DNA from: Candidatus Azotimanducaceae bacterium
Lineage (GTDB): Bacteria; Pseudomonadota; Gammaproteobacteria; Pseudomonadales; Azotimanducaceae
Length of the DNA: 64,000 nucleotides
Assembly (NCBI GenBank): GCA_965232595.1
Contig: OZ246983.1
Location: 1,352,022-1,416,021, forward strand
Direction: 5' to 3'
Shown: piece by piece, positions 1-64,000 of the stretch
Layout: each line of letters starts with the position of its first letter
Numbering within the stretch: the stretch's first letter is position 1
Position numbers and translations under genes: made by a program
Notes under the pieces: generated by a model
What the model saw: only the letters and a program-made list of their open reading frames with translations
Told to the model about the DNA's origin: nothing
Databases searched by the model: none

Positions 1-2
1 TT

Positions 3-1658
3 CTCGCGGTGGCGGTGGGCCTGTTTACCGGCGTCGTCATCCTGCTGTTCCGGATCAGCGTCGAGTTTCTCGGCGGCTGGCTGCTGCCCGGCGACTCCGA
101 GTCGTTCGAGATGCTGTCCCAGGTCGAGCGGTTCGGCCTGCCCGTACTCGGCGCCGTGTTCCTGGCCATCTTCCTCAATCGCCTGCCGGCTGCCGATCGT
201 CGGGTGGGGGTGGTTCACGTGATGGAGCGCTTGAGCCGGCACCAGGGCCACCTGTCCGCGAAGAATGCCCTGGTGCAGTTCTTCGGCGGCATTGTCGCGC
301 TGGCGACCGGCCAGTCTGGCGGCCGGGAGGGCCCGGCCATCCATCTCGGAGCCGCCAGCGCCAGCCTGATGGGCCAGGCGTTCCGCCTGCCCAACAACTC
401 GATCCGGGTGTTGGTGGCCTGTGGGGCCGCGTCGGCCATCGCCGGCTCCTTCAACACCCCGCTGGCGGGCGTCATCTTCGCCATGGAAGTGGTGATGATG
501 GAGTACACCCTGGGCAGCTTCATCCCGGTGATCATTGCATCCGTGGTGACCACGGTGATGACCCAGTACCTGTTCGGCTCCCAGCCCGCGTTTGCGGTCA
601 CTGACCAGGAACTCGGCTCGCTGACGGAGCTGCCGTTCATCGTGCTCGCCGGCATCGTCGCCGGCTGCGTGGCCGCCTCTTTCAATCGCTGCGTACAGCT
701 ATTTGCCAGCCTGGCCGAGCGCCCGTTCTGGCTGCGGGCTTTGCTGGCAGGCGTGCTCACCGGCGCCGCAGCCCAGGTTGCCCCGGAGGTCATGGGCGTC
801 GGCTACGACACCGTGTCGTCCGCCATGCTCGGCGAGCTGGCGCTGACCACGCTGCTCCTGATCGTCGCCCTCAAGCTCGTCACCAGCGCGGCTGCTGTCG
901 GGCTGGGCCTGCCGGTGGGGCTGATCGGGCCGACCTTTGTGGTCGGCGCAGCGCTCGGCGGCGCCCTCGGTTATCTCGGCCACTACCTGCAGCCAGGCGC
1001 CGAGATTTCCATCGCGCTGTACGTGATGCTCGGCATGACGGCGATGATGGCCGCCGTGCTGCAGGCGCCGCTGGCGGCGCTGATGGCCGTGCTCGAGCTG
1101 ACCGCCAACCCGAGCCTCATGCTGCCGGCCATGCTCATCATCGTGGTGGCCTCACTCACCACCTCCGTGCTGTTCAGACAGAAGTCCGTTTTTCTCTCGA
1201 CCCTGGACACGCTGGGGCTAAAATACCCGCCCGATCCGGTGACCGCCCATCTGCAGCGGGCCGGCGTCATCGCCATCATGAACCGAGACCTGGCACGGCT
1301 GCCGGTGCGCTGCGAGCCCGCCGAGGCGCTTGCCGCCATGGCCGACCAGCCGATCTGGGTGGTGGTGGAGACGGAACCCGGTCAGGTCCGCTGCGTGTTG
1401 CGCGGCTCCGATCTCAGGGCTTACCTGGAGTCAGAGCCGGCTGTCGAGGAGACCGTGGATCTGCTGGAGGTTCCCGGGCAGCGGCTGGACGTCGCTAACC
1501 TCGACTACCGGGCAACGCTTGCAGAGGCGCAGGAAGTTCTGAACGAGCTGGGTACTGAGGCGTTGTGTATCCGCAGAACGACCGCGCCGATGATCGATAC
1601 GGTGCTGGGTGTGGTCACTCAGCAGGACATAGACAACTACCGGAACCCGGGAGCGTAA
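3..1658 (+). CDS. ClC-family chloride channel with C-terminal soluble (CBS-like) region; 5' end cut by window edge
   Basis: The frame is open to the window start. It has multiple TM segments, the ClC selectivity motif GGREGPAIHLG, and a C-terminal non-membrane domain. Confidence 0.85.
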   Translation, partial: LAVAVGLFTGVVILLFRISVEFLGGWLLPGDSESFEMLSQVERFGLPVLGAVFLAIFLNRLPAADRRVGVVHVMERLSRHQGHLSAKNALVQFFGGIVALATGQSGGREGPAIHLGAASASLMGQAFRLPNNSIRVLVACGAASAIAGSFNTPLAGVIFAMEVVMMEYTLGSFIPVIIASVVTTVMTQYLFGSQPAFAVTDQELGSLTELPFIVLAGIVAGCVAASFNRCVQLFASLAERPFWLRALLAGVLTGAAAQVAPEVMGVGYDTVSSAMLGELALTTLLLIVALKLVTSAAAVGLGLPVGLIGPTFVVGAALGGALGYLGHYLQPGAEISIALYVMLGMTAMMAAVLQAPLAALMAVLELTANPSLMLPAMLIIVVASLTTSVLFRQKSVFLSTLDTLGLKYPPDPVTAHLQRAGVIAIMNRDLARLPVRCEPAEALAAMADQPIWVVVETEPGQVRCVLRGSDLRAYLESEPAVEETVDLLEVPGQRLDVANLDYRATLAEAQEVLNELGTEALCIRRTTAPMIDTVLGVVTQQDIDNYRNPGA

Positions 1659-1662
1659 CGAA

Positions 1663-2097
1663 ATGGCCGGTGCCTATCTCTGGCTCAAAGCTTTTCACAT
1701 TATCGGCGTGGTGACCTGGTTCGCAGCCATGTTCTACCTGCCCAGATTGTTCGTCTATCACAGCATCACCGAAGACGAGGCGGGACGTGAGCGGTTCAAG
1801 ATGATGGAGGACAAGCTCTACCGGATCATCATGCGTCCATCGATGTTCGTGGCGGTCGGCTTCGGTCTCTGGACCCTCTACTTTTCCTGGGATGCGTTCG
1901 CCGGCACGGTCTGGCTCTGGGTGAAGATGGCCGGGGTGGTGCTGCTGCTCGGCTACCATCACTACTGCGCTCGACTGGTCCGTGCCTTTGCCGACGATCA
2001 CAGCCCGCACAGCGAACGCTTCTACCGCATTTTCAACGAGGCACCGGCACTGCTGCTCATTCTCATCGTGATCCTCGTGGTCGTTAAACCTTTCTGA
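1663..2097 (+). CDS. hemJ: Protoporphyrinogen IX oxidase HemJ (UPF0093 family)
   Basis: The N-terminus [29 protein letters not shown] is typical of HemJ. It is about 144 aa with 4 TM segments and sits next to hemL. Confidence 0.8.
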
Positions 2098-2110
2098 TAT
2101 CGAGCCAACT

Positions 2111-3397
<1,287 letters not shown>

Positions 3398-3415
3398 ACC
3401 CGATACGGAACCGAT

Positions 3416-4411
3416 ATGTACGATGTCTACGGACTGGGTAACGCCCTGGTCGATATGGAATACACCATCGAGGACAGCTTCCTCACCGCCCACGACATTC
3501 CCAAGGGGCACATGACGCTGGTGGAAGAGCCGGTGATGGACGCCCTGGTGGCGGGACTCGACGGGCACGCGCCAACCCGGATGAGCGGCGGCTCTGCAGC
3601 CAACACGCTGATCGCCGTGCAGGGCTTCGGCGCCAGCACCTTCTACTCCTGCAAGGTCGCGGACGACGAGACGGGCCGGCACTTCCTCGACGATCTGGCC
3701 ACCGCCGGCGTGGTCACCAACGGCAACGCGGCCAGCGAAACCGGCAAGTCCGGACGCTGCCTGGTGCTGATCACGCCGGACGCGGAGCGGTCGATGAACA
3801 CCTTTCTCGGCATCTCCAGCGCTCTGACTCACCAGGAGCTGGACGAGGCGGCGCTCAGCCGGTCCCGCTACTTCTACGCGGAAGGCTACATGAGCTCAGC
3901 CGACGGCAGCCGGCAGGCAGCCATTACCGGCAGAGAGATGGCCGAGCAGGCTGGAGTGAAGACCTCGCTGTCGCTGTCAGATCCCAGCATGGTCGAGTTT
4001 TTCCGCGACGCGCTGGTGGAGATCCTCGGCAACGGGGTCGACCACCTGTTCTGCAACGAGGAGGAAGCGCTCACCTGGGCTGGGACCGATCGGATCGACG
4101 TTGCCGTCGCCGAGCTGAAAGACATCGGCCGCAACCTGAACATCACCCTGGGCGCCAAAGGCAGCCTGGCGGTGACCCCGGATGGTCAGGCGATGGTGCC
4201 AGGCTTCCCGGCGGAAGCGGTGGACACCACCGGCGCCGGCGACATGTACGCGGGCGGCTGCCTGTACGGCTGGAGCCAGGGCATGAGCGCGGAAGAAGCG
4301 GCGGGTCTCGGCAACTACGCGGCCGCTACCCTGGTCCAGGAGCTCGGCGCCAGGCTCAGAACCCAGCAGGCTTACTCGGAAACGCTCGGCGCCTACCGGG
4401 CGCTGCGCTGA
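3416..4411 (+). CDS. PfkB-family carbohydrate/nucleoside kinase, probable adenosine kinase
   Basis: It has the N-terminal GLGNALVD motif, a C-terminal DTTGAGD anion-hole motif, and is 331 aa. Confidence 0.7.
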   Translation: MYDVYGLGNALVDMEYTIEDSFLTAHDIPKGHMTLVEEPVMDALVAGLDGHAPTRMSGGSAANTLIAVQGFGASTFYSCKVADDETGRHFLDDLATAGVVTNGNAASETGKSGRCLVLITPDAERSMNTFLGISSALTHQELDEAALSRSRYFYAEGYMSSADGSRQAAITGREMAEQAGVKTSLSLSDPSMVEFFRDALVEILGNGVDHLFCNEEEALTWAGTDRIDVAVAELKDIGRNLNITLGAKGSLAVTPDGQAMVPGFPAEAVDTTGAGDMYAGGCLYGWSQGMSAEEAAGLGNYAAATLVQELGARLRTQQAYSETLGAYRALR

Positions 4412-5118
4412 TCAGCCAGATCCACGGGCAGCTCCGCTGCCATGCGGATCTCGTCCCGCTCGATCCGACAGCCGAAGGCGTGCACCTGCACGCCAGCGTC
4501 GGCGGCTGAACGCACGGCCGCGCCATAGGCGGGGTGAATCTCGTCCGCCAGCGTTGCCCGCCTGACCCCGGAATGCTGAACGCAGAACACGAGCGCTGCC
4601 CGCTCGCCGGCCTGCACCCGTCTGACAAGCGCCTGCACGTGCTTGAGCGCCCGCTCGCTGACCGCGTCCGGAAAGCTGCCGCGGCCATTTTCGTCGCAGA
4701 GCGTCATGTTCTTGACCTCCAGCCAGCAGGGCCCGCCATCGGCCGCTTCGAGCAGGAAGTCGAAGCGCCCGGCTTCATCGGGTATCACCGCCTCAGCCCG
4801 GGCCAGCTTCATGTCCGCGAAGGGCGCCAGAGCCTGCGCCTCGAGCGCCTCGCCGACCAGCTGGTTGGCCCGCGCCGTGTTGACTCCGACCCGACCGTTG
4901 CGGCTCAGCACCACTTCCAGGGTGTTCGGGTACTTTCTCTTCGGGTTGTCGGAGGTGGAGTACCAGGCTTCGGAGCCAGGCTCGGCGCAACCGAGCATGG
5001 CGCCGGTGTTCGGGCAGTGCACGGTCAGCGGCTGGCCGTCCCCGGTCTCCAGATCGGCCAGGAAGCGTTTGTAGCGTCTGATCAGCGTCGCGCTGGCAAG
5101 CGGCGGGTCGATCTTCAA
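4393..5118 (-). CDS. sfsA: Sugar fermentation stimulation protein SfsA
   Basis: The N-terminus LIRRYKRFLADL...HCPNTG is characteristic of SfsA. It lies in the conserved position next to dksA. Confidence 0.85.
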   Translation of the reverse strand: MKIDPPLASATLIRRYKRFLADLETGDGQPLTVHCPNTGAMLGCAEPGSEAWYSTSDNPKRKYPNTLEVVLSRNGRVGVNTARANQLVGEALEAQALAPFADMKLARAEAVIPDEAGRFDFLLEAADGGPCWLEVKNMTLCDENGRGSFPDAVSERALKHVQALVRRVQAGERAALVFCVQHSGVRRATLADEIHPAYGAAVRSAADAGVQVHAFGCRIERDEIRMAAELPVDLADQRSAR

Positions 5119-6290
5119 CCCGCCCTCCAGGCCTCGAGCGCCTCGCCGATCCGAGAGATGCCGAGGTCGATGTCGGCTTCCCCGGTGGTGTAGGCAAAGC
5201 GCACGTAGCGGTCGGCGAGATGGCTGCCGAAGTCGATGCCCGGCGTCACCGCCACCTGGTACTCATCGATCAGCCGCCAGCAGAAGGTCTCGGAGTCGAG
5301 CCCGGAGCTGCTGACGTCCACGTAGAGATAAAACGCGCCGTCCGGCTCCACCGGAATGCCCAGACCCAGACCCCGGAGGCCACTGGCCAGCTGATCGCGA
5401 CGCTCGGCAAACTGCTGCCGACGCGATTCGTGGATGGCCATCGCTGCGGGCTCGAAGGCAGCCAGGGCCGCGTGCTGGGCTATGCTCGACGGCGAGATGA
5501 ACAGGTTCTGAGCCAGCCTGCTCACCGGGTCGACGCAAGCCTCCGGCACCACCATCCAGCCGAGCCGCCAACCGGTCATTCCGAAGTACTTGGAAAAGCT
5601 GTTGAGGACGAAGATCTCCGGATTGACCGACAGTCCGGTCCGGTACTCCGGCTGCACATCTCCGTAAATCAGTCCCTGGTAGATCTCGTCGAGCAGAAAC
5701 AGGCCACCCCCGTCGTGCACCACCTCGATCAGCGCCTCGAGCCGCTCGCGGCTGACCAGGGCACCCGTCGGGTTTGCCGGTGAGCCGAGCAGCAGGCCCC
5801 GGGAGCGCTCCGTCCATGCCGCCCGCAGCGCTTCCGGCGTCAGCTGAAAGCCGTCGCTTGCGTCCACCTCGATCCGCGCCGGCACGGCGTTGACCAGGCC
5901 AACGAAGACCTCGTTGCAGGGATATCCCGGATCCGGCATGAGCAGCTCATCGCCCGGATCGAGCAGCAGGCCGGCGAGCAGCAGCAGGCCGCCGCTGGCG
6001 CCCGAGGTGACGACGATCCGCTCGGCAGGCACCTGCACGCCGGCGTTGGCCTCGTAGTACGCAGAGATCCGCTCCCGCAGGGCCGGCGTGCCGAGCGCCT
6101 GAGTGTATTTCGTGTGTCCTTCAGCAAGCGCTGCCTGACCCGCACTAACGATGGGCTCGGCGGTGTCGAAATCCGGCTCGCCAACCTCGAAATGGACAAC
6201 TTTAAGGCCCTGCTCCTCGAGCGACTTTGCCCGCTCCATGAGCTGCATGACCCGGAACGGGGCGATCTGATTCAGTCTGCGAGCGGTCAT
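5115..6290 (-). CDS. Class I/II PLP-dependent aminotransferase (AlaC/AspC-like)
   Basis: It has SFSKYFGMTGWRLGW with the PLP lysine, and an NPTG motif. I chose the internal start MTARRLNQIAPF (ATG at 6290), because the track ORF's N-terminal extension looks non-coding. Confidence 0.8.
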   Translation of the reverse strand: MTARRLNQIAPFRVMQLMERAKSLEEQGLKVVHFEVGEPDFDTAEPIVSAGQAALAEGHTKYTQALGTPALRERISAYYEANAGVQVPAERIVVTSGASGGLLLLAGLLLDPGDELLMPDPGYPCNEVFVGLVNAVPARIEVDASDGFQLTPEALRAAWTERSRGLLLGSPANPTGALVSRERLEALIEVVHDGGGLFLLDEIYQGLIYGDVQPEYRTGLSVNPEIFVLNSFSKYFGMTGWRLGWMVVPEACVDPVSRLAQNLFISPSSIAQHAALAAFEPAAMAIHESRRQQFAERRDQLASGLRGLGLGIPVEPDGAFYLYVDVSSSGLDSETFCWRLIDEYQVAVTPGIDFGSHLADRYVRFAYTTGEADIDLGISRIGEALEAWRAG

Positions 6291-6519
6291 CGGTCGGTCA
6301 GCAGCGTCCTGCGCAGTCACTTGAGGGGGCGCATGATGCGCGCTGGCTGCGGAGGCCACAAGAGAACGGCGATCTGCCCGTGAGCAGGGGCTTTTCTGGC
6401 CTCTGGTAAAGGCCACTTCGCCTATGGCAACGTGAGGCCCGTTCTGGTAGCTTACGCGCCCTTCGATTTTGGGGCCCGATCAGCGGATCAGGCCGTCACT
6501 GAAGAGGATCGATCTGAGT

Positions 6520-6978
6520 ATGGCGTCCACTGCACGCAAGAAATCTGCATCAAAAGCGGCCGACTCGCCGTTTAAGAATTTCACCCCCTACAAGCCCAAG
6601 AAAAACGAGCCCTACATGAGCGAGGGCCAGATGGAGCACTTCCGCGACATCCTGAGCAAATGGCGCCAGGAGCTCATGGAAGAGGTAGACCGCACCGTGC
6701 ACCACATGCGCGACGAAGCGGCCAACTTCCCGGATCCCGCCGACCGCGCGACCCAGGAAGAGGAATTCTCCATCGAGCTGCGGACCCGGGATCGGGAGCG
6801 AAAGCTGATCAAGAAGATTGATCAGACCATCGACCGCATCGACCAGGAAGACTTCGGCTACTGCGACACCTGTGGTGTGGAGATCGGCCTGCGCCGCCTG
6901 GAAGCCCGGCCGACGGCCACCCAGTGCATCGACTGCAAGTCGCTGGACGAAATCAAAGAGAAGCAGCTGCACGGCTGA
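6520..6978 (+). CDS. dksA: RNA polymerase-binding transcription factor DksA
   Basis: It has the coiled-coil region and the C4 zinc finger CDTCGVEIGLRRLEARPTATQCIDC. Start taken at MASTARKK (6520). Confidence 0.93.
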   Translation: MASTARKKSASKAADSPFKNFTPYKPKKNEPYMSEGQMEHFRDILSKWRQELMEEVDRTVHHMRDEAANFPDPADRATQEEEFSIELRTRDRERKLIKKIDQTIDRIDQEDFGYCDTCGVEIGLRRLEARPTATQCIDCKSLDEIKEKQLHG

Positions 6979-6988
6979 GCAGCCTGGC

Positions 6989-7852
6989 ATGACGTCTGCT
7001 GCGGGCCGGTTCGCACCTTCTCCTACCGGCCCGCTCCATTTCGGCTCCCTGCTGGCGGCCACCGCCAGCTTCCTCGACGCCCGCCAGCGTGGTGAGCGCT
7101 GGCTGCTGCGCATCGATGATCTGGACGTGCCGCGCAACGTCCCCGGTGCCGACGATGCCATCAGGCGCTCGCTGGACGCACACGGGCTGCACTGGGATGG
7201 TGCGGTGATCCGTCAGAGCGAGCGGATCGAGCGCTACCAGAGCGCGCTGGCCACCCTCGCCGCCTCCGGCCACACCTTCAATTGCACCTGCACGCGAAAG
7301 CGGCTGCAGGGGCTCGGCCCCTATCCCGGTTACTGCCGCGATGCCGCACATCCGGAGGGCGACGCAGCGGTCCGGGTGAGAGTCGACGATACGATCATCC
7401 GCTTTGCCGACGAGGTGGTCGGCGAGCAAGCCGAAGCGCTCGCCGAGTCGGTGGGCGACTTCATCATCCGCCGCCGGGACGGCCTCATTGCCTACCAGCT
7501 GGCGACCGCCGTCGACGACGGCCAGCCCGAGATCACTCGCGTCGTCCGCGGTCTCGACCTGCTCGACAACACGGCTCGGCAGATCCACCTGATGCAGCTG
7601 CTCGGGTTGAGCCCGCCCACCTACGCCCACGTGCCGATGGTGGTGCATGCGGACGGTCAGAAGCTCTCGAAGCAGACCCACGCCGCCCCGCTCGACGACA
7701 ACCGACCCGGCGACAATCTGCGCGTCATCCTGCCGATGCTCGGGCTGACGCCGCCGGAGGCGCTGCACGAACCGGCCGAGCTGCTCCGCTGGGCCGCTGC
7801 CGAGTTCTCCATGGCAGCGCTGCGGGCAGGGCCCTCCAGCTACCGTCACTGA
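6989..7852 (+). CDS. gluQ: Glutamyl-Q tRNA(Asp) synthetase
   Basis: It has the RFAPSPTGPLHFGSL (HIGH-like) and KLSKQ motifs. It is a truncated GluRS-like protein of about 287 aa immediately after dksA. Start at ATG 6989. Confidence 0.9.
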   Translation: MTSAAGRFAPSPTGPLHFGSLLAATASFLDARQRGERWLLRIDDLDVPRNVPGADDAIRRSLDAHGLHWDGAVIRQSERIERYQSALATLAASGHTFNCTCTRKRLQGLGPYPGYCRDAAHPEGDAAVRVRVDDTIIRFADEVVGEQAEALAESVGDFIIRRRDGLIAYQLATAVDDGQPEITRVVRGLDLLDNTARQIHLMQLLGLSPPTYAHVPMVVHADGQKLSKQTHAAPLDDNRPGDNLRVILPMLGLTPPEALHEPAELLRWAAAEFSMAALRAGPSSYRH

Positions 7853-7881
7853 GGCCGCTTTTTGTTAACATCCGCTTCCAC

Positions 7882-9140
<1,259 letters not shown>

Positions 9141-9144
<4 letters not shown>

Positions 9145-10454
9145 CCGGAGCTGAAGTACGGCGCCTGGATGCTGCGGAGCACGGCCTCACCGCGGAGCGG
9201 GTCAGTCCGAACGCCCTGGACGTGACCGCCAAGCTGCAGGAAGCGGGCTACGCCGGGCTGATCGTCGGCGGCTGCGTGCGCGACCTGCTGCTCGGCCATA
9301 CGCCAAAAGACTTCGATGTGGCGACCAACGCAACCCCGGAAGAGGTCCGGGACCTGTTTCGACGCTCCCGGCTGGTCGGCCGCCGCTTCCGGATCGCGCA
9401 CGTGCGTTATGGCCGCGAGCTGATCGAGGTGTCGACCTTCCGCCGCGCGGTCGCTGACGAGGAAGATGAGCGGGCCCATTCCGCTGCCGGCATGATTCTC
9501 CGCGACAACGTCTACGGCACCCTGGAGGAAGACGCTTTCCGCCGCGACTTCACCATCAACGCGCTCTACTACGACCCGCAGACCGAGGAGATCCTCGACT
9601 ACGTGGGCGGGCTGGACGACCTGGAAACCCGCCACCTGCGCTTCATCGGCGAGGCGCTGACCCGGGTTCGCGAAGACCCGGTTCGGGCGCTGCGGGCCAT
9701 CCGCTTCCAGGCAAAGCTCGGCTGCGAGCTCGATCCGGAGATCTCGGCCTGCCTGGCAGAAGCCGCCGATGCCCTGGCGGAAGTGCCTCCGGCCCGTCTG
9801 TTCGACGAGATCCAGAAGGTGCTGATGTCCGGCCAGGCGGAGCAGGCCTGGTCGGCGCTGGTATCCACGCCATTGCGAGCGGCTCTGTTTCCCGGCTGCG
9901 ATCCGGGTGACCCCCTCGTGCCCAGAGCGATGCGCAACACCGACGACCGGATCCGCGACGACAAACCGGTGACGCCGGGCTTCCTGCTCGCCGTGCTGCT
10001 CTGGGCCGACTACCGCGCCAGAGCCCGGGACCTCAGCGAAGAGCTGAAGCCGGCTGATGCCCGCATGCACGCCGCCACGGATTGCCTGGCCGAGCAGCAG
10101 CAGATCATGGCGGTGCCGCGCCGCTTCTCCCAGTTCATTCGCGACGTCTGGCAGCTGCAGGAGCGCCTGATCGCCCGACAGCCGCGGGCCATCGTCCGCC
10201 TGGCCGGACATGCCCGTTTTCGCGCCGCCTACGACTTCCTCCTGCTGCGGGCCGAAGCGGGAGACGGCAGCGTCGCCAGCGAGGAAGAAGCCGCGGAAAT
10301 TGCCGACTCCGCCGACTGGTGGACCCGCTACCAGGACGTCAGCGACGCCGAGCGGAAAGCCATGATCGAAGAACGGCGCGGTAGCGCGCCGAAGAAAAAG
10401 CGCCGCCGCCGGCGCCGGAAAAAGCCCGCCGCGGACGCCGGCCAGGGCGGCTGA
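9141..10454 (+). CDS. pcnB: Poly(A) polymerase I
   Basis: It has GGCVRDLLLG and DFDV nucleotidyltransferase motifs and a basic C-terminal tail. The putative TTG start overlaps the upstream stop codon (TTGA), so the start is uncertain. Confidence 0.9.
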
Positions 10455-10525
10455 GCAGGTCGTAAGCTAAAGTTCGCCAATCGGGCTATGGCTGCCGGAA
10501 GAGTTCTGGCAGACTCCTACCCTGC

Positions 10526-11239
10526 ATGAACAACCTTGCCCACGAGCCAGCACCCGTCGACGTGACCGCGGGATCGCGCCAGCTTCTGGCGGGCCGCAAA
10601 CTGCCTGGCTACATCGCCGTGGAAGGCCCCATCGGCGTTGGCAAAACCACCCTCGCCAACAAACTGGCGCAGACGCTCTCCTACTCGCTGATCCGGGAAC
10701 CGGCCAGCGAAAACCCTTTTCTCGATCGCTACTACCGTGAGGGCAAGCGCCACGCTCTGCCCACCCAGCTGTTTTTCCTGCTGCACCGTGCCGAGCAGAT
10801 CGCCGACCTCCGCAATCAGGACCTGCTGGCGCCGAACCTGGTGGCCGACTTTCTCATGGAGAAGGACGAGCTGTTCGCGCGCCTGACCCTGGACGACAAC
10901 GAGTTCGGCCTTTACCAGCAGATCCAGCAGAACCTGGCCATCGATCCGCCGAAGCCGGACCTGGTGATCTACCTGCAGGCGCCGGCCGATGTGCTGCTCA
11001 CCCGGATTCGAGCCCGCGGGATCGATGCGGAGCGGGAAATCAGCGCCGAGTACCTGGAAGCGCTCATCGATTCCTACACCGAGTTTTTCCACTTCTACAC
11101 CGACGCGCCGCTCCTGGTGGTGAACGCCACCGAGATCGATCTGGCCAACAACGCCGGTCACTTCGATGCGCTGCTCGAGCGGGTGGTGACCATGGATGGG
11201 CCCCGGCAGTACTTCAATCCCCACCCGCAGCTGATCTAG
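10526..11239 (+). CDS. Deoxynucleoside kinase family protein
   Basis: It has the P-loop VEGPIGVGKTTLANKL and dNK-family length and motifs (the DRY...FL region). Confidence 0.75.
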   Translation: MNNLAHEPAPVDVTAGSRQLLAGRKLPGYIAVEGPIGVGKTTLANKLAQTLSYSLIREPASENPFLDRYYREGKRHALPTQLFFLLHRAEQIADLRNQDLLAPNLVADFLMEKDELFARLTLDDNEFGLYQQIQQNLAIDPPKPDLVIYLQAPADVLLTRIRARGIDAEREISAEYLEALIDSYTEFFHFYTDAPLLVVNATEIDLANNAGHFDALLERVVTMDGPRQYFNPHPQLI

Positions 11240-11241
11240 CT

Positions 11242-12804
11242 GTGGCGCCGGAGTCCGCTCAGCACTGGAAGGCGCTGTCCCGTCTGGCTACCGCCCGGCT
11301 CGATGACGAGGCCAGGACCGCAGAGCTGCCGCCGCTGATCGTCGAAGCGGCCGGGCTCTACGCCGATCTCAGCAAGCAGCAACTGGATCAGGAAACCCTC
11401 GCCGCCCTGATCGGCCTGGCCGAGGAGGTGGACCTGAGAGCGGCCATCGAGCGTCAGTTCTCGGGTGCAGCCATCAATCAGAGCGAAGCCCGGCCGGCGC
11501 TGCACAGCGCTCTGCGGGCAGCCGACGGGGAGGTGCCGGAGATTGCCGCGGAAGCGGCCCGGACCATGGCCGACGTGCTCGACCTGGCCGAGTCGATCCG
11601 CAGCGGCGCCTGGCGAGGTGTAACCGGCAAGGCGATCACCGACGTGGTGCACATCGGCATTGGCGGCAGCCATCTGGGCCCGGAGCTGGCCGTGCAGGCG
11701 CTGACCCGGACCGACTCCGGCGGCCCGCGCATTCACTTCGTCGCCAACATCGACGGCGAGGCGCTGGCCAGCGCGGTTGACGGGCTGAATCCGGAGCGCA
11801 CGCTGTTCGTGATCGTCTCCAAGAGCTTCTCCACCCTGGAAACCCGGGTGAACGCAGAGAGCGCCCGATCCTGGTTCCTCGAGCGCACGGGCAGCGTGGA
11901 GGCCATCGGCAGCCACTTCATCGCCATCTCCACGAACCTGTCGGCCGCCGACGAGTTCGGGATCCCGGCCGCCAACGTCTACCCGATGTGGGATTGGGTA
12001 GGTGGCCGCTACTCGGTCTGGTCGCCGGTCGGCATACCGCTGGCCATGGCCATCGGCCGGGCCGGCTTCGAAGCGTTCCTGGCCGGCGCCAGAGCCCTCG
12101 ATGCCCACTTCAGAGCCGCGCCCTTCGAGCAGAACCTGCCGGTGCTCATGGCCCTGGCCGGCATCTGGAACTACAACTTCCTCGGCGTCACCAATCAGGC
12201 CATCCTGCCTTACGCCGAGCGGCTGAAGCTGCTGCCGGATTTTCTCCAGCAGCTGATCATGGAGTCGAATGGCAAGAGCGTGCACCAGGACGGCAGCGAG
12301 GTCTCGGTACACACCATGCCTATCGTCTGGGGCGGCCGAGGCACCAACGGGCAGCACGCCTACCACCAGTTGCTGCATCAGGGAACGCGCTCATTCGCCG
12401 CCGACTTCATCGTCGTCGCCGAAGATGGTGTCAGCGCCCGCGCCGGTAACTCAGCGACCCATCATCGCTGGCTGAACGCCAACGCCCTGGCCCAGAGTCA
12501 GGCCATGCTGCTCGGCGCCGAGTCCGAAGATGCGCACAAAAGGGTGCGCGGCGGCAAGGCCACCACCACCCTGGTCCTACCGGCTCTGACCCCTGCCGCG
12601 CTGGGGGCCCTGCTCGCGCTCTACGAGCAGATCGTCTTTTGCCAAGGTGTTATCTGGGACATAAACTCCTTTGATCAATGGGGGGTCGAGCTGGGTAAGC
12701 GCCTGGCGATACCAATCTTCGAGCAGCTCGGCGGCAAGTCGGCGCTCTCCCAGGACGCTTCAACCCGCGCCCTGATCGATCATCTGAGCCGCTCCCGGGA
12801 CTGA
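11242..12804 (+). CDS. pgi: Glucose-6-phosphate isomerase
   Basis: It has the GIGGSHLGP, VSKSFSTLET and ESNGKSV signatures. GTG start. Confidence 0.93.
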   Translation: MAPESAQHWKALSRLATARLDDEARTAELPPLIVEAAGLYADLSKQQLDQETLAALIGLAEEVDLRAAIERQFSGAAINQSEARPALHSALRAADGEVPEIAAEAARTMADVLDLAESIRSGAWRGVTGKAITDVVHIGIGGSHLGPELAVQALTRTDSGGPRIHFVANIDGEALASAVDGLNPERTLFVIVSKSFSTLETRVNAESARSWFLERTGSVEAIGSHFIAISTNLSAADEFGIPAANVYPMWDWVGGRYSVWSPVGIPLAMAIGRAGFEAFLAGARALDAHFRAAPFEQNLPVLMALAGIWNYNFLGVTNQAILPYAERLKLLPDFLQQLIMESNGKSVHQDGSEVSVHTMPIVWGGRGTNGQHAYHQLLHQGTRSFAADFIVVAEDGVSARAGNSATHHRWLNANALAQSQAMLLGAESEDAHKRVRGGKATTTLVLPALTPAALGALLALYEQIVFCQGVIWDINSFDQWGVELGKRLAIPIFEQLGGKSALSQDASTRALIDHLSRSRD

Positions 12805-12847
12805 CCCGACGTTCGACACCCCGCCAGTTACCTGAAAGGACCAGCTC

Positions 12848-14788
12848 ATGTCTGAAGTTCACGTAGTACCCGTGCCGGACGCAATGCGCGACCGCTGCTT
12901 CATCAACGATGATCAGTACCAGGCCCTTTACGACCGCTCCATCAACGACCCGGAAGGCTTCTGGGCGGAGCAGGCCGACATCTTCGTCGACTGGTTCGAG
13001 AAGTGGACGGAGATATCCGACGCCGACCTGCCGGCGGGCAAGGTGAGCTGGTTCAAAGGCGGTAAGCTCAACATCGCCTACAACTGCATCGACCGGCACC
13101 TGGAAACCCGCGGCGAGCAGACGGCCATCATCTGGGAAGGGGACGCCGGCGATACCGCACACATCTCCTACCGCGAGCTGCACGCGAAAGTCTGCCAGCT
13201 GGCAAACGCGCTGAAGGCGCGCGGGGTGCGCAAAGGCGACCGCGTCTGCATCTACATGCCGATGATTCCGGAAGCAGCCTACGCCATGCTCGCCTGCATG
13301 CGCATCGGCGCCATCCACTCGGTGGTGTTCGGTGGCTTCTCGCCGCAGTCGCTGCGCGACCGGATCCTCGACTCCGACTGCCGGGTACTCATCACTGCCG
13401 ACGAAGGCGTTCGCGGCGGCCGCACCGTGCCGCTGAAGGCGAACGCCGAAGAGGCGCTGGCCGACTGCCCGAACGTGCACACGGTGCTGACGGTGCGTCG
13501 CACCGGTGCCGACGTGGCCTGGCATGCCGAGCGCGACGTCTGGTACCACGAGCTGGTGGACGCGCAGCCAACCGACTGCGAGCCCGAGGTCATGGATTCG
13601 GAAGATCCTTCGTTCATCCTTTATACCTCCGGCTCCACCGGCAAGCCGAAGGGCGTGCAGCACGGCACCGCCGGCTACCTGCTGCAGGCGGCGATGACCC
13701 ACAAGTACGTATTCGACTACCACGACGGCGACATCTACTGGTGCACGGCCGACGTCGGCTGGATCACCGGGCACACCTACATCGTTTACGGGCCGCTGGC
13801 CAATGGCGCCACCACCCTCATGTTCGAAGGGGTGCCCACCTGGCCGGACGCAGGCCGCTGCTGGGAAGTGGTGGACAAACACAAGGTCAACATCTTCTAC
13901 ACCGCACCCACCGCCATCCGCCAGCTGATGGGCCAGGGTGACGAGTTCGTGACCCGCAGCTCCCGCGAGTCGCTGCGCCTGCTCGGCACCGTCGGCGAGC
14001 CGATCAACCCGGAGGCCTGGGAGTGGTACCACAGGATCGTTGGGGACGAACGCTGCCCCATCGTCGATACCTGGTGGCAGACGGAAACCGGCGGCATCAT
14101 GATCTCGCCCCTGCCCGGGGCCACCGCGCTGAAGCCCGGCAGCGCCACCCGGCCGTTCTTCGGGGTGCAGCCCGCCCTGGTCGACGCGGAAGGCAACCTG
14201 CTGGAAGACACCGAGGCATCGGGCAATCTGGTCATCACCGCTTCATGGCCCGGCCAGATCCGGACCGTCTACGGTGACCACCAGCGGGTGGTGGACACCT
14301 ACTACAGCACCTACAAGGGCTACTACTTCACCGGTGACGGTGCCCGCCGCGATGCGGACGGCTACTACTGGATCACCGGCAGGGTGGACGACGTGATGAA
14401 CGTGTCCGGTCACCGGATCGGCACGGCTGAGGTAGAGAGCGCTCTGGTGCTGCACGACGCCGTCGCCGAAGCGGCCGTGGTCGGCTTCCCGCACGACGTG
14501 AAGGGCGAAGGCATCTACGCTTACGTCACCCTGATGGTCGGCAACAACGAAGAAGCGGAGCAGCTGCGCGAAGAGCTGGTGAACCTGGTTCGCGCCGAGA
14601 TCGGCCCCTTCGCCAAACCCGAGCACATCCAGTTCGCCCCGGGGCTGCCAAAAACCCGGTCCGGCAAGATCATGCGCCGCATACTGCGCAAGATCGCCGC
14701 GGACGATCTGGAGAACCTGGGCGATACTTCCACCCTGGCCGAGCCGGCCGTGGTGGAAGACCTGGTGGCGAATCGAGCCAGCGCCTGA
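12848..14788 (+). CDS. acs: Acetyl-CoA synthetase
   Basis: 646 aa with the AMP-binding motif [11 protein letters not shown] and C-terminal [11 protein letters not shown]. Confidence 0.96.
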
Positions 14789-14809
14789 GCGGACTCGCTG
14801 CCGGCGTTC

Positions 14810-15304
14810 CTACTTTCGCAGGGACGCCAGCTTGAAGTTGTCCCAGGTCACCTGGCTGTCCGGGGTGAACACCATCCAGCGACCGTTCGAGCCGCGGGCC
14901 GTGGCGCTGTTCGGTGGCGGGTCCTCTACGGCCGGCTGACCGTGGCCGCCGTTGTACTTGCGGCCCATCTGCGCCCGAGCCTCATCGAGATGTTCGTCCG
15001 CCGCTTCCGCCGCCGCGTCCTCAAGCACCGTCGCCTTGCCCTGCAGCATGACGGCCTGCAGCTCAGGAAACTTCTCGTTCCGATCGACGATGATGCTGCA
15101 CTCCGGGTTGCGCCGCAGGTTGGCCACTTTCTGGCCACGCCCGTAGATGTAGATCCGGCCCCCCGCCCAGCCGAACCACATGGGCGTCAGGTTGATCCTG
15201 GTCCTGGGGCCGATGGTGGCGATGCGGCAGTTCCAGGTGCTGGTCATGATCTCCTCGATCTGGGCGTCGTCGAGGGCGAGTTTTCTCGATAGGGGCATGT
15301 GCAC
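14810..15304 (-). CDS. Pyridoxamine 5'-phosphate oxidase-family (split-barrel flavin-binding) protein
   Basis: About 160 aa, with the pattern CRIATIGP...NLTPMWF...IYIYG...KVANLRRNP typical of PPOX-class proteins. Confidence 0.55.
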   Translation of the reverse strand: MHMPLSRKLALDDAQIEEIMTSTWNCRIATIGPRTRINLTPMWFGWAGGRIYIYGRGQKVANLRRNPECSIIVDRNEKFPELQAVMLQGKATVLEDAAAEAADEHLDEARAQMGRKYNGGHGQPAVEDPPPNSATARGSNGRWMVFTPDSQVTWDNFKLASLRK

Positions 15305-15334
15305 TTCCTCCCGGTTTCCACCCTATCCTAACCC

Positions 15335-15398
15335 CAAAACGAAAACGCGCCCCGGAGGGCGCGTTTCTTTTTGGGTCGGCGTCTGCCTAGACAGACGC
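15335..15398 (-). terminator. pnp terminator region: two stem-loops
   Basis: The first hairpin is gcgtctg-cctaga-cagacgc (15379..15398), just after the pnp stop. The second is a 10-bp stem aaacgcgccc/gggcgcgttt (15343..15366) flanked by T-tracts on both strands. Confidence 0.7.
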
Positions 15399-15405
15399 GA
15401 AAGTG

Positions 15406-17505
15406 CTACGCACTTTCGGAGTAGTTCTCCACTTCCTTCATGGAGAGCTTGATCCGACCGCGCTGGTCCACATCGAGGCAGACCACCTTCACGTCCTGAC
15501 CTTCTGCAAGGTAGTCGCTGACGTTCTCCACTCGCTCTTCAGCGATCTGGGAAATGTGCAGCAGGCCGTCCTTGCCGGGCAGGATGGTGATGAAGGCGCC
15601 GAAGTCGACGATCCGGGCAACCTTGCCCTCGTAGATCCTGCCGACTTCCGCTTCCGCGGTGATCTCTTCGATCTTGGCAACCGCGGCCTTCATGCCGTCG
15701 CCGTCTGCGGCGTAGATGCGCACGCTGCCATCGTCCTCGATGTCGATGTCCGCACCCGTCTCTTCGACGATGCTGCGAATGGTCGCGCCACCCTTGCCGA
15801 TGATGTCGCGGATCTTGTCCGGATGGACATTGAGCACGCGCATGGCCGGAGCGTTGTCGGAGATTTCCGCACGGGACTCGGCGAGCACCTTGTTCATCTC
15901 GCCCAGGATGTGCTGACGCGCATCCAGCGCCTGAGCCAGGGCGATCTCCATGATCTCCTCGGTGATGCCATCGATCTTGATGTCCATCTGCAGAGCGGTC
16001 ACGCCCTGGGCGGTGCCCGCCACCTTGAAGTCCATGTCCCCGAGGTGATCCTCGTCACCGAGGATGTCGGTGAGCACGGCGTACTTGTTGCCTTCCTTCA
16101 CCAGACCCATGGCAACGCCGGCTACCGGCGCCTTCATCGGCACGCCCGCATCCATCAGCGCCAGCGAGGTACCGCAGACGCTGGCCATGGAAGAGGAACC
16201 GTTGGATTCGGTGATCTCCGATACCACCCGGAGGGTGTACGGGAAATCGTCGACGTTCGGCAGCACCGCTGACACGCCACGACGGGCCAGACGGCCGTGG
16301 CCAATCTCGCGCCGCTTCGGGCCGCCCATGAAGCCAGCTTCACCGACGCTGTACGGCGGGAAGTTGTAGTGCAGCATGAAGTTGTCTTTGTAGGTGCCTT
16401 CCAGCGCGTCGATCAGCGCCGCATCACGCATGGTGCCGAGGGTGGCAACGACGATGGCCTGGGTCTCACCCCGGGTGAACAGGGCCGAGCCGTGGGTCTT
16501 CGGCAGCATGCCGGTTTCCACGTGAATCGGGCGGACGGTGCGCAGGTCGCGGCCGTCGATCCGGGGCTCGCCGTTGATGACGCGCTGCCGGACCAGGTTC
16601 TTTTCCACCTTGCCGAAGGCAGCGGAAACGTCGTCCGCGCTGTACTCAGCGTCTTCCGCGCCGGCGAGCGCTTCCACGACTGATCTGCGCAGCGCGCTGA
16701 CCTTGCCCTGACGCTCCATCTTGTCGGTGACCCGATAGGCATCACCCAGGTCGGCCTTGACGGCGCTCTCCACCTTGTCGGCGAGGCCGGTATCCGCTTC
16801 CGGTGCCTGCCAGTCCCAGGCCGGCTTGCCGGCTTCCTGAGCCAGCGCCTTGATGGCGTCGATGGCCACCTGCATCTCCTGGTGCGCGAACAGCACCGCG
16901 CCGAGCATCTGGTCTTCGTTGAGCTCTTCGGCTTCCGACTCCACCATCAGCACGGCAGCGTCGGTACCAGCCACGACCATGTTCAGCGCGGATTCTTCCA
17001 GCGCCTCATAGCCAGGGTTCAGAAGGTATGAGCCGTTCTTGTAGCCTACCCGCGCACAGCCGATCGGGCCGGCGAAGGGGATGCCGGAGATGGCGAGCGC
17101 CGCCGAGGCACCGAGCATCGCAGGCACATCAGGATCGTGATCCTTCTCCGCCGACATTACCGTGCAGATCACCTGAACTTCGTTCAGGAAGCCCTTCGGA
17201 AACAGCGGCCGCAGCGGCCGGTCGATGAGACGGGAGGTGAGGGTTTCTTTCTCTGTAGGCCGACCCTCCCGACGGAAAAAGCCGCCCGGGATCTTGCCCG
17301 CAGCGTAGGTCTTTTCCTGGTAGTTGACGGTCAACGGGAAGAAGTCCTGACCGGGACGCGCGTTCGGGGCGCCAACGACGGTGCAGAGGACTACGGTCTC
17401 GTCCATGCTGACGAGCACGGAACCGGTCGCCTGCTTGGCGACCCGGCCGGTTTCCAGCACGATCTTGTTGTCGCCGAACTGAAATTCTTTGGTTATGGGA
17501 TTCAA
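15406..17505 (-). CDS. pnp: Polynucleotide phosphorylase
   Basis: 699 aa with two RNase PH domains plus KH and S1 domains. It lies downstream of rpsO. Confidence 0.97.
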
Positions 17506-17548
17506 AATATTTTCTCCAATAAGGATTACTCGACGCTTAAGCCCTTGC

Positions 17549-17818
17549 TTAGCGTCGCAGGCCCAGTCGCTTGATTAGATCTGAATAGCGATTGGCATCT
17601 TTCTGCTTGAGGTAATCCAGCAGTTTGCGTCGCTGGTTGACCATACGGATCAGCCCGCGACGGGAATGATGATCTTTGTGGTGCGCTTTGAAGTGATCCT
17701 GCAACCCGTTGATGTTGTGGGTCAGCAGCGCAACCTGTACTTCCGGGGACCCTGTGTCCCCGTCTTCTAGTTGATACTCCTTGATGATGTCTGCTTTGCT
17801 TGCGGCATTCAGTGCCAT
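17549..17818 (-). CDS. rpsO: 30S ribosomal protein S15
   Basis: 89 aa with the [15 protein letters not shown]-type motif ([19 protein letters not shown]). Confidence 0.97.
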
Positions 17819-17925
17819 TTCTCTTTACTCCATTTAATGTGCGCTACGTTTATCGGGATCACCGTGCACATTTACAGTGACCTCGTGGCGACAGGCTTTT
17901 TCTGCTATCTCAGCCCGCCAACTGC

Positions 17926-18864
17926 TTATCGCTCGTCAGAGCGTCCGTGCTCCACGACCAGACGCCGCGGAGCCACCCTTCCATCGTCGAGAATTTCGCC
18001 CACCCCGATGAACTTCGTGGTGTCGTCTTCCTCGACTTCAGATAGCCGCACCCAACCACTGGTTGGCGCGTGCGGCACGATCACCGGCTGGCCCTGGCGC
18101 AGGTAATAGGCGGTGTTGTCGGTCAACCTGACCTCCGGCCACTGCCTGACCGCGCTGCCAACCGGCTGCAGGAAGGGATCGAGAGAACCCTGCTCGAGGG
18201 CTGCTTCCAGCGTCTCGAAGGTCACCAGATCCGCTTCCGAGTACGGGCCGGCTGCCAGTCGTCGCAACTCGACGACATGAGCACCACAACCCAGCACCTC
18301 GCCGAGCTCTTCGGCGATGGTTCGAACGTAGGTCCCTTTGCTGCAATGGATGGACAGCGTCAGCTCATCCCCATCGAAGCTCTCGAGCTCGTTCGAAAAT
18401 ATCGTTACGCGTCGAGCTTCACGCTCGATCTCTATGCCCTGGCGCGCCAGCTTGTACAGCGGCTGGCCCTCGTGCTTGATGGCAGAGAACATGGACGGGA
18501 CCTGATCGATCTCGCCGCGGAAGAAACGCAGGGCGTCTTCCACCTTCTCTGCATCCACACCCTCCACCGGGCATTCCCGGATCACCTGGCCGTCCGAGTC
18601 ACCACTGTCGGTAGCGACGCCCAGCTTGATCCGAACCCAGTACTTCTTGTCCGAGGACAGGAGGTACTGTGAAAACTTCGTGGCCTCACCGAAACACAGC
18701 GGCAGGACACCGGTGGCCAGCGGGTCCAGCGCGCCCGTGTGGCCGACCTTGCGGGCGTTGAACAGGCGTTTGGCCTTCTGCACCGCATCGTTCGAGCTGA
18801 TCCCCTGAGGCTTGTCCAGCACCAGGATGCCGCTCACATCACGTCCGCGCCGACGTCTAGCCAT
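17926..18864 (-). CDS. truB: tRNA pseudouridine(55) synthase
   Basis: It has GILVLDKPQGISSN and GHTGALDPLATGVLP motifs. The start at ATG 18864 overlaps the rbfA stop. Confidence 0.93.
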   Translation of the reverse strand: MARRRRGRDVSGILVLDKPQGISSNDAVQKAKRLFNARKVGHTGALDPLATGVLPLCFGEATKFSQYLLSSDKKYWVRIKLGVATDSGDSDGQVIRECPVEGVDAEKVEDALRFFRGEIDQVPSMFSAIKHEGQPLYKLARQGIEIEREARRVTIFSNELESFDGDELTLSIHCSKGTYVRTIAEELGEVLGCGAHVVELRRLAAGPYSEADLVTFETLEAALEQGSLDPFLQPVGSAVRQWPEVRLTDNTAYYLRQGQPVIVPHAPTSGWVRLSEVEEDDTTKFIGVGEILDDGRVAPRRLVVEHGRSDER

Positions 18865-19255
18865 CGTCGCGGCTCTCCGCTTCCGACCGATTGCCCTCGG
18901 CATCGGCCTGCACCGCTTTCTCGATCAGCGACTCCAGCGCCGGTCCGCGCTCGATCACCTCGTCGTAGTGAAAGCGCGGCTTCGGCGTCGTTCGCATGCT
19001 GTGCCGCTTGGCCAGCTCGGAGCGGAAGTAACCGGCGGCCTTGTTCAGCACCCCGATCAGCTCTGCCCGCTCATCGTCCGTCTTCGTCTCGTGCGAAGAC
19101 ACGTAGACCTCGGCGTAGGAGAGGTCTTTGCTCACCTTCACCTCGTTAACGCTCACCATGCCAACCCGCGGGTCGCGCATCTGCCGCTGGATGATCGAAG
19201 CCAGCTCGTCGCGGATGAAGTCCCCGACGCGCTCTTCTCTGCCGAACTCACGCAT
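18857..19255 (-). CDS. rbfA: Ribosome-binding factor A
   Basis: It has the RVGDFIRDELASII and VKVSKDLSYAEVYV motifs. Start at MREFGRE (19255). Confidence 0.92.
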   Translation of the reverse strand: MREFGREERVGDFIRDELASIIQRQMRDPRVGMVSVNEVKVSKDLSYAEVYVSSHETKTDDERAELIGVLNKAAGYFRSELAKRHSMRTTPKPRFHYDEVIERGPALESLIEKAVQADAEGNRSEAESRDDG

Positions 19256-19285
19256 GGCTACGATCAATCAGAGCGCCCGAGCCCG

Positions 19286-21856
19286 CTAGAGCTCGCGTGC
19301 GACTTCACGGGAGTCGAAGACCTCGATCAGGTCGCCTTCCCGGACGTCGTTGTAGTTACGCACGCCGATACCGCATTCGGTGCCGTTGCGGACTTCGTTC
19401 ACGTCGTCCTTGAAGCGTCTGAGCGACTCCAGCTCACCTTCGTAGATCACCACGTTGTCACGCAGTACCCGGATCGGCTTGTTCCGGAAAACGGTGCCTT
19501 CTGTGACCATGCAGCCAGCCACCTGGCCGAACCGCGGCGAGCGGAACACGTCGCGCACCTCGGCGATGCCGACGATTTCCTCGCGGATTTCCGGCGCCAG
19601 CATGCCGGACAGCACCTGCTTGACGTCATCGAGCAGCTCGTAGATCACGCTGTAGTAGCGCAGATCCAGACCTTCCCGCTCGATGAGTTTCTTAGCGGAG
19701 CTGTCTGCGCGGACGTTGAAGCCGAAGATGGCGGCACCGTAGGTGAGCGCCAGGTTCGCGTCCGTTGCGGTGATGCCGCCGATGCCGGACCCGAGAATGT
19801 TGACTGCCACCTCGTCGTTGCCCATCTCGCCCAGCGCCTGCTGGATCGCTTCCAGCGAGCCACGCACATCGGCCTTCAGCACCATCTTCAGGATGCGCTT
19901 CTCGCCCTCGCCGATGTTGGCGAACATGTTCTCCATCTTCGCCGCCTGCTGCATCGCCTGCCGCTGTTCCTGCGACTTGTCGCGCCGGAACTCGGCCAGT
20001 TCCCGAGCCGTTCGCTCGTCGTTGGCGACGGAGAAGTCGTCTCCTGCCGCCGGCGTGCCGCCGAGGCCCAGCAGCTCAACCGGATCGGACGGTCCGGCAA
20101 CTTTGATCTGCTCGCCGAGGTCGTTGAGCATGGCTCGGACCCGACCGTGGAACTCGCCGGCAATGACCACGTCACCCTGACTGAGGGTGCCGTTCTGCAC
20201 CAGCACGGTGGCCACCGGACCACGGCCTTTGTCGAGTCGGGACTCGATGACCGTACCGCGGGCAGGGCCGCTTTCGACCGCCTTCAGCTCCAGAATCTCC
20301 GACTGCAGCAGCACGGCTTCCAGCAGCGCTTCGATGCCTTCGCCGGTGTGCGCGGATACCTTGATGAACTGGGTATCCCCCCCCCAGTCTTCCGGCACAA
20401 CTTCCTTCGCGGCCAACTCGTTGGTCACCCGGTCCGGGTCAGCGGCTTCCAGATCACACTTGTTGATGGCGACCACCATGGGCACACCGGCAGCGCGGGC
20501 ATGCTGAATGGCTTCTTCCGTCTGCGGCATGACGCCATCGTCGGCAGCAACCACCAGAATCACGATGTCCGTTGACTGCGCGCCGCGGGCCCGCATCGCG
20601 GTGAACGCCGCGTGGCCGGGGGTGTCGATGAAGGTGATGCGGCCGTGTGGCGTATCCACCTTGTAGGCGCCAATGTGCTGGGTGATGCCGCCGGCCTCAC
20701 CGCTGGTCACCCGGGTTTCGCGAATGTAGTCGAGCAGAGAAGTTTTGCCGTGGTCGACGTGACCCATCACCGTGACTACCGGCGAGCGGGACACCTCGTC
20801 CCCTTCCAGCACCAGCGACTCTTCCAGCGATTGCTCCAGCGCGTCCTCGTGGATGAGCTTGACCTTGTGTCCCATCTCTTCGATGACCAGCGTCGCCGTA
20901 TCCTGGTCCACCGTCTGGTTGATGGTGGCCATCACGCCCATGCCCATGAGCGTCTTGATCACCTCGCCGGCTTTCACCGACATGCGCTGGGCCAGATCGC
21001 CAACGCTGATCAGATCGGGCACTTCCACTTCCCGGGCAATGAACTCGGTCGGGCGGAACTCGCCACCCTGCTGGTCCACCTGAATGGGCGTCTGGTGGTG
21101 GCGACGACGGGCTCTGCGCTCCGTTTTCAGGGACAGCTCGCGACGGCCACCGCTCTTCTTGCGATCGTGCTCACGGCCCTTGGCCCGCTTGCCGCCTTTC
21201 TCGCTGGCCTGCTGCTTCGCCTGCGCTTCGGCAGCGGCCTTGGCAGCAGCCTCCGGATCCACAGCCGCGGCTTCCGGTTGCGCCGTTTTGGCAGCGGCTT
21301 CTTCCTGAGCTTTGCGCTCCGCCTCGGCGCGCGCTTCCTCTTCCTGTCGAGCCTGCTCTTCCTTGCGCCGCGCTTCCTCTTCTTTGCGCTCCGCTTCCTC
21401 GCGCCGGGTTGCTTCCTCGGCGGACTGGCGCGCCTGCTCCTCTTCGCGGATCTTCTGGGCTTCCAGCTCCAGAGCGCTGGGCGCTTTGGCCGGCTGAGCC
21501 GCGGCCTCTTCCGCTGCTGGCGCCGCGGCCGCGGTTGCCGCTTCCGGCTCCACCTCGGCACGCTTCACGTAGGTGCGCTTGCGCCGCACCTCGACGTTTA
21601 CCGTTTTGCCGGTTCGACCCTGACCCGTCTTCAGCGTGCCGGTGGTCCGGCGCTTCAGCGTGATTTTGCTCGGTTGCGAAGACGCCCGCTCACCGTGGCT
21701 GGCCTTGAGATGGGTGAGCAGCTTCTGCTTCTCCTCATCGGATACCAGCTCGTCATCACGAGAGTGCGAAAGACCCGCTTCCTGCATCTGCTTGAGCAGG
21801 CGGTCGACGGGTGTTCCCACCGTCTCTGCGAGTTGCTTTACCGTGACGTCGGACAT
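19286..21856 (-). CDS. infB: Translation initiation factor IF-2
   Basis: 856 aa with a charged low-complexity N-terminal region and the GTPase motifs [14 protein letters not shown] and NKCD. Confidence 0.97.
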
Positions 21857-21873
21857 TCCTTAACCTCTTCAGT

Positions 21874-23394
21874 CTACTCTTCGGCTTCCTCGAACCACGG
21901 TGCGCGCGCGGTCATGATGAGCGCCGCTGCTGCTTCGTCGTCCAGGTCTTCCACGATCTCCTGAAGGTCCGGCACCGCCAGCTCGGCCAGATCTTCCATG
22001 GTGATCACACCATTGCTGGCCAGCTGAAACGCGAGCCTGCGCTCCATGCCTTCCATGTTCAGGAGGTCTTCTGCCGGTTCCTGCTCGCCGAGCGCTTCTT
22101 CGCTGGCGATTGCCTTCGTCAGCAGCGCGTCCCGTGCCCGGTTGCGCAGCTCTTCGACGATCTCCTCATCGAAGCCCTCGATGGCCGTCATCTCTTCGAT
22201 CGGCACGTAGGCCACTTCTTCCAGCGTGGTGAAGCCTTCTTCCACCAGCACGATGGCCACGTCCTCATCGACCGCCAGCGAGTCCATGAACTCCTGGATG
22301 TACTTGCCGGCCTCTTCCTCCTGTTTGGAGATGGCCTCTTCCTCGGTCATGATGTTGAGCTTCCAGCCCGTCAGGTCGCTGGCCAGCCGGACGTTCTGAC
22401 CACCCCGGCCAATCGCCTGGGCCAGGTTGTCCTCGTTCACCGCGATGTCCATCGCCTGAACCTCTTCGTCCAGGACGATCGACTCCACCTCTGCCGGCGC
22501 CATGGCGTTCACCGCCAGCTGAGCCGGATTCTCGTCCCAGGGCACGATGTCGATCCGCTCGCCCGCCAGCTCGCCGGATACGGCCTGCACCCTGGAGCCG
22601 CGCATGCCGACGCAGGCGCCAACCGGATCTATCCGGCCGTCGTTGGTCTTCACCGCGATCTTCGCCCGGGAGCCCGGATCGCGAGCAGCGCCGCGGATCT
22701 CGATCACGTCCTCAGAGATCTCCGGCACTTCGATCTTGAACAGCTCGATCAGCATCTTCGGCGAGGTCCGGGTGAGAATCAGCTGCGGACCGCGATTGTC
22801 CGGCTTGATCTCGAGCAGCAGCGCCCGCAGGCGATCGCCAACCCGGAAGGTCTCCCGCGGGATCAGGTGCTCGCGGGTCAGCAGGCCTTCGGCGTTGCTG
22901 CCCAGATCTACGATCACGCTGTCCCGACCAAGCTTCTTCACCGTGCCGCCGATCAGCTCGCCGACCCGGGGCAGGTACGCTTCGACGATCTGCGCCCGTT
23001 CTGCTTCCCGCACCTTCTGGACGATGACCTGCTTCGCCGTCTGTGCGGCGATGCGGCCGAACTCCACAGACTCCACCGGCTTCTCGATGGTGTCGCCGAG
23101 CTCGAGGCTGGAATCTTTTTCCTTCGCCTCTTCCACGGTCAGCTGCGCTTCCGGGTTCCACTCCGGCTCTTCCGGATCGTCGCTCGGCTCCGCAACGGTC
23201 CAGACCCGGAACGTCTCGTAATCACCAGACTCCCGGTCGATGGCGACGCGGAACTCCGCGTCCTCGCTGTAGCGCTTCTTGGTCGCGGTCGCCAGCGCCA
23301 CCTCGATCGCATCGAAGATGACTTCTTTGGACACGCCCTTCTCGTGGGAAACACCTTCCACCACGAGAAGAATTTCTTTGCTCATGTTGCTCAT
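21874..23394 (-). CDS. nusA: Transcription termination/antitermination factor NusA
   Basis: 506 aa with an S1 domain, two KH domains and acidic C-terminal repeats. It lies between rimP and infB. Confidence 0.96.
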   Translation of the reverse strand: MSNMSKEILLVVEGVSHEKGVSKEVIFDAIEVALATATKKRYSEDAEFRVAIDRESGDYETFRVWTVAEPSDDPEEPEWNPEAQLTVEEAKEKDSSLELGDTIEKPVESVEFGRIAAQTAKQVIVQKVREAERAQIVEAYLPRVGELIGGTVKKLGRDSVIVDLGSNAEGLLTREHLIPRETFRVGDRLRALLLEIKPDNRGPQLILTRTSPKMLIELFKIEVPEISEDVIEIRGAARDPGSRAKIAVKTNDGRIDPVGACVGMRGSRVQAVSGELAGERIDIVPWDENPAQLAVNAMAPAEVESIVLDEEVQAMDIAVNEDNLAQAIGRGGQNVRLASDLTGWKLNIMTEEEAISKQEEEAGKYIQEFMDSLAVDEDVAIVLVEEGFTTLEEVAYVPIEEMTAIEGFDEEIVEELRNRARDALLTKAIASEEALGEQEPAEDLLNMEGMERRLAFQLASNGVITMEDLAELAVPDLQEIVEDLDDEAAAALIMTARAPWFEEAEE

Positions 23395-23400
23395 CGAGTC

Positions 23401-23859
23401 TCAATCAAACCGCGGTACGACGCGCGCCCGCTGGACGTTCTCCAATGGCAGTAAGTACTCATCCTCACCGGACCGAACGACGACCTCGCCGTCTTCCAGC
23501 CCCATGAGAACACCTTTGATGCGCTTCGAACCTTCCACCGGGTAGTTCAAACGCACCTCGATCTCTTCCCCGGTACAGCTCTCGAACTGCGCCGACGTAA
23601 ACAGGATGCGATCCATGCCGGGTGAGGAAACCTCCAGGGTGTAGGCGCTCGACAGCACCTCTTCCACATCCAGCACATCGCTGACACGCCGACTCACGCG
23701 TTCGCAGTGATCAACGCTGATGCCTTCCTCGTTGTCGATGTAGATCGCGAGCTTCGAGTGCTTGCCCTGGGCCCGATACTCCACGCCCCAGACTTCGCAG
23801 CCTTCCATCGCGACAACGGGCGCAATCAGCGCGGCGATGTCGTTTTCTTTCCTGTTCAC
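23401..23859 (-). CDS. rimP: Ribosome maturation factor RimP
   Basis: 152 aa in the conserved position upstream of nusA. GTG start preceded by GGAAAGGAG. Confidence 0.9.
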   Translation of the reverse strand: MNRKENDIAALIAPVVAMEGCEVWGVEYRAQGKHSKLAIYIDNEEGISVDHCERVSRRVSDVLDVEEVLSSAYTLEVSSPGMDRILFTSAQFESCTGEEIEVRLNYPVEGSKRIKGVLMGLEDGEVVVRSGEDEYLLPLENVQRARVVPRFD

Positions 23860-23920
23860 TCCTTTCCTTCCGGATCACGCTCCGGACTGTTCTGGCTCTT
23901 CTCCAGACTTTTCTTTGCCC

Positions 23921-23946
23921 AATAAAAAATGGGCATACGCCCATTT
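23921..23946 (-). terminator. Intrinsic terminator/attenuator in the rimP-nusA-infB leader
   Basis: On the minus strand the sequence reads AAATGGGC-GTAT-GCCCATTT followed by TTTTTATT. It lies about 62 nt upstream of the rimP start. Confidence 0.7.
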
Positions 23947-24123
23947 CCCGAATCTCCTTATCGCGCGAACTCGCGCGGGAGCTTGTTCACCGGCCCGCAT
24001 CTGCTCTGGCAACACCAGAAAAGCACCGGCCATGGGCGACTTTAGCCTTACGCGGCGAGCCACCTGAAGGATGCCAACCACCGGCTCAGCAATCGGGCTG
24101 TCCCGATCCCTGAGCCAGCGGCT

Positions 24124-24152
24124 ACAAAAAGGCCCCTGACTAGGGGCCTTTT
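24124..24152 (-). terminator. Intrinsic terminator immediately downstream of tRNA-fMet
   Basis: On the minus strand, AGGCCCCT-AGTC-AGGGGCCT is followed by TTTTTGT. Confidence 0.75.
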
Positions 24153-24157
24153 ATCCT

Positions 24158-24234
<77 letters not shown>

Positions 24235-24311
24235 TCAGCAAGGGCGGGATTATATGTGCGTCCCCGGGCCCCCGCAACCGCATTTCGAAGAGAAATCCAT
24301 CAAATCCGGAA

Positions 24312-24339
24312 AGAAAAAAGCCCCGAGTTTCGGGGCTTT
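24312..24339 (-). terminator. Intrinsic terminator after tRNA-Leu
   Basis: On the minus strand, AAAGCCCCGA-AAC-TCGGGGCTTT is followed by a TTTC run. Confidence 0.75.
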
Positions 24340-24343
24340 ATGT

Positions 24344-24430
24344 TGGTGCCGAAGAGAGGACTCGAACCTCCACGGGCGTCAGCCCACTACCCCCTCAAGG
24401 TAGCGTGTCTACCAATTTCACCACTTCGGC
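24344..24430 (-). tRNA. leuU: tRNA-Leu (GAG)
   Basis: The reverse complement reads GCCGAAGTGGTGAAATTGGTAGACACGCTACCTTGAGGGGGTAG...TTCGAGTCCTCTCTTCGGCACCA. It has a long variable arm and lies directly downstream of secG, as leuU does in E. coli. Confidence 0.92.
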
Positions 24431-24443
24431 ATGTTCTCGAGGC

Positions 24444-24836
24444 TCAAACATCAGGGATGTCGGAATCTACACTCTCAGCTTCTTCAGTCAACTGCTCCTC
24501 AGGCAGGTCGACGACCGGGACTTCGTCTTCCGCCGGCGCCATATCGACCGCCGGTGCCTGTACCTGCGGGATGCCCAGCGTGCCCATGTTTGCGGCCCGC
24601 TCCTTGGCGGTCCAGGCCAGGCCGAAGGAGATGGCAAAAAAGCCGATGGCCAGCCAGACGGTCAGTTTGGTCAGGAAAGATGCAGAGCCACTGCTTCCGA
24701 ACATCGTATTGGAGGCGCCGCTGCCAAAGGCAGCACCCACGTCCGCACCACGGCCCTGCTGCAGAAGCACCAGCGCTGCCAGAGCGATGGCGTCAACCAC
24801 CAGCAGCATCAGCAGAACCAACTCTAACGTAGACAC
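24444..24836 (-). CDS. secG: Preprotein translocase subunit SecG
   Basis: The N-terminal two-TM region has the LLQQGRGADVGAAFGSGASNTMFG motif. The C-terminus is extended and acidic. Confidence 0.9.
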   Translation of the reverse strand: MSTLELVLLMLLVVDAIALAALVLLQQGRGADVGAAFGSGASNTMFGSSGSASFLTKLTVWLAIGFFAISFGLAWTAKERAANMGTLGIPQVQAPAVDMAPAEDEVPVVDLPEEQLTEEAESVDSDIPDV

Positions 24837-24873
24837 CGTCTACCCCCTGTACTCGTTACCTGATCCCTCGAGG

Positions 24874-25635
24874 CTAAGCCTCGAGCGCGCGGATGATCTC
24901 CGCAAATTCTTCGGCCTGAAGCGATGCACCGCCCACCAGGCCACCATCAATATCCTGCTCGGCAAACAACGTTCGGGCGTTTCCGCCTTTGACGCTGCCG
25001 CCGTAAAGCACCGGCAGTTCTTCCGCCAGCGCCGCCGAGCGCTCTGCCAGCACGGCCCGGATCACGCCGTGCATCTCCTGAGCGAGCTCCGGGGTTGCCG
25101 TTCGGCCGGTGCCAATGGCCCAGACCGGCTCGTAAGCCACCGCGGCCAACCCGCCTGCATGCTCGTCCAGCACCGCTTCGAGCTGCCGGACCACCACATC
25201 ACGGGCTTCGCCCGCTTCCCGCTCTGCCTCGGTCTCACCGACGCAGAGCATCGGTGCCAGGCCGGCACGGATCGCTCCGGCTACCTTCTCAGCGATCTGA
25301 GCATCTGACTCTGCCGCGTACTGGCGCCGTTCGGAGTGACCAACCAGCACCCATTGCGCGCCCAGATCGGCGAGCATCTCACCGGAAATCTCCCCGGTGA
25401 AGGCGCCTTCGGGCTCAGCGTGCAGCGTCTGGCCACCGACGGCGACCGAGCCGCTCAAGCCGGCCGCCTGCAAGGCGTCAGCGAGCACCGGCAGGTGCCC
25501 GAAGGTCGGAAAAAGCAGGATCTTCCCGGCTGGCTCGTAGCCATCCAGCGCTGCAGCGAGCGTTTGCACGTAGTCCGAAACGAACCGACGCGAGCCGTGC
25601 ATCTTCCAGTTGCCTGCGGCAATTCCGCGCTTCAT
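24874..25635 (-). CDS. tpiA: Triosephosphate isomerase
   Basis: It has the AAGNWKMHG, VGHSERR, AYEPVWAIGTG and GGSVK motifs. Confidence 0.96.
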   Translation of the reverse strand: MKRGIAAGNWKMHGSRRFVSDYVQTLAAALDGYEPAGKILLFPTFGHLPVLADALQAAGLSGSVAVGGQTLHAEPEGAFTGEISGEMLADLGAQWVLVGHSERRQYAAESDAQIAEKVAGAIRAGLAPMLCVGETEAEREAGEARDVVVRQLEAVLDEHAGGLAAVAYEPVWAIGTGRTATPELAQEMHGVIRAVLAERSAALAEELPVLYGGSVKGGNARTLFAEQDIDGGLVGGASLQAEEFAEIIRALEA

Positions 25636-25698
25636 GGCGCTCCCGCCTTCGAAGGGCGCGCAATCTTAACGGCAGATTGGTCGGGCAACAAGGGTGGC

Positions 25699-27045
25699 TT
25701 ACCCGCCTCCGCCGACCACCGCGACCAGCTCATCGGCCACCGCGTTGACCTCTTTCGGGTCCTCGCCCTCCACCATCACCCGGACCACGGGTTCGGTCCC
25801 CGAGGGCCGGATCAGCACCCGACCTCTATCGGCCAGGGCTTCGGTCTTTGCGGCTACGGCTGCGACCACATCCTGGCTGGTCGCCCTTTCTCTCGGCCCT
25901 TCCACCGCAACGTTTTTCAGCACCTGGGGCATTTTCCGCATGCCGGAGGCCAGCGCCTGCAGAGTCTTGCCGCTCTCCTGCAGAGCGCCGAGCACCTGCA
26001 GCGCCGCAATGATGGCGTCGCCGGTGGTGGTGAGGTCGAGGCAGATGATGTGCCCGGAGGACTCGCCGCCCAGCGACCAGTTCCGCTCCCGCAGGCTTTC
26101 GAGCACGTAGCGGTCGCCCACATCCGCCCGGTGGAAGCCGATGCCCGCCTCCTTAAACGCCCGCTCCATGCCGAAGTTGGACATCAGCGTGCCCACCACC
26201 CCACCGCCCAGCTTGCCGGCGGCCTGCCGGTGCATGGCGATGACGTAGACCAGCTGATCGCCATCGATCACGGCGCCGGTGTGGTCAACCATGACCACCC
26301 GGTCACCGTCGCCATCCAGCGCCACGCCCAGGTCCGCGCCCTCCGCGACGACCCGGGCGGCAAGTGCCTCCGGCGCCGTGGAGCCGCAGCCATCGTTGAT
26401 ATTGAATCCGTCCGGCGCAGCACTCATCACGGACACCCGGGCGCCCAGCTCGGAGAACACCCCGGGAGCCGTGTGATAGGTGGCGCCGTTCGCGCAATCG
26501 AGCACGATGTGCAGCCCGTTCAGGCGGAAGCCACGTCGAACCGATGCCTTGCAGAACTCGATGTAGCGGCCGGCAGCGTCCTCGATGCGCATTGCTTTGC
26601 CGAGCTCGTTCGATTCCACGCAGCGCATGTCTGCTTCGAGCTGGCGCTCGATGGCGAGCTCAATCTCATCCGGCAGCTTGTTACCCGCCGAGTCGAAGAA
26701 CTTGATGCCGTTGTCGTAGTAAGGGTTGTGCGAGGCGCTGATCACCACGCCGGCATCCGCACCCAGCGTCCGGGTCAGGTAGGCAACGCCAGGGGTCGGC
26801 ATGGGCCCCATCAGGCTGACGGTGGCGCCCGCCGAGACCAGGCCAGACTCGAGCACCGATTCCAGCATGTAGCCGGAGATCCTCGTGTCTTTGCCGATCA
26901 GCACGTGCGGAACGTGATCGTCCTTCTCCTTGTCGGCGAACACCTTGCCCACGGCCCACCCCAGCCGGAGGCAGAACTCCGGCGTGATCGGGGGTTTCCC
27001 TACCCGGCCACGAATGCCGTCAGTGCCGAAGTATTTTTTGCTCAT
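25699..27045 (-). CDS. glmM: Phosphoglucosamine mutase
   Basis: It has [13 protein letters not shown], the active-site sequence [13 protein letters not shown], and GDGDR. Start at ATG 27045. Confidence 0.96.
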
Positions 27046-27064
27046 GGCTGTTCTCCGTTCGCCG

Positions 27065-27925
27065 CTAGCGGCCAGCGCTGTCCGGTCTCTGCACCGCGTC
27101 CAGGATTCTGAGCGCCTGCGCTGTCTCCGCGACGTCATGAACGCGGACGATGTCGGCACCGCGCTCGGCCGCCAGCACCGCCGCGCTGATGCTGCCGGGC
27201 ATTCTCTCATCCACGCCCGCGCCCGTCAGGGTGCCGATCATGCGCTTCCGGGACAGGCCCACCAGTATGGGCAGACCGTCTACCCGCAGCTCGGCCAGCG
27301 ACCGGAGCAGAGCCAGGTTGTGGTCGAGGGTTTTACCGAAGCCGAAACCCGGATCCAGGCAGATCCGCTCATCGGCAATGCCGGCGGATCTGGCAGCCCC
27401 GACTCTCGCCTGCAGAAACCCCCGTACTTCTGCCACCACGTCGGTGTAGCTCGGGTTGTCCTGCATGTCACCGGGCTGACCCTGCATGTGCATGATGCAG
27501 ACAGCGGCGTTCGAATCGGCGACGGTGTCGAGCATGGCCGCATCGGTCAGCCCGCTGACGTCGTTGATGAGATGGCAGCCCGCGTCCAGCGCCGCCCGCG
27601 CCACCGCAGGCTTACGCGTATCCACGGAAACAATGGTATCCAGCTCGCGAAGCGAATTCAGGACCGGGATCACGCGCTCGAGCTCGTCCGCTTCGCTGAC
27701 CGCGGCGGCACCCGGCCGCGTCGATTCGCCGCCGATATCCAGCAGGTCGGCGCCGGCTTCCAGCATGATTTCAGCTGCGGCGCGGACCCGGCCCACATCG
27801 AGCCGGGCGCCGCTGAGAAAGCGGCCGCCATCGGAAAAGGAGTCCGGAGTGAGGTTGAGCACACCCATGATGCGGGTGCGCTCGAGGGACAGCGTGCGAT
27901 CGCCTGTCTGGAGAGTGGTTCCCAT
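27065..27925 (-). CDS. folP: Dihydropteroate synthase
   Basis: It has [24 protein letters not shown] and GFGFGK motifs. Confidence 0.95.
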
Positions 27926-27969
27926 GGCCCCGGCCGCGCTGTCAGCGCGACGGTCGGCGCCCCGCCGGA

Positions 27970-29880
27970 TCAGTGATCTTCGGCGGGACCTCCGATGGGG
28001 GACTCGGTATCACCGTCCTCACCGCCCGGAGCCTGAGTAGACGGCGGCGGCAGGTCGGCAGGATCCCGAGGCTTGGCCCCGGCCATGATGTCGTCGATCT
28101 GATCGCTGGAGATCGTTTCGAACTCCACCAGCGCGTCCGCCATCATGTGCAGCTTGTCTTCGTTCTCCGTCAGCAGCCGGGTTGCGGTGCCGTAACACTC
28201 ATCGATGATCTTGCGCACTTCCTCGTCGATGGCCCGAGCCGTGTCGTCCGAGAACGCCTTCGGCTTGACGCCGCCGGACATCCCGAGGAACACCTCGCCG
28301 TCGTCATCGTCGTACATCACCGGCCCCATGCTGTCGGAGAGGCCCCAACGCGTCACCATGCTGCGCGCGAGGCCGGTAGCGCGCTCGATGTCGTTGGATG
28401 CACCGGTGGTCACGTACTCGGGACCGAGAATCATCTCCTCGGCGATCCGGCCGCCAAAGAGCGAGCAGATCTGGCTCTTTACGCTCTGCCGGGACAGGCT
28501 GTAGCGGTCTTCTTCGGGCAGGAACATGGTCACGCCCAGGGCTCTGCCGCGGGGAATGATCGTTACCTTATAGACCGGATCATGATCCGGCACCAACCGT
28601 CCAACGATGGCGTGACCCGCCTCGTGGTAGGCGGTGTTGCGCTTTTCTTTTTCCGACATGACCATCGATTTGCGCTCGGCGCCCATCATGATCTTGTCCT
28701 TGGCTTTCTCGAACTCCTCCATCTCGACCAGCCGCTTGGTGGCCCGGGCAGCAAACAGCGCCGCCTCGTTCACCAGGTTGGCCAGGTCAGCACCGGAGAA
28801 GCCGGGCGTACCGCGAGCGATGATGGCCGGATCCACGTCGTCGGACAGCGGCACTTTGCGCATGTGCACCTTGAGGATCTGCTCGCGGCCGCGGATGTCT
28901 GGCAGGCCGACCACAACCTGGCGGTCGAATCGTCCCGGACGCAGCAGCGCCGGATCGAGCACGTCCGGTCGGTTGGTGGCGGCAATCACGATGATGCCGT
29001 CATTGGCCTCGAAGCCGTCCATCTCGACCAGCAGCTGGTTCAACGTCTGCTCGCGCTCGTCGTGGCCACCGCCGAGACCGGCGCCACGATGGCGACCAAC
29101 CGCATCGATCTCGTCGATGAAGATGATGCAGGGGGCCTGCTTCTTCGCCTGCTCGAACATGTCCCGTACCCGTGATGCACCCACACCGACGAACATCTCG
29201 ACGAAGTCGGAGCCGGATATGGAGAAGAACGGCACCTTGGCCTCACCGGCGATGGCCTTCGCCAGCAGGGTCTTACCCGTTCCGGGCTGGCCCACCATCA
29301 GGATGCCTCGCGGGATGCGTCCGCCGAGGCGCTGAAACTTGCCCGGATCACGCAGGAACTCCACCAGCTCCTGCACGTCTTCTTTGGCTTCATCGACCCC
29401 TGCCACGTCGGCAAAGGTGGTTTTGATCTGATCTTCGGAGAGCAGGCGCGCTTTTGACTTGCCGAACGCCATGGGCCCACCACGGCCGCTGCCACCTCCC
29501 TGCATCTGCCGCATGAACAGCATGAAGACGGCAATGATGATCAGGATCGGGAAGCTGGCGATCAGCAGCTGCGACCAGATGCTGGGCTCATGAGGCAGCA
29601 CGCCGTGCACTTCCACGTTGTGGTTATAAAGGTCGTCGAGCAGCTTGGGGTCTTCCACGTTGGGCTTGACCACCTGGAACTCTTCCCCGTTACGCTTCTG
29701 GCCAACGATGAGTGGCCCGTCGAACTCCACCCGGGAGATCTGGTCCGTGCGGACCTGCTCGATGAAATCCGAGTAGCTGACCGATAACGGTTCCTGCTTG
29801 ACGTTGAAATTGTTGAAGACGGTCAGCAGTACCGCGGCGATGATCAGCCACAGCAGTAAGTTTTTTCCCATATCAGTCAA
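27970..29880 (-). CDS. ftsH: ATP-dependent zinc metalloprotease FtsH
   Basis: It has the Walker A motif [13 protein letters not shown], the SRH region, and the zinc site HEAGHAIV. Confidence 0.98.
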
Positions 29881-30044
29881 GGACTTATCCTCTTCTGCCC
29901 AATTCAGGCCCCGATCTAGGCAATGGGCCGGGCAGGTCAGTTTTGGTGGGCGGACGCCAAGCCTACACCACTTCCACGCGACTTTCTTTCAGGGAAGTTC
30001 TGCCTGATTCACATCGGCAACACATGAATCGGCAACAACTCCAT

Positions 30045-30692
30045 TCAGCCGCGCGGTCGGTATTTCTGGGCTACCGCGTACATTTCCCGGGAATCCGGCC
30101 GGGAAGCTTCAGGTTTCACCTGTTTGAAGGCGTCGTACTTGCTGCGAATCCGCCGGATCCAGTCTTCTACACCTTCGCCCTGGAATATCTTGACCACAAG
30201 AGCGCCGCCAGGTTTCAACCATCTGTCCGCTGCGAGCTCCGCCAGCTCCACGAGCTCCATGGAACGGGCCTGATCCGCGGTGCGGATACCACTGATGTTG
30301 GGGGCCATATCAGACAAAACAAGGTCGAGGGGCCGGTTTTCGAGCAGTTCGTCTATTTTGTTGTCTACTTCCGGGTCGCCGAACAGCCCTTCGACCAGCA
30401 CGGTCTCGGCAGCAATGGTCACCGGCCGATAGTCGACGGCAATGAGGAAGCCACCCGGCGCGATTTCCTCCTCCAGGTAACAGGTCCAGCCGCCGGGCGC
30501 GGCACCGAGTTCCAGCACCCGCATGCCCGGCTTCAGCAGTCGAAACCGCTGGTTCAGCTGCTCGAGCTTGAAGTGCGCACGGGAGGTCTTGCCCGTTTCC
30601 ACCGCTTTTTTAGTGAACGGGTCTTTGCGCTGCCGGCTCAACCAGCGCTCGCTGGACTTGCTCCGGCCTTTTTTCCTGTTGCTGCCCGACAT
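30045..30692 (-). CDS. rlmE: 23S rRNA (uridine2552-2'-O)-methyltransferase RlmE/FtsJ
   Basis: It has KSSERWL, the SAM motif VLELGAAPGGW, and DLVLSDMAPN. Start taken at MSGSNRKK (30692). Confidence 0.92.
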   Translation of the reverse strand: MSGSNRKKGRSKSSERWLSRQRKDPFTKKAVETGKTSRAHFKLEQLNQRFRLLKPGMRVLELGAAPGGWTCYLEEEIAPGGFLIAVDYRPVTIAAETVLVEGLFGDPEVDNKIDELLENRPLDLVLSDMAPNISGIRTADQARSMELVELAELAADRWLKPGGALVVKIFQGEGVEDWIRRIRSKYDAFKQVKPEASRPDSREMYAVAQKYRPRG

Positions 30693-30715
30693 AGGTCGCA
30701 TCATACCCGAGCCCG

Positions 30716-30744
30716 CTTGCACCGCCGTGATCTGGCCCTACAAT
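30716..30744 (+). promoter_or_regulatory. Candidate sigma-70 promoter for yhbY
   Basis: CTTGCA (30716..30721), a 17-nt spacer, then TACAAT (30739..30744). It lies about 48 nt upstream of the yhbY GTG. Identified by sequence pattern only. Confidence 0.45.
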
Positions 30745-30791
30745 GCGCCCTCCCTTTCTGCCGCTGCCGAGCAGCACCCAAGGAGCCTCAA

Positions 30792-31097
30792 GTGGATAGC
30801 GCTGAGCGCAAAAACCTCCGCCGCATTGCCCATCATCTGCACCCGGTCGTCATGATTGGCGACGGCGGCGTTTCCGATGCCGTGATCGCCGAGACCAATC
30901 GGGCCCTGGACGATCACGAGCTGATCAAGGTGAAGGTGAACGCCCTGGATCGGGCGGATCGCGGCGAGATGATTACGGCCCTGGTCGAAGCCTGCGCGGC
31001 GGAAGCGGTGCAGACCATCGGCAAGGTCGTCGTGCTTTATCGGCAAAATCCCGAGGCTAACCCTGAGCTGTCCAACCTGAGCAGGGCGGGTCGCTAG
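30792..31097 (+). CDS. yhbY: Ribosome assembly RNA-binding protein YhbY (CRM domain)
   Basis: It has the LRRIAHHLHPVVMIGDGGVS...ELIKVKV motif. The GTG start has an AAGGAG 6 nt upstream. It is divergent from rlmE, as in other gammaproteobacteria. Confidence 0.88.
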   Translation: MDSAERKNLRRIAHHLHPVVMIGDGGVSDAVIAETNRALDDHELIKVKVNALDRADRGEMITALVEACAAEAVQTIGKVVVLYRQNPEANPELSNLSRAGR

Positions 31098-31124
31098 GGG
31101 CAGAGCACCGTCTTCTGCCGCGGC

Positions 31125-31598
31125 TCAGATATGCTCCACCGAGTCGATCTCGTACTCGAGCTCGCCTGACGGCGTCTGCACGACGGCCACATCCCCTTCG
31201 CTCTTGCCGACGATGCCGCGGGCAATGGGTGACATGATGGATATCTTGCCCGCTTTCAGGTCGGCCTCGTCCTCGCCGACGATCTTGTAGCGGATCTCCT
31301 TGCCGCTGTCGGCATCGATCAGCGTCACCGTGGCGCCGAAAATCACCTTGCCGGACGGCTTGATCTTGCTGATGTCGATCACCTGGGCGTCCGCCAGCTT
31401 GCTCTCGATCTCAGTGATCCGGCCTTCGTTGAAACCCTGCTGCTCACGGGCCGCGTGGTACTCGGCGTTCTCTTTCAGATCGCCGTGCTCACGAGCCTCG
31501 GCAATGGCCTGCGTGATCTCCGGGCGCAGCACGGACTTCCTGTGCTGCAGCTCTTCACGCAGCGCGTCCGCGCCTTCCTGTGTCATGGGTATGGGCAT
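31125..31598 (-). CDS. greA: Transcription elongation factor GreA
   Basis: 157 aa with [16 protein letters not shown] and the C-terminal FKBP-like domain. Confidence 0.96.
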
Positions 31599-31670
31599 TC
31601 GGAGATTCTGCCTGGAAAAGGCGGCGCTGCCCAGCGCGCTCGCCGAGCGCGCTCCGGGAGCAGCCGGCTT

Positions 31671-34885
<3,215 letters not shown>

Positions 34886-34886
<1 letters not shown>

Positions 34887-36019
34887 CAGCTCTTTGCCTC
34901 CATCATCTGCACAAACTGATCGAACAGGTACTCGCAGTCCTGCGGGCCCGGGCTGGCTTCCGGGTGACCCTGGAAGCCGAAGGCGGGTCGGTCCGTTCGG
35001 CGCACGCCCTGCAGGGTGCCATCGAACAGGGAGACGTGGGTCGTCTCCAGGCAGTTGGGCAGGGACTCGGCATCTACCGCGAAGCCGTGGTTCTGGCTGG
35101 TGATGATCACCTGCTCGGAGCGCAGGTCTTTCACCGGGTGGTTCGCGCCGTGGTGGCCGTGCGGCATCTTCATGGTTCCGGCGCCGCTGGCCAGCGCCAG
35201 CAGCTGATGACCGAGGCAGATGCCGAAGATCGGCAGGTCGGTATCGAGCAGCGTGCGAATGGCATCGATGGCGTAGGCACAGGGCTCCGGATCACCGGGC
35301 CCGTTCGACAGGAAGATTCCATCCGGCTTCAGCGCCAGCACGTCTTCCGCGGAAGTCTCGGCGGGCACCACCGTGATCCGGCAGCCTCGAGCTGCCAGCA
35401 GGCGCAGGATGTTGCGCTTGACGCCGAAGTCGTAGGCCACCACGTGGAACCGCTCGTCCGTGCGCTGGCCATAACCATCGGCCAGGTCCCAGACCGACTC
35501 GGTCCAGTCCGCCTGGTCTGCCCGGCTCACCACCTTCGCCAGATCCATGCCGGCAAGTCCCGGGAAGGCCTGAGCCGCCGCCAGCGCTTCCGCTTCGGTG
35601 GCGTCGCCAGCGATGATGCAACCAGCCAGCGCGCCTTTCTCACGGATCAACCGGGTCAGCCGGCGGGTGTCGACCTCGGCGATGGCCACCACGTTTTCGG
35701 AGAGAAGATACTCGGGCAGCGTCATGGACATGCGCCAGCTGCTGGCCAGGCGGGGCAGCTGCCGTATCACCAGGCCGCTGGCCCAGACCTGGTCTGACTC
35801 CACGTCTTCGGGATTGGCGCCGGTGTTGCCGATTTGGGGATAGGTGAGGGTGACGATCTGCCGGGCGTAAGAAGGATCGGTGAGGATCTCCTGGTAGCCG
35901 GTCATGGCGGTATTGAAAACCACCTCACCCACGGACTGACCCTCAATACCAATGGACGTCCCGTGAAACAGGCTGCCGTCCTCAAGGGCGAGTAACGCCG
36001 GTGTCAATGTCGTGCCCAA
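34886..36019 (-). CDS. carA: Carbamoyl-phosphate synthase small subunit
   Basis: It has a glutamine amidotransferase domain ([14 protein letters not shown]). Its stop overlaps the carB start by 1 nt (TGATG). Confidence 0.97.
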
Positions 36020-36091
36020 AACCTCGTTGAAACTTGCGCGGGCCCTTTTCTTCAGCCTCCCGCAGGGGCTGCGCGTAAAGGACTCGCCTGT

Positions 36092-36118
36092 AAAAAAGCG
36101 GAAGCGAATGCTCCCGCT
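36092..36118 (-). terminator. Intrinsic terminator between dapB and carA (dapB terminator and/or carA leader attenuator)
   Basis: On the minus strand, the 9-bp stem AGCGGGAGC-ATTC-GCTTCCGCT (one G:U pair) is followed by TTTTTT. Confidence 0.7.
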
Positions 36119-36167
36119 GATCTGGGTCGCGTAGTCTACCGGAGAGCTTCAGTGAAGCCCAGGATTT

Positions 36168-38107
<1,940 letters not shown>

Positions 38108-38154
38108 CCGTCGTCGACTCTCTTTCTGCTCCGCTCCGACCCCTCGCCCGAGCG

Positions 38155-38241
38155 CCCCTTCTTATACAGGAAGGGGGGTATGACTACCCCCCGAATGTTT
38201 GCACGCTTCCTTCGCGTGCGGCGGCCGCCGCTGGCGGCCGC
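38155..38241 (-). other. Cluster of four GC-rich stem-loops in the dnaK-dnaJ spacer
   Basis: The four inverted repeats are: 38221..38241 (9-bp stem gcggccgcc/ggcggccgc), 38201..38219 (gcacgc/gcgtgc), 38173..38192 (ggggggta/tacccccc) and 38155..38176 (ccccttc/gaagggg). The last two share the same G/C run, so they are mutually exclusive. Confidence 0.6.
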
Positions 38242-38263
38242 TCAGTTAGCGTTGGCGAGACGA

Positions 38264-40210
38264 TCAGTCCTTCTTCTCGTCGTCCTTCACTTCTTCGAAC
38301 TCGGCATCTACCGCGTCCGCGTCCGCCCCGGAGGTCGCACCATCGCTGGCGCCGTCGGCACCCGGCGCGCCGTCCATGCCGGCCGCGGCTGCTTCCTCGG
38401 CGTACATCTTCTGCGCGAGGCTGGCCGATGCTTCGGACAGGGCCTGCATCTTCGCTTCGATGTCCGCCTTGTCGTCGCCCTTCAGCGCTTCTTCCAGCGC
38501 GCTGGCCGCACCTTCGATGGCCGTTTTCTCTTCTTCCGTGGCTTTGTCACCAGCATCGGTGACCGCCTTGCGGGCCGCGTGCACCAGACCGTCCGCCTGA
38601 TTGCGCAGGTTCACCATCTCCTCGAACTTGGCGTCCTCTTCGGAGTGCGCTTCCGCATCGCGGACCATCTGATCGATCTCGTCCTCAGAGAGGCCGGAGG
38701 ACGCCTTGATCACGATGGACTGCTCTTTGCCCGTGGCCTTGTCCTTGGCGGACACGTTCAGGATGCCGTTCGCATCGATGTCGAAGGCAACCTCGATCTG
38801 CGGCATGCCGCGCGGCGCCGGCGGGATGTCAGCGAGGTCGAAGCGTCCCAGCGACTTGTTCTGCGCCGCCTGCTTACGCTCACCCTGCAGCACGTGAATG
38901 GTCACCGCGGTCTGATTATCGTCAGCCGTGGAGAACACCTGAGTCTTCTTGGTCGGGATGGTCGTGTTCTTCTCGATCAGCACGCTCATCACCTGGCCCA
39001 GGGTCTCGATGCCGAGGGACAGCGGCGTCACGTCGAGCAGCAGCACGTCCTTGACGTCACCGGAGAGCACGGCCGCCTGGATGGCAGCACCAACCGCTAC
39101 CGCTTCGTCCGGGTTCACGTCCTTGCGCGCTTCTTTGCCGAAGAACTCTTTCACCTTCTCCTGCACCAGGGGCATGCGGGTCTGGCCACCGACCAGGATC
39201 ACGTCGTCGATGTCGGAAGCCGTGAGGCCGGCATCTTCCATCGCGGTCTTGCAGGGCCCGATGGTCCGCTCCACCAGATCTTCCACCAGCGACTCGAGCT
39301 TGGCCCGGGTCAGCTTCAGCACCAGGTGCTTCGGTCCGGACTGATCCGCCGTAATGTACGGCAGGTTGATCTCGGTCTGCTGGCTGTTGGAGAGCTCGAT
39401 CTTCGCCTTCTCGGCCGCTTCCTTCAGACGCTGCAGCGCCAGCGGATCGTTGTGCAGATCCACGCCGTTGTCTTTCTTGAACTCGTCCGCGAGGTAGTCG
39501 ATCACCCGCAGGTCGAAATCCTCACCGCCGAGGAAGGTATCACCGTTGGTAGAGAGCACTTCGAACTGGTGCTCGCCATCGATCTCGGCGATCTCGATGA
39601 TGGAGACGTCGAAGGTACCGCCGCCGAGGTCGTACACCACGATCTTGTGGTCGCCGCGCTGCTTGTCCATGCCGTAGGCGAGGGCAGCCGCGGTCGGCTC
39701 GTTGATGATCCGCTTGACGTCGAGGCCGGCAATCCGCCCGGCATCCTTGGTCGCCTGGCGCTGCGAGTCGTCGAAGTAGGCCGGCACGGTGATCACCGCT
39801 TCGGTCACCTCTTCACCGAGGTACTCCTCTGCCGTCTTCTTCATCTTCTTCAGCGTTTCCGCAGAGATCTGCGGCGGCGCCAGCTGCTCGCCCTTCACCT
39901 CGATCCAGGCGTCACCATTGGACGCCTCGGCGATTTTGTAGGGGACCATCTTGATGTCTTTCTGCACCACGTCCGAGGCGAACTTGCGGCCGATCAGCCG
40001 CTTCACGGCGAACAGCGTGTTGTCCGGATTGGTCACCGCCTGCCGCTTGGCGCTCTGGCCAACCAGGATCTCGCCGTCATCCGTATAGGCGATGATGGAA
40101 GGCGTCGTCCGATCGCCCTCGGAGTTCTCGATGACCTTGGCGTCTTTGCCTTCCAGCACGGCCACACAGGAATTGGTGGTGCCGAGGTCGATGCCGATGA
40201 CTTTACCCAT
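38264..40210 (-). CDS. dnaK: Chaperone DnaK (Hsp70)
   Basis: 648 aa with the [17 protein letters not shown] and [11 protein letters not shown] signatures. Confidence 0.99.
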
Positions 40211-40288
40211 TACTAGTCTCCAAAATGTCCTTTCTTCTGCTGCCGGAACCTGATCTGGCCGGAAGCCTAAAACTGTCTATGCCCCTCT

Positions 40289-40316
40289 ATATTTGGGCAT
40301 CTGGCTGGGATTCAAC
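40289..40316 (-). promoter_or_regulatory. Candidate sigma-32 (RpoH) promoter for dnaK
   Basis: On the minus strand, GTTGAA, a 13-nt spacer, then CCCAAATAT. The spacing is the same as in the grpE promoter. It is a partial match to the CTTGAA-N13-15-CCCCATNT consensus. Confidence 0.5.
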
Positions 40317-40346
40317 TCCTCGAGAGGCTCCCATTTTCGCGCAGCA

Positions 40347-40961
40347 TCAGCTCTGGGCCGGTGCTTTGCTGACCACCACCATGGCAGCCCGAACCAGGCG
40401 GCCGTTCAGCGTGTAACCTGCCTGCATCACGTCGAGCACCGAGTTCGGCTCGGCATCCGGGTTCTCGACCATGGCCATGGCCTCGTGCAGCTGCGGGTCG
40501 AAGGGCTCGCCAACAGGGTGAATGCGGCTGATGCCCGTCTTCTCCAGCACGTCGAGGAAAAGCTTCAGCGACAGCTCCACCCCTTCGCCAATCGCGTTCG
40601 CGTCTGCGGAGTCCGCCCCGCTGCCGGCCGCTTCCACCGCCTTCTCCAGGCTGTCGATCACGGGCAACAGCTCCGAGGTGAACTTCTCGAGGGCAAACTT
40701 ATGAGCGTTCTCAACGTCCCTGGCAGCACGCCGACGGATGTTCTCCGCTTCCGCCTGACCGCGCAGGGCCTGGTCTTTCAGGGCCTCCACCTCTTCCCGG
40801 GCGGCGGCAAGCTGGGCGGCCAGCTCATCCGCTGATGCTGCCTGCGCCCCGGCGCCGGCGGCGTCTGCATCGCTGGTCCCAGCTTCCGCGGCCTGGTTTT
40901 CGTCAACCTTCTGGTCGAGCTGCTCGCTCAGGTCGTCTTTTTTGTCCTCGGCGTCTGCCAT
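40347..40961 (-). CDS. grpE: Nucleotide exchange factor GrpE
   Basis: It has an acidic N-terminus, a coiled coil, and the C-terminal motif [16 protein letters not shown]. Confidence 0.95.
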
Positions 40962-41002
40962 CTGGCCTCGTTCTCCGCTTCAAGGGTGTATTGCCACCCG
41001 GA

Positions 41003-41033
41003 AAGTGGGGGCAGGTGGGTGCAATTCAAGGGG
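41003..41033 (-). promoter_or_regulatory. Candidate sigma-32 (RpoH) promoter for grpE
   Basis: On the minus strand, CCCTTGAA, a 13-nt spacer, then CCCCACTT. This is a close match to the sigma-32 consensus and lies about 40 to 70 nt upstream of the grpE ATG. Confidence 0.65.
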
Positions 41034-41076
41034 CAACACCCGGAATTCCGGGCGTTATTTTGCAGTGCAGGTCGGT

Positions 41077-42153
41077 TCAGGTCTGGTTGATGGCAGCACC
41101 CAGCAGCCTGGCCGTGACATCCACCACCGGAATCACTTCCTGATAGGCCATCCGCGTTGGGCCAACGACCCCGAGCACGCCGGCCAGCTGCCCCTGCACC
41201 TCATAAGGCGCGGTCACCACAGACACCTCTTCAAACAGCTCGTAGCCGGATTCCTCGCCGATGAACAGCTGAATGCCATGAGTTTCCAGGCAGCGGTCCA
41301 GCAGGTGCAGGATGTTGCCCTTGTGCGAGAACGCATCGAACAGGGTCCGGACCGTGTCCGTGTCAGCGCTCATGTCGAGCAGCCGGTTCTCCCCGGATAC
41401 CACCACCTGGGTAGCATCATCCGCCGCAGTTTCAGGCTCCACGAACACCTGCGAAGCCACATCGAGGGTGGTCTGCATCAGGTTGTCCATGCGGTCCTTG
41501 TCCGCCTGCATGCTGGCCAGCAGGGCGCTGCGGATGCGCATCAGCGAGCTGCCACCGAACTCCCGATTGATGAAGTTGGCCGCCTGGGTCAGCTCCACCT
41601 CGGTGTACTCGCGGCCGGTGTGGATCACCCGGTTTTCCACTTCCCGGTCATTCAGCACCAGGATCACCAGCACCCGATCGCCGGACAGCGGCAGAAACTC
41701 CACCTGCCGGAGCGCCACATGATCCCGTCGCGGCAGGGTGATCACACAGGTCATCTGGGTGAGATGGGAGAGCAGGCTGGAAGCGGAGTTCACCAGCTCC
41801 TGCGGCGACAGATCCGGATTCAGCTCCTGCTCCAGCTGCTCGAGCTGCTTGCTTTCCAGCGGGTCCAGGGACAGCAGCGTGTCGACGAAAAACCGCAGCC
41901 CGCGGTTGGTGGGGATCTTGCCGGCGGATGTGTGCGGCGACTGAACCAGACCCTGAGCCTCCAGATCCGACATGATGTTGCGCACCGTCGCCGAGCTCAC
42001 CCCGACGGCGGGCAGCGATGCGAGCCGTTTCGATGCCACGGGAACGCCCTGAGCGAGGTACTCCTCGACCAGCATCTTGAACAGCGATTGCGCACGCGGA
42101 TCAACCGGATCTTCCACCAACTCCAGGGCTTCCTTTAATCTATAACCGCTCAC
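41077..42153 (-). CDS. hrcA: Heat-inducible transcription repressor HrcA
   Basis: It has an N-terminal winged helix (VSSATVRNIMSDLEAQGL) and is 358 aa. GTG start, upstream of grpE. Confidence 0.92.
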   Translation of the reverse strand: MSGYRLKEALELVEDPVDPRAQSLFKMLVEEYLAQGVPVASKRLASLPAVGVSSATVRNIMSDLEAQGLVQSPHTSAGKIPTNRGLRFFVDTLLSLDPLESKQLEQLEQELNPDLSPQELVNSASSLLSHLTQMTCVITLPRRDHVALRQVEFLPLSGDRVLVILVLNDREVENRVIHTGREYTEVELTQAANFINREFGGSSLMRIRSALLASMQADKDRMDNLMQTTLDVASQVFVEPETAADDATQVVVSGENRLLDMSADTDTVRTLFDAFSHKGNILHLLDRCLETHGIQLFIGEESGYELFEEVSVVTAPYEVQGQLAGVLGVVGPTRMAYQEVIPVVDVTARLLGAAINQT

Positions 42154-42186
42154 TTCAATCTATAGCCTTTGTCTCGAGCCCGCGCA

Positions 42187-43830
42187 ATGCTCAAAACCCT
42201 AACCGTTAGTAACTTCGCCCTGGTGGACGAGCTGGAAATTCAGTTCGGCTCCGGCCTGACCGTAATCACGGGCGAATCGGGCGCGGGCAAATCCATCCTG
42301 CTTGCTGCCCTGTCGCTGGTTCTCGGCGAGCGTGCCGCCACCGACACCATCCGGCCCGGAGCCAGCCGAGCAGACGTCAGCGCCGAGTTCGACCTCAGCG
42401 CCATCGACTCGGCGCTGGCCTATCTGGCCGAACACGACCTGAACGATCCGGACCAGCCCGGACGGGCGCTGGTGCGCCGGGTGATCAACGCGGACGGCCG
42501 TTCGAGGGCCTTCCTGAACGGCACCCCGGTCAACCTGTCGGTGCTGCGCGAGCTCACCGGCGGTTTGATCGACATCCACGGTCAGGACGACAACGTCCGT
42601 CTGGCGGATCCCGCCGTGCAGCGCATGCTGCTGGATGGCTACGGGGTGGAGGCCAAGGTGCTGGCAGCCTGTCGGGAGTCCTTCCACGGCTGGAAAGCAG
42701 CTGAGGCTGAGCTTGCGCGGATGCAGGAGCAGGTGCAGAGCAACGAGGACCGGGCCGCGCTGCTTGCCTATCAGCTCGAGGAGCTGGACGAAGCCGCGCC
42801 CGAGCCCGGTGAGTTCGAGACCATCGAGCAGACCCACAAGCGCCTCTCCCAGGCGCAGTCCACCCGAGAGGTGGTGGCCGATGCGCTGTCAGCGCTGGAA
42901 CAGGCAGACGCGCTCGGCCAGGCCCAGACCAGCCTGGCCCGGATCGACGACGACCACCCGGACCTCAACGCCGCACGCGAAACGCTGACGACGGTCAGCG
43001 ATCTGATCCTCGATGCCGGCCGCGATCTGCGCGCGTTCGAGGAGAGCCTGTCCGTGGATCCGGAGTCGCTGCAGGCCCTGGAGTCCAGGCTGTCGCTGCT
43101 CCACGATCTGGCGCGCAAGCATCGGGTCAGCCCGGAAAACCTGCCCGCCCACATCGACATGCTGCGAGCGGAGCTGGACGGGATGAGCACGGATCGATCC
43201 AATCTGGAGGGGCTGGCAGAGGCGGCCAAGCGTCAGGAGAGCGACTACCGCAAGCACTCGAAGAAGCTGAGCCGGCAACGCCAGGCGGCCGCAGACGGTT
43301 TCTGCCAGACAGTCAGCCAGCACATGAACACCCTGGGCATCAAAGGCGGCGCGCTCAGCCTCACTTTCCACCCGCGGGAGAGCGAACATGGCGCCGAGGC
43401 CGTGGAGTACGAGTGCATCACCAACCCGCGCTACCCAGCCGCCCCCCTGGGCAGGATCGCCTCAGGTGGCGAGCGGGCCCGGATCAGCCTGGCGATCCAG
43501 ATCGTTGCCGCTGCCAAGAACCAGCTGCCGAGCCTGATCCTCGATGAGGCGGACGTTGGCGTCGGCGGCACCACCGCCGACGTGGTCGGGCGGCTATTAC
43601 GCGGCCTGGCAGAGCACACCCAGGTGATCTGCATCACCCACGCGCCGCAGATCGCGGCGCTCGGCGTCGAGCACCTGAAGGTGAGCAAAGACAGCGAGCA
43701 GGACACCCGGATTGCCGAGCTGGACGACGGCGAACGGGTGGACGAGCTGGCCAGAATGCTGGCCGGCGCCCGGATCACCGATGAGTCGCGAGACTACGCG
43801 CGCACGCTCCTGGAGGACGCCGGGGCCTGA
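42187..43830 (+). CDS. recN: DNA repair protein RecN
   Basis: It has the N-terminal sequence MLKTLTVSNFALVDELEIQF, Walker A GESGAGKS, the SMC-like coiled coil, and C-terminal LILDEADVGVGG. An alternative in-frame start exists at 42169. Confidence 0.95.
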   Translation: MLKTLTVSNFALVDELEIQFGSGLTVITGESGAGKSILLAALSLVLGERAATDTIRPGASRADVSAEFDLSAIDSALAYLAEHDLNDPDQPGRALVRRVINADGRSRAFLNGTPVNLSVLRELTGGLIDIHGQDDNVRLADPAVQRMLLDGYGVEAKVLAACRESFHGWKAAEAELARMQEQVQSNEDRAALLAYQLEELDEAAPEPGEFETIEQTHKRLSQAQSTREVVADALSALEQADALGQAQTSLARIDDDHPDLNAARETLTTVSDLILDAGRDLRAFEESLSVDPESLQALESRLSLLHDLARKHRVSPENLPAHIDMLRAELDGMSTDRSNLEGLAEAAKRQESDYRKHSKKLSRQRQAAADGFCQTVSQHMNTLGIKGGALSLTFHPRESEHGAEAVEYECITNPRYPAAPLGRIASGGERARISLAIQIVAAAKNQLPSLILDEADVGVGGTTADVVGRLLRGLAEHTQVICITHAPQIAALGVEHLKVSKDSEQDTRIAELDDGERVDELARMLAGARITDESRDYARTLLEDAGA

Positions 43831-43885
43831 GGCCTGTCCGGCAGCGGCTCGAATTCGCGGCATTTTGGCAGTAAGATCCGCCGCC

Positions 43886-44305
43886 ATGCGAATCATGCTT
43901 GCCACTATTGCCTGTGCCTCCCTCGTCCTGGCGGGCTGCAGCTTCAAGCGCCCCAGGCTGCCTCGGGTGCACAAGCTGACCGTGCAGCAGGGCAATGTGA
44001 TCAACCAGGACATGGTCGACAAGCTGCGTCCCGGGATGACCCGCAGTCAGGTCGCCTTCGTCATGGGCGAGCCGGTGGTTCGAAACTCCTTCAACGACGA
44101 CCGCTGGGACTACGTGTACACCATCGAGCTGCCCGGCGTTTACAGCACCACCCAGACCGTGAGCCTCTACTTCGTGGACGAGCAGCTGGCGTACTTCACC
44201 GGCGATGTGGTGCCCTCGCGGGTTCAGGAAGCAGCGGAAGCCGAAGAGGCTGCGACGGCCGAAACGGCCACTGCCGAGGCGGCAGAGAGCCAGGACTCAG
44301 ACTGA
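43886..44305 (+). CDS. bamE: Outer membrane protein assembly factor BamE (SmpA/OmlA)
   Basis: It has the lipobox LVLAGCS, then VQQGNVINQDMVDKLRPGMTRSQVAFVMG. The C-terminal tail is acidic. Confidence 0.9.
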   Translation: MRIMLATIACASLVLAGCSFKRPRLPRVHKLTVQQGNVINQDMVDKLRPGMTRSQVAFVMGEPVVRNSFNDDRWDYVYTIELPGVYSTTQTVSLYFVDEQLAYFTGDVVPSRVQEAAEAEEAATAETATAEAAESQDSD

Positions 44306-44314
44306 TCGACCCGT

Positions 44315-44587
44315 TCAGCCTTGGTCGCTGACTCGGCGACGCCGGGCTTCCTTCGGATCCATTAACAGAGAGCGATAGACCTCGACCCGGTCATCGGGCC
44401 CGAGCCTCTCATCCTGATCGACGATCCTGCCGAAGATGCCTACCGTCTGCGCGTCGAGATCCAGCTCTGAAAAAGGCGGGATGCGGGACACCGCCTGCAG
44501 CGCGTCGCGGACGCGAGCGCCGGTTTCCAGCTCCAGATGCAGGCGATGCTGAACATCCGGCAGCGCGTAGACGACCTCGACGTGCAC
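44315..44587 (-). CDS. rnfH: RnfH-family ubiquitin-like protein (RatB/YfjF-like)
   Basis: It matches the VEVVYALPD...GIFGR...L.DGDRVEIYR-type pattern. The putative GTG start is at 44587. It lies directly downstream of ratA. Confidence 0.75.
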   Translation of the reverse strand: MHVEVVYALPDVQHRLHLELETGARVRDALQAVSRIPPFSELDLDAQTVGIFGRIVDQDERLGPDDRVEVYRSLLMDPKEARRRRVSDQG

Positions 44588-44595
44588 GGCAAACC

Positions 44596-45030
44596 TCAGC
44601 GGGCGCCGAGCAGGTCGTCGGCTCGGGCGCAGAACGCATCCACCATCTGGTCTGCGGCCTTGTTGAAAACAGCGCCGAGCAACGACTTCATGCCCGACAG
44701 CTGAAAGCTCAGATCCAGCTCGACCCGACACCCCTCGTCGTCGCCTAGCCGGACGAAGGTCCAACCACCGGTCAGCTCTTTGAACGGGCCCGAAACCAGG
44801 ACCATCTCGATACGCTCGAACGGGGTGAGCCGATTTCTCGTGGTAAAGGTCTCGGTGATGCCGCTCGCTGACAGGCTGAGCGCCGCAACTACCTCGTCGG
44901 CCGACTCCTCGAGCACATCGGCCCCGGAGCACCAGGGCAGAAACTCCGGGTAGCGCAGCACATCGTTGACGATGGCAAAAACGTCTGCCGCCGGGTACGG
45001 CAGCAGCGCCGATCGTTGCACCCTGGCCAA
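44596..45030 (-). CDS. ratA: SRPBCC-fold protein RatA/PasT (Coq10-like)
   Basis: 144 aa containing VNDVLRYPEFLPWC. It lies in the conserved bamE/ratA/smpB neighbourhood. Confidence 0.85.
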   Translation of the reverse strand: MARVQRSALLPYPAADVFAIVNDVLRYPEFLPWCSGADVLEESADEVVAALSLSASGITETFTTRNRLTPFERIEMVLVSGPFKELTGGWTFVRLGDDEGCRVELDLSFQLSGMKSLLGAVFNKAADQMVDAFCARADDLLGAR

Positions 45031-45033
45031 GGC

Positions 45034-46395
45034 TCAGCCCAGCAGCGTGTTCACGAAGACGATGAGCACCGATACGGGCGCCAGGATTCCGGCCAGCAGC
45101 TTCCAGAGCACCGACTTGAAGCCGCCATCGATGCCGAGCTGGGCGCCGATCACGGTCTTCGGCAACGCCCAGGCACCAAACAGCGCGATGAACAAGCCGC
45201 CGACCGGCAACAGCACTTTGTCCGTCACGAACGAGGCGAAGTCGAAGAACGTGGGCTGGCCGAGGACGTTCACATCAGCCCAGTAGTTGAAGGAGAAGAC
45301 GGTGCCGAGCCCGAGGATCCAGCTGAAGACGCCGAGAGAAATCGCCACCCGACCCCGCTTGGCGTTGTACTCCTCCACCAGGTAAGCGAGCGCGGGCTCG
45401 CTGATGGAGATGGCCGAGGTGATGGCGGCGAAGCTGACCAGAATGAAAAAGATGGTGCCGAAGATGGCGCCCAACGGCATCTGCCCGAAGGCGAGCGGCA
45501 CGGTGACGAACATCAGCCCGGGTCCCTGAGCCGGCTCCAGCCCGTTGGCGAAAACGATCGGGAAGATCACCAGACCGGCGACCACCGCCACCAGCGTGTC
45601 GAGAAAGGCGATGATAGAGACCGTTGAGAAGATCGATGCGCTGCTCGGCACGTAAGCGCCGTAGGCCATGATGGCCCCCATGCCGAGGCTCAGCGTGAAA
45701 AATGCCTGACCCATGGCCGCCAGCACCGCGTCCGGCGTCAGCGAGGCGAAGTCGAGCCGGAACATGAAGTCCACGCCCTGAGACCAGCCGTCCGAGGTCA
45801 CCGAGTAGCCGAGCAGCACCGCCATCAGCACGAACAGCATGGGCATGAACCAGCGCACGGCCGTTTCCAGCCCGCTGATCACCCCGCGGGAGATGATGTA
45901 GACCGTGAGGATCATGAACAGGGTCTGCCAGAAGATGAGCTGCAGCGGGTCGGCCAGGAAGTCGTTGAACAGGCTCCCCGCCTGCTCGGCCGTTGCCCCA
46001 TCCAGGGCGCCGCTGCCCATCTGCAGGATGTAGTAAAGCGCCCAGCCGGCGATCACAACGTAGTAGGAGAGGATCAGGAAACCGGCCAGCACTCCGGACC
46101 AGCCGACCAGAACCCAGGCCGGGCTGCGATGGTGCTGCTTGATCAGGTGCCGCATGGTGTTGATGGGGCTCTGCCGACCTTCGCGGCCGATCAGCACCTC
46201 GGCCATCATGATGGGAATGCCGATGAAAGCGATGCAGAGCAGGTAGAGGATGACGAAGGCGCCACCACCGTTCTCGCCAGCGATGTAGGGGAACTTCCAG
46301 ATGTTGCCGAGGCCGACGGCAGATCCCGCCGCTGCCAGCACGAACAACCAGCGATTCGACCACATCCCGTGACGCGATTCGGTAGGCCCTGCCAT
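45034..46395 (-). CDS. Sodium-dependent transporter, SNF (neurotransmitter:sodium symporter) family
   Basis: It has the motif WSNRWLFVLAAAGSAVGLGNIWKFPYIAGENGGGAF and about 12 TM segments. Start at ATG 46395. Confidence 0.9.
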   Translation of the reverse strand: MAGPTESRHGMWSNRWLFVLAAAGSAVGLGNIWKFPYIAGENGGGAFVILYLLCIAFIGIPIMMAEVLIGREGRQSPINTMRHLIKQHHRSPAWVLVGWSGVLAGFLILSYYVVIAGWALYYILQMGSGALDGATAEQAGSLFNDFLADPLQLIFWQTLFMILTVYIISRGVISGLETAVRWFMPMLFVLMAVLLGYSVTSDGWSQGVDFMFRLDFASLTPDAVLAAMGQAFFTLSLGMGAIMAYGAYVPSSASIFSTVSIIAFLDTLVAVVAGLVIFPIVFANGLEPAQGPGLMFVTVPLAFGQMPLGAIFGTIFFILVSFAAITSAISISEPALAYLVEEYNAKRGRVAISLGVFSWILGLGTVFSFNYWADVNVLGQPTFFDFASFVTDKVLLPVGGLFIALFGAWALPKTVIGAQLGIDGGFKSVLWKLLAGILAPVSVLIVFVNTLLG

Positions 46396-46528
46396 CTTTT
46401 CTCCAACGCCCTGACTCGTTGGCCGGGCATTTTGAACCACGGTTAGACGGGCGACAACCAGCCACGGGACCCGGCCCGTGCGAACCAGGCGACGGTAACG
46501 CGCCGGCAAATGTCTCTATAATCCGCCG

Positions 46529-47002
46529 ATGGCAGGCAAGAAGAAAAAACCGGAGTCGAACACCATCGCCCTGAACAAGCGGGCGAAGTTCGATTACGAG
46601 CTCAGCGAGAAGTTCGAAGCCGGCATGGTGCTGGAAGGATGGGAAGTGAAAGCCATTCGCTCCGGCAACGTGCAGCTCACGGACAGCTACGTGCTGCTGC
46701 GCGACGGCGAAGCCTGGCTGCTCGGCGCCAACATCATGCCGTTGAGCAGCGCCTCGACGCACGTGGTCGCCGACCCGCAGCGGACCCGGAAGCTGCTGCT
46801 CCATGCCAAGGAGCTCGCGCGGATCTACGCCGGGACGTCACAGAAGGGCCTGACCTGCGTCGCCACAGCCATGTACTGGAAGGGCAACAAGGTGAAGTGC
46901 GAGATAGCGCTCGGCCGCGGCAAGAAGTCGCACGACAAACGCTCGAGCGAGCGGGACAAAGACTGGGACCGCCAGAAAGAAAGGCTGATGAAGCACGGTT
47001 GA
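46529..47002 (+). CDS. smpB: SsrA-binding protein SmpB
   Basis: It contains [13 protein letters not shown]...GWEVKAIR and ends in a basic tail. Confidence 0.96.
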
Positions 47003-47032
47003 GCCCCTCCGGGCTCGACTGGCCGTTACCGC

Positions 47033-47518
47033 TCAGGCCCCGATGGATCTCCGCCAGGCGATCATCTCGATGGCCGCCGCCGCCGCTTCGTAGCCTTTGT
47101 TGAACTCATCGTTTGCCGCCCGCGCCTCAGCATCTTCGATTTTGAACACCGGCAGCACCTCAACGATGACCGGCCGTCGGTACTTGAGCATGGCGTCGGA
47201 CAGCCCGCGCATGCACTCGTTGGTGATCATCTCGAAGTGCAGCGTCTCGCCTTTGACGATGACGCCGAAGCAGATCACCGCATCGATCTCACCATCGCGG
47301 TCGCCGGCAAGAATGTCCGTTGCCGCCAGCGGCAACTCGAGCGAACCCGGCAGCGTGTGCACGTCGATCTGGCTGAAGCCCTGCTGAGACAGGACCCGCT
47401 CGCAGGTGCCGGACATGCTGCCGACGATCTCCGGGTACCACTTTGACTGCAGAATGGCGATCCGCCCGGGGTTCTCGATGGTCGGTAGGGCACTCAGATC
47501 GACGACGGTTTTTGCCAT
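47033..47518 (-). CDS. ribH: 6,7-dimethyl-8-ribityllumazine synthase family protein (RibH2/type-II-like), stand-alone
   Basis: 161 aa. RIAILQSKWYPEIV resembles the RibH2 IAFIQARWHADIV motif as I remember it. It also has the central PGSLELPL motif. Confidence 0.65.
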   Translation of the reverse strand: MAKTVVDLSALPTIENPGRIAILQSKWYPEIVGSMSGTCERVLSQQGFSQIDVHTLPGSLELPLAATDILAGDRDGEIDAVICFGVIVKGETLHFEMITNECMRGLSDAMLKYRRPVIVEVLPVFKIEDAEARAANDEFNKGYEAAAAAIEMIAWRRSIGA

Positions 47519-47658
47519 GGGCTCAGCCTGCTGCTCGCTGCCTTGAAACGGGTCCGCAAGGCTAACACAGCTCTGGTGCCGGGCCCGACGCCTCAGTATG
47601 GTTGCGACTGCTACTGGTCACCGCAACCTGCTGGAAAAAGCCGAAGGAGCAAGCAACT

Positions 47659-48258
47659 TTGAGCGATTTCATTCAATGGCGCCCGCACCCCTGGCACGGC
47701 CTGTCCACCGGCAAGGCGGCGCCGGAGCTGGTCAACGCTTTCATCGAGATCACGCCCTTCGATCTGGTGAAGTACGAGGTGGACAAGGAGACCGGCTACC
47801 TGCGGGTGGACCGGCCGCACAAAACGTCCTCTCTGCCACCTACCCTGTACGGCTTCGTGCCGAAGACCTACTGCGGGGAGCGGGTGAAAGCGCTGATGCC
47901 GGGCGCCGAGCGGGGAGACGAGGACCCGCTGGACATCTGCGTGATCAGCGAGCGGCCGATCGCCAAGGCGGAGGTCATCCTGACTGCAAGGGTGCTCGGC
48001 GGCCTGCCGATGCTCGATGGCGGCGAGGCCGACGACAAGATCGTCGCCGTGCTGGCGAACGACGAGATCTGGACGGACGTCAGGGATATCTCCCAGCTGC
48101 CGGAACGCTTCACCTCACGACTGCGTCACTACTTCAGCACCTACAAAACCCTGCCCGGAGAGCCTTCGGTGGTGGAGGTTGGAGAACCTTACTCACGCGA
48201 CCATGCGGTGAAAGTGATTGAAGCGGCGGTGGCCGATTATCAGGAGGAGTTCGGCTGA
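47659..48258 (+). CDS. ppa: Inorganic pyrophosphatase (family I)
   Basis: It contains [24 protein letters not shown] and DPLDICV. The start is uncertain. TTG 47659 has GAAGGAG upstream, whereas the track ORF begins at 47602. Confidence 0.85.
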
Positions 48259-48271
48259 CCGGCTGAAGGCT

Positions 48272-48580
48272 TCATCGCTTCACCCTGGCGAAGAGGTCCA
48301 CCAGCTCATCGAACTTCTTCCGCTGCTCCTGCTCATCCCCTGACTGAATGGCAGACGCCACGCAGGTCGCGGTGTGGTCTTTCAGAATGGCATCTTCCAC
48401 TCTTGCCAGGGCCGACTTGATGGCCTGCACCTGCTGCAGCACCTCGATGCAGTAACGCTCCTCCTCAATCATTCTGCCGATGCCACGCACCTGCCCTTCG
48501 ATCCGGTTAAGGCGCCGTATGGTTGCTTCTTTATCGAGATTCACTTTCTGCTCCGTCGCTCTGGACCACGGGAGTCTCAT
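48272..48580 (-). CDS. csoR: CsoR-family copper-sensing transcriptional repressor
   Basis: It has RLNRIEGQVRGI and the x-C-H-C ligand pattern (RYC ... HTATC). An alternative GTG start at 48544 has a better Shine-Dalgarno sequence (GGAG). Confidence 0.85.
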   Translation of the reverse strand: MRLPWSRATEQKVNLDKEATIRRLNRIEGQVRGIGRMIEEERYCIEVLQQVQAIKSALARVEDAILKDHTATCVASAIQSGDEQEQRKKFDELVDLFARVKR

Positions 48581-48623
48581 GGCCGCCAGTAACTTTTGCG
48601 GTTACTTTGCGTCTTTCTTCAAC

Positions 48624-48644
48624 ATATACCCTATAGGGGTATAT
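48624..48644. promoter_or_regulatory. CsoR-type operator in the csoR/copA divergent region
   Basis: A perfect inverted repeat ATATACCC-tatag-GGGTATAT (the TACCC-N-GGGTA type). It lies between a possible -35 (TTCAAC, 48618..48623) and -10 (TATAGT, 48642..48647) for copA. Confidence 0.75.
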
Positions 48645-48653
48645 AGTATCGCG

Positions 48654-50387
48654 ATGAGAACGACCCGACCAGGCCGATTCAGTCGTCGGCAGATGCTTCG
48701 CCGCAGCACTGTCGCTGCCGCCAGCATGGCGGCATACGCAAGCCTGCCCAGCTGGGCGCGCGGCGAGATGACGGGCATCCGGGCGGATGCGAACAACACG
48801 TTTGATCTGGAAGTGAGCGAAAGCCGGCACCACGTTGGGGGCCGTCAGGGCCGGGCCATTCTGATCAACGACCAGCTACCGGCACCCCTGCTGCGCTGGC
48901 GGGAAGGCGAGCAGGTTACCCTCAACGTGACCAACCGGCTGAAGGAACCGACTTCCATCCATTGGCACGGGCTGCTCCTGCCTATGGAGATGGATGGCGT
49001 TCCGGGCGTCTCGTTTCCTGGTATTCCAGCCGGCGAGACTTTCACTTACCGCTTTCCGGTGCGCCAGGCAGGCACCTACTGGTATCACAGCCATTCAGGC
49101 CTGCAGGAACAGCTTGGGCACTACGGACCCATCATCATCGAACCGGCTCAGCCTGATCCGGTGCGCTTCGATCGGGAGCATGTCGTGGTGCTTTCCGACT
49201 GGAGCTTCGAGGATCCGAAGCGAATCGCGGCACGGCTCGGCAAGATGAGCGAGCTCTACAATCATCAGCAGCGAACGCTGCCGGAGTTTTTCGCCGATGT
49301 CCGCCGGGACGGCTGGCCCGCTGCATGGCGTGAGCGTGCCATGTGGGGGCGCATGCGCATGAACCCGACAGACCTCTCTGATGTCACTGCAGCCACCTAC
49401 ACGTTTCTCATCAACGGCTCGAGCTCCGCGGAAAACTGGACCGGCAGCTTCGAGCCGGGAGAGCGGGTGCGCCTGCGCTTCATCAACGCCAGCGCCATGA
49501 CGCTGTTCAACGTCCGAATCCCGGGCGTGGCCATGAACGTTGTCCAGGCTGACGGGCTGAACCTCCAGCCGGTGGAGACCGATGAGTTCCAAATCGGCAC
49601 CGCGGAAACCTACGACGTGGTGATCGAGCCCGACGCCGGCACCTACGCGCTGATCGCTGAGAGCATTGATCGCAGCGGCCAGGTGCGGGGCACCCTGAGC
49701 AGCGAAGGCCGGGCCATCGCTCCGATTCCGGAGCTGCGGGAACGCCCAACCCTGACCATGAAGGACATGGCGCACGGTTCGGGGACGACGGCTGATGGAG
49801 GTCAGGCTCACCATGCTCACCACCACGGCCATCAGGTTGCAGAGCCGCAACGACACGATCACCCAACAGGACCAGGGGTCGCGGCGCTGGCTGCCAATCC
49901 GGTGAATCGGCTGGCCGATCGACCGCTCGGGCTGGAAGCTGTCCCGCACCGGGTTCTGACCTATGGGGATCTTGCCAGCCTCGATCCCAATCCCGACCAG
50001 CGATTGCCGGAACGGGAGCTGGAGCTGCACCTCACCGGCAACATGGAGCGCTACATGTGGTCGTTCGATGGCCGGCGCTTCTCAGAGGTGGAGTCGCCCA
50101 TCCACTTCAATCTGGGCGAGCGCCTGCGCTTGACCCTGGTCAACGACACCATGATGAACCACCCGATTCATCTGCACGGGATGTTCTTCGACGTGGTGAA
50201 CGGCCAGGGCCCTCACAAACCCAGAAAACACACCATCATCGTCAAGCCCGGCGAGAAGCTGTCTGTCGACGTGACGGCCGACGCGCCCGGCGACTGGGCC
50301 TTTCACTGTCACCTGCTCTACCACATGCACGCCGGCATGATGCAGGTTGTCTCGGTCAGGCGTCGGCCGGAGGAGTCGCTGACATGA
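48654..50387 (+). CDS. copA: Multicopper oxidase CopA (Tat-exported)
   Basis: It has the Tat leader MRTTRPGRFSRRQMLRRS. The copper-ligand motifs HWHG, HSH, HPIHLHG and HCHLLYHMHAGM are present. It also has a His-rich insert. Confidence 0.93.
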   Translation: MRTTRPGRFSRRQMLRRSTVAAASMAAYASLPSWARGEMTGIRADANNTFDLEVSESRHHVGGRQGRAILINDQLPAPLLRWREGEQVTLNVTNRLKEPTSIHWHGLLLPMEMDGVPGVSFPGIPAGETFTYRFPVRQAGTYWYHSHSGLQEQLGHYGPIIIEPAQPDPVRFDREHVVVLSDWSFEDPKRIAARLGKMSELYNHQQRTLPEFFADVRRDGWPAAWRERAMWGRMRMNPTDLSDVTAATYTFLINGSSSAENWTGSFEPGERVRLRFINASAMTLFNVRIPGVAMNVVQADGLNLQPVETDEFQIGTAETYDVVIEPDAGTYALIAESIDRSGQVRGTLSSEGRAIAPIPELRERPTLTMKDMAHGSGTTADGGQAHHAHHHGHQVAEPQRHDHPTGPGVAALAANPVNRLADRPLGLEAVPHRVLTYGDLASLDPNPDQRLPERELELHLTGNMERYMWSFDGRRFSEVESPIHFNLGERLRLTLVNDTMMNHPIHLHGMFFDVVNGQGPHKPRKHTIIVKPGEKLSVDVTADAPGDWAFHCHLLYHMHAGMMQVVSVRRRPEESLT

Positions 50388-51178
50388 GGCAGAAGCTGAC
50401 CTGGGCGGTGCTCGCTGCCGTGACATTCCTGACTCCGCTATTTGCCGCGGCGCAATCGGACCCGATCGAGTTCGATGACGCTCCGGCATACGGCGAGCAC
50501 GCCGCCGACCACTACTTCGACGCCGGGCAGATGGCCGCCGTGATGGAGGCACAGCGGCACATGCACGGTGCCGCCAGGAACTGGATGGTGCTCGGCGAGC
50601 GTTTCGAGCTCACAAGCGATGACGAGTTCATCTGGGAGGCAGAGGGCTGGTACGGCGGGCAAATCAACCGACTCTGGCTTAAGACGGACGGCGAGACGGA
50701 TGCCAGCAGCGTCGAGGGAGCGGAACTGCAGGCGCTGTACAGCAGGGCGCTGCGACCCCACTGGGATCTGCAGCTGGGCTTTCGCCACGACTTCGAGCCA
50801 ACCCCATCACGCAGCCACGCGGTGCTGGCGCTGAAGGGGCTTGCTCCCTATCTGTTCGAAGTCGACGCCGCACTTTTTCTCTCCGAGAAAGGTGACCTTT
50901 CCGGGCGACTGGAAGCGGAGTACGAGCTCCGTCTCAGCCAGCGCCTGTTGCTGCAACCGAGAGCGGAGCTGGACTTCGCATTCTCCGGGGACGAGGCGGT
51001 CGGAGTTGGCAGCGGGCTCGGCGAGCTGGAACTCGGGCTGCGTCTCCGCTACGAGCTCCGCAAAGACTTCGCTCCTTACCTCGGCTACCAGTGGTCGAAG
51101 AAGTACGGCCGCACCGCGGAGCTTGCTGATGATCCAACCGCCAGCGGCGCCGTGCTCGGCATCCGCTTCTGGTTCTGA
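50384..51178 (+). CDS. copB: Copper resistance protein B (outer membrane)
   Basis: It has a signal peptide, CopB-family strands (LWLKTDGE...) and a terminal RFWF. Its ATG overlaps the copA stop (ATGA). Confidence 0.88.
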   Translation: MRQKLTWAVLAAVTFLTPLFAAAQSDPIEFDDAPAYGEHAADHYFDAGQMAAVMEAQRHMHGAARNWMVLGERFELTSDDEFIWEAEGWYGGQINRLWLKTDGETDASSVEGAELQALYSRALRPHWDLQLGFRHDFEPTPSRSHAVLALKGLAPYLFEVDAALFLSEKGDLSGRLEAEYELRLSQRLLLQPRAELDFAFSGDEAVGVGSGLGELELGLRLRYELRKDFAPYLGYQWSKKYGRTAELADDPTASGAVLGIRFWF

Positions 51179-51405
51179 GCAGCCATCCGCCTTCTGAAAA
51201 ACTGCTGACAAATCTTCCGACACTTCTTCTAACAAAGCTGCCAACACTCAACGAACGCGGCCGAAGCGAACAGACCACGCTCAGGATTGCAGCAAAGCGC
51301 CGGAGGCTGCTCAAAACTAATGAAAAAGAACGCTTGATTTGCGAGCAGGGAAGGATTATCCCTGCACTGCGGAACTGAGCTAACCAACACCGGAGCACGC
51401 ACACT

Positions 51406-51774
51406 ATGGCAACAGCAAAGAAAGCAGCGAAGAAAAAGGCAGCCAAGAAACGCCCTGCCAAGAAAGCAGCGAAGAAAAAGGTCGCTAAGAAGAAGACAGT
51501 AGCGCGGAAGAAGACCGCCGCGAAGAAGAAGGCACCCGCCAAGAAGAAGGCAGCTAAGAAGAAGGTAGCCAAGAAAAAGGTCGCTAAGAAAAAAGTTGCC
51601 AAGAAGAAGGTAGCAAAGAAGAAGAAGGCGCCTGCAAAGAAGAAGGCTGCCAAGAAAAAAGTTGCGAAGAAAAAGGTCGCTAAGAAGAAAGTAGCGAAGA
51701 AGAAGGTAGCCAAGAAAAAGGTTGCGAAGAAGAAGGCGGCCAAGAAGAAAACGACCGCCAGACGGAAGCGCTAG
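51406..51774 (+). CDS. Histone H1-like Lys/Ala-repeat basic protein (nucleoid-associated candidate)
   Basis: 122 aa made almost entirely of (A/V)AKKK pentapeptides. It resembles AlgP/BpH/Hc-type bacterial H1-like tails. Confidence 0.7.
51412..51759 (+). repeat. Coding tandem 15-nt (pentapeptide) repeats with a higher-order duplication
   Basis: About 20 copies of an aag-aag-aag-gtN-gcN unit. The block [31 protein letters not shown] occurs twice. Synonymous positions vary between copies. Confidence 0.9.
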
Positions 51775-51784
51775 GACCCGGTTC

Positions 51785-51826
51785 CTCGCCCGGTCGGTTC
51801 CAAGCACCGGGCGAGCGTTGTTTCGG
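51785..51826 (+). terminator. Stem-loop terminator after the H1-like gene
   Basis: A 10-bp stem ctcgcccggt/accgggcgag (51785..51815) is followed by cgttgtttcgg. Confidence 0.6.
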
Positions 51827-51828
51827 TC

Positions 51829-52587
51829 ATGCAGTTCCGCCGAAACCCGAACGCTTCGCATGCCTCGAACGGCAGGAAGCCCCTTGCGGGCGCTTCCTGC
51901 CGGTTCCTAACCGCCCTGTTGATCCTGTCTCTGTCGGCACACGCCCGCAGCGCAACCACCCTGCACTACGACGCCTACCTTTCCGGCGTCCCGATCGGTT
52001 CAGCGATTGTGGAGATCGAGCTGGACGCTCACACCTATCGGATCTCGGGCGTTGCCTACAGCGAGGGGGTGGCGCACCTGTTCAGCGACTGGCGCTCGGA
52101 CTTTCTGGCTGCCGGGAAATTACAGAACGAGGCACCGTTACTTACAGCCTATGCCTACGACGAGCGGGAGAGAAAGAAGCACCGTGTGCTCTGGCTGTCC
52201 AACGGCAGCGTGCGGCACGTGAAAAACGATCAGGTACGGCCAGCACACCCGGTGCGACCCGGCACCGACATCCTTACCGCGTTTTTTCTACAGGCCGACT
52301 GCTGGCCAGAAAAGGTCCTGCATACGGGGCGCTTCAGCTATCGGATGAAGGGCCGACCATCAGGCAAAGCCGACGGTTGCCACTTCGAAGTGCTGGACGC
52401 GGACGGCGACCGGGACCGCTTTTACGCCCGCTTCGGCCTGCACCAGGGGCTCCGGGTGCCGATCGAAGCGAGCACCCGGGGGATGCTGCGCGGTCGCATC
52501 AAGCTGCGCACGACGCCAGCAGACCAGTCCGCGCTGCTGGCGGCAAACCGCGGCCGCAAGGAAGACGCTGCGCGCGAACCGGATTGA
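51829..52587 (+). CDS. Secreted hypothetical protein, DUF3108-like
   Basis: It has a signal-like segment RFLTALLILSLSAHA and a beta-rich sequence (LHYDAYLSGVPIGSA...YRISG). The family assignment is from memory. The start has no Shine-Dalgarno sequence and abuts the terminator. Confidence 0.4.
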   Translation: MQFRRNPNASHASNGRKPLAGASCRFLTALLILSLSAHARSATTLHYDAYLSGVPIGSAIVEIELDAHTYRISGVAYSEGVAHLFSDWRSDFLAAGKLQNEAPLLTAYAYDERERKKHRVLWLSNGSVRHVKNDQVRPAHPVRPGTDILTAFFLQADCWPEKVLHTGRFSYRMKGRPSGKADGCHFEVLDADGDRDRFYARFGLHQGLRVPIEASTRGMLRGRIKLRTTPADQSALLAANRGRKEDAAREPD

Positions 52588-52588
52588 T

Positions 52589-53743
52589 TCAGGCGTTCAT
52601 CTCTTCGAGCACCTCGGGCAGCGCATCCACATACATCTGAACGTGTTCCAGCTGGCCCATGCTGACCCGGGACCAGTTGTCGTAGTCGCGGTAGATACCC
52701 CTGATCAGCACGTTCCGCTCCGCCATCTTCTGCCGGAACACCTCGGCATTGAGATCACCCAGATCGACGAACATGAAGTTGGTCGCTGAAGGTAAGGCCG
52801 TTAACCCGACCTCGGCCAGCCCTTTGCTCACCATCTCCTTGGCCTCGACGATCCTGGCCTTGGACATCTCCAGAAAGGCCAGGTCGTTATAGCTGGCAAC
52901 CGCTGCAGCCAGCCCGCCCTGATTCATGGCGTAGGAGCCGAGCCCGTAATCCAGCACCATCTTCTGCGTGGTCTCAGGCGAGGCGATGGTGTAGCCAACC
53001 CGCATGCCCGCCATGCCGTAGATCTTGGAGAAGGTCCTGGCAATGATCACGTCGTAGCCCTCGCGAACCAGATCAACCATGGAGGTGTACTCAGGGTCTT
53101 CCGTGATCTCGTTATAAGCCTCATCCACCAGAACCGTCGCCTTCCGCGAAGCCTTTTTGCAGAAAGCACGCAGCGCCTCACCATCCAGCACCAGGCCGGT
53201 GGGATTGTTGGGGTTGGTTATCTGCACCATCGAGATGTCGTCGCTGAGGGCCGCATACATGGCATCGAGATCGATGGCGAGGCCGTCGTCTTTCGGCAGC
53301 CGCACGATCTCGCCGGCGTGCCGCGTGCCCATCTTCAGCGTGGTGTCCCAGAACAGATCCGGCGCCAGGATGTTTCCCTGCGCGCCAGCCGCCGTGGCGA
53401 TGTAGGTCAGGACACCGCTCGAGCCGCTGGACAGCGCGACGTGCTCCGGCGTGACCCTGTGACGCTCTGCGATCATGGCCTTCAGCATGGGCACCGAAGC
53501 CCCGACGTAGTAGGCACCGAGTCGGGTGGCTGCAAACGCCTCCTTGATCGCCGCAGGGCTCGGGCCGTAGGGATTCTCGTTGGCGTTGAGCTTGGCGACG
53601 TTGGCAGCAGGCCCATAGGCAGGTGCTTTCGCGGCACCCGCAGACGAGACAGCGGCCGCCGGCGCGAGCAGCGCAGCCCCGCTGGCTGCTCCAGCTGCAG
53701 CAACGCTGCTGCCGAGAAAGTGACGACGGGAAAGTGATGACAT
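52589..53743 (-). CDS. HisC-family (class I/II) PLP aminotransferase with twin-arginine signal peptide, paralog 1
   Basis: It has the Tat leader MSSLSRRHFLGSS...AGAAKA, then LNANENPYGPSP, NPNNPTG and FSKIYGMAGMRVGY. Start at ATG 53743. Confidence 0.8.
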   Translation of the reverse strand: MSSLSRRHFLGSSVAAAGAASGAALLAPAAAVSSAGAAKAPAYGPAANVAKLNANENPYGPSPAAIKEAFAATRLGAYYVGASVPMLKAMIAERHRVTPEHVALSSGSSGVLTYIATAAGAQGNILAPDLFWDTTLKMGTRHAGEIVRLPKDDGLAIDLDAMYAALSDDISMVQITNPNNPTGLVLDGEALRAFCKKASRKATVLVDEAYNEITEDPEYTSMVDLVREGYDVIIARTFSKIYGMAGMRVGYTIASPETTQKMVLDYGLGSYAMNQGGLAAAVASYNDLAFLEMSKARIVEAKEMVSKGLAEVGLTALPSATNFMFVDLGDLNAEVFRQKMAERNVLIRGIYRDYDNWSRVSMGQLEHVQMYVDALPEVLEEMNA

Positions 53744-53754
53744 GAGAAGCCCCC

Positions 53755-54588
53755 TCAGACAGTGATTGACTTGTAGAACATGGTTGCGGCGACGAAGATC
53801 AGGTAGAAACCGAACAGACGTTTCAACCGCAGCTCGTCCAGGCTGTGCGCCCAGTTGGCGCCAATGGGCGCGGTGAAGATGGACAGCGCGCTGATCGCGA
53901 GCAGCGCCGGGATGTTGATGTAGCCGAGCGAGCCGAACGGCAAACCCTCGACGCCGAGACCTAAAACAAGGAAGCCAACGGTTCCGGGCACGGCGATGAT
54001 GAAGCCCACACCCGCGGCCGTGGCGACTGCCTGATGAACCGGCCGGTTGCACATCACCATGGTGATCACCGTAACGGTTCCGCCGCCGATGCCCAGCAGC
54101 GCCGAGAAGCCGCCGAGCGCCGATGCCAACCCCGCCCGGGCCACACCGGTCGGCATGTTCAGCGCCGGAATGCTGCGCTTGAAGAAATTGGGGAAGAGAA
54201 AATACAACGAGTAGGCAAACACGCCGATGGCGAACACCATGAACAGGCTGCGGCCATCGACGACGGCGGCAACGTAGAGACCGACGCCCACACCCATGAT
54301 CAGCCAGATCGACCAGTCTTTGAGCACGCCGAAATCCACTGCGCCTTTCGAGCGATGCACCTGCACCGATCGTGCGGAGGAAACGATGATGGACGCCAGA
54401 GAGGTGCCGATCGCCACGTAGATCAGCTCGGAGCCGGCTTCGCTGAACAGCGGGAATACGGCGAGCAGCGCCGGGACGACCACAAATCCCCCGCCGATGC
54501 CAAACAGGCCGGCAGTGATGCCCGCAACCGCCCCGGCTGCGCACATGGCGATGATCAACCCCAGCACTTCAGGTTGAAGCACTTCCAT
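53755..54588 (-). CDS. TauE/SafE-family anion permease (sulfite/organosulfonate exporter family)
   Basis: 277 aa with about 8 TM segments and the GLFGIGGGFVVVP and LLGIGGGTV repeats typical of the family. Its stop is 11 nt from the next start. Confidence 0.8.
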   Translation of the reverse strand: MEVLQPEVLGLIIAMCAAGAVAGITAGLFGIGGGFVVVPALLAVFPLFSEAGSELIYVAIGTSLASIIVSSARSVQVHRSKGAVDFGVLKDWSIWLIMGVGVGLYVAAVVDGRSLFMVFAIGVFAYSLYFLFPNFFKRSIPALNMPTGVARAGLASALGGFSALLGIGGGTVTVITMVMCNRPVHQAVATAAGVGFIIAVPGTVGFLVLGLGVEGLPFGSLGYINIPALLAISALSIFTAPIGANWAHSLDELRLKRLFGFYLIFVAATMFYKSITV

Positions 54589-54795
54589 CGGGTACGACTT
54601 AAACGAATGAACTTATAGCCCGATGAAATACAAGTTCCATGCCACGGCCATCGCGGCCGCCAGATCGCGCCTCTACGCGCTCAACGGCACCTCGACAGCC
54701 TTTCGCCTGGCTTTCGCCTACCTGTATTGGTGCGCCTGCACCGTCCTGGTGACCCCTATTGGGGCGGATTCAAGATTGAGAGGCGCAACCAGCGC

Positions 54796-55941
54796 TCAGG
54801 CGTTGAGCGCCTCGAGCACCGACGGCAGTGCGTCCACATACATCTGCACATGCTCGAGCCGGCCCATGCTGACCCGGGAGAAGTTGTGGTAATCCCGGTA
54901 AACGCCGCGAACCATGACGTTGCGCGCCGCCATCTGCTCCTGGAAGTCGTTTGCGTTCAGATTGCCCAGGTCGACGAACAGAAAGTTGGTCGCCGACGGC
55001 AGAGCGCTCAGCCCGTTGGCCCGCAGACCTTCTTCGATCATCTCCCGGCCTTCGAAGATCTTGGCCCGGGACATCTCCAGGAAGCCCTGATCGTTGTAGC
55101 TGGCAACCGCCGCCGCCATGCCCGCCTGATTGAGGGTGTAGTCACCCATCCCGTAGCTTTCGATGAGCGCGGTGTTCTCTTCCGAAGCGATGGTGTAGCC
55201 GACCCGCATGCCTGCCATGCCATAGATCTTCGAGAACGTTCTGGCGATGATCACATCGTGGCCTTCCCGGACCAGATCCACCATCGAGTAGTACTCAGGC
55301 CGATCGGTCAGCTCGTTGTAGGCCTCATCCACCAGCACGGTCGTCTTTTTCGCCGCCCGACGCGTAAAGGCGCGAAGCTCCTCACCATCGAGCAGCAGGC
55401 TGGTGGGGTTGTTTGGGTTGGTGACGTGAACGAGGGCGATGTCCTCGGTAATGGCCTTCTCCATCGCCGCCAGGTCGATGGCGAGCGATGCGGTCTTCGG
55501 CAATCGGACGATCTCGCCGCTCTGCCGGGTGCCACGACGAACCGTCGAGTCCCAGAAGAGATCCGGCGTCAGGATGTTGCCGCGCTGACCGGCAGCCGTG
55601 GCGATGAACGTGAGCACGGCACTGGAACCGTTGGCCAGGGCCACCTGCTCGGGCGTGACGCCGTTGCGCTCCGCGATCATGGCCTTGAGACGGCGCACCG
55701 TGTCCCAGACGTAGTAGGCGCCACCATCGCGAACCGCCTCGAAGGCAGCCTGCATGGCAGCGGGGCTCGGGCCGTAGGGGTTCTCGTTGGCATTGAGCTT
55801 GGCCACATGGGCTGCCGGGCCGTAAGCAGGACCGTTTGCTGACGCGCCTGCCGCGGCGAGCGAAATGCCCGGCCCGGCGGCCATCAGGCCCGTTGCGGCA
55901 GCGCTGCTGCCCAGAAACAATCGGCGTGATAGGTCTTTCAT
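54796..55941 (-). CDS. HisC-family (class I/II) PLP aminotransferase with twin-arginine signal peptide, paralog 2
   Basis: It has the Tat leader MKDLSRRLFLGSS...AAGASA and the same catalytic motifs as paralog 1. Start at ATG 55941 with GGGGAG upstream. Confidence 0.8.
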   Translation of the reverse strand: MKDLSRRLFLGSSAAATGLMAAGPGISLAAAGASANGPAYGPAAHVAKLNANENPYGPSPAAMQAAFEAVRDGGAYYVWDTVRRLKAMIAERNGVTPEQVALANGSSAVLTFIATAAGQRGNILTPDLFWDSTVRRGTRQSGEIVRLPKTASLAIDLAAMEKAITEDIALVHVTNPNNPTSLLLDGEELRAFTRRAAKKTTVLVDEAYNELTDRPEYYSMVDLVREGHDVIIARTFSKIYGMAGMRVGYTIASEENTALIESYGMGDYTLNQAGMAAAVASYNDQGFLEMSRAKIFEGREMIEEGLRANGLSALPSATNFLFVDLGNLNANDFQEQMAARNVMVRGVYRDYHNFSRVSMGRLEHVQMYVDALPSVLEALNA

Positions 55942-56021
55942 AACGCTCCCCTCGAGCACATCTCTCTAGCAACCCCCATAGAAACCCTTTGCTCCGCGAA
56001 ATGCCAGCCGGCGTCGCTCCC

Positions 56022-57125
56022 TCAGCCGGTCTCGTAGAAGAGCACACCACGGCGATCCCGATGACTCTCCGCCAGCCCCGCGTGGCGTAGATGCTCCAGG
56101 TGCGCATAGGTCTCACTTTCGGCCATGGACCCCCAACTGCGGGGCCGGAACAGCTGCTGCGAGTACTCCTTGACGCTGGCCGGGCGGCCGAAGCCCCGGG
56201 AGATCTCATGGATCTTATCCAGCCGCTCATGGTGGTGTGCTTTGATATCTTCGGCACGGCCCTTGAGGTCGCTGAACGGATGACCATGAGCAGGCAGCAC
56301 CTGCTCGATGCCCGGCAGCTCGCCGACCCGGTCCAGCGAGTAAAAGAACGACAGCAGCGGGTCCTCCGAGCTGGAAATGCCGGAGATGTGCGGGGTGATG
56401 GTGGGCAACACATGGTCACCGGCAATGAACACGCCGGCTTCCGGATCGTGCAGACAGAAGTGATCCGGCGTGTGGCCCGGCGTGTGCAGCACGAACATCT
56501 CCCGTCCGGCCAGATGAATCAGATCACCCTGCTCGACCGGATGGGTCACCTCGGGCACGTTCATGCCGCGACCCAGCATGCGGAACACCCGATAGAGCAG
56601 CCGCCGGCTGAGCGGTGGCCTCGGCGTCTCCCCGCCCCAGGGGGAGGGTCCACCCCACCACCCGCCCATATCCGACGAGCCGTGGCTGTGCGAGTGTTCC
56701 GGTTCGGCTGGCGCCTCGGCGTCCTGCTGTGCCTCCAGGTCGTTGAGCGAAACCTCCGGCTGGTTCTCGACGATGGACTTGGCCAGGCCAAACCGGAAGC
56801 TGCGGTGCGCAACCACCGTTGACCCGTACTCCTTCGCGAAGCGCTGCGCGCCCCCGAAGTGGTCCGGGTGCGAGTGGGTGATCAGCACCGTGTGCACGTC
56901 TTTCGGTTTCAGCTCCGCTTGCCTGAGCCGGTCCTGAATCGCCTGCCAGGTCCAGGGTCCGGGCAGGCCAGGATCGATCACGGCGGCACCGTTCTCATCC
57001 AGCAGGGCATACATGTTGACGTGACCCAGCCCTGGCATACGGATGGGCAACTGCATCCGCAGAATGTTCGGCGCAACTTCTGTGACTTCGGTTTTTGCAA
57101 CTTCCTGTTCCTGACGATGCGCCAT
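56022..57125 (-). CDS. MBL-fold metallo-hydrolase
   Basis: It has the HxHxDH motif (ITHSHPDHFGG) and later His and Asp ligands (HTPGHTPDH, AGDH, PAHGH). It carries a W/G/H-rich insertion and a C-terminal helical extension. Confidence 0.75.
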   Translation of the reverse strand: MAHRQEQEVAKTEVTEVAPNILRMQLPIRMPGLGHVNMYALLDENGAAVIDPGLPGPWTWQAIQDRLRQAELKPKDVHTVLITHSHPDHFGGAQRFAKEYGSTVVAHRSFRFGLAKSIVENQPEVSLNDLEAQQDAEAPAEPEHSHSHGSSDMGGWWGGPSPWGGETPRPPLSRRLLYRVFRMLGRGMNVPEVTHPVEQGDLIHLAGREMFVLHTPGHTPDHFCLHDPEAGVFIAGDHVLPTITPHISGISSSEDPLLSFFYSLDRVGELPGIEQVLPAHGHPFSDLKGRAEDIKAHHHERLDKIHEISRGFGRPASVKEYSQQLFRPRSWGSMAESETYAHLEHLRHAGLAESHRDRRGVLFYETG

Positions 57126-57142
57126 ATGCCTACCTTCTGTTG

Positions 57143-57496
57143 TTACCAGTGACCGTCCACGAGCACCGCTTCGCCATCACCGGGCCAGGGCGGCAGGGTG
57201 ACGGCCACCACCTTCAGCGGCGCGTCGCCGCTGACCCGAACCTGGAACGCGCAGCGTGCCTCCAGGGCGACCGCATCCCCCTCCTGCAGAGGGCGCAATT
57301 CAGCGTCGCCGGATTCCGGCGCCCGCCAGAGCTCTGCCGCGCCGGACAGGACGTACCAGAGCTCTTCCACCTGTTTGTGCCGGACCGCCTTGCTGATGCT
57401 TCCCGCGGCGAAGGTGAAGCGAGCCAGGCTGCCGCCGCTGACCCGCCCCAGCCGCTCGACTGTCGAGCCATCCGGCGCGATCTCAACGCCGCTCAC
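57143..57496 (-). CDS. Cupin-domain protein
   Basis: A small beta-barrel pattern (HKQVEELWYVLSGAAELW...EGDAVAL). The upstream part of the track ORF overlaps aqpZ, so I chose GTG 57496. The start is uncertain. Confidence 0.55.
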   Translation of the reverse strand: MSGVEIAPDGSTVERLGRVSGGSLARFTFAAGSISKAVRHKQVEELWYVLSGAAELWRAPESGDAELRPLQEGDAVALEARCAFQVRVSGDAPLKVVAVTLPPWPGDGEAVLVDGHW

Positions 57497-57509
57497 CGCG
57501 AGCTGCCGA

Positions 57510-58199
57510 TCAATCGGACTTGGAACCGACGAAGCGGTAGACCAGGGCGCCGAGCACCGCGCCGATGATCGGCGCCACCCAGAACAACCACAGCTGACCG
57601 ATCGCCCAGTCACCCACAAACACAGCAACCCCGGTGCTCCGTGCCGGGTTCACCGAGGTATTGGTCACCGGGATGCTGATCAGATGGATCAGGGTCAGGC
57701 CGAGGCCGATGGCGATGGGCGCAAAGCCGGCTGGCGCCCGGCCATCGGTTGCCCCAAGGATGATGAGCAGAAACATCATCGTCAGCACCACCTCGGTGAC
57801 CAGCGCCGCGGTCAGCGAGTAGCCGCCGGGCGAGTGCTCACCGTAGCCGTTGGCGGCAAAGCCGGCGCTGAGATCAAATCCGCTGGCGCCGCTGGCAATC
57901 AGGTAGAGCACGCCACCAGCGAGAATCCCACCGAGCACCTGAGCGATGATGTAGCCGGCAAGCTCTGAAGCCTCGAACCGACCGCCTGCCCAGAGCCCGA
58001 TGGAGACGGCCGGATTGAGGTGGCAGCCGGAGATGTGGCCAATGGCGTAGGCCATGGTGAGCACCGTCAGGCCAAATGCCAGCGACACCCCGAGCAGGCC
58101 GATGCCCACCTCCGGGAAACCTGCCGCGAGCACGGCGCTGCCGCACCCGCCAAGCACCAGCCAGAACGTACCCAGCAGCTCGGCGACGTATTTCTGCAT
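57510..58199 (-). CDS. aqpZ: Aquaporin Z
   Basis: It has two NPA boxes (HLNPAVS, SVNPARS) and the N-terminus [15 protein letters not shown]. Start at ATG 58199 with GGAGGAG upstream. Confidence 0.95.
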
Positions 58200-58315
58200 C
58201 AGTCTCTCCTCCCCAGGAAAGGGCCAGTATAGCCGATGACCCGGTGGCGTCGGCCCGGGCTGTTTAGGCGCGGCGGAATGGGCGAACATGGCCTTCCACC
58301 GGTAGAGAAGACAGC

Positions 58316-58786
58316 ATGAAAACAACGCTCCTGATGACAGCCATCCTGGTACCCGTTCTGGCCGGCGCAGAGGAACGCTCGCCGCTCGATGCCTTTCCCG
58401 AGCCCGCCGAGGGCCAGGTGCGAATCGTGATCCCGTTGCCGGAGATGAGCAGGCCGGACGACAACTACGCGGTTGAGCTTGTCGTCGGGCGGGTAATCCA
58501 GACCGACGGGGTAAACCAGGTGCGCATGGACACCGCCTTGAACCCCCGGCCGCTGGAAGGCTGGGGCTACACCTACTACGAGATGACGGGCAGCGGTCAG
58601 GTGGCCAGCACCCTCATGGCGCCGCCGCCTGGCGCCGAGACCGTCACTGCTTTCGTGCACGGCACGCCGCTGAACGTCCGCTACAACGCGAAGCTGCCGA
58701 TCGTGATCTACCTGCCCGCAGGCTTCGAAGCCCGCTATCGGATCTGGGCGGCCGCCGCTGACTATCTGACCGGCCAGGAAGGCTGA
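58316..58786 (+). CDS. eco: Ecotin (periplasmic serine-protease inhibitor)
   Basis: It has a signal peptide and shares [17 protein letters not shown] (reactive loop) and [11 protein letters not shown]...RYRIW with my recollection of E. coli ecotin. Confidence 0.85.
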
Positions 58787-58839
58787 TTACCGATCCGGGA
58801 CTCTGCTAAATTGCACGAAGCTAACAAGGGGAGAAACTC

Positions 58840-59244
58840 ATGAGCATTACGGGACAGTGCCTGTGCGGCAGCGTGCAGTACGAATTCGACAACCCGCCCG
58901 CCATGAACGGCGTGTGCCACTGCAAGAACTGCCAGCGTCAGGCCGGATCGGCTTTTTCCACGCTGGCCGGGGTACCCAAGGCGGAGTTCCGCTTCACTGA
59001 AGGAGAGCCGAAGCTCTACGAAGACACGGACACCGTCAGCGGCAACCGGGTGGAGCGCTGGTTCTGCGGCAACTGCGGCTCACCGATCTACTCTGCGCTG
59101 GATTCCAACGCCGACATGATCTTCCTGAAAACCGGCACCCTGGACGACACCAGCAGCTTCTCGCCGCAGTTTCACGTCTGGTGCGACAGCAAGCAGGATT
59201 GGGTGGACTTGGCAGAGGGCGTGCCGACGATGGCAACCCAGTGA
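58840..59244 (+). CDS. GFA (glutathione-dependent formaldehyde-activating / CENP-V) family protein
   Basis: It has the Cys pattern CLCGSV...CHCKNCQ...CGNCGSP. Confidence 0.8.
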   Translation: MSITGQCLCGSVQYEFDNPPAMNGVCHCKNCQRQAGSAFSTLAGVPKAEFRFTEGEPKLYEDTDTVSGNRVERWFCGNCGSPIYSALDSNADMIFLKTGTLDDTSSFSPQFHVWCDSKQDWVDLAEGVPTMATQ

Positions 59245-59257
59245 GGCCTTCGGCCGG

Positions 59258-59890
59258 CTAAAACCTATAGCCCAGGTGCAGCCCCCAGAGCAGGCCGGTG
59301 ATATCCGCGTCCGTCAGCTTCTCGCCGTTGATCTCGAGCTCGCTCTCGTTCAGCAGGTAACGGGCTGAGGCGTTCAGCAGCCAGCGCTCGCTGAGCATGA
59401 TGTCCAGCCCGAACTGGCCGCTGATCCCGAGCGCCGTTTTCATCTTGAGCGACTCGTCGGCGAGAAACTCCCGGCCTTTCTCGTCGAAGAAGAACGACGC
59501 CTGCAGGCCCGCCCCCAGGTAAGGCCGCCAGCGTCCGTTGCGATTCATGTGGTACTGGGCACTGAGGATGGTGGTCACCCGCTTCACTTCCCCAACGGTT
59601 CCGTTGCCGATCCCCGGACCGTGCTCGAATTTGAGCAGGTGCTTCGACGGCAACTGCACCATCAGCTCAACGGCCCAGCGCTCGGTCAGCATTCGTGACA
59701 GGTCGATGGACGCTCCCGAGCCGCTCTCCACGTCGAGCTCCAGGTCCGTGCCCGGCAACAGCACGTTTTCGAACTGCCCGTTCTTGCCCTTGGGGTGATA
59801 CTTCGAGGCGCCGACCCGAACGGTCCAGTCCCCAGCGGCCTGGGCAAAGGCCGGCAACAGCAGCGTCAGCAGCACCAGCGAGGTACGCAT
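59258..59890 (-). CDS. ompW: OmpW-family outer membrane protein
   Basis: It has a signal peptide ending AFAQA, beta-strand motifs (RPYLGAGL, GLHLGYRF) and a C-terminal Phe. Start at MRTSLV (59890). Confidence 0.8.
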   Translation of the reverse strand: MRTSLVLLTLLLPAFAQAAGDWTVRVGASKYHPKGKNGQFENVLLPGTDLELDVESGSGASIDLSRMLTERWAVELMVQLPSKHLLKFEHGPGIGNGTVGEVKRVTTILSAQYHMNRNGRWRPYLGAGLQASFFFDEKGREFLADESLKMKTALGISGQFGLDIMLSERWLLNASARYLLNESELEINGEKLTDADITGLLWGLHLGYRF

Positions 59891-59956
59891 ATATCTCTGC
59901 GCAGAAACCCACCACCGCTTTCCACGCAAGTCTCGAGTGCTCATCGATCCAACCTC

Positions 59957-60718
59957 CTAGTCCAGAACCACACTGAAAGTCAGCACCGCGCCGCCGGGCA
60001 ACGGCGTGGCGCTGATCCGCATCGCCGGCTCGTCAGCCGACGAGATGAAGGCCTCCTCCATGAAGCGAGCGATGAAAGCGCCAATGGCATATCCCGCCAG
60101 CACGTCTGAAGGATAGTGCTTTTCGGCCTCCACGCGCGCCCAGCCGGTGGCTCCAGCTATGCCGTAGAGGCCAATCTGGCTCGTGCGGAGCAGCCAGGCG
60201 GGGGCATCCACGTAATCCAGGTTCGACACCGCCATCGTTGCCGTGGCGGTTGCCATGGAGGTGTGCCCCGACGGAAAGCTGGCGTCATCACTACCATCCG
60301 GACGGGTTCTGCTGGTCAGGGACTTGAGGCCGGCCACCGTCCCGCGCTCCAGCGCCAGCGTCGATAACCCGACCGCAAGACCGCTGGCTCGATGCGCAGC
60401 GGAATCGCTGGGGACCACCAGCGCCGTCAGCAGGTAGCTGCCCGCCGCCAGATTCCGCAGCTGGTCGCTGGCGTTTTCAGCGTTGCTGCCGAACAGCGGC
60501 TGCTCCCGGACCGCCCACTCCGAAACCTCATCGTCGAGGTCCGTTGCCGCAAACACGACGGCCCCCGCCAGCGGTGCCCAGGTGTGCGGGCTGCCGAGCG
60601 CAGCACCCGCCGCCCGCGCCAGCCGCTGGCCGTCCGGCCAGGCAACGGTAGCGCCCCAGGAGCCTCTGTCCGTGATCCCGGCACAGCCACCCGCCAGCAG
60701 GGTCAGGCAGCAGATCAT
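59957..60718 (-). CDS. PAP2-superfamily phosphatase, lipoprotein
   Basis: It has the lipobox LLAGGC and the PAP2 motifs PSGHTS and YPSDVLAG. Start at MICCLT (60718). Confidence 0.8.
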   Translation of the reverse strand: MICCLTLLAGGCAGITDRGSWGATVAWPDGQRLARAAGAALGSPHTWAPLAGAVVFAATDLDDEVSEWAVREQPLFGSNAENASDQLRNLAAGSYLLTALVVPSDSAAHRASGLAVGLSTLALERGTVAGLKSLTSRTRPDGSDDASFPSGHTSMATATATMAVSNLDYVDAPAWLLRTSQIGLYGIAGATGWARVEAEKHYPSDVLAGYAIGAFIARFMEEAFISSADEPAMRISATPLPGGAVLTFSVVLD

Positions 60719-60941
60719 GGCTGCTCTCTTCAGCAAATCGACGCCCTCCGCGCGGCGTTGCTGCACGTTGAGAAGACTTTTGCGGCTAAAATCCGCCAGT
60801 CCGTCCCTGCAGTGCGCAACGATCATCAACCACGATACCGCCGAGCTCTTCTGCATTCACCTCAAGCGGCACCGGCGCCCGCGGCGCTCCCGTGCCGGTT
60901 CTGCATGGCTGCGGGCAGGGGTCACGCTCAGCCTGGTCGGC

Positions 60942-62153
60942 ATGTTGAGCGCAGCGCCACTGGCCGCGGCACAGCTCTACGGCAGCGTCGGCCTCGGCTG
61001 GAACTACGCGCGCACGCTGTCGCTGCCGGACAGCTCGGCCCGGATTGATTACGACTTCGGGCTGCCTGCAGGCTCCCTGGCGCTGGGCGTCGAGCGGCAA
61101 CGTTGGCGCTTCGAGCTCGAAGTCAGCCACCAGGAGAACGAGCCGGAGGTGCTCTACTTCCGCGGCACCGACCTCAGCCTCGACAGCCGGGAAAACGACC
61201 GCCTCTCGGCAACGAGCGTGCTGTTCAACGCCTACCGGACGTTCGAACTCGGCAGCGGCTTTCGGCCGTACCTGGGCGTGGGCGTGGGTCCAGCGAACAT
61301 CGACCTCAAGTTCCGGGACGGCGCGACCGGCGCCATAATCGTCGATGACGGCACCTGGGCGGCAGCTCTGCAGGGGAGCGTCGGCGTCGACATCCCCATC
61401 ACCCCCAACCTGGCCCTCGGGGTCGACTACCGCTACTGGCACGCGCCGGACTTCAGCCTGACTGACGCCTCAGGCGAGCGCCGCGATCTCAGCCAGAGCA
61501 TTCACTCGGGATGGCTGCGGGCCCGCTACCTGCTCGGCGACGGCCGCGATCCGGTGCCAGCACACCCGGCTGCCAGCCAGCGTGCTTTTTTCGTCAGCGC
61601 AACTGCCGGCGGCGCCTGGGCTGTGGATGAAGACCTGATCGGCACCGACATACAGCTCGACGCCTTCAGCATCGGCCCCATGGCCGCCCTGTCGTTCGGT
61701 TACGCCCTCCGGCCGCGCTGGCACCTGGCGCTGGAGCTGTCGCGGCGCCAGAACGACATGCAGATCATCGACTACGGTGTCTCCTCCGGCGAGGCCAGAA
61801 CCGATGGCGATGTTCGCGCCGACAGCGTAACGGCCAACGTCAGCTACCGGTTCCGACCGGCGCTCGCCATCACGCCCTACGCCGGAATCGGCGTTGGTGC
61901 TCATCGCACCCGCTACGACCTGAAGGATGCGACGGACAATACCGAGATCGTCCGTGACACCGCCTCCGGCTTCGTGTTTCAGTGGTGGCTGGGCTTCGAG
62001 TTCGCGATCAACAGACGCTGGTCTGCAAGCACGGACTACCGGATGTGGATAGGCGACGAGTCGAGCTTCGCGCTCAGCGACGGTACCCAGGTAGAAGCCC
62101 GGCACGTGGTGCAGACAATGGCGTTCGGCATTCGCTACGCCCTCGCCCGCTGA
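60942..62153 (+). CDS. Outer-membrane beta-barrel protein with two tandem OmpA/OmpX-like (porin-family) barrel repeats
   Basis: The two halves are related: RWRFELEVSHQEN / RWHLALELSRRQN, RPYLGVGVGPANIDLKF / TPYAGIGVGAHRTRYDL, and GVDYRYW / STDYRMW. The true start is unclear. A signal-like segment (RHRRPRRSRAGSAWLRAGVTLSLVGMLSAAPLAAAQ) extends upstream of the first ATG, with no canonical start codon nearby. Confidence 0.6.
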   Translation: MLSAAPLAAAQLYGSVGLGWNYARTLSLPDSSARIDYDFGLPAGSLALGVERQRWRFELEVSHQENEPEVLYFRGTDLSLDSRENDRLSATSVLFNAYRTFELGSGFRPYLGVGVGPANIDLKFRDGATGAIIVDDGTWAAALQGSVGVDIPITPNLALGVDYRYWHAPDFSLTDASGERRDLSQSIHSGWLRARYLLGDGRDPVPAHPAASQRAFFVSATAGGAWAVDEDLIGTDIQLDAFSIGPMAALSFGYALRPRWHLALELSRRQNDMQIIDYGVSSGEARTDGDVRADSVTANVSYRFRPALAITPYAGIGVGAHRTRYDLKDATDNTEIVRDTASGFVFQWWLGFEFAINRRWSASTDYRMWIGDESSFALSDGTQVEARHVVQTMAFGIRYALAR

Positions 62154-62183
62154 ACCTCAGCAATCGCAACTCAGGATTCAAAG

Positions 62184-62600
62184 ATGACGGCCTCGCTCCC
62201 TTCGCTACCCGCCCTGCTCGAGCCGCTGAACAACGCGCTGACGCCAGCGGTGCGGCTGGGTTTCGCCAACCCGCTGCCACTCGGCGCCGGCATCGTGCTG
62301 CTCGAGGTGGTTGGCCGGAAGACCGGCATGACGCGCACCCTGCCGCTGGTGTGCAGCGACTACGGAACGCTGCTCGCTGTCAGCACGGTTCGCAGCAACT
62401 CCCAGTGGGTTCTGAACCTGGCCGCCAACCCCCGAGCCAACCTCTGGCTGCGCGGCAGGCCGCGCACTGTGCTCGCAGCGGTTTTCCGTGCCGGCGAGCG
62501 GATCGACCAGAGCGGCCTGCCGGACGATCTGCCCGGGCGGGCGGCACAGGCGTTCAGCGGCTTGTCAGGTTCGAGCGTCGCCCTGCTGCACCTGCAGTAA
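62184..62600 (+). CDS. DUF385 / deazaflavin-dependent nitroreductase-family protein
   Basis: The pattern VVGRKTGMTRTLPL...SQWVLNLAANPRANLWLRG matches the TGRKSG...W.RNL.ANP pattern of this split-barrel family. The assignment is from memory. Confidence 0.5.
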   Translation: MTASLPSLPALLEPLNNALTPAVRLGFANPLPLGAGIVLLEVVGRKTGMTRTLPLVCSDYGTLLAVSTVRSNSQWVLNLAANPRANLWLRGRPRTVLAAVFRAGERIDQSGLPDDLPGRAAQAFSGLSGSSVALLHLQ

Positions 62601-62631
62601 GCCTGGCGAATCTCGAGCCGGCGCACGGCCG

Positions 62632-64000
62632 TCAGAGGTAGCGGGCTTCCAGGTGCTGCTTGAAGAAGGCGGCGTCCAGCTTCGAGCCGGTGACTTCCTC
62701 GAACAGACCCTGCATGGTGGTCTGCCGCCCGCGGCCGTGCACGCGGGCACGCAGCCAACCGAGCAGCGGCTGCAGATCACCCCGGGCGATCTGCCCGGTC
62801 AGGTCGTCCAGCTCCTGCCGGGCTGCCGCCATCCACTGCGCCGCACCGAGCGCGCCGAGCGTGTAGGTGGGGAAGTAGCCGAACAACCCAGCGTACCAGT
62901 GCACGTCCTGCATGCACCCATCCGCATCGTTACCCAGGGTCGAGAGGCCGAGGTAGTTCTGCATGGCTTCGTTCCAGGCCTCGGGCAGGTCCCGCACGGC
63001 CAGCGAGCCGGCGAGCAGCGACTGCTCGAGCTCGAAACGAAGAATCACATGCAGAGGGTAGGTGATCTCATCCGCATCCACCCGAATGAAGCCCCGCTGC
63101 ACCTGGGTCACGGCCCGGTGAAGGTTCGCAGCGCTCCAGGCCGGATCGGATTCATCACGTTCGAAGTGCCTGCGGATCATCGGCGCAGCGAAGTCGATGA
63201 ACTCACGGCTGCGGCAGACCTGAAGCTCCATCAGCAGAGACTGGCTCTCGTGGATGGCGGCGCCGAGCGAATCTCCGACCGGCTGCTCCCGCCAGCCCAC
63301 GGGCAGCCCCTGCTGGTAGAGCGCGTGCCCGGTTTCATGGCAGATCGCCATAAAGGACTCGAGAAAGCCCTCCTCGTGATAGCGGGTCGTGATGCGTGTG
63401 TCGTCCGGTACCCCGCCACAGAAGGGGTGGTGACTGACATCAAAGCGACCGCGCTCGAAGTCGAACCCGAGCACACCCATGGTCTCTTCGCAGAGCGATC
63501 GCTGCGCTGCGACCGGAAACGGACCGGACAGCGGCTCGGTGGGCAGCTTGCTAGCGAGCACCCGCTCGAGAAACTCCGGCAGAAAATGCTTCAGATCTGC
63601 GAACACCGGTTCGATGTCCTTGATCCTGAGCTCGGGCTCATAGGTATCGAGCAACGCATCGTAAGGCGCCAGCCCCATGGCATCCCCCAGCGCCTCGCCG
63701 GTCTGTCGCTCCAGGCTCACCACCTCTTCGAGCAACGGCCGGATAGCCTCGAAGTCGTTTGCCGCGCGCGCCTGCCGCCAGGCCTGCTCGCAGTTGAGGG
63801 TAGCCAGGCGGGTGGCCCGCACCAGATCTGCGGGAACAGCGGTGGCCTCCACATACTCCCGTTCGATGTTGCCGAGATTGGCTGACTGCCAGTCGTCCAG
63901 GCCTGTGCCGTCCGCGCGGGCGGTGTTCAGGAGCTCGCCGATTTCAGGGTCGCAGAGCCGCTCGTGAATCACGCTGGTGAGCGTGGCCAGCGCCTGGCCG
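62632..64000 (-). CDS. M32 (Taq-type) carboxypeptidase; N-terminus beyond window end
   Basis: It has HETGHALY (HExxH), HESQS, IRVDADEITYPLH and GYFPTYTLG motifs. The frame remains open to the window edge. Confidence 0.9.
   Translation of the reverse strand, partial: GQALATLTSVIHERLCDPEIGELLNTARADGTGLDDWQSANLGNIEREYVEATAVPADLVRATRLATLNCEQAWRQARAANDFEAIRPLLEEVVSLERQTGEALGDAMGLAPYDALLDTYEPELRIKDIEPVFADLKHFLPEFLERVLASKLPTEPLSGPFPVAAQRSLCEETMGVLGFDFERGRFDVSHHPFCGGVPDDTRITTRYHEEGFLESFMAICHETGHALYQQGLPVGWREQPVGDSLGAAIHESQSLLMELQVCRSREFIDFAAPMIRRHFERDESDPAWSAANLHRAVTQVQRGFIRVDADEITYPLHVILRFELEQSLLAGSLAVRDLPEAWNEAMQNYLGLSTLGNDADGCMQDVHWYAGLFGYFPTYTLGALGAAQWMAAARQELDDLTGQIARGDLQPLLGWLRARVHGRGRQTTMQGLFEEVTGSKLDAAFFKQHLEARYL

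Follow-up and report, generated by a model that had tools for sequence, protein, structure and literature searches.

Gene arrangement of the locus

Three open reading frames on the minus strand of the 64,000-nt stretch of DNA analysed here (the window) raise the question of why two HisC-like PLP aminotransferases with apparent twin-arginine export leaders, AT-A and AT-B, should flank a TauE/SafE permease (Table 1). An earlier sequence-only reading of this DNA had placed all three on the correct strand and coordinates, including the interposed permease (PF01925, E 9.8e-39), and its estimate that the two paralogs are roughly two-thirds identical agrees with the full-length alignment (68% identity, 82% similarity). 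The 11 nt it counted between the permease stop codon (TGA, 53755-53757) and the AT-B start codon (ATG, 53743) are exact, and this short junction with its Shine-Dalgarno run implies that the two genes are co-transcribed. The ATG of AT-A is preceded by a GGGGAG Shine-Dalgarno sequence, 4-5 nt away. A gap of 207 nt, which the same reading did not mention, separates the AT-A stop from the TauE start and contains a conserved promoter-like region.

Table 1. Features of the aminotransferase-permease locus, with positions in the window.
Feature	Position	Strand	Description	Basis or remark
AT-A	54796..55941	-	Tat-leader HisC-fold PLP aminotransferase, 381 aa; extra lineage-specific paralog	ORF, PF00155 E 2.9e-45
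AT-A predicted twin-arginine signal peptide	55837..55941	-	residues 1-35, MKDLSRRLFLGSS...AGASA	SRRLFLG motif, Ala/Gly-rich hydrophobic region, ASA site; cleavage site inferred
AT-A predicted PLP Schiff-base lysine codon	55228..55230	-	K238 in FSKIYG	aligns with E. coli HisC K214
Two adjacent NtrC-type palindromes	54718..54753	-	GTCACCAGGACGGTGCA (54737..54753) and CGCACCAATACAGGTAG (54718..54734), ~75-110 nt upstream of the -24/-12 element	consensus match only
Sigma-54 type -24/-12 element	54629..54644	-	TGGCATGGAACTTGTA, starts 56 nt upstream of TauE ATG	-12 part TTGT, not canonical TTGC
TauE/SafE (TSUP) inner-membrane permease	53755..54588	-	277 aa	PF01925
TauE/AT-B junction	53744..53754	-	gggggcttctc, 11 nt	includes Shine-Dalgarno run
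AT-B	52589..53743	-	Tat-leader HisC-fold PLP aminotransferase, 384 aa; TauE's conserved partner	ORF, PF00155 E 2e-44
AT-B predicted twin-arginine signal peptide	53624..53743	-	residues 1-40, MSSLSRRHFLGSS...AGAAKA	SRRHFLG motif, Lys in c-region
AT-B predicted PLP Schiff-base lysine codon	53024..53026	-	K240	aligns with E. coli HisC K214

Twin-arginine leaders and active site

The leaders of both aminotransferases share the twin-arginine motif SRRxFLG, and the conserved YGP..AKLNANENP block begins at residue 40 in AT-A and residue 43 in AT-B. AlphaFold models AT-B (pLDDT 85, pTM 0.83) with a disordered stretch at residues 1-37, immediately after which the fold begins. The RR motif is found in 116 of 120 close homologs, among which the hydrophobic region is variable, in all 27 proteins of the AT-A clade, where that region likewise varies, in 116 of 133 diverse representatives and at 49 of 50 distant loci. 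The PtaA and PRK09105 NCBIfam profiles also align from residue 1-2 of AT-A and AT-B, leader included. The conservation of the RR motif as coding sequence across the family argues that the leaders proposed for both proteins are real protein-coding features, while the accompanying premise that HisC-family enzymes are cytoplasmic was too absolute, given that most of the ~130 nearest sequence clusters bear the RR motif.

Both proteins match PF00155 (E 3e-45 for AT-A, 2e-44 for AT-B) and have the motifs LNANENPYGPSP and FSKIYGMAGMRVGY in common. The HisC-type motifs had been described as complete in the two paralogs; this applies to the latter two motifs, but NPNNPTG occurs in AT-B only, with AT-A carrying NPNNPTS. 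The equivalents of the PLP- and carboxylate/phosphate-binding HisC residues Y55, N157, D184, Y187, T211, S213, K214, R222, R322 and R335 are invariant in the alignment, from which the catalytic residues of AT-A and AT-B can be judged intact, while HisC D85 is replaced by S and Y110 by F or W. The fold is HisC-like, and the best structural match of the AT-B model in Foldseek is 3LY1 (TM 0.89). Scores for the HisC model TIGR01141 are 201-209 bits against a cutoff of 276.55, and both proteins likewise fall below the curated cutoffs of PtaA and PRK09105.

Conservation of the permease-aminotransferase pair

The adjacency on which the sequence-only reading hinged is strongly conserved in both directions. 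Of the 38 genome loci whose aminotransferase is at least 46% identical, 33 have TauE directly upstream in the same orientation; of the 47 loci below that identity, one does. In the reverse search, 17 of 20 TauE orthologs (>=47% identity) are followed by the aminotransferase; below 47% identity, no TauE homolog is. The median TauE-to-aminotransferase gap across loci is 63 nt, and many marine bacteria have kept the pair, with the module also present in SAR86 (L016). Carriers in culture include Congregibacter litoralis KT71, Microbulbifer and Alteromonas.

What is conserved is TauE with an aminotransferase downstream, not the bracket of two that had been emphasised. In the tree the AT-A and AT-B clades are sister groups, which places AT-A as a lineage-specific duplicate by phylogeny. 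The AT-TauE-AT triple recurs in L004 and L170, and some AT-A orthologs stand alone, with neither TauE nor AT-B beside them (L001, L169), so that a dedicated permease is not obligatory. An orthologous TonB-dependent receptor, with a plug domain resembling those of siderophore and B12 receptors, adjoins 12 of the 38 loci; the window itself has no receptor of that kind. Only TauE, the aminotransferase and this receptor recur among the conserved neighbours, and none indicates the substrate. A dedicated receptor points to a single specific substrate, which may be a larger one, and speaks against scavenging of nitrogen in general.

PF01925 recognises the window permease clearly (E 1e-38; 133.9 bits, cutoff 32.6), but no NCBIfam model for TauE, SafE or another named TSUP protein matches it and no solved structure is related to it. 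Its co-inheritance pattern places it in a subfamily dedicated to the aminotransferase, and a TSUP subfamily linked to a Tat-exported aminotransferase was not found described in the literature searched. TSUP proteins have a broad range and few characterised members, among which KbuT of Neisseria meningitidis is required for alpha-ketobutyrate use (PMC12671195). The substrate range of the family is wider than the sulfite and sulfonates named earlier, and the proposal made then, by which the permease may bring in or take away an anionic compound of amino or keto type, is still the most plausible one.

Promoter-like elements

A sigma-54 type element in the sense orientation was found upstream of TauE at 18 of 35 loci, where shuffled sequences gave 1.0-1.5 on average and 5 at most, and this was replicated in a hold-out set of independent metagenome loci, where 9 of 16 TauE-AT loci carried the element against 2 of 56 AT-less TauE genes. 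The -12 part of these elements is usually TTGAA or TTGTA, rather than the canonical TTGC. At 11 loci a GCAC-N7-GTGC core precedes the -24 element by 50-170 nt, where 200 dinucleotide shuffles gave an expectation of 0.09 and a maximum of 1; the cores fit a loose consensus by which they may be assigned to NtrC. Eight of the 12 TonB-dependent receptor loci have TGGCAC-N5-TTGCT upstream of the receptor gene. No sigma-54 element precedes AT-A itself, the element is not present at the alphaproteobacterial and Alteromonas-type loci, and no enhancer-binding protein is encoded near the TauE-AT loci. The Alteromonas-type loci instead carry a LysR regulator, with NAC as its best match (133 bits against a cutoff of 309). 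Upstream of TauE, 34 of 35 loci lack a Fur box, the sole match being weak (5 mismatches).

Possible roles of the module

The reading that best accommodates these features, to which we assign a probability of about 0.5, is a nitrogen-regulated periplasmic transamination module in which the permease carries the carboxylate partner. The TSUP/TauE inner-membrane permease and the HisC-fold PLP aminotransferase would form a two-gene operon, in that order, with the enzyme folding and binding PLP in the cytoplasm prior to Tat export to the periplasm, by analogy with PtaA. In Ca. Azotimanducaceae-like Gammaproteobacteria the aminotransferase gene would have been duplicated in tandem, with AT-A upstream of TauE, behind an MBL-fold gene, thereby producing the bracket. 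Transcription of the operon in the Gammaproteobacteria, and of the TonB-dependent receptor gene often found alongside it, would start from a sigma-54 promoter; the NtrC-type enhancer sites, together with the lack of a local activator, make nitrogen limitation the most likely inducer. An amino compound may enter the periplasm, via the dedicated receptor in some genomes, where the exported enzyme would swap the amino group of the substrate with a 2-oxo acid, while TauE would move the carboxylate partner of the reaction across the inner membrane, either as the 2-oxo-acid acceptor outwards or as the 2-oxo-acid or amino-acid product inwards. If so, the PLP/PMP cycle would be kept turning outside the cytoplasm and nitrogen would be captured by the cell. 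Weighing against this reading are the non-canonical -12 parts and the loose NtrC consensus, the loci that lack the element, a LysR match to NAC far under its cutoff, the AT-A orthologs with no TauE beside them, the lack of a sigma-54 element before AT-A, the specific substrate that a dedicated receptor suggests, conserved neighbours that indicate no substrate and the absence of the receptor from the window.

A less probable role is the tailoring of one specific secreted or re-imported secondary metabolite, for instance one of siderophore type in which an alpha-amino acid group is free, which the TonB-dependent receptor would import and for which TauE would export or import the compound or a by-product. 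PtaA, the only characterised relative, acts in this way on pyoverdine, though species that make no pyoverdine can carry PtaA-like genes too (PMC6206403), and the receptor at 12 of the 38 loci has the siderophore/B12-type plug. Set against this are the near-complete absence of Fur boxes upstream of TauE, promoters of the sigma-54/NtrC rather than the iron-regulated type, conserved neighbours that include no NRPS or siderophore biosynthesis genes, the distance from the PtaA model (183 bits against a cutoff of 500) and the occurrence of the module in SAR86.

Sulfonate or sulfo-amino-acid metabolism, in which the aminotransferase would deaminate a taurine-, cysteate- or homotaurine-type compound and TauE would export sulfite or a sulfonate, as the name of its family would suggest, is improbable. 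The clear TauE/SafE membership of the permease was the starting premise of the sequence-only reading, and sulfonates are abundant for the marine hosts. Known desulfonation is, however, cytoplasmic, whereas the aminotransferase carries a Tat leader, and Xsc, CuyA, SuyAB and sulfite dehydrogenase are all missing from the conserved neighbours. The permease matches no named TauE/SafE NCBIfam model, and the family to which it belongs is broad in range with few characterised members (PMC12671195).

Slightly less probable again is a service role, in which TauE would move no substrate and would instead provide the exported enzyme with forms of vitamin B6 (PLP or PMP), or recover them. The regeneration of PLP from PMP by periplasmic PLP enzymes is an acknowledged open point (PMC6206403), and the tight one-to-one co-inheritance of TauE and aminotransferase fits a dedicated helper. 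Tat, however, exports the enzyme already loaded with its cofactor (PMC6206403), the ordinary transaminase cycle restores PLP via a 2-oxo acid without cofactor exchange, TauE is missing at some AT-A orthologs and at 46 of 47 distant Tat-AT loci, and the literature searched yielded no TSUP protein reported to transport B6. Finally, that these are ordinary cytoplasmic HisC paralogs with mis-called starts and a chance TauE neighbour, as the annotation of homologs as 'histidinol-phosphate aminotransferase' and the TIGR01141 scores might imply, is effectively refuted by the comparative data, with the RR leader conserved at the protein level in hundreds of homologs, a Shine-Dalgarno sequence before each ATG and no in-frame Met until ~residue 87-90, scores under the HisC cutoff, replacement of D85 and Y110, TauE adjacency conserved both ways and no nearby his genes.

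Comparison with known systems

The statement that no characterised system of this type exists does not hold, as periplasmic HisC-like transaminases have been known since the description of PtaA in 2017. In the fluorescent pseudomonads, Tat exports the PLP transaminase PtaA (PA2531; NCBIfam NF051461) in a folded state with its cofactor (PMC6206403), and the signal peptide of Pseudomonas aeruginosa PA2531 has been validated experimentally (PMC6085387). PtaA is homologous to AT-A and AT-B, an aminotransferase that is HisC-like as they are and has a twin-arginine leader of the SRRxF form at its N-terminus, and its model aligns with residues 1-371 of AT-A (E 7e-54) and 1-374 of AT-B (E 1e-52). The scores of 183 and 179 bits are, however, well below the equivalog cutoff of 500, the N-terminal motif is LNANENPYGPS in the window proteins and LDFNESPYGPS in PA2531, and the pyoverdine context of PtaA has no counterpart at the window locus. 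The latter has a dedicated TauE permease and a candidate sigma-54 promoter, neither of which was found reported for PtaA in the literature searched.

HisC (TIGR01141; E. coli b2021) has the same fold as the window aminotransferases (Foldseek TM 0.7-0.9 with several HisC structures) and shares the binding residues listed above, but the E. coli enzyme is only 24% identical to them, their Tat leader replaces the N-terminal arm bearing Y20, and they lie outside any his operon. The top NCBIfam model is PRK09105 (NF006580, 'putative aminotransferases'), which covers the leader and scores 234 and 232 bits, below its subfamily cutoff of 444. The best PDB match by sequence (E 4e-38) as well as structure is 3LY1 from Pectobacterium, a 31% identical structural-genomics entry without an assigned function. 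PvdN resembles the proposed enzyme in being a PLP enzyme exported by Tat with its cofactor and acting on a periplasmic amino-acid side chain (PMC6206403, PMC6085387). It is nonetheless a different PLP enzyme, encoded in the pvd cluster with no permease partner described, which converts a glutamate side chain to succinamide without transamination (PMC6206403). The permease falls within the TSUP family (TauE/SafE/YfcA/DUF81), whose members, such as TauE, SafE and KbuT, move small organic and inorganic anions.

A further parallel is found in the Bacteroidota, where a distant Tat-leader homolog sits between SusC/SusD and a polytopic membrane protein other than TauE. The aminotransferases of these loci are only 33-40% identical, and the membrane protein is unrelated to TauE, with no Pfam or NCBIfam match. 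The same three layers are nevertheless shared, namely a TonB-dependent outer-membrane importer, a putatively exported HisC-like aminotransferase and a polytopic inner-membrane protein, and some of these loci also carry a flavin amine oxidase with a Tat leader.

Locus organisation and flanking genes

The three minus-strand open reading frames predicted in the sequence-only reading were confirmed in the window sequence and encode two HisC-fold, pyridoxal phosphate (PLP)-dependent aminotransferases with twin-arginine (RR) leaders, AT-A and AT-B, on either side of a TauE/SafE (TSUP) permease, here termed TauE. AT-A and AT-B share 68% identity over their full length, close to the two-thirds estimated by eye, and the distance of 11 nt previously given between the TauE stop and the AT-B start is exact and holds a G-rich ribosome-binding run, while AT-A and TauE are separated by 207 nt. 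TauE matches its Pfam family at 133.9 bits (threshold 32.6), with residues 16-270 covering profile positions 2-237 of 237; no related solved structure was found.

Features of the aminotransferase-permease locus and its surroundings, in window positions
Feature	Position	Strand	Remarks
CsoR-like repressor	48272..48580	-	copper-resistance island (48272..51178)
CopA-like multicopper oxidase	ORF 48480..50387	+	own RR leader; likely true start near 48654, MRTTRPGRFSRRQML
CopB-like protein	ends at 51178	+	copper-resistance island
Lys/Ala-rich protein	51406..51774	+	122 aa; AKKK-type repeats, histone H1-like composition
DUF3108 protein (weak match)	51829..52587	+	signal-like N-terminus; convergent with AT-B
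AT-B	52589..53743	-	384 aa, PF00155 aminotransferase
TauE/SafE permease	53755..54588	-	277 aa, PF01925
Rejected ORF	54623..54892	+	89 aa; antisense to the AT-A/TauE intergenic region
-24/-12 element	54629..54644		TGGCATGGAACTTGTA; TGGCAT-N5-TTGTA, GG and spacing kept, GT at -12
Two adjacent NtrC-type palindromes	54718..54753		consensus match
AT-A	54796..55941	-	381 aa, PF00155 aminotransferase
Aquaporin (MIP), cupin, MBL-fold hydrolase	56022..58325	-	upstream of AT-A, gap 80 nt

The best NCBIfam match of the MBL-fold hydrolase upstream of AT-A is the Strvi_7410 family, far under its cutoff, and the cupin-MBL pair is kept in the lineage of the window even in a locus without AT-A (L005). On the opposite side, the stop codons of AT-B and the DUF3108 gene lie 2 nt apart, and the latter gene is retained in three related loci (L001, L004 and L170) and is not found beyond the lineage. 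In L001 and L004, genes of 121-127 aa without a Pfam match occupy the position of the Lys/Ala-rich protein, and the copper-resistance island is present in L004 and absent from the equivalent position in L001. The 89-aa ORF on the opposite strand between AT-A and TauE matches no known family and shares sequence with a conserved promoter-like block; it is therefore rejected as probably not a gene. No RNA element or riboswitch was detected by Rfam searches (E<=1) of window positions 51000-59000, and six related loci yielded tRNAs only. Neither sigma-70 promoters nor intrinsic terminators were found in 52300-58500.

The permease and aminotransferase are inherited together

TauE lies directly upstream of an aminotransferase of this family (AT), on the same strand, in six Pfam-annotated contexts, two of them from Congregibacter litoralis KT71 (L002 and L003) and the others at L004, L005, L006 and L007. 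In a forward survey of 80 further genome loci, divided at 46% AT identity to AT-B, TauE is found immediately upstream in 33 of the 38 non-redundant loci at or above this value (median gap 63 nt) and in only one of the 47 below it. The reverse test, in which TauE served as query against metagenome contigs and loci with room downstream were counted, placed an AT after TauE in 17/20 loci where the permease is at least 47% identical, and after none of the more distant TauE homologs. The adjacency noted in the sequence-only reading is thus conserved in both directions, which indicates that TauE and AT form a co-inherited module in which TauE represents a dedicated subfamily; the two genes are probably co-transcribed. 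Carriers include Halieaceae, Azotimanducaceae, Microbulbifer, Alteromonas, SAR86, Erythrobacter, Aurantiacibacter and Novosphingobium, the last also giving the best matches (40%) in a plasmid/chromid collection, in records that carry no annotation.

Besides TauE and AT, only one gene recurs in the neighbourhood, that of an orthologous TonB-dependent receptor, which occurs in 12 loci (52-67% identity between loci) and is absent from the window. As clues to its substrate, comparisons with NCBIfam and the PDB gave no more than generic plug-domain matches. In C. litoralis locus L002, two genes at 2976..5541 (-), for a class-V aminotransferase of 440 aa and an FAD oxidoreductase of the DAO family (389 aa), lie divergently upstream of the receptor-TauE-AT unit, and a DJ-1/PfpI protein is encoded downstream of it.

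Two database proteins have unusual architectures. P0123 (690 aa) was considered as a natural TauE-AT fusion and rejected; the AT's own Met and RR leader are still contained within this read-through, and it is therefore deemed a gene-call or assembly artefact. In P0142 (603 aa) the AT core is internally duplicated, which likewise resembles an assembly or gene-call artefact.

The presence of two aminotransferases bracketing TauE, treated as a feature of the system in the sequence-only reading, is instead a local matter. Neighbour-joining analysis places the clades of AT-A (27 proteins) and AT-B (19 proteins) as sisters within the TauE-linked family. The order cupin-MBL-AT-A-TauE-AT-B is shared by two relatives (L004/L044 and L170), AT-A orthologs occur without TauE or AT-B at L001 and L169, and L005 has the cupin-MBL pair near a receptor-TauE-AT unit that lacks AT-A. 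Taken together, the tree and these arrangements indicate that AT-A arose by a tandem duplication specific to the lineage. The AT-A clade differs from the rest of the family at just three positions (G110A, T134S and I347V), all of them conservative and adjoining the pocket, suggesting that the specificity of AT-A is probably close to that of AT-B.

Twin-arginine leaders and enzyme class

The leaders read LSRRLFLG...ASA in AT-A and LSRRHFLG...AKA in AT-B, and both combine a motif of the S/T-R-R-x-F-L-K type with a moderately hydrophobic region and an A-x-A type site ahead of the folded domain. Both ATG starts are preceded by a Shine-Dalgarno sequence, and no other in-frame Met occurs in either protein until about residue 87-90. 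Of the 120 nearest homologs, 116 have [S/T/N]RRxF/L close to the N-terminus, followed by an Ala/Gly-rich stretch that varies freely and, ~40 residues further, by a YGP..AKLNANENP block; the four without the motif resemble truncated gene calls. The leader is also present in 49 of 50 more distant loci (33-49% identity; Bacteroidota, Alpha- and Betaproteobacteria, Acidobacteriota) and in 116/133 full-length cluster representatives nearest AT-B in a library of 1.8 billion proteins. The AlphaFold model of AT-B (pLDDT 85, pTM 0.83) leaves residues 1-37 disordered, with the fold beginning just beyond them. The neighbouring multicopper oxidase also bears an RR leader, so the host organism evidently uses the Tat pathway, and AT-A and AT-B would be exported to the periplasm by this route.

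The quoted HisC-type motifs were found in both proteins, with the correction that AT-A has NPNNPTS rather than NPNNPTG. In an alignment with E. coli HisC, the equivalents of Y55, N157, D184, Y187, T211, S213, K214 and R222 are all invariant, comprising the Schiff-base lysine and the PLP-binding residues (N157, D184, Y187, S213, K214, R222) of fold-type I enzymes, and HisC structures match the fold at TM 0.7-0.9, the best structural match overall being 3LY1 (TM 0.89). The transaminase active site is thus intact. R322 and R335, the arginines binding the acidic groups of the substrate, are also invariant, and their retention would fit a partner of the glutamate/2-oxoglutarate type. In contrast, D85 of E. 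coli HisC is replaced by Ser and Y110 by Phe/Trp, and the leader takes the place of the Y20 region; Y20, D85 and Y110 are the residues that hold the imidazole and phosphate of histidinol phosphate, D85 and Y110 serving the imidazole. Scores against the HisC model (TIGR01141) are 209.3 bits for AT-A and 201.2 for AT-B, below the cutoff of 276.55. HisC is cytoplasmic and usually found in a histidine-biosynthesis context, unlike this family with its conserved RR leader, and his genes are absent both from the surroundings in the window and from the related loci. By these comparisons AT-A and AT-B are classed as HisC-fold enzymes, not as HisC proper. Family members overwhelmingly bear the RR leader, yet are nearly always annotated as 'histidinol-phosphate aminotransferase'; all those tested here score under the HisC cutoff, and this naming is probably a systematic mis-annotation.

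Putative sigma-54 control upstream of the permease gene

An element of the -24/-12 type, TGGCAC-N5-TTG(A/C/T)A, lies 25-135 nt upstream of TauE. In sense orientation it is present in 18 of 35 loci, compared with a mean of 1.0-1.5 (maximum 5) in shuffled sequences and 4 in antisense. Relative to the sigma-54 consensus TGGCAC-N5-TTGCW (GG at -24, GC at -12, fixed spacing), the canonical GC of the -12 part is usually missing ahead of TauE. Footprint alignment revealed another conserved block, located 50-170 nt upstream of the element: a GCAC-N7-GTGC palindrome which, as a consensus match only, fits the NtrC site TGCACC-N5-GGTGCA. Element and palindrome co-occur in 11 loci, where 0.09 would be expected and 200 dinucleotide shuffles gave at most 1. 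Metagenome loci that had not been used for discovery replicated the -24/-12 element in 9/16 TauE-AT loci, all with <=1 mismatch, compared with two weak matches among 56 TauE genes without AT. The canonical TGGCAC-N5-TTGCT is also found upstream of the receptor in 8 of the 12 loci; the remaining four are of the Alteromonas type and have a divergent LysR regulator, the best NCBIfam match of which, sub-threshold, is the nitrogen assimilation regulator NAC. The alphaproteobacterial loci have neither the element nor the NtrC-type palindrome, and AT-A has no -24/-12 element of its own. Neither the window nor the surroundings of any TauE-linked module encode an enhancer-binding protein (GAFTGA). This suggests a global activator, for which the consensus match would make NtrC the candidate. 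Control of TauE-AT by sigma-54 and nitrogen is, on balance, slightly favoured.

Distant relatives in Bacteroidota

TauE is absent next to the distant Tat-leader homologs of the Bacteroidota. Among the 50 distant loci, a 377-aa polytopic membrane protein without Pfam or NCBIfam family is encoded directly downstream of the aminotransferase in 23, and SusC/SusD upstream of it in 11-15. Nine loci additionally have a Hint-domain protein and a flavin amine oxidase that likewise bears an RR leader. The combination of SusC/SusD, aminotransferase and 377-aa protein (among L042-L087, for example L066, L067, L078 and L084) resembles an uncharacterised locus for the uptake of amino compounds. A layout in three layers, with an importer in the outer membrane, an exported enzyme acting on amino groups and a protein of the inner membrane, seems to have arisen independently in this phylum.

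Possible function of the module

Export of the aminotransferases and their coupling to the permease are well supported by the comparative data, and we place the probability that a Tat-exported transaminase is functionally coupled to TauE at roughly 0.8. In the proposed mechanism the aminotransferase would act in the periplasm on an amino compound, and TauE would carry its carboxylate reaction partner, by delivering a 2-oxo-acid acceptor or by importing the 2-oxo-acid/amino-acid product. This role for TauE is proposed tentatively, at somewhat less than even odds; the single TSUP precedent for a 2-oxo acid is KbuT, for alpha-ketobutyrate (PMC12671195). The purpose of the module may be nitrogen capture under limitation. 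In its broadest form, marine Gamma- and Alphaproteobacteria would export a PLP transaminase by Tat under nitrogen limitation, a dedicated TSUP permease would shuttle the 2-oxo-acid/amino-acid partner, and amino groups would be stripped from receptor-imported compounds, with an analogous SusCD-linked version in Bacteroidota. Such widespread and so far unrecognised extracytoplasmic nitrogen capture is speculative and, as a whole, unlikely to hold.

Alternatively, the enzyme may tailor one specific metabolite, as does the periplasmic transaminase PtaA. The receptor linkage and the homology to PtaA argue for tailoring, but iron control is missing, 34 of 35 regions upstream of TauE having no Fur box and the single match being weak, and biosynthetic neighbours are missing as well, so that we regard it as improbable. 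A part in sulfonate metabolism, with TauE exporting sulfite, has the family name alone in its favour; linkage of TauE to desulfonation genes was not found, the conserved neighbours being AT and the receptor only, and this role is very unlikely. That TauE provides a cofactor service for the exported aminotransferase can be given hardly any weight, while a cytoplasmic HisC with a mis-called start is effectively refuted by the cross-genome comparisons.

Within the large family, one AT subfamily is locked to its own permease and a putative promoter of the nitrogen-stress type, and in many cases to an outer-membrane receptor of its own. Since SAR86, the OM60/NOR5 group and Alteromonas, all common in the sea, are among the carriers, the function of TauE-AT may bear on the use of dissolved organic nitrogen. 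Cultured bacteria such as C. litoralis KT71, Microbulbifer and Alteromonas offer a testable system for the substrates, the source of co-substrate and the TSUP cargo.

Comparison with known periplasmic transaminases

Periplasmic PLP chemistry is rare, the characterised cases being PtaA and PvdN (PMC6206403). The PLP transaminase PtaA ('periplasmic transaminase A') is exported by Tat in folded form with its cofactor, turns the glutamate side chain of pyoverdine into alpha-ketoglutarate and is also found in species that do not produce pyoverdine (PMC6206403), and the signal peptide of PA2531 (MPALSRRSFV...) has been validated experimentally as a Tat signal (PMC6085387). The sequence-only reading knew of no characterised system of this type; PtaA is one (PMC6206403; PMC6085387). 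How PLP is regenerated for PtaA in the periplasm is an open question (PMC6206403), and extracytoplasmic nitrogen capture of the kind considered here, if true, would answer how such enzymes are recycled from PMP.

AT-A and AT-B are homologous to PtaA over their full length (E about 1e-53) and share with it an N-terminal twin-arginine leader on a HisC-like PLP aminotransferase (SRRLFLG/SRRHFLG in the window, SRRSFV in PA2531). They differ in scoring 182.8 and 178.7 bits, respectively, against the PtaA equivalog (NF051461), which has a cutoff of 500. PRK09105 (NF006580) is the best-scoring model, with 234.1 and 231.7 bits over residues 2-377/380, below the cutoff of 444. Alignment to both profiles begins at residue 1-2 of AT-A and AT-B, and the leader therefore belongs to these family models. 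No pvd genes occur among the conserved neighbours of the AT loci, and the hosts surveyed are marine Pseudomonadales, Alteromonadales and Sphingomonadales. AT-A and AT-B are thus best placed as relatives of PtaA that fall outside its equivalog. No account of a TauE-AT module was found in literature searches on TauE with aminotransferases and nitrogen or on periplasmic aminotransferases. The Tat-exported PLP transaminase is a known kind of system, to which, as far as the literature searched shows, the TauE subfamily dedicated to the AT, the linked receptor and the putative sigma-54/NtrC-type control are new elements.
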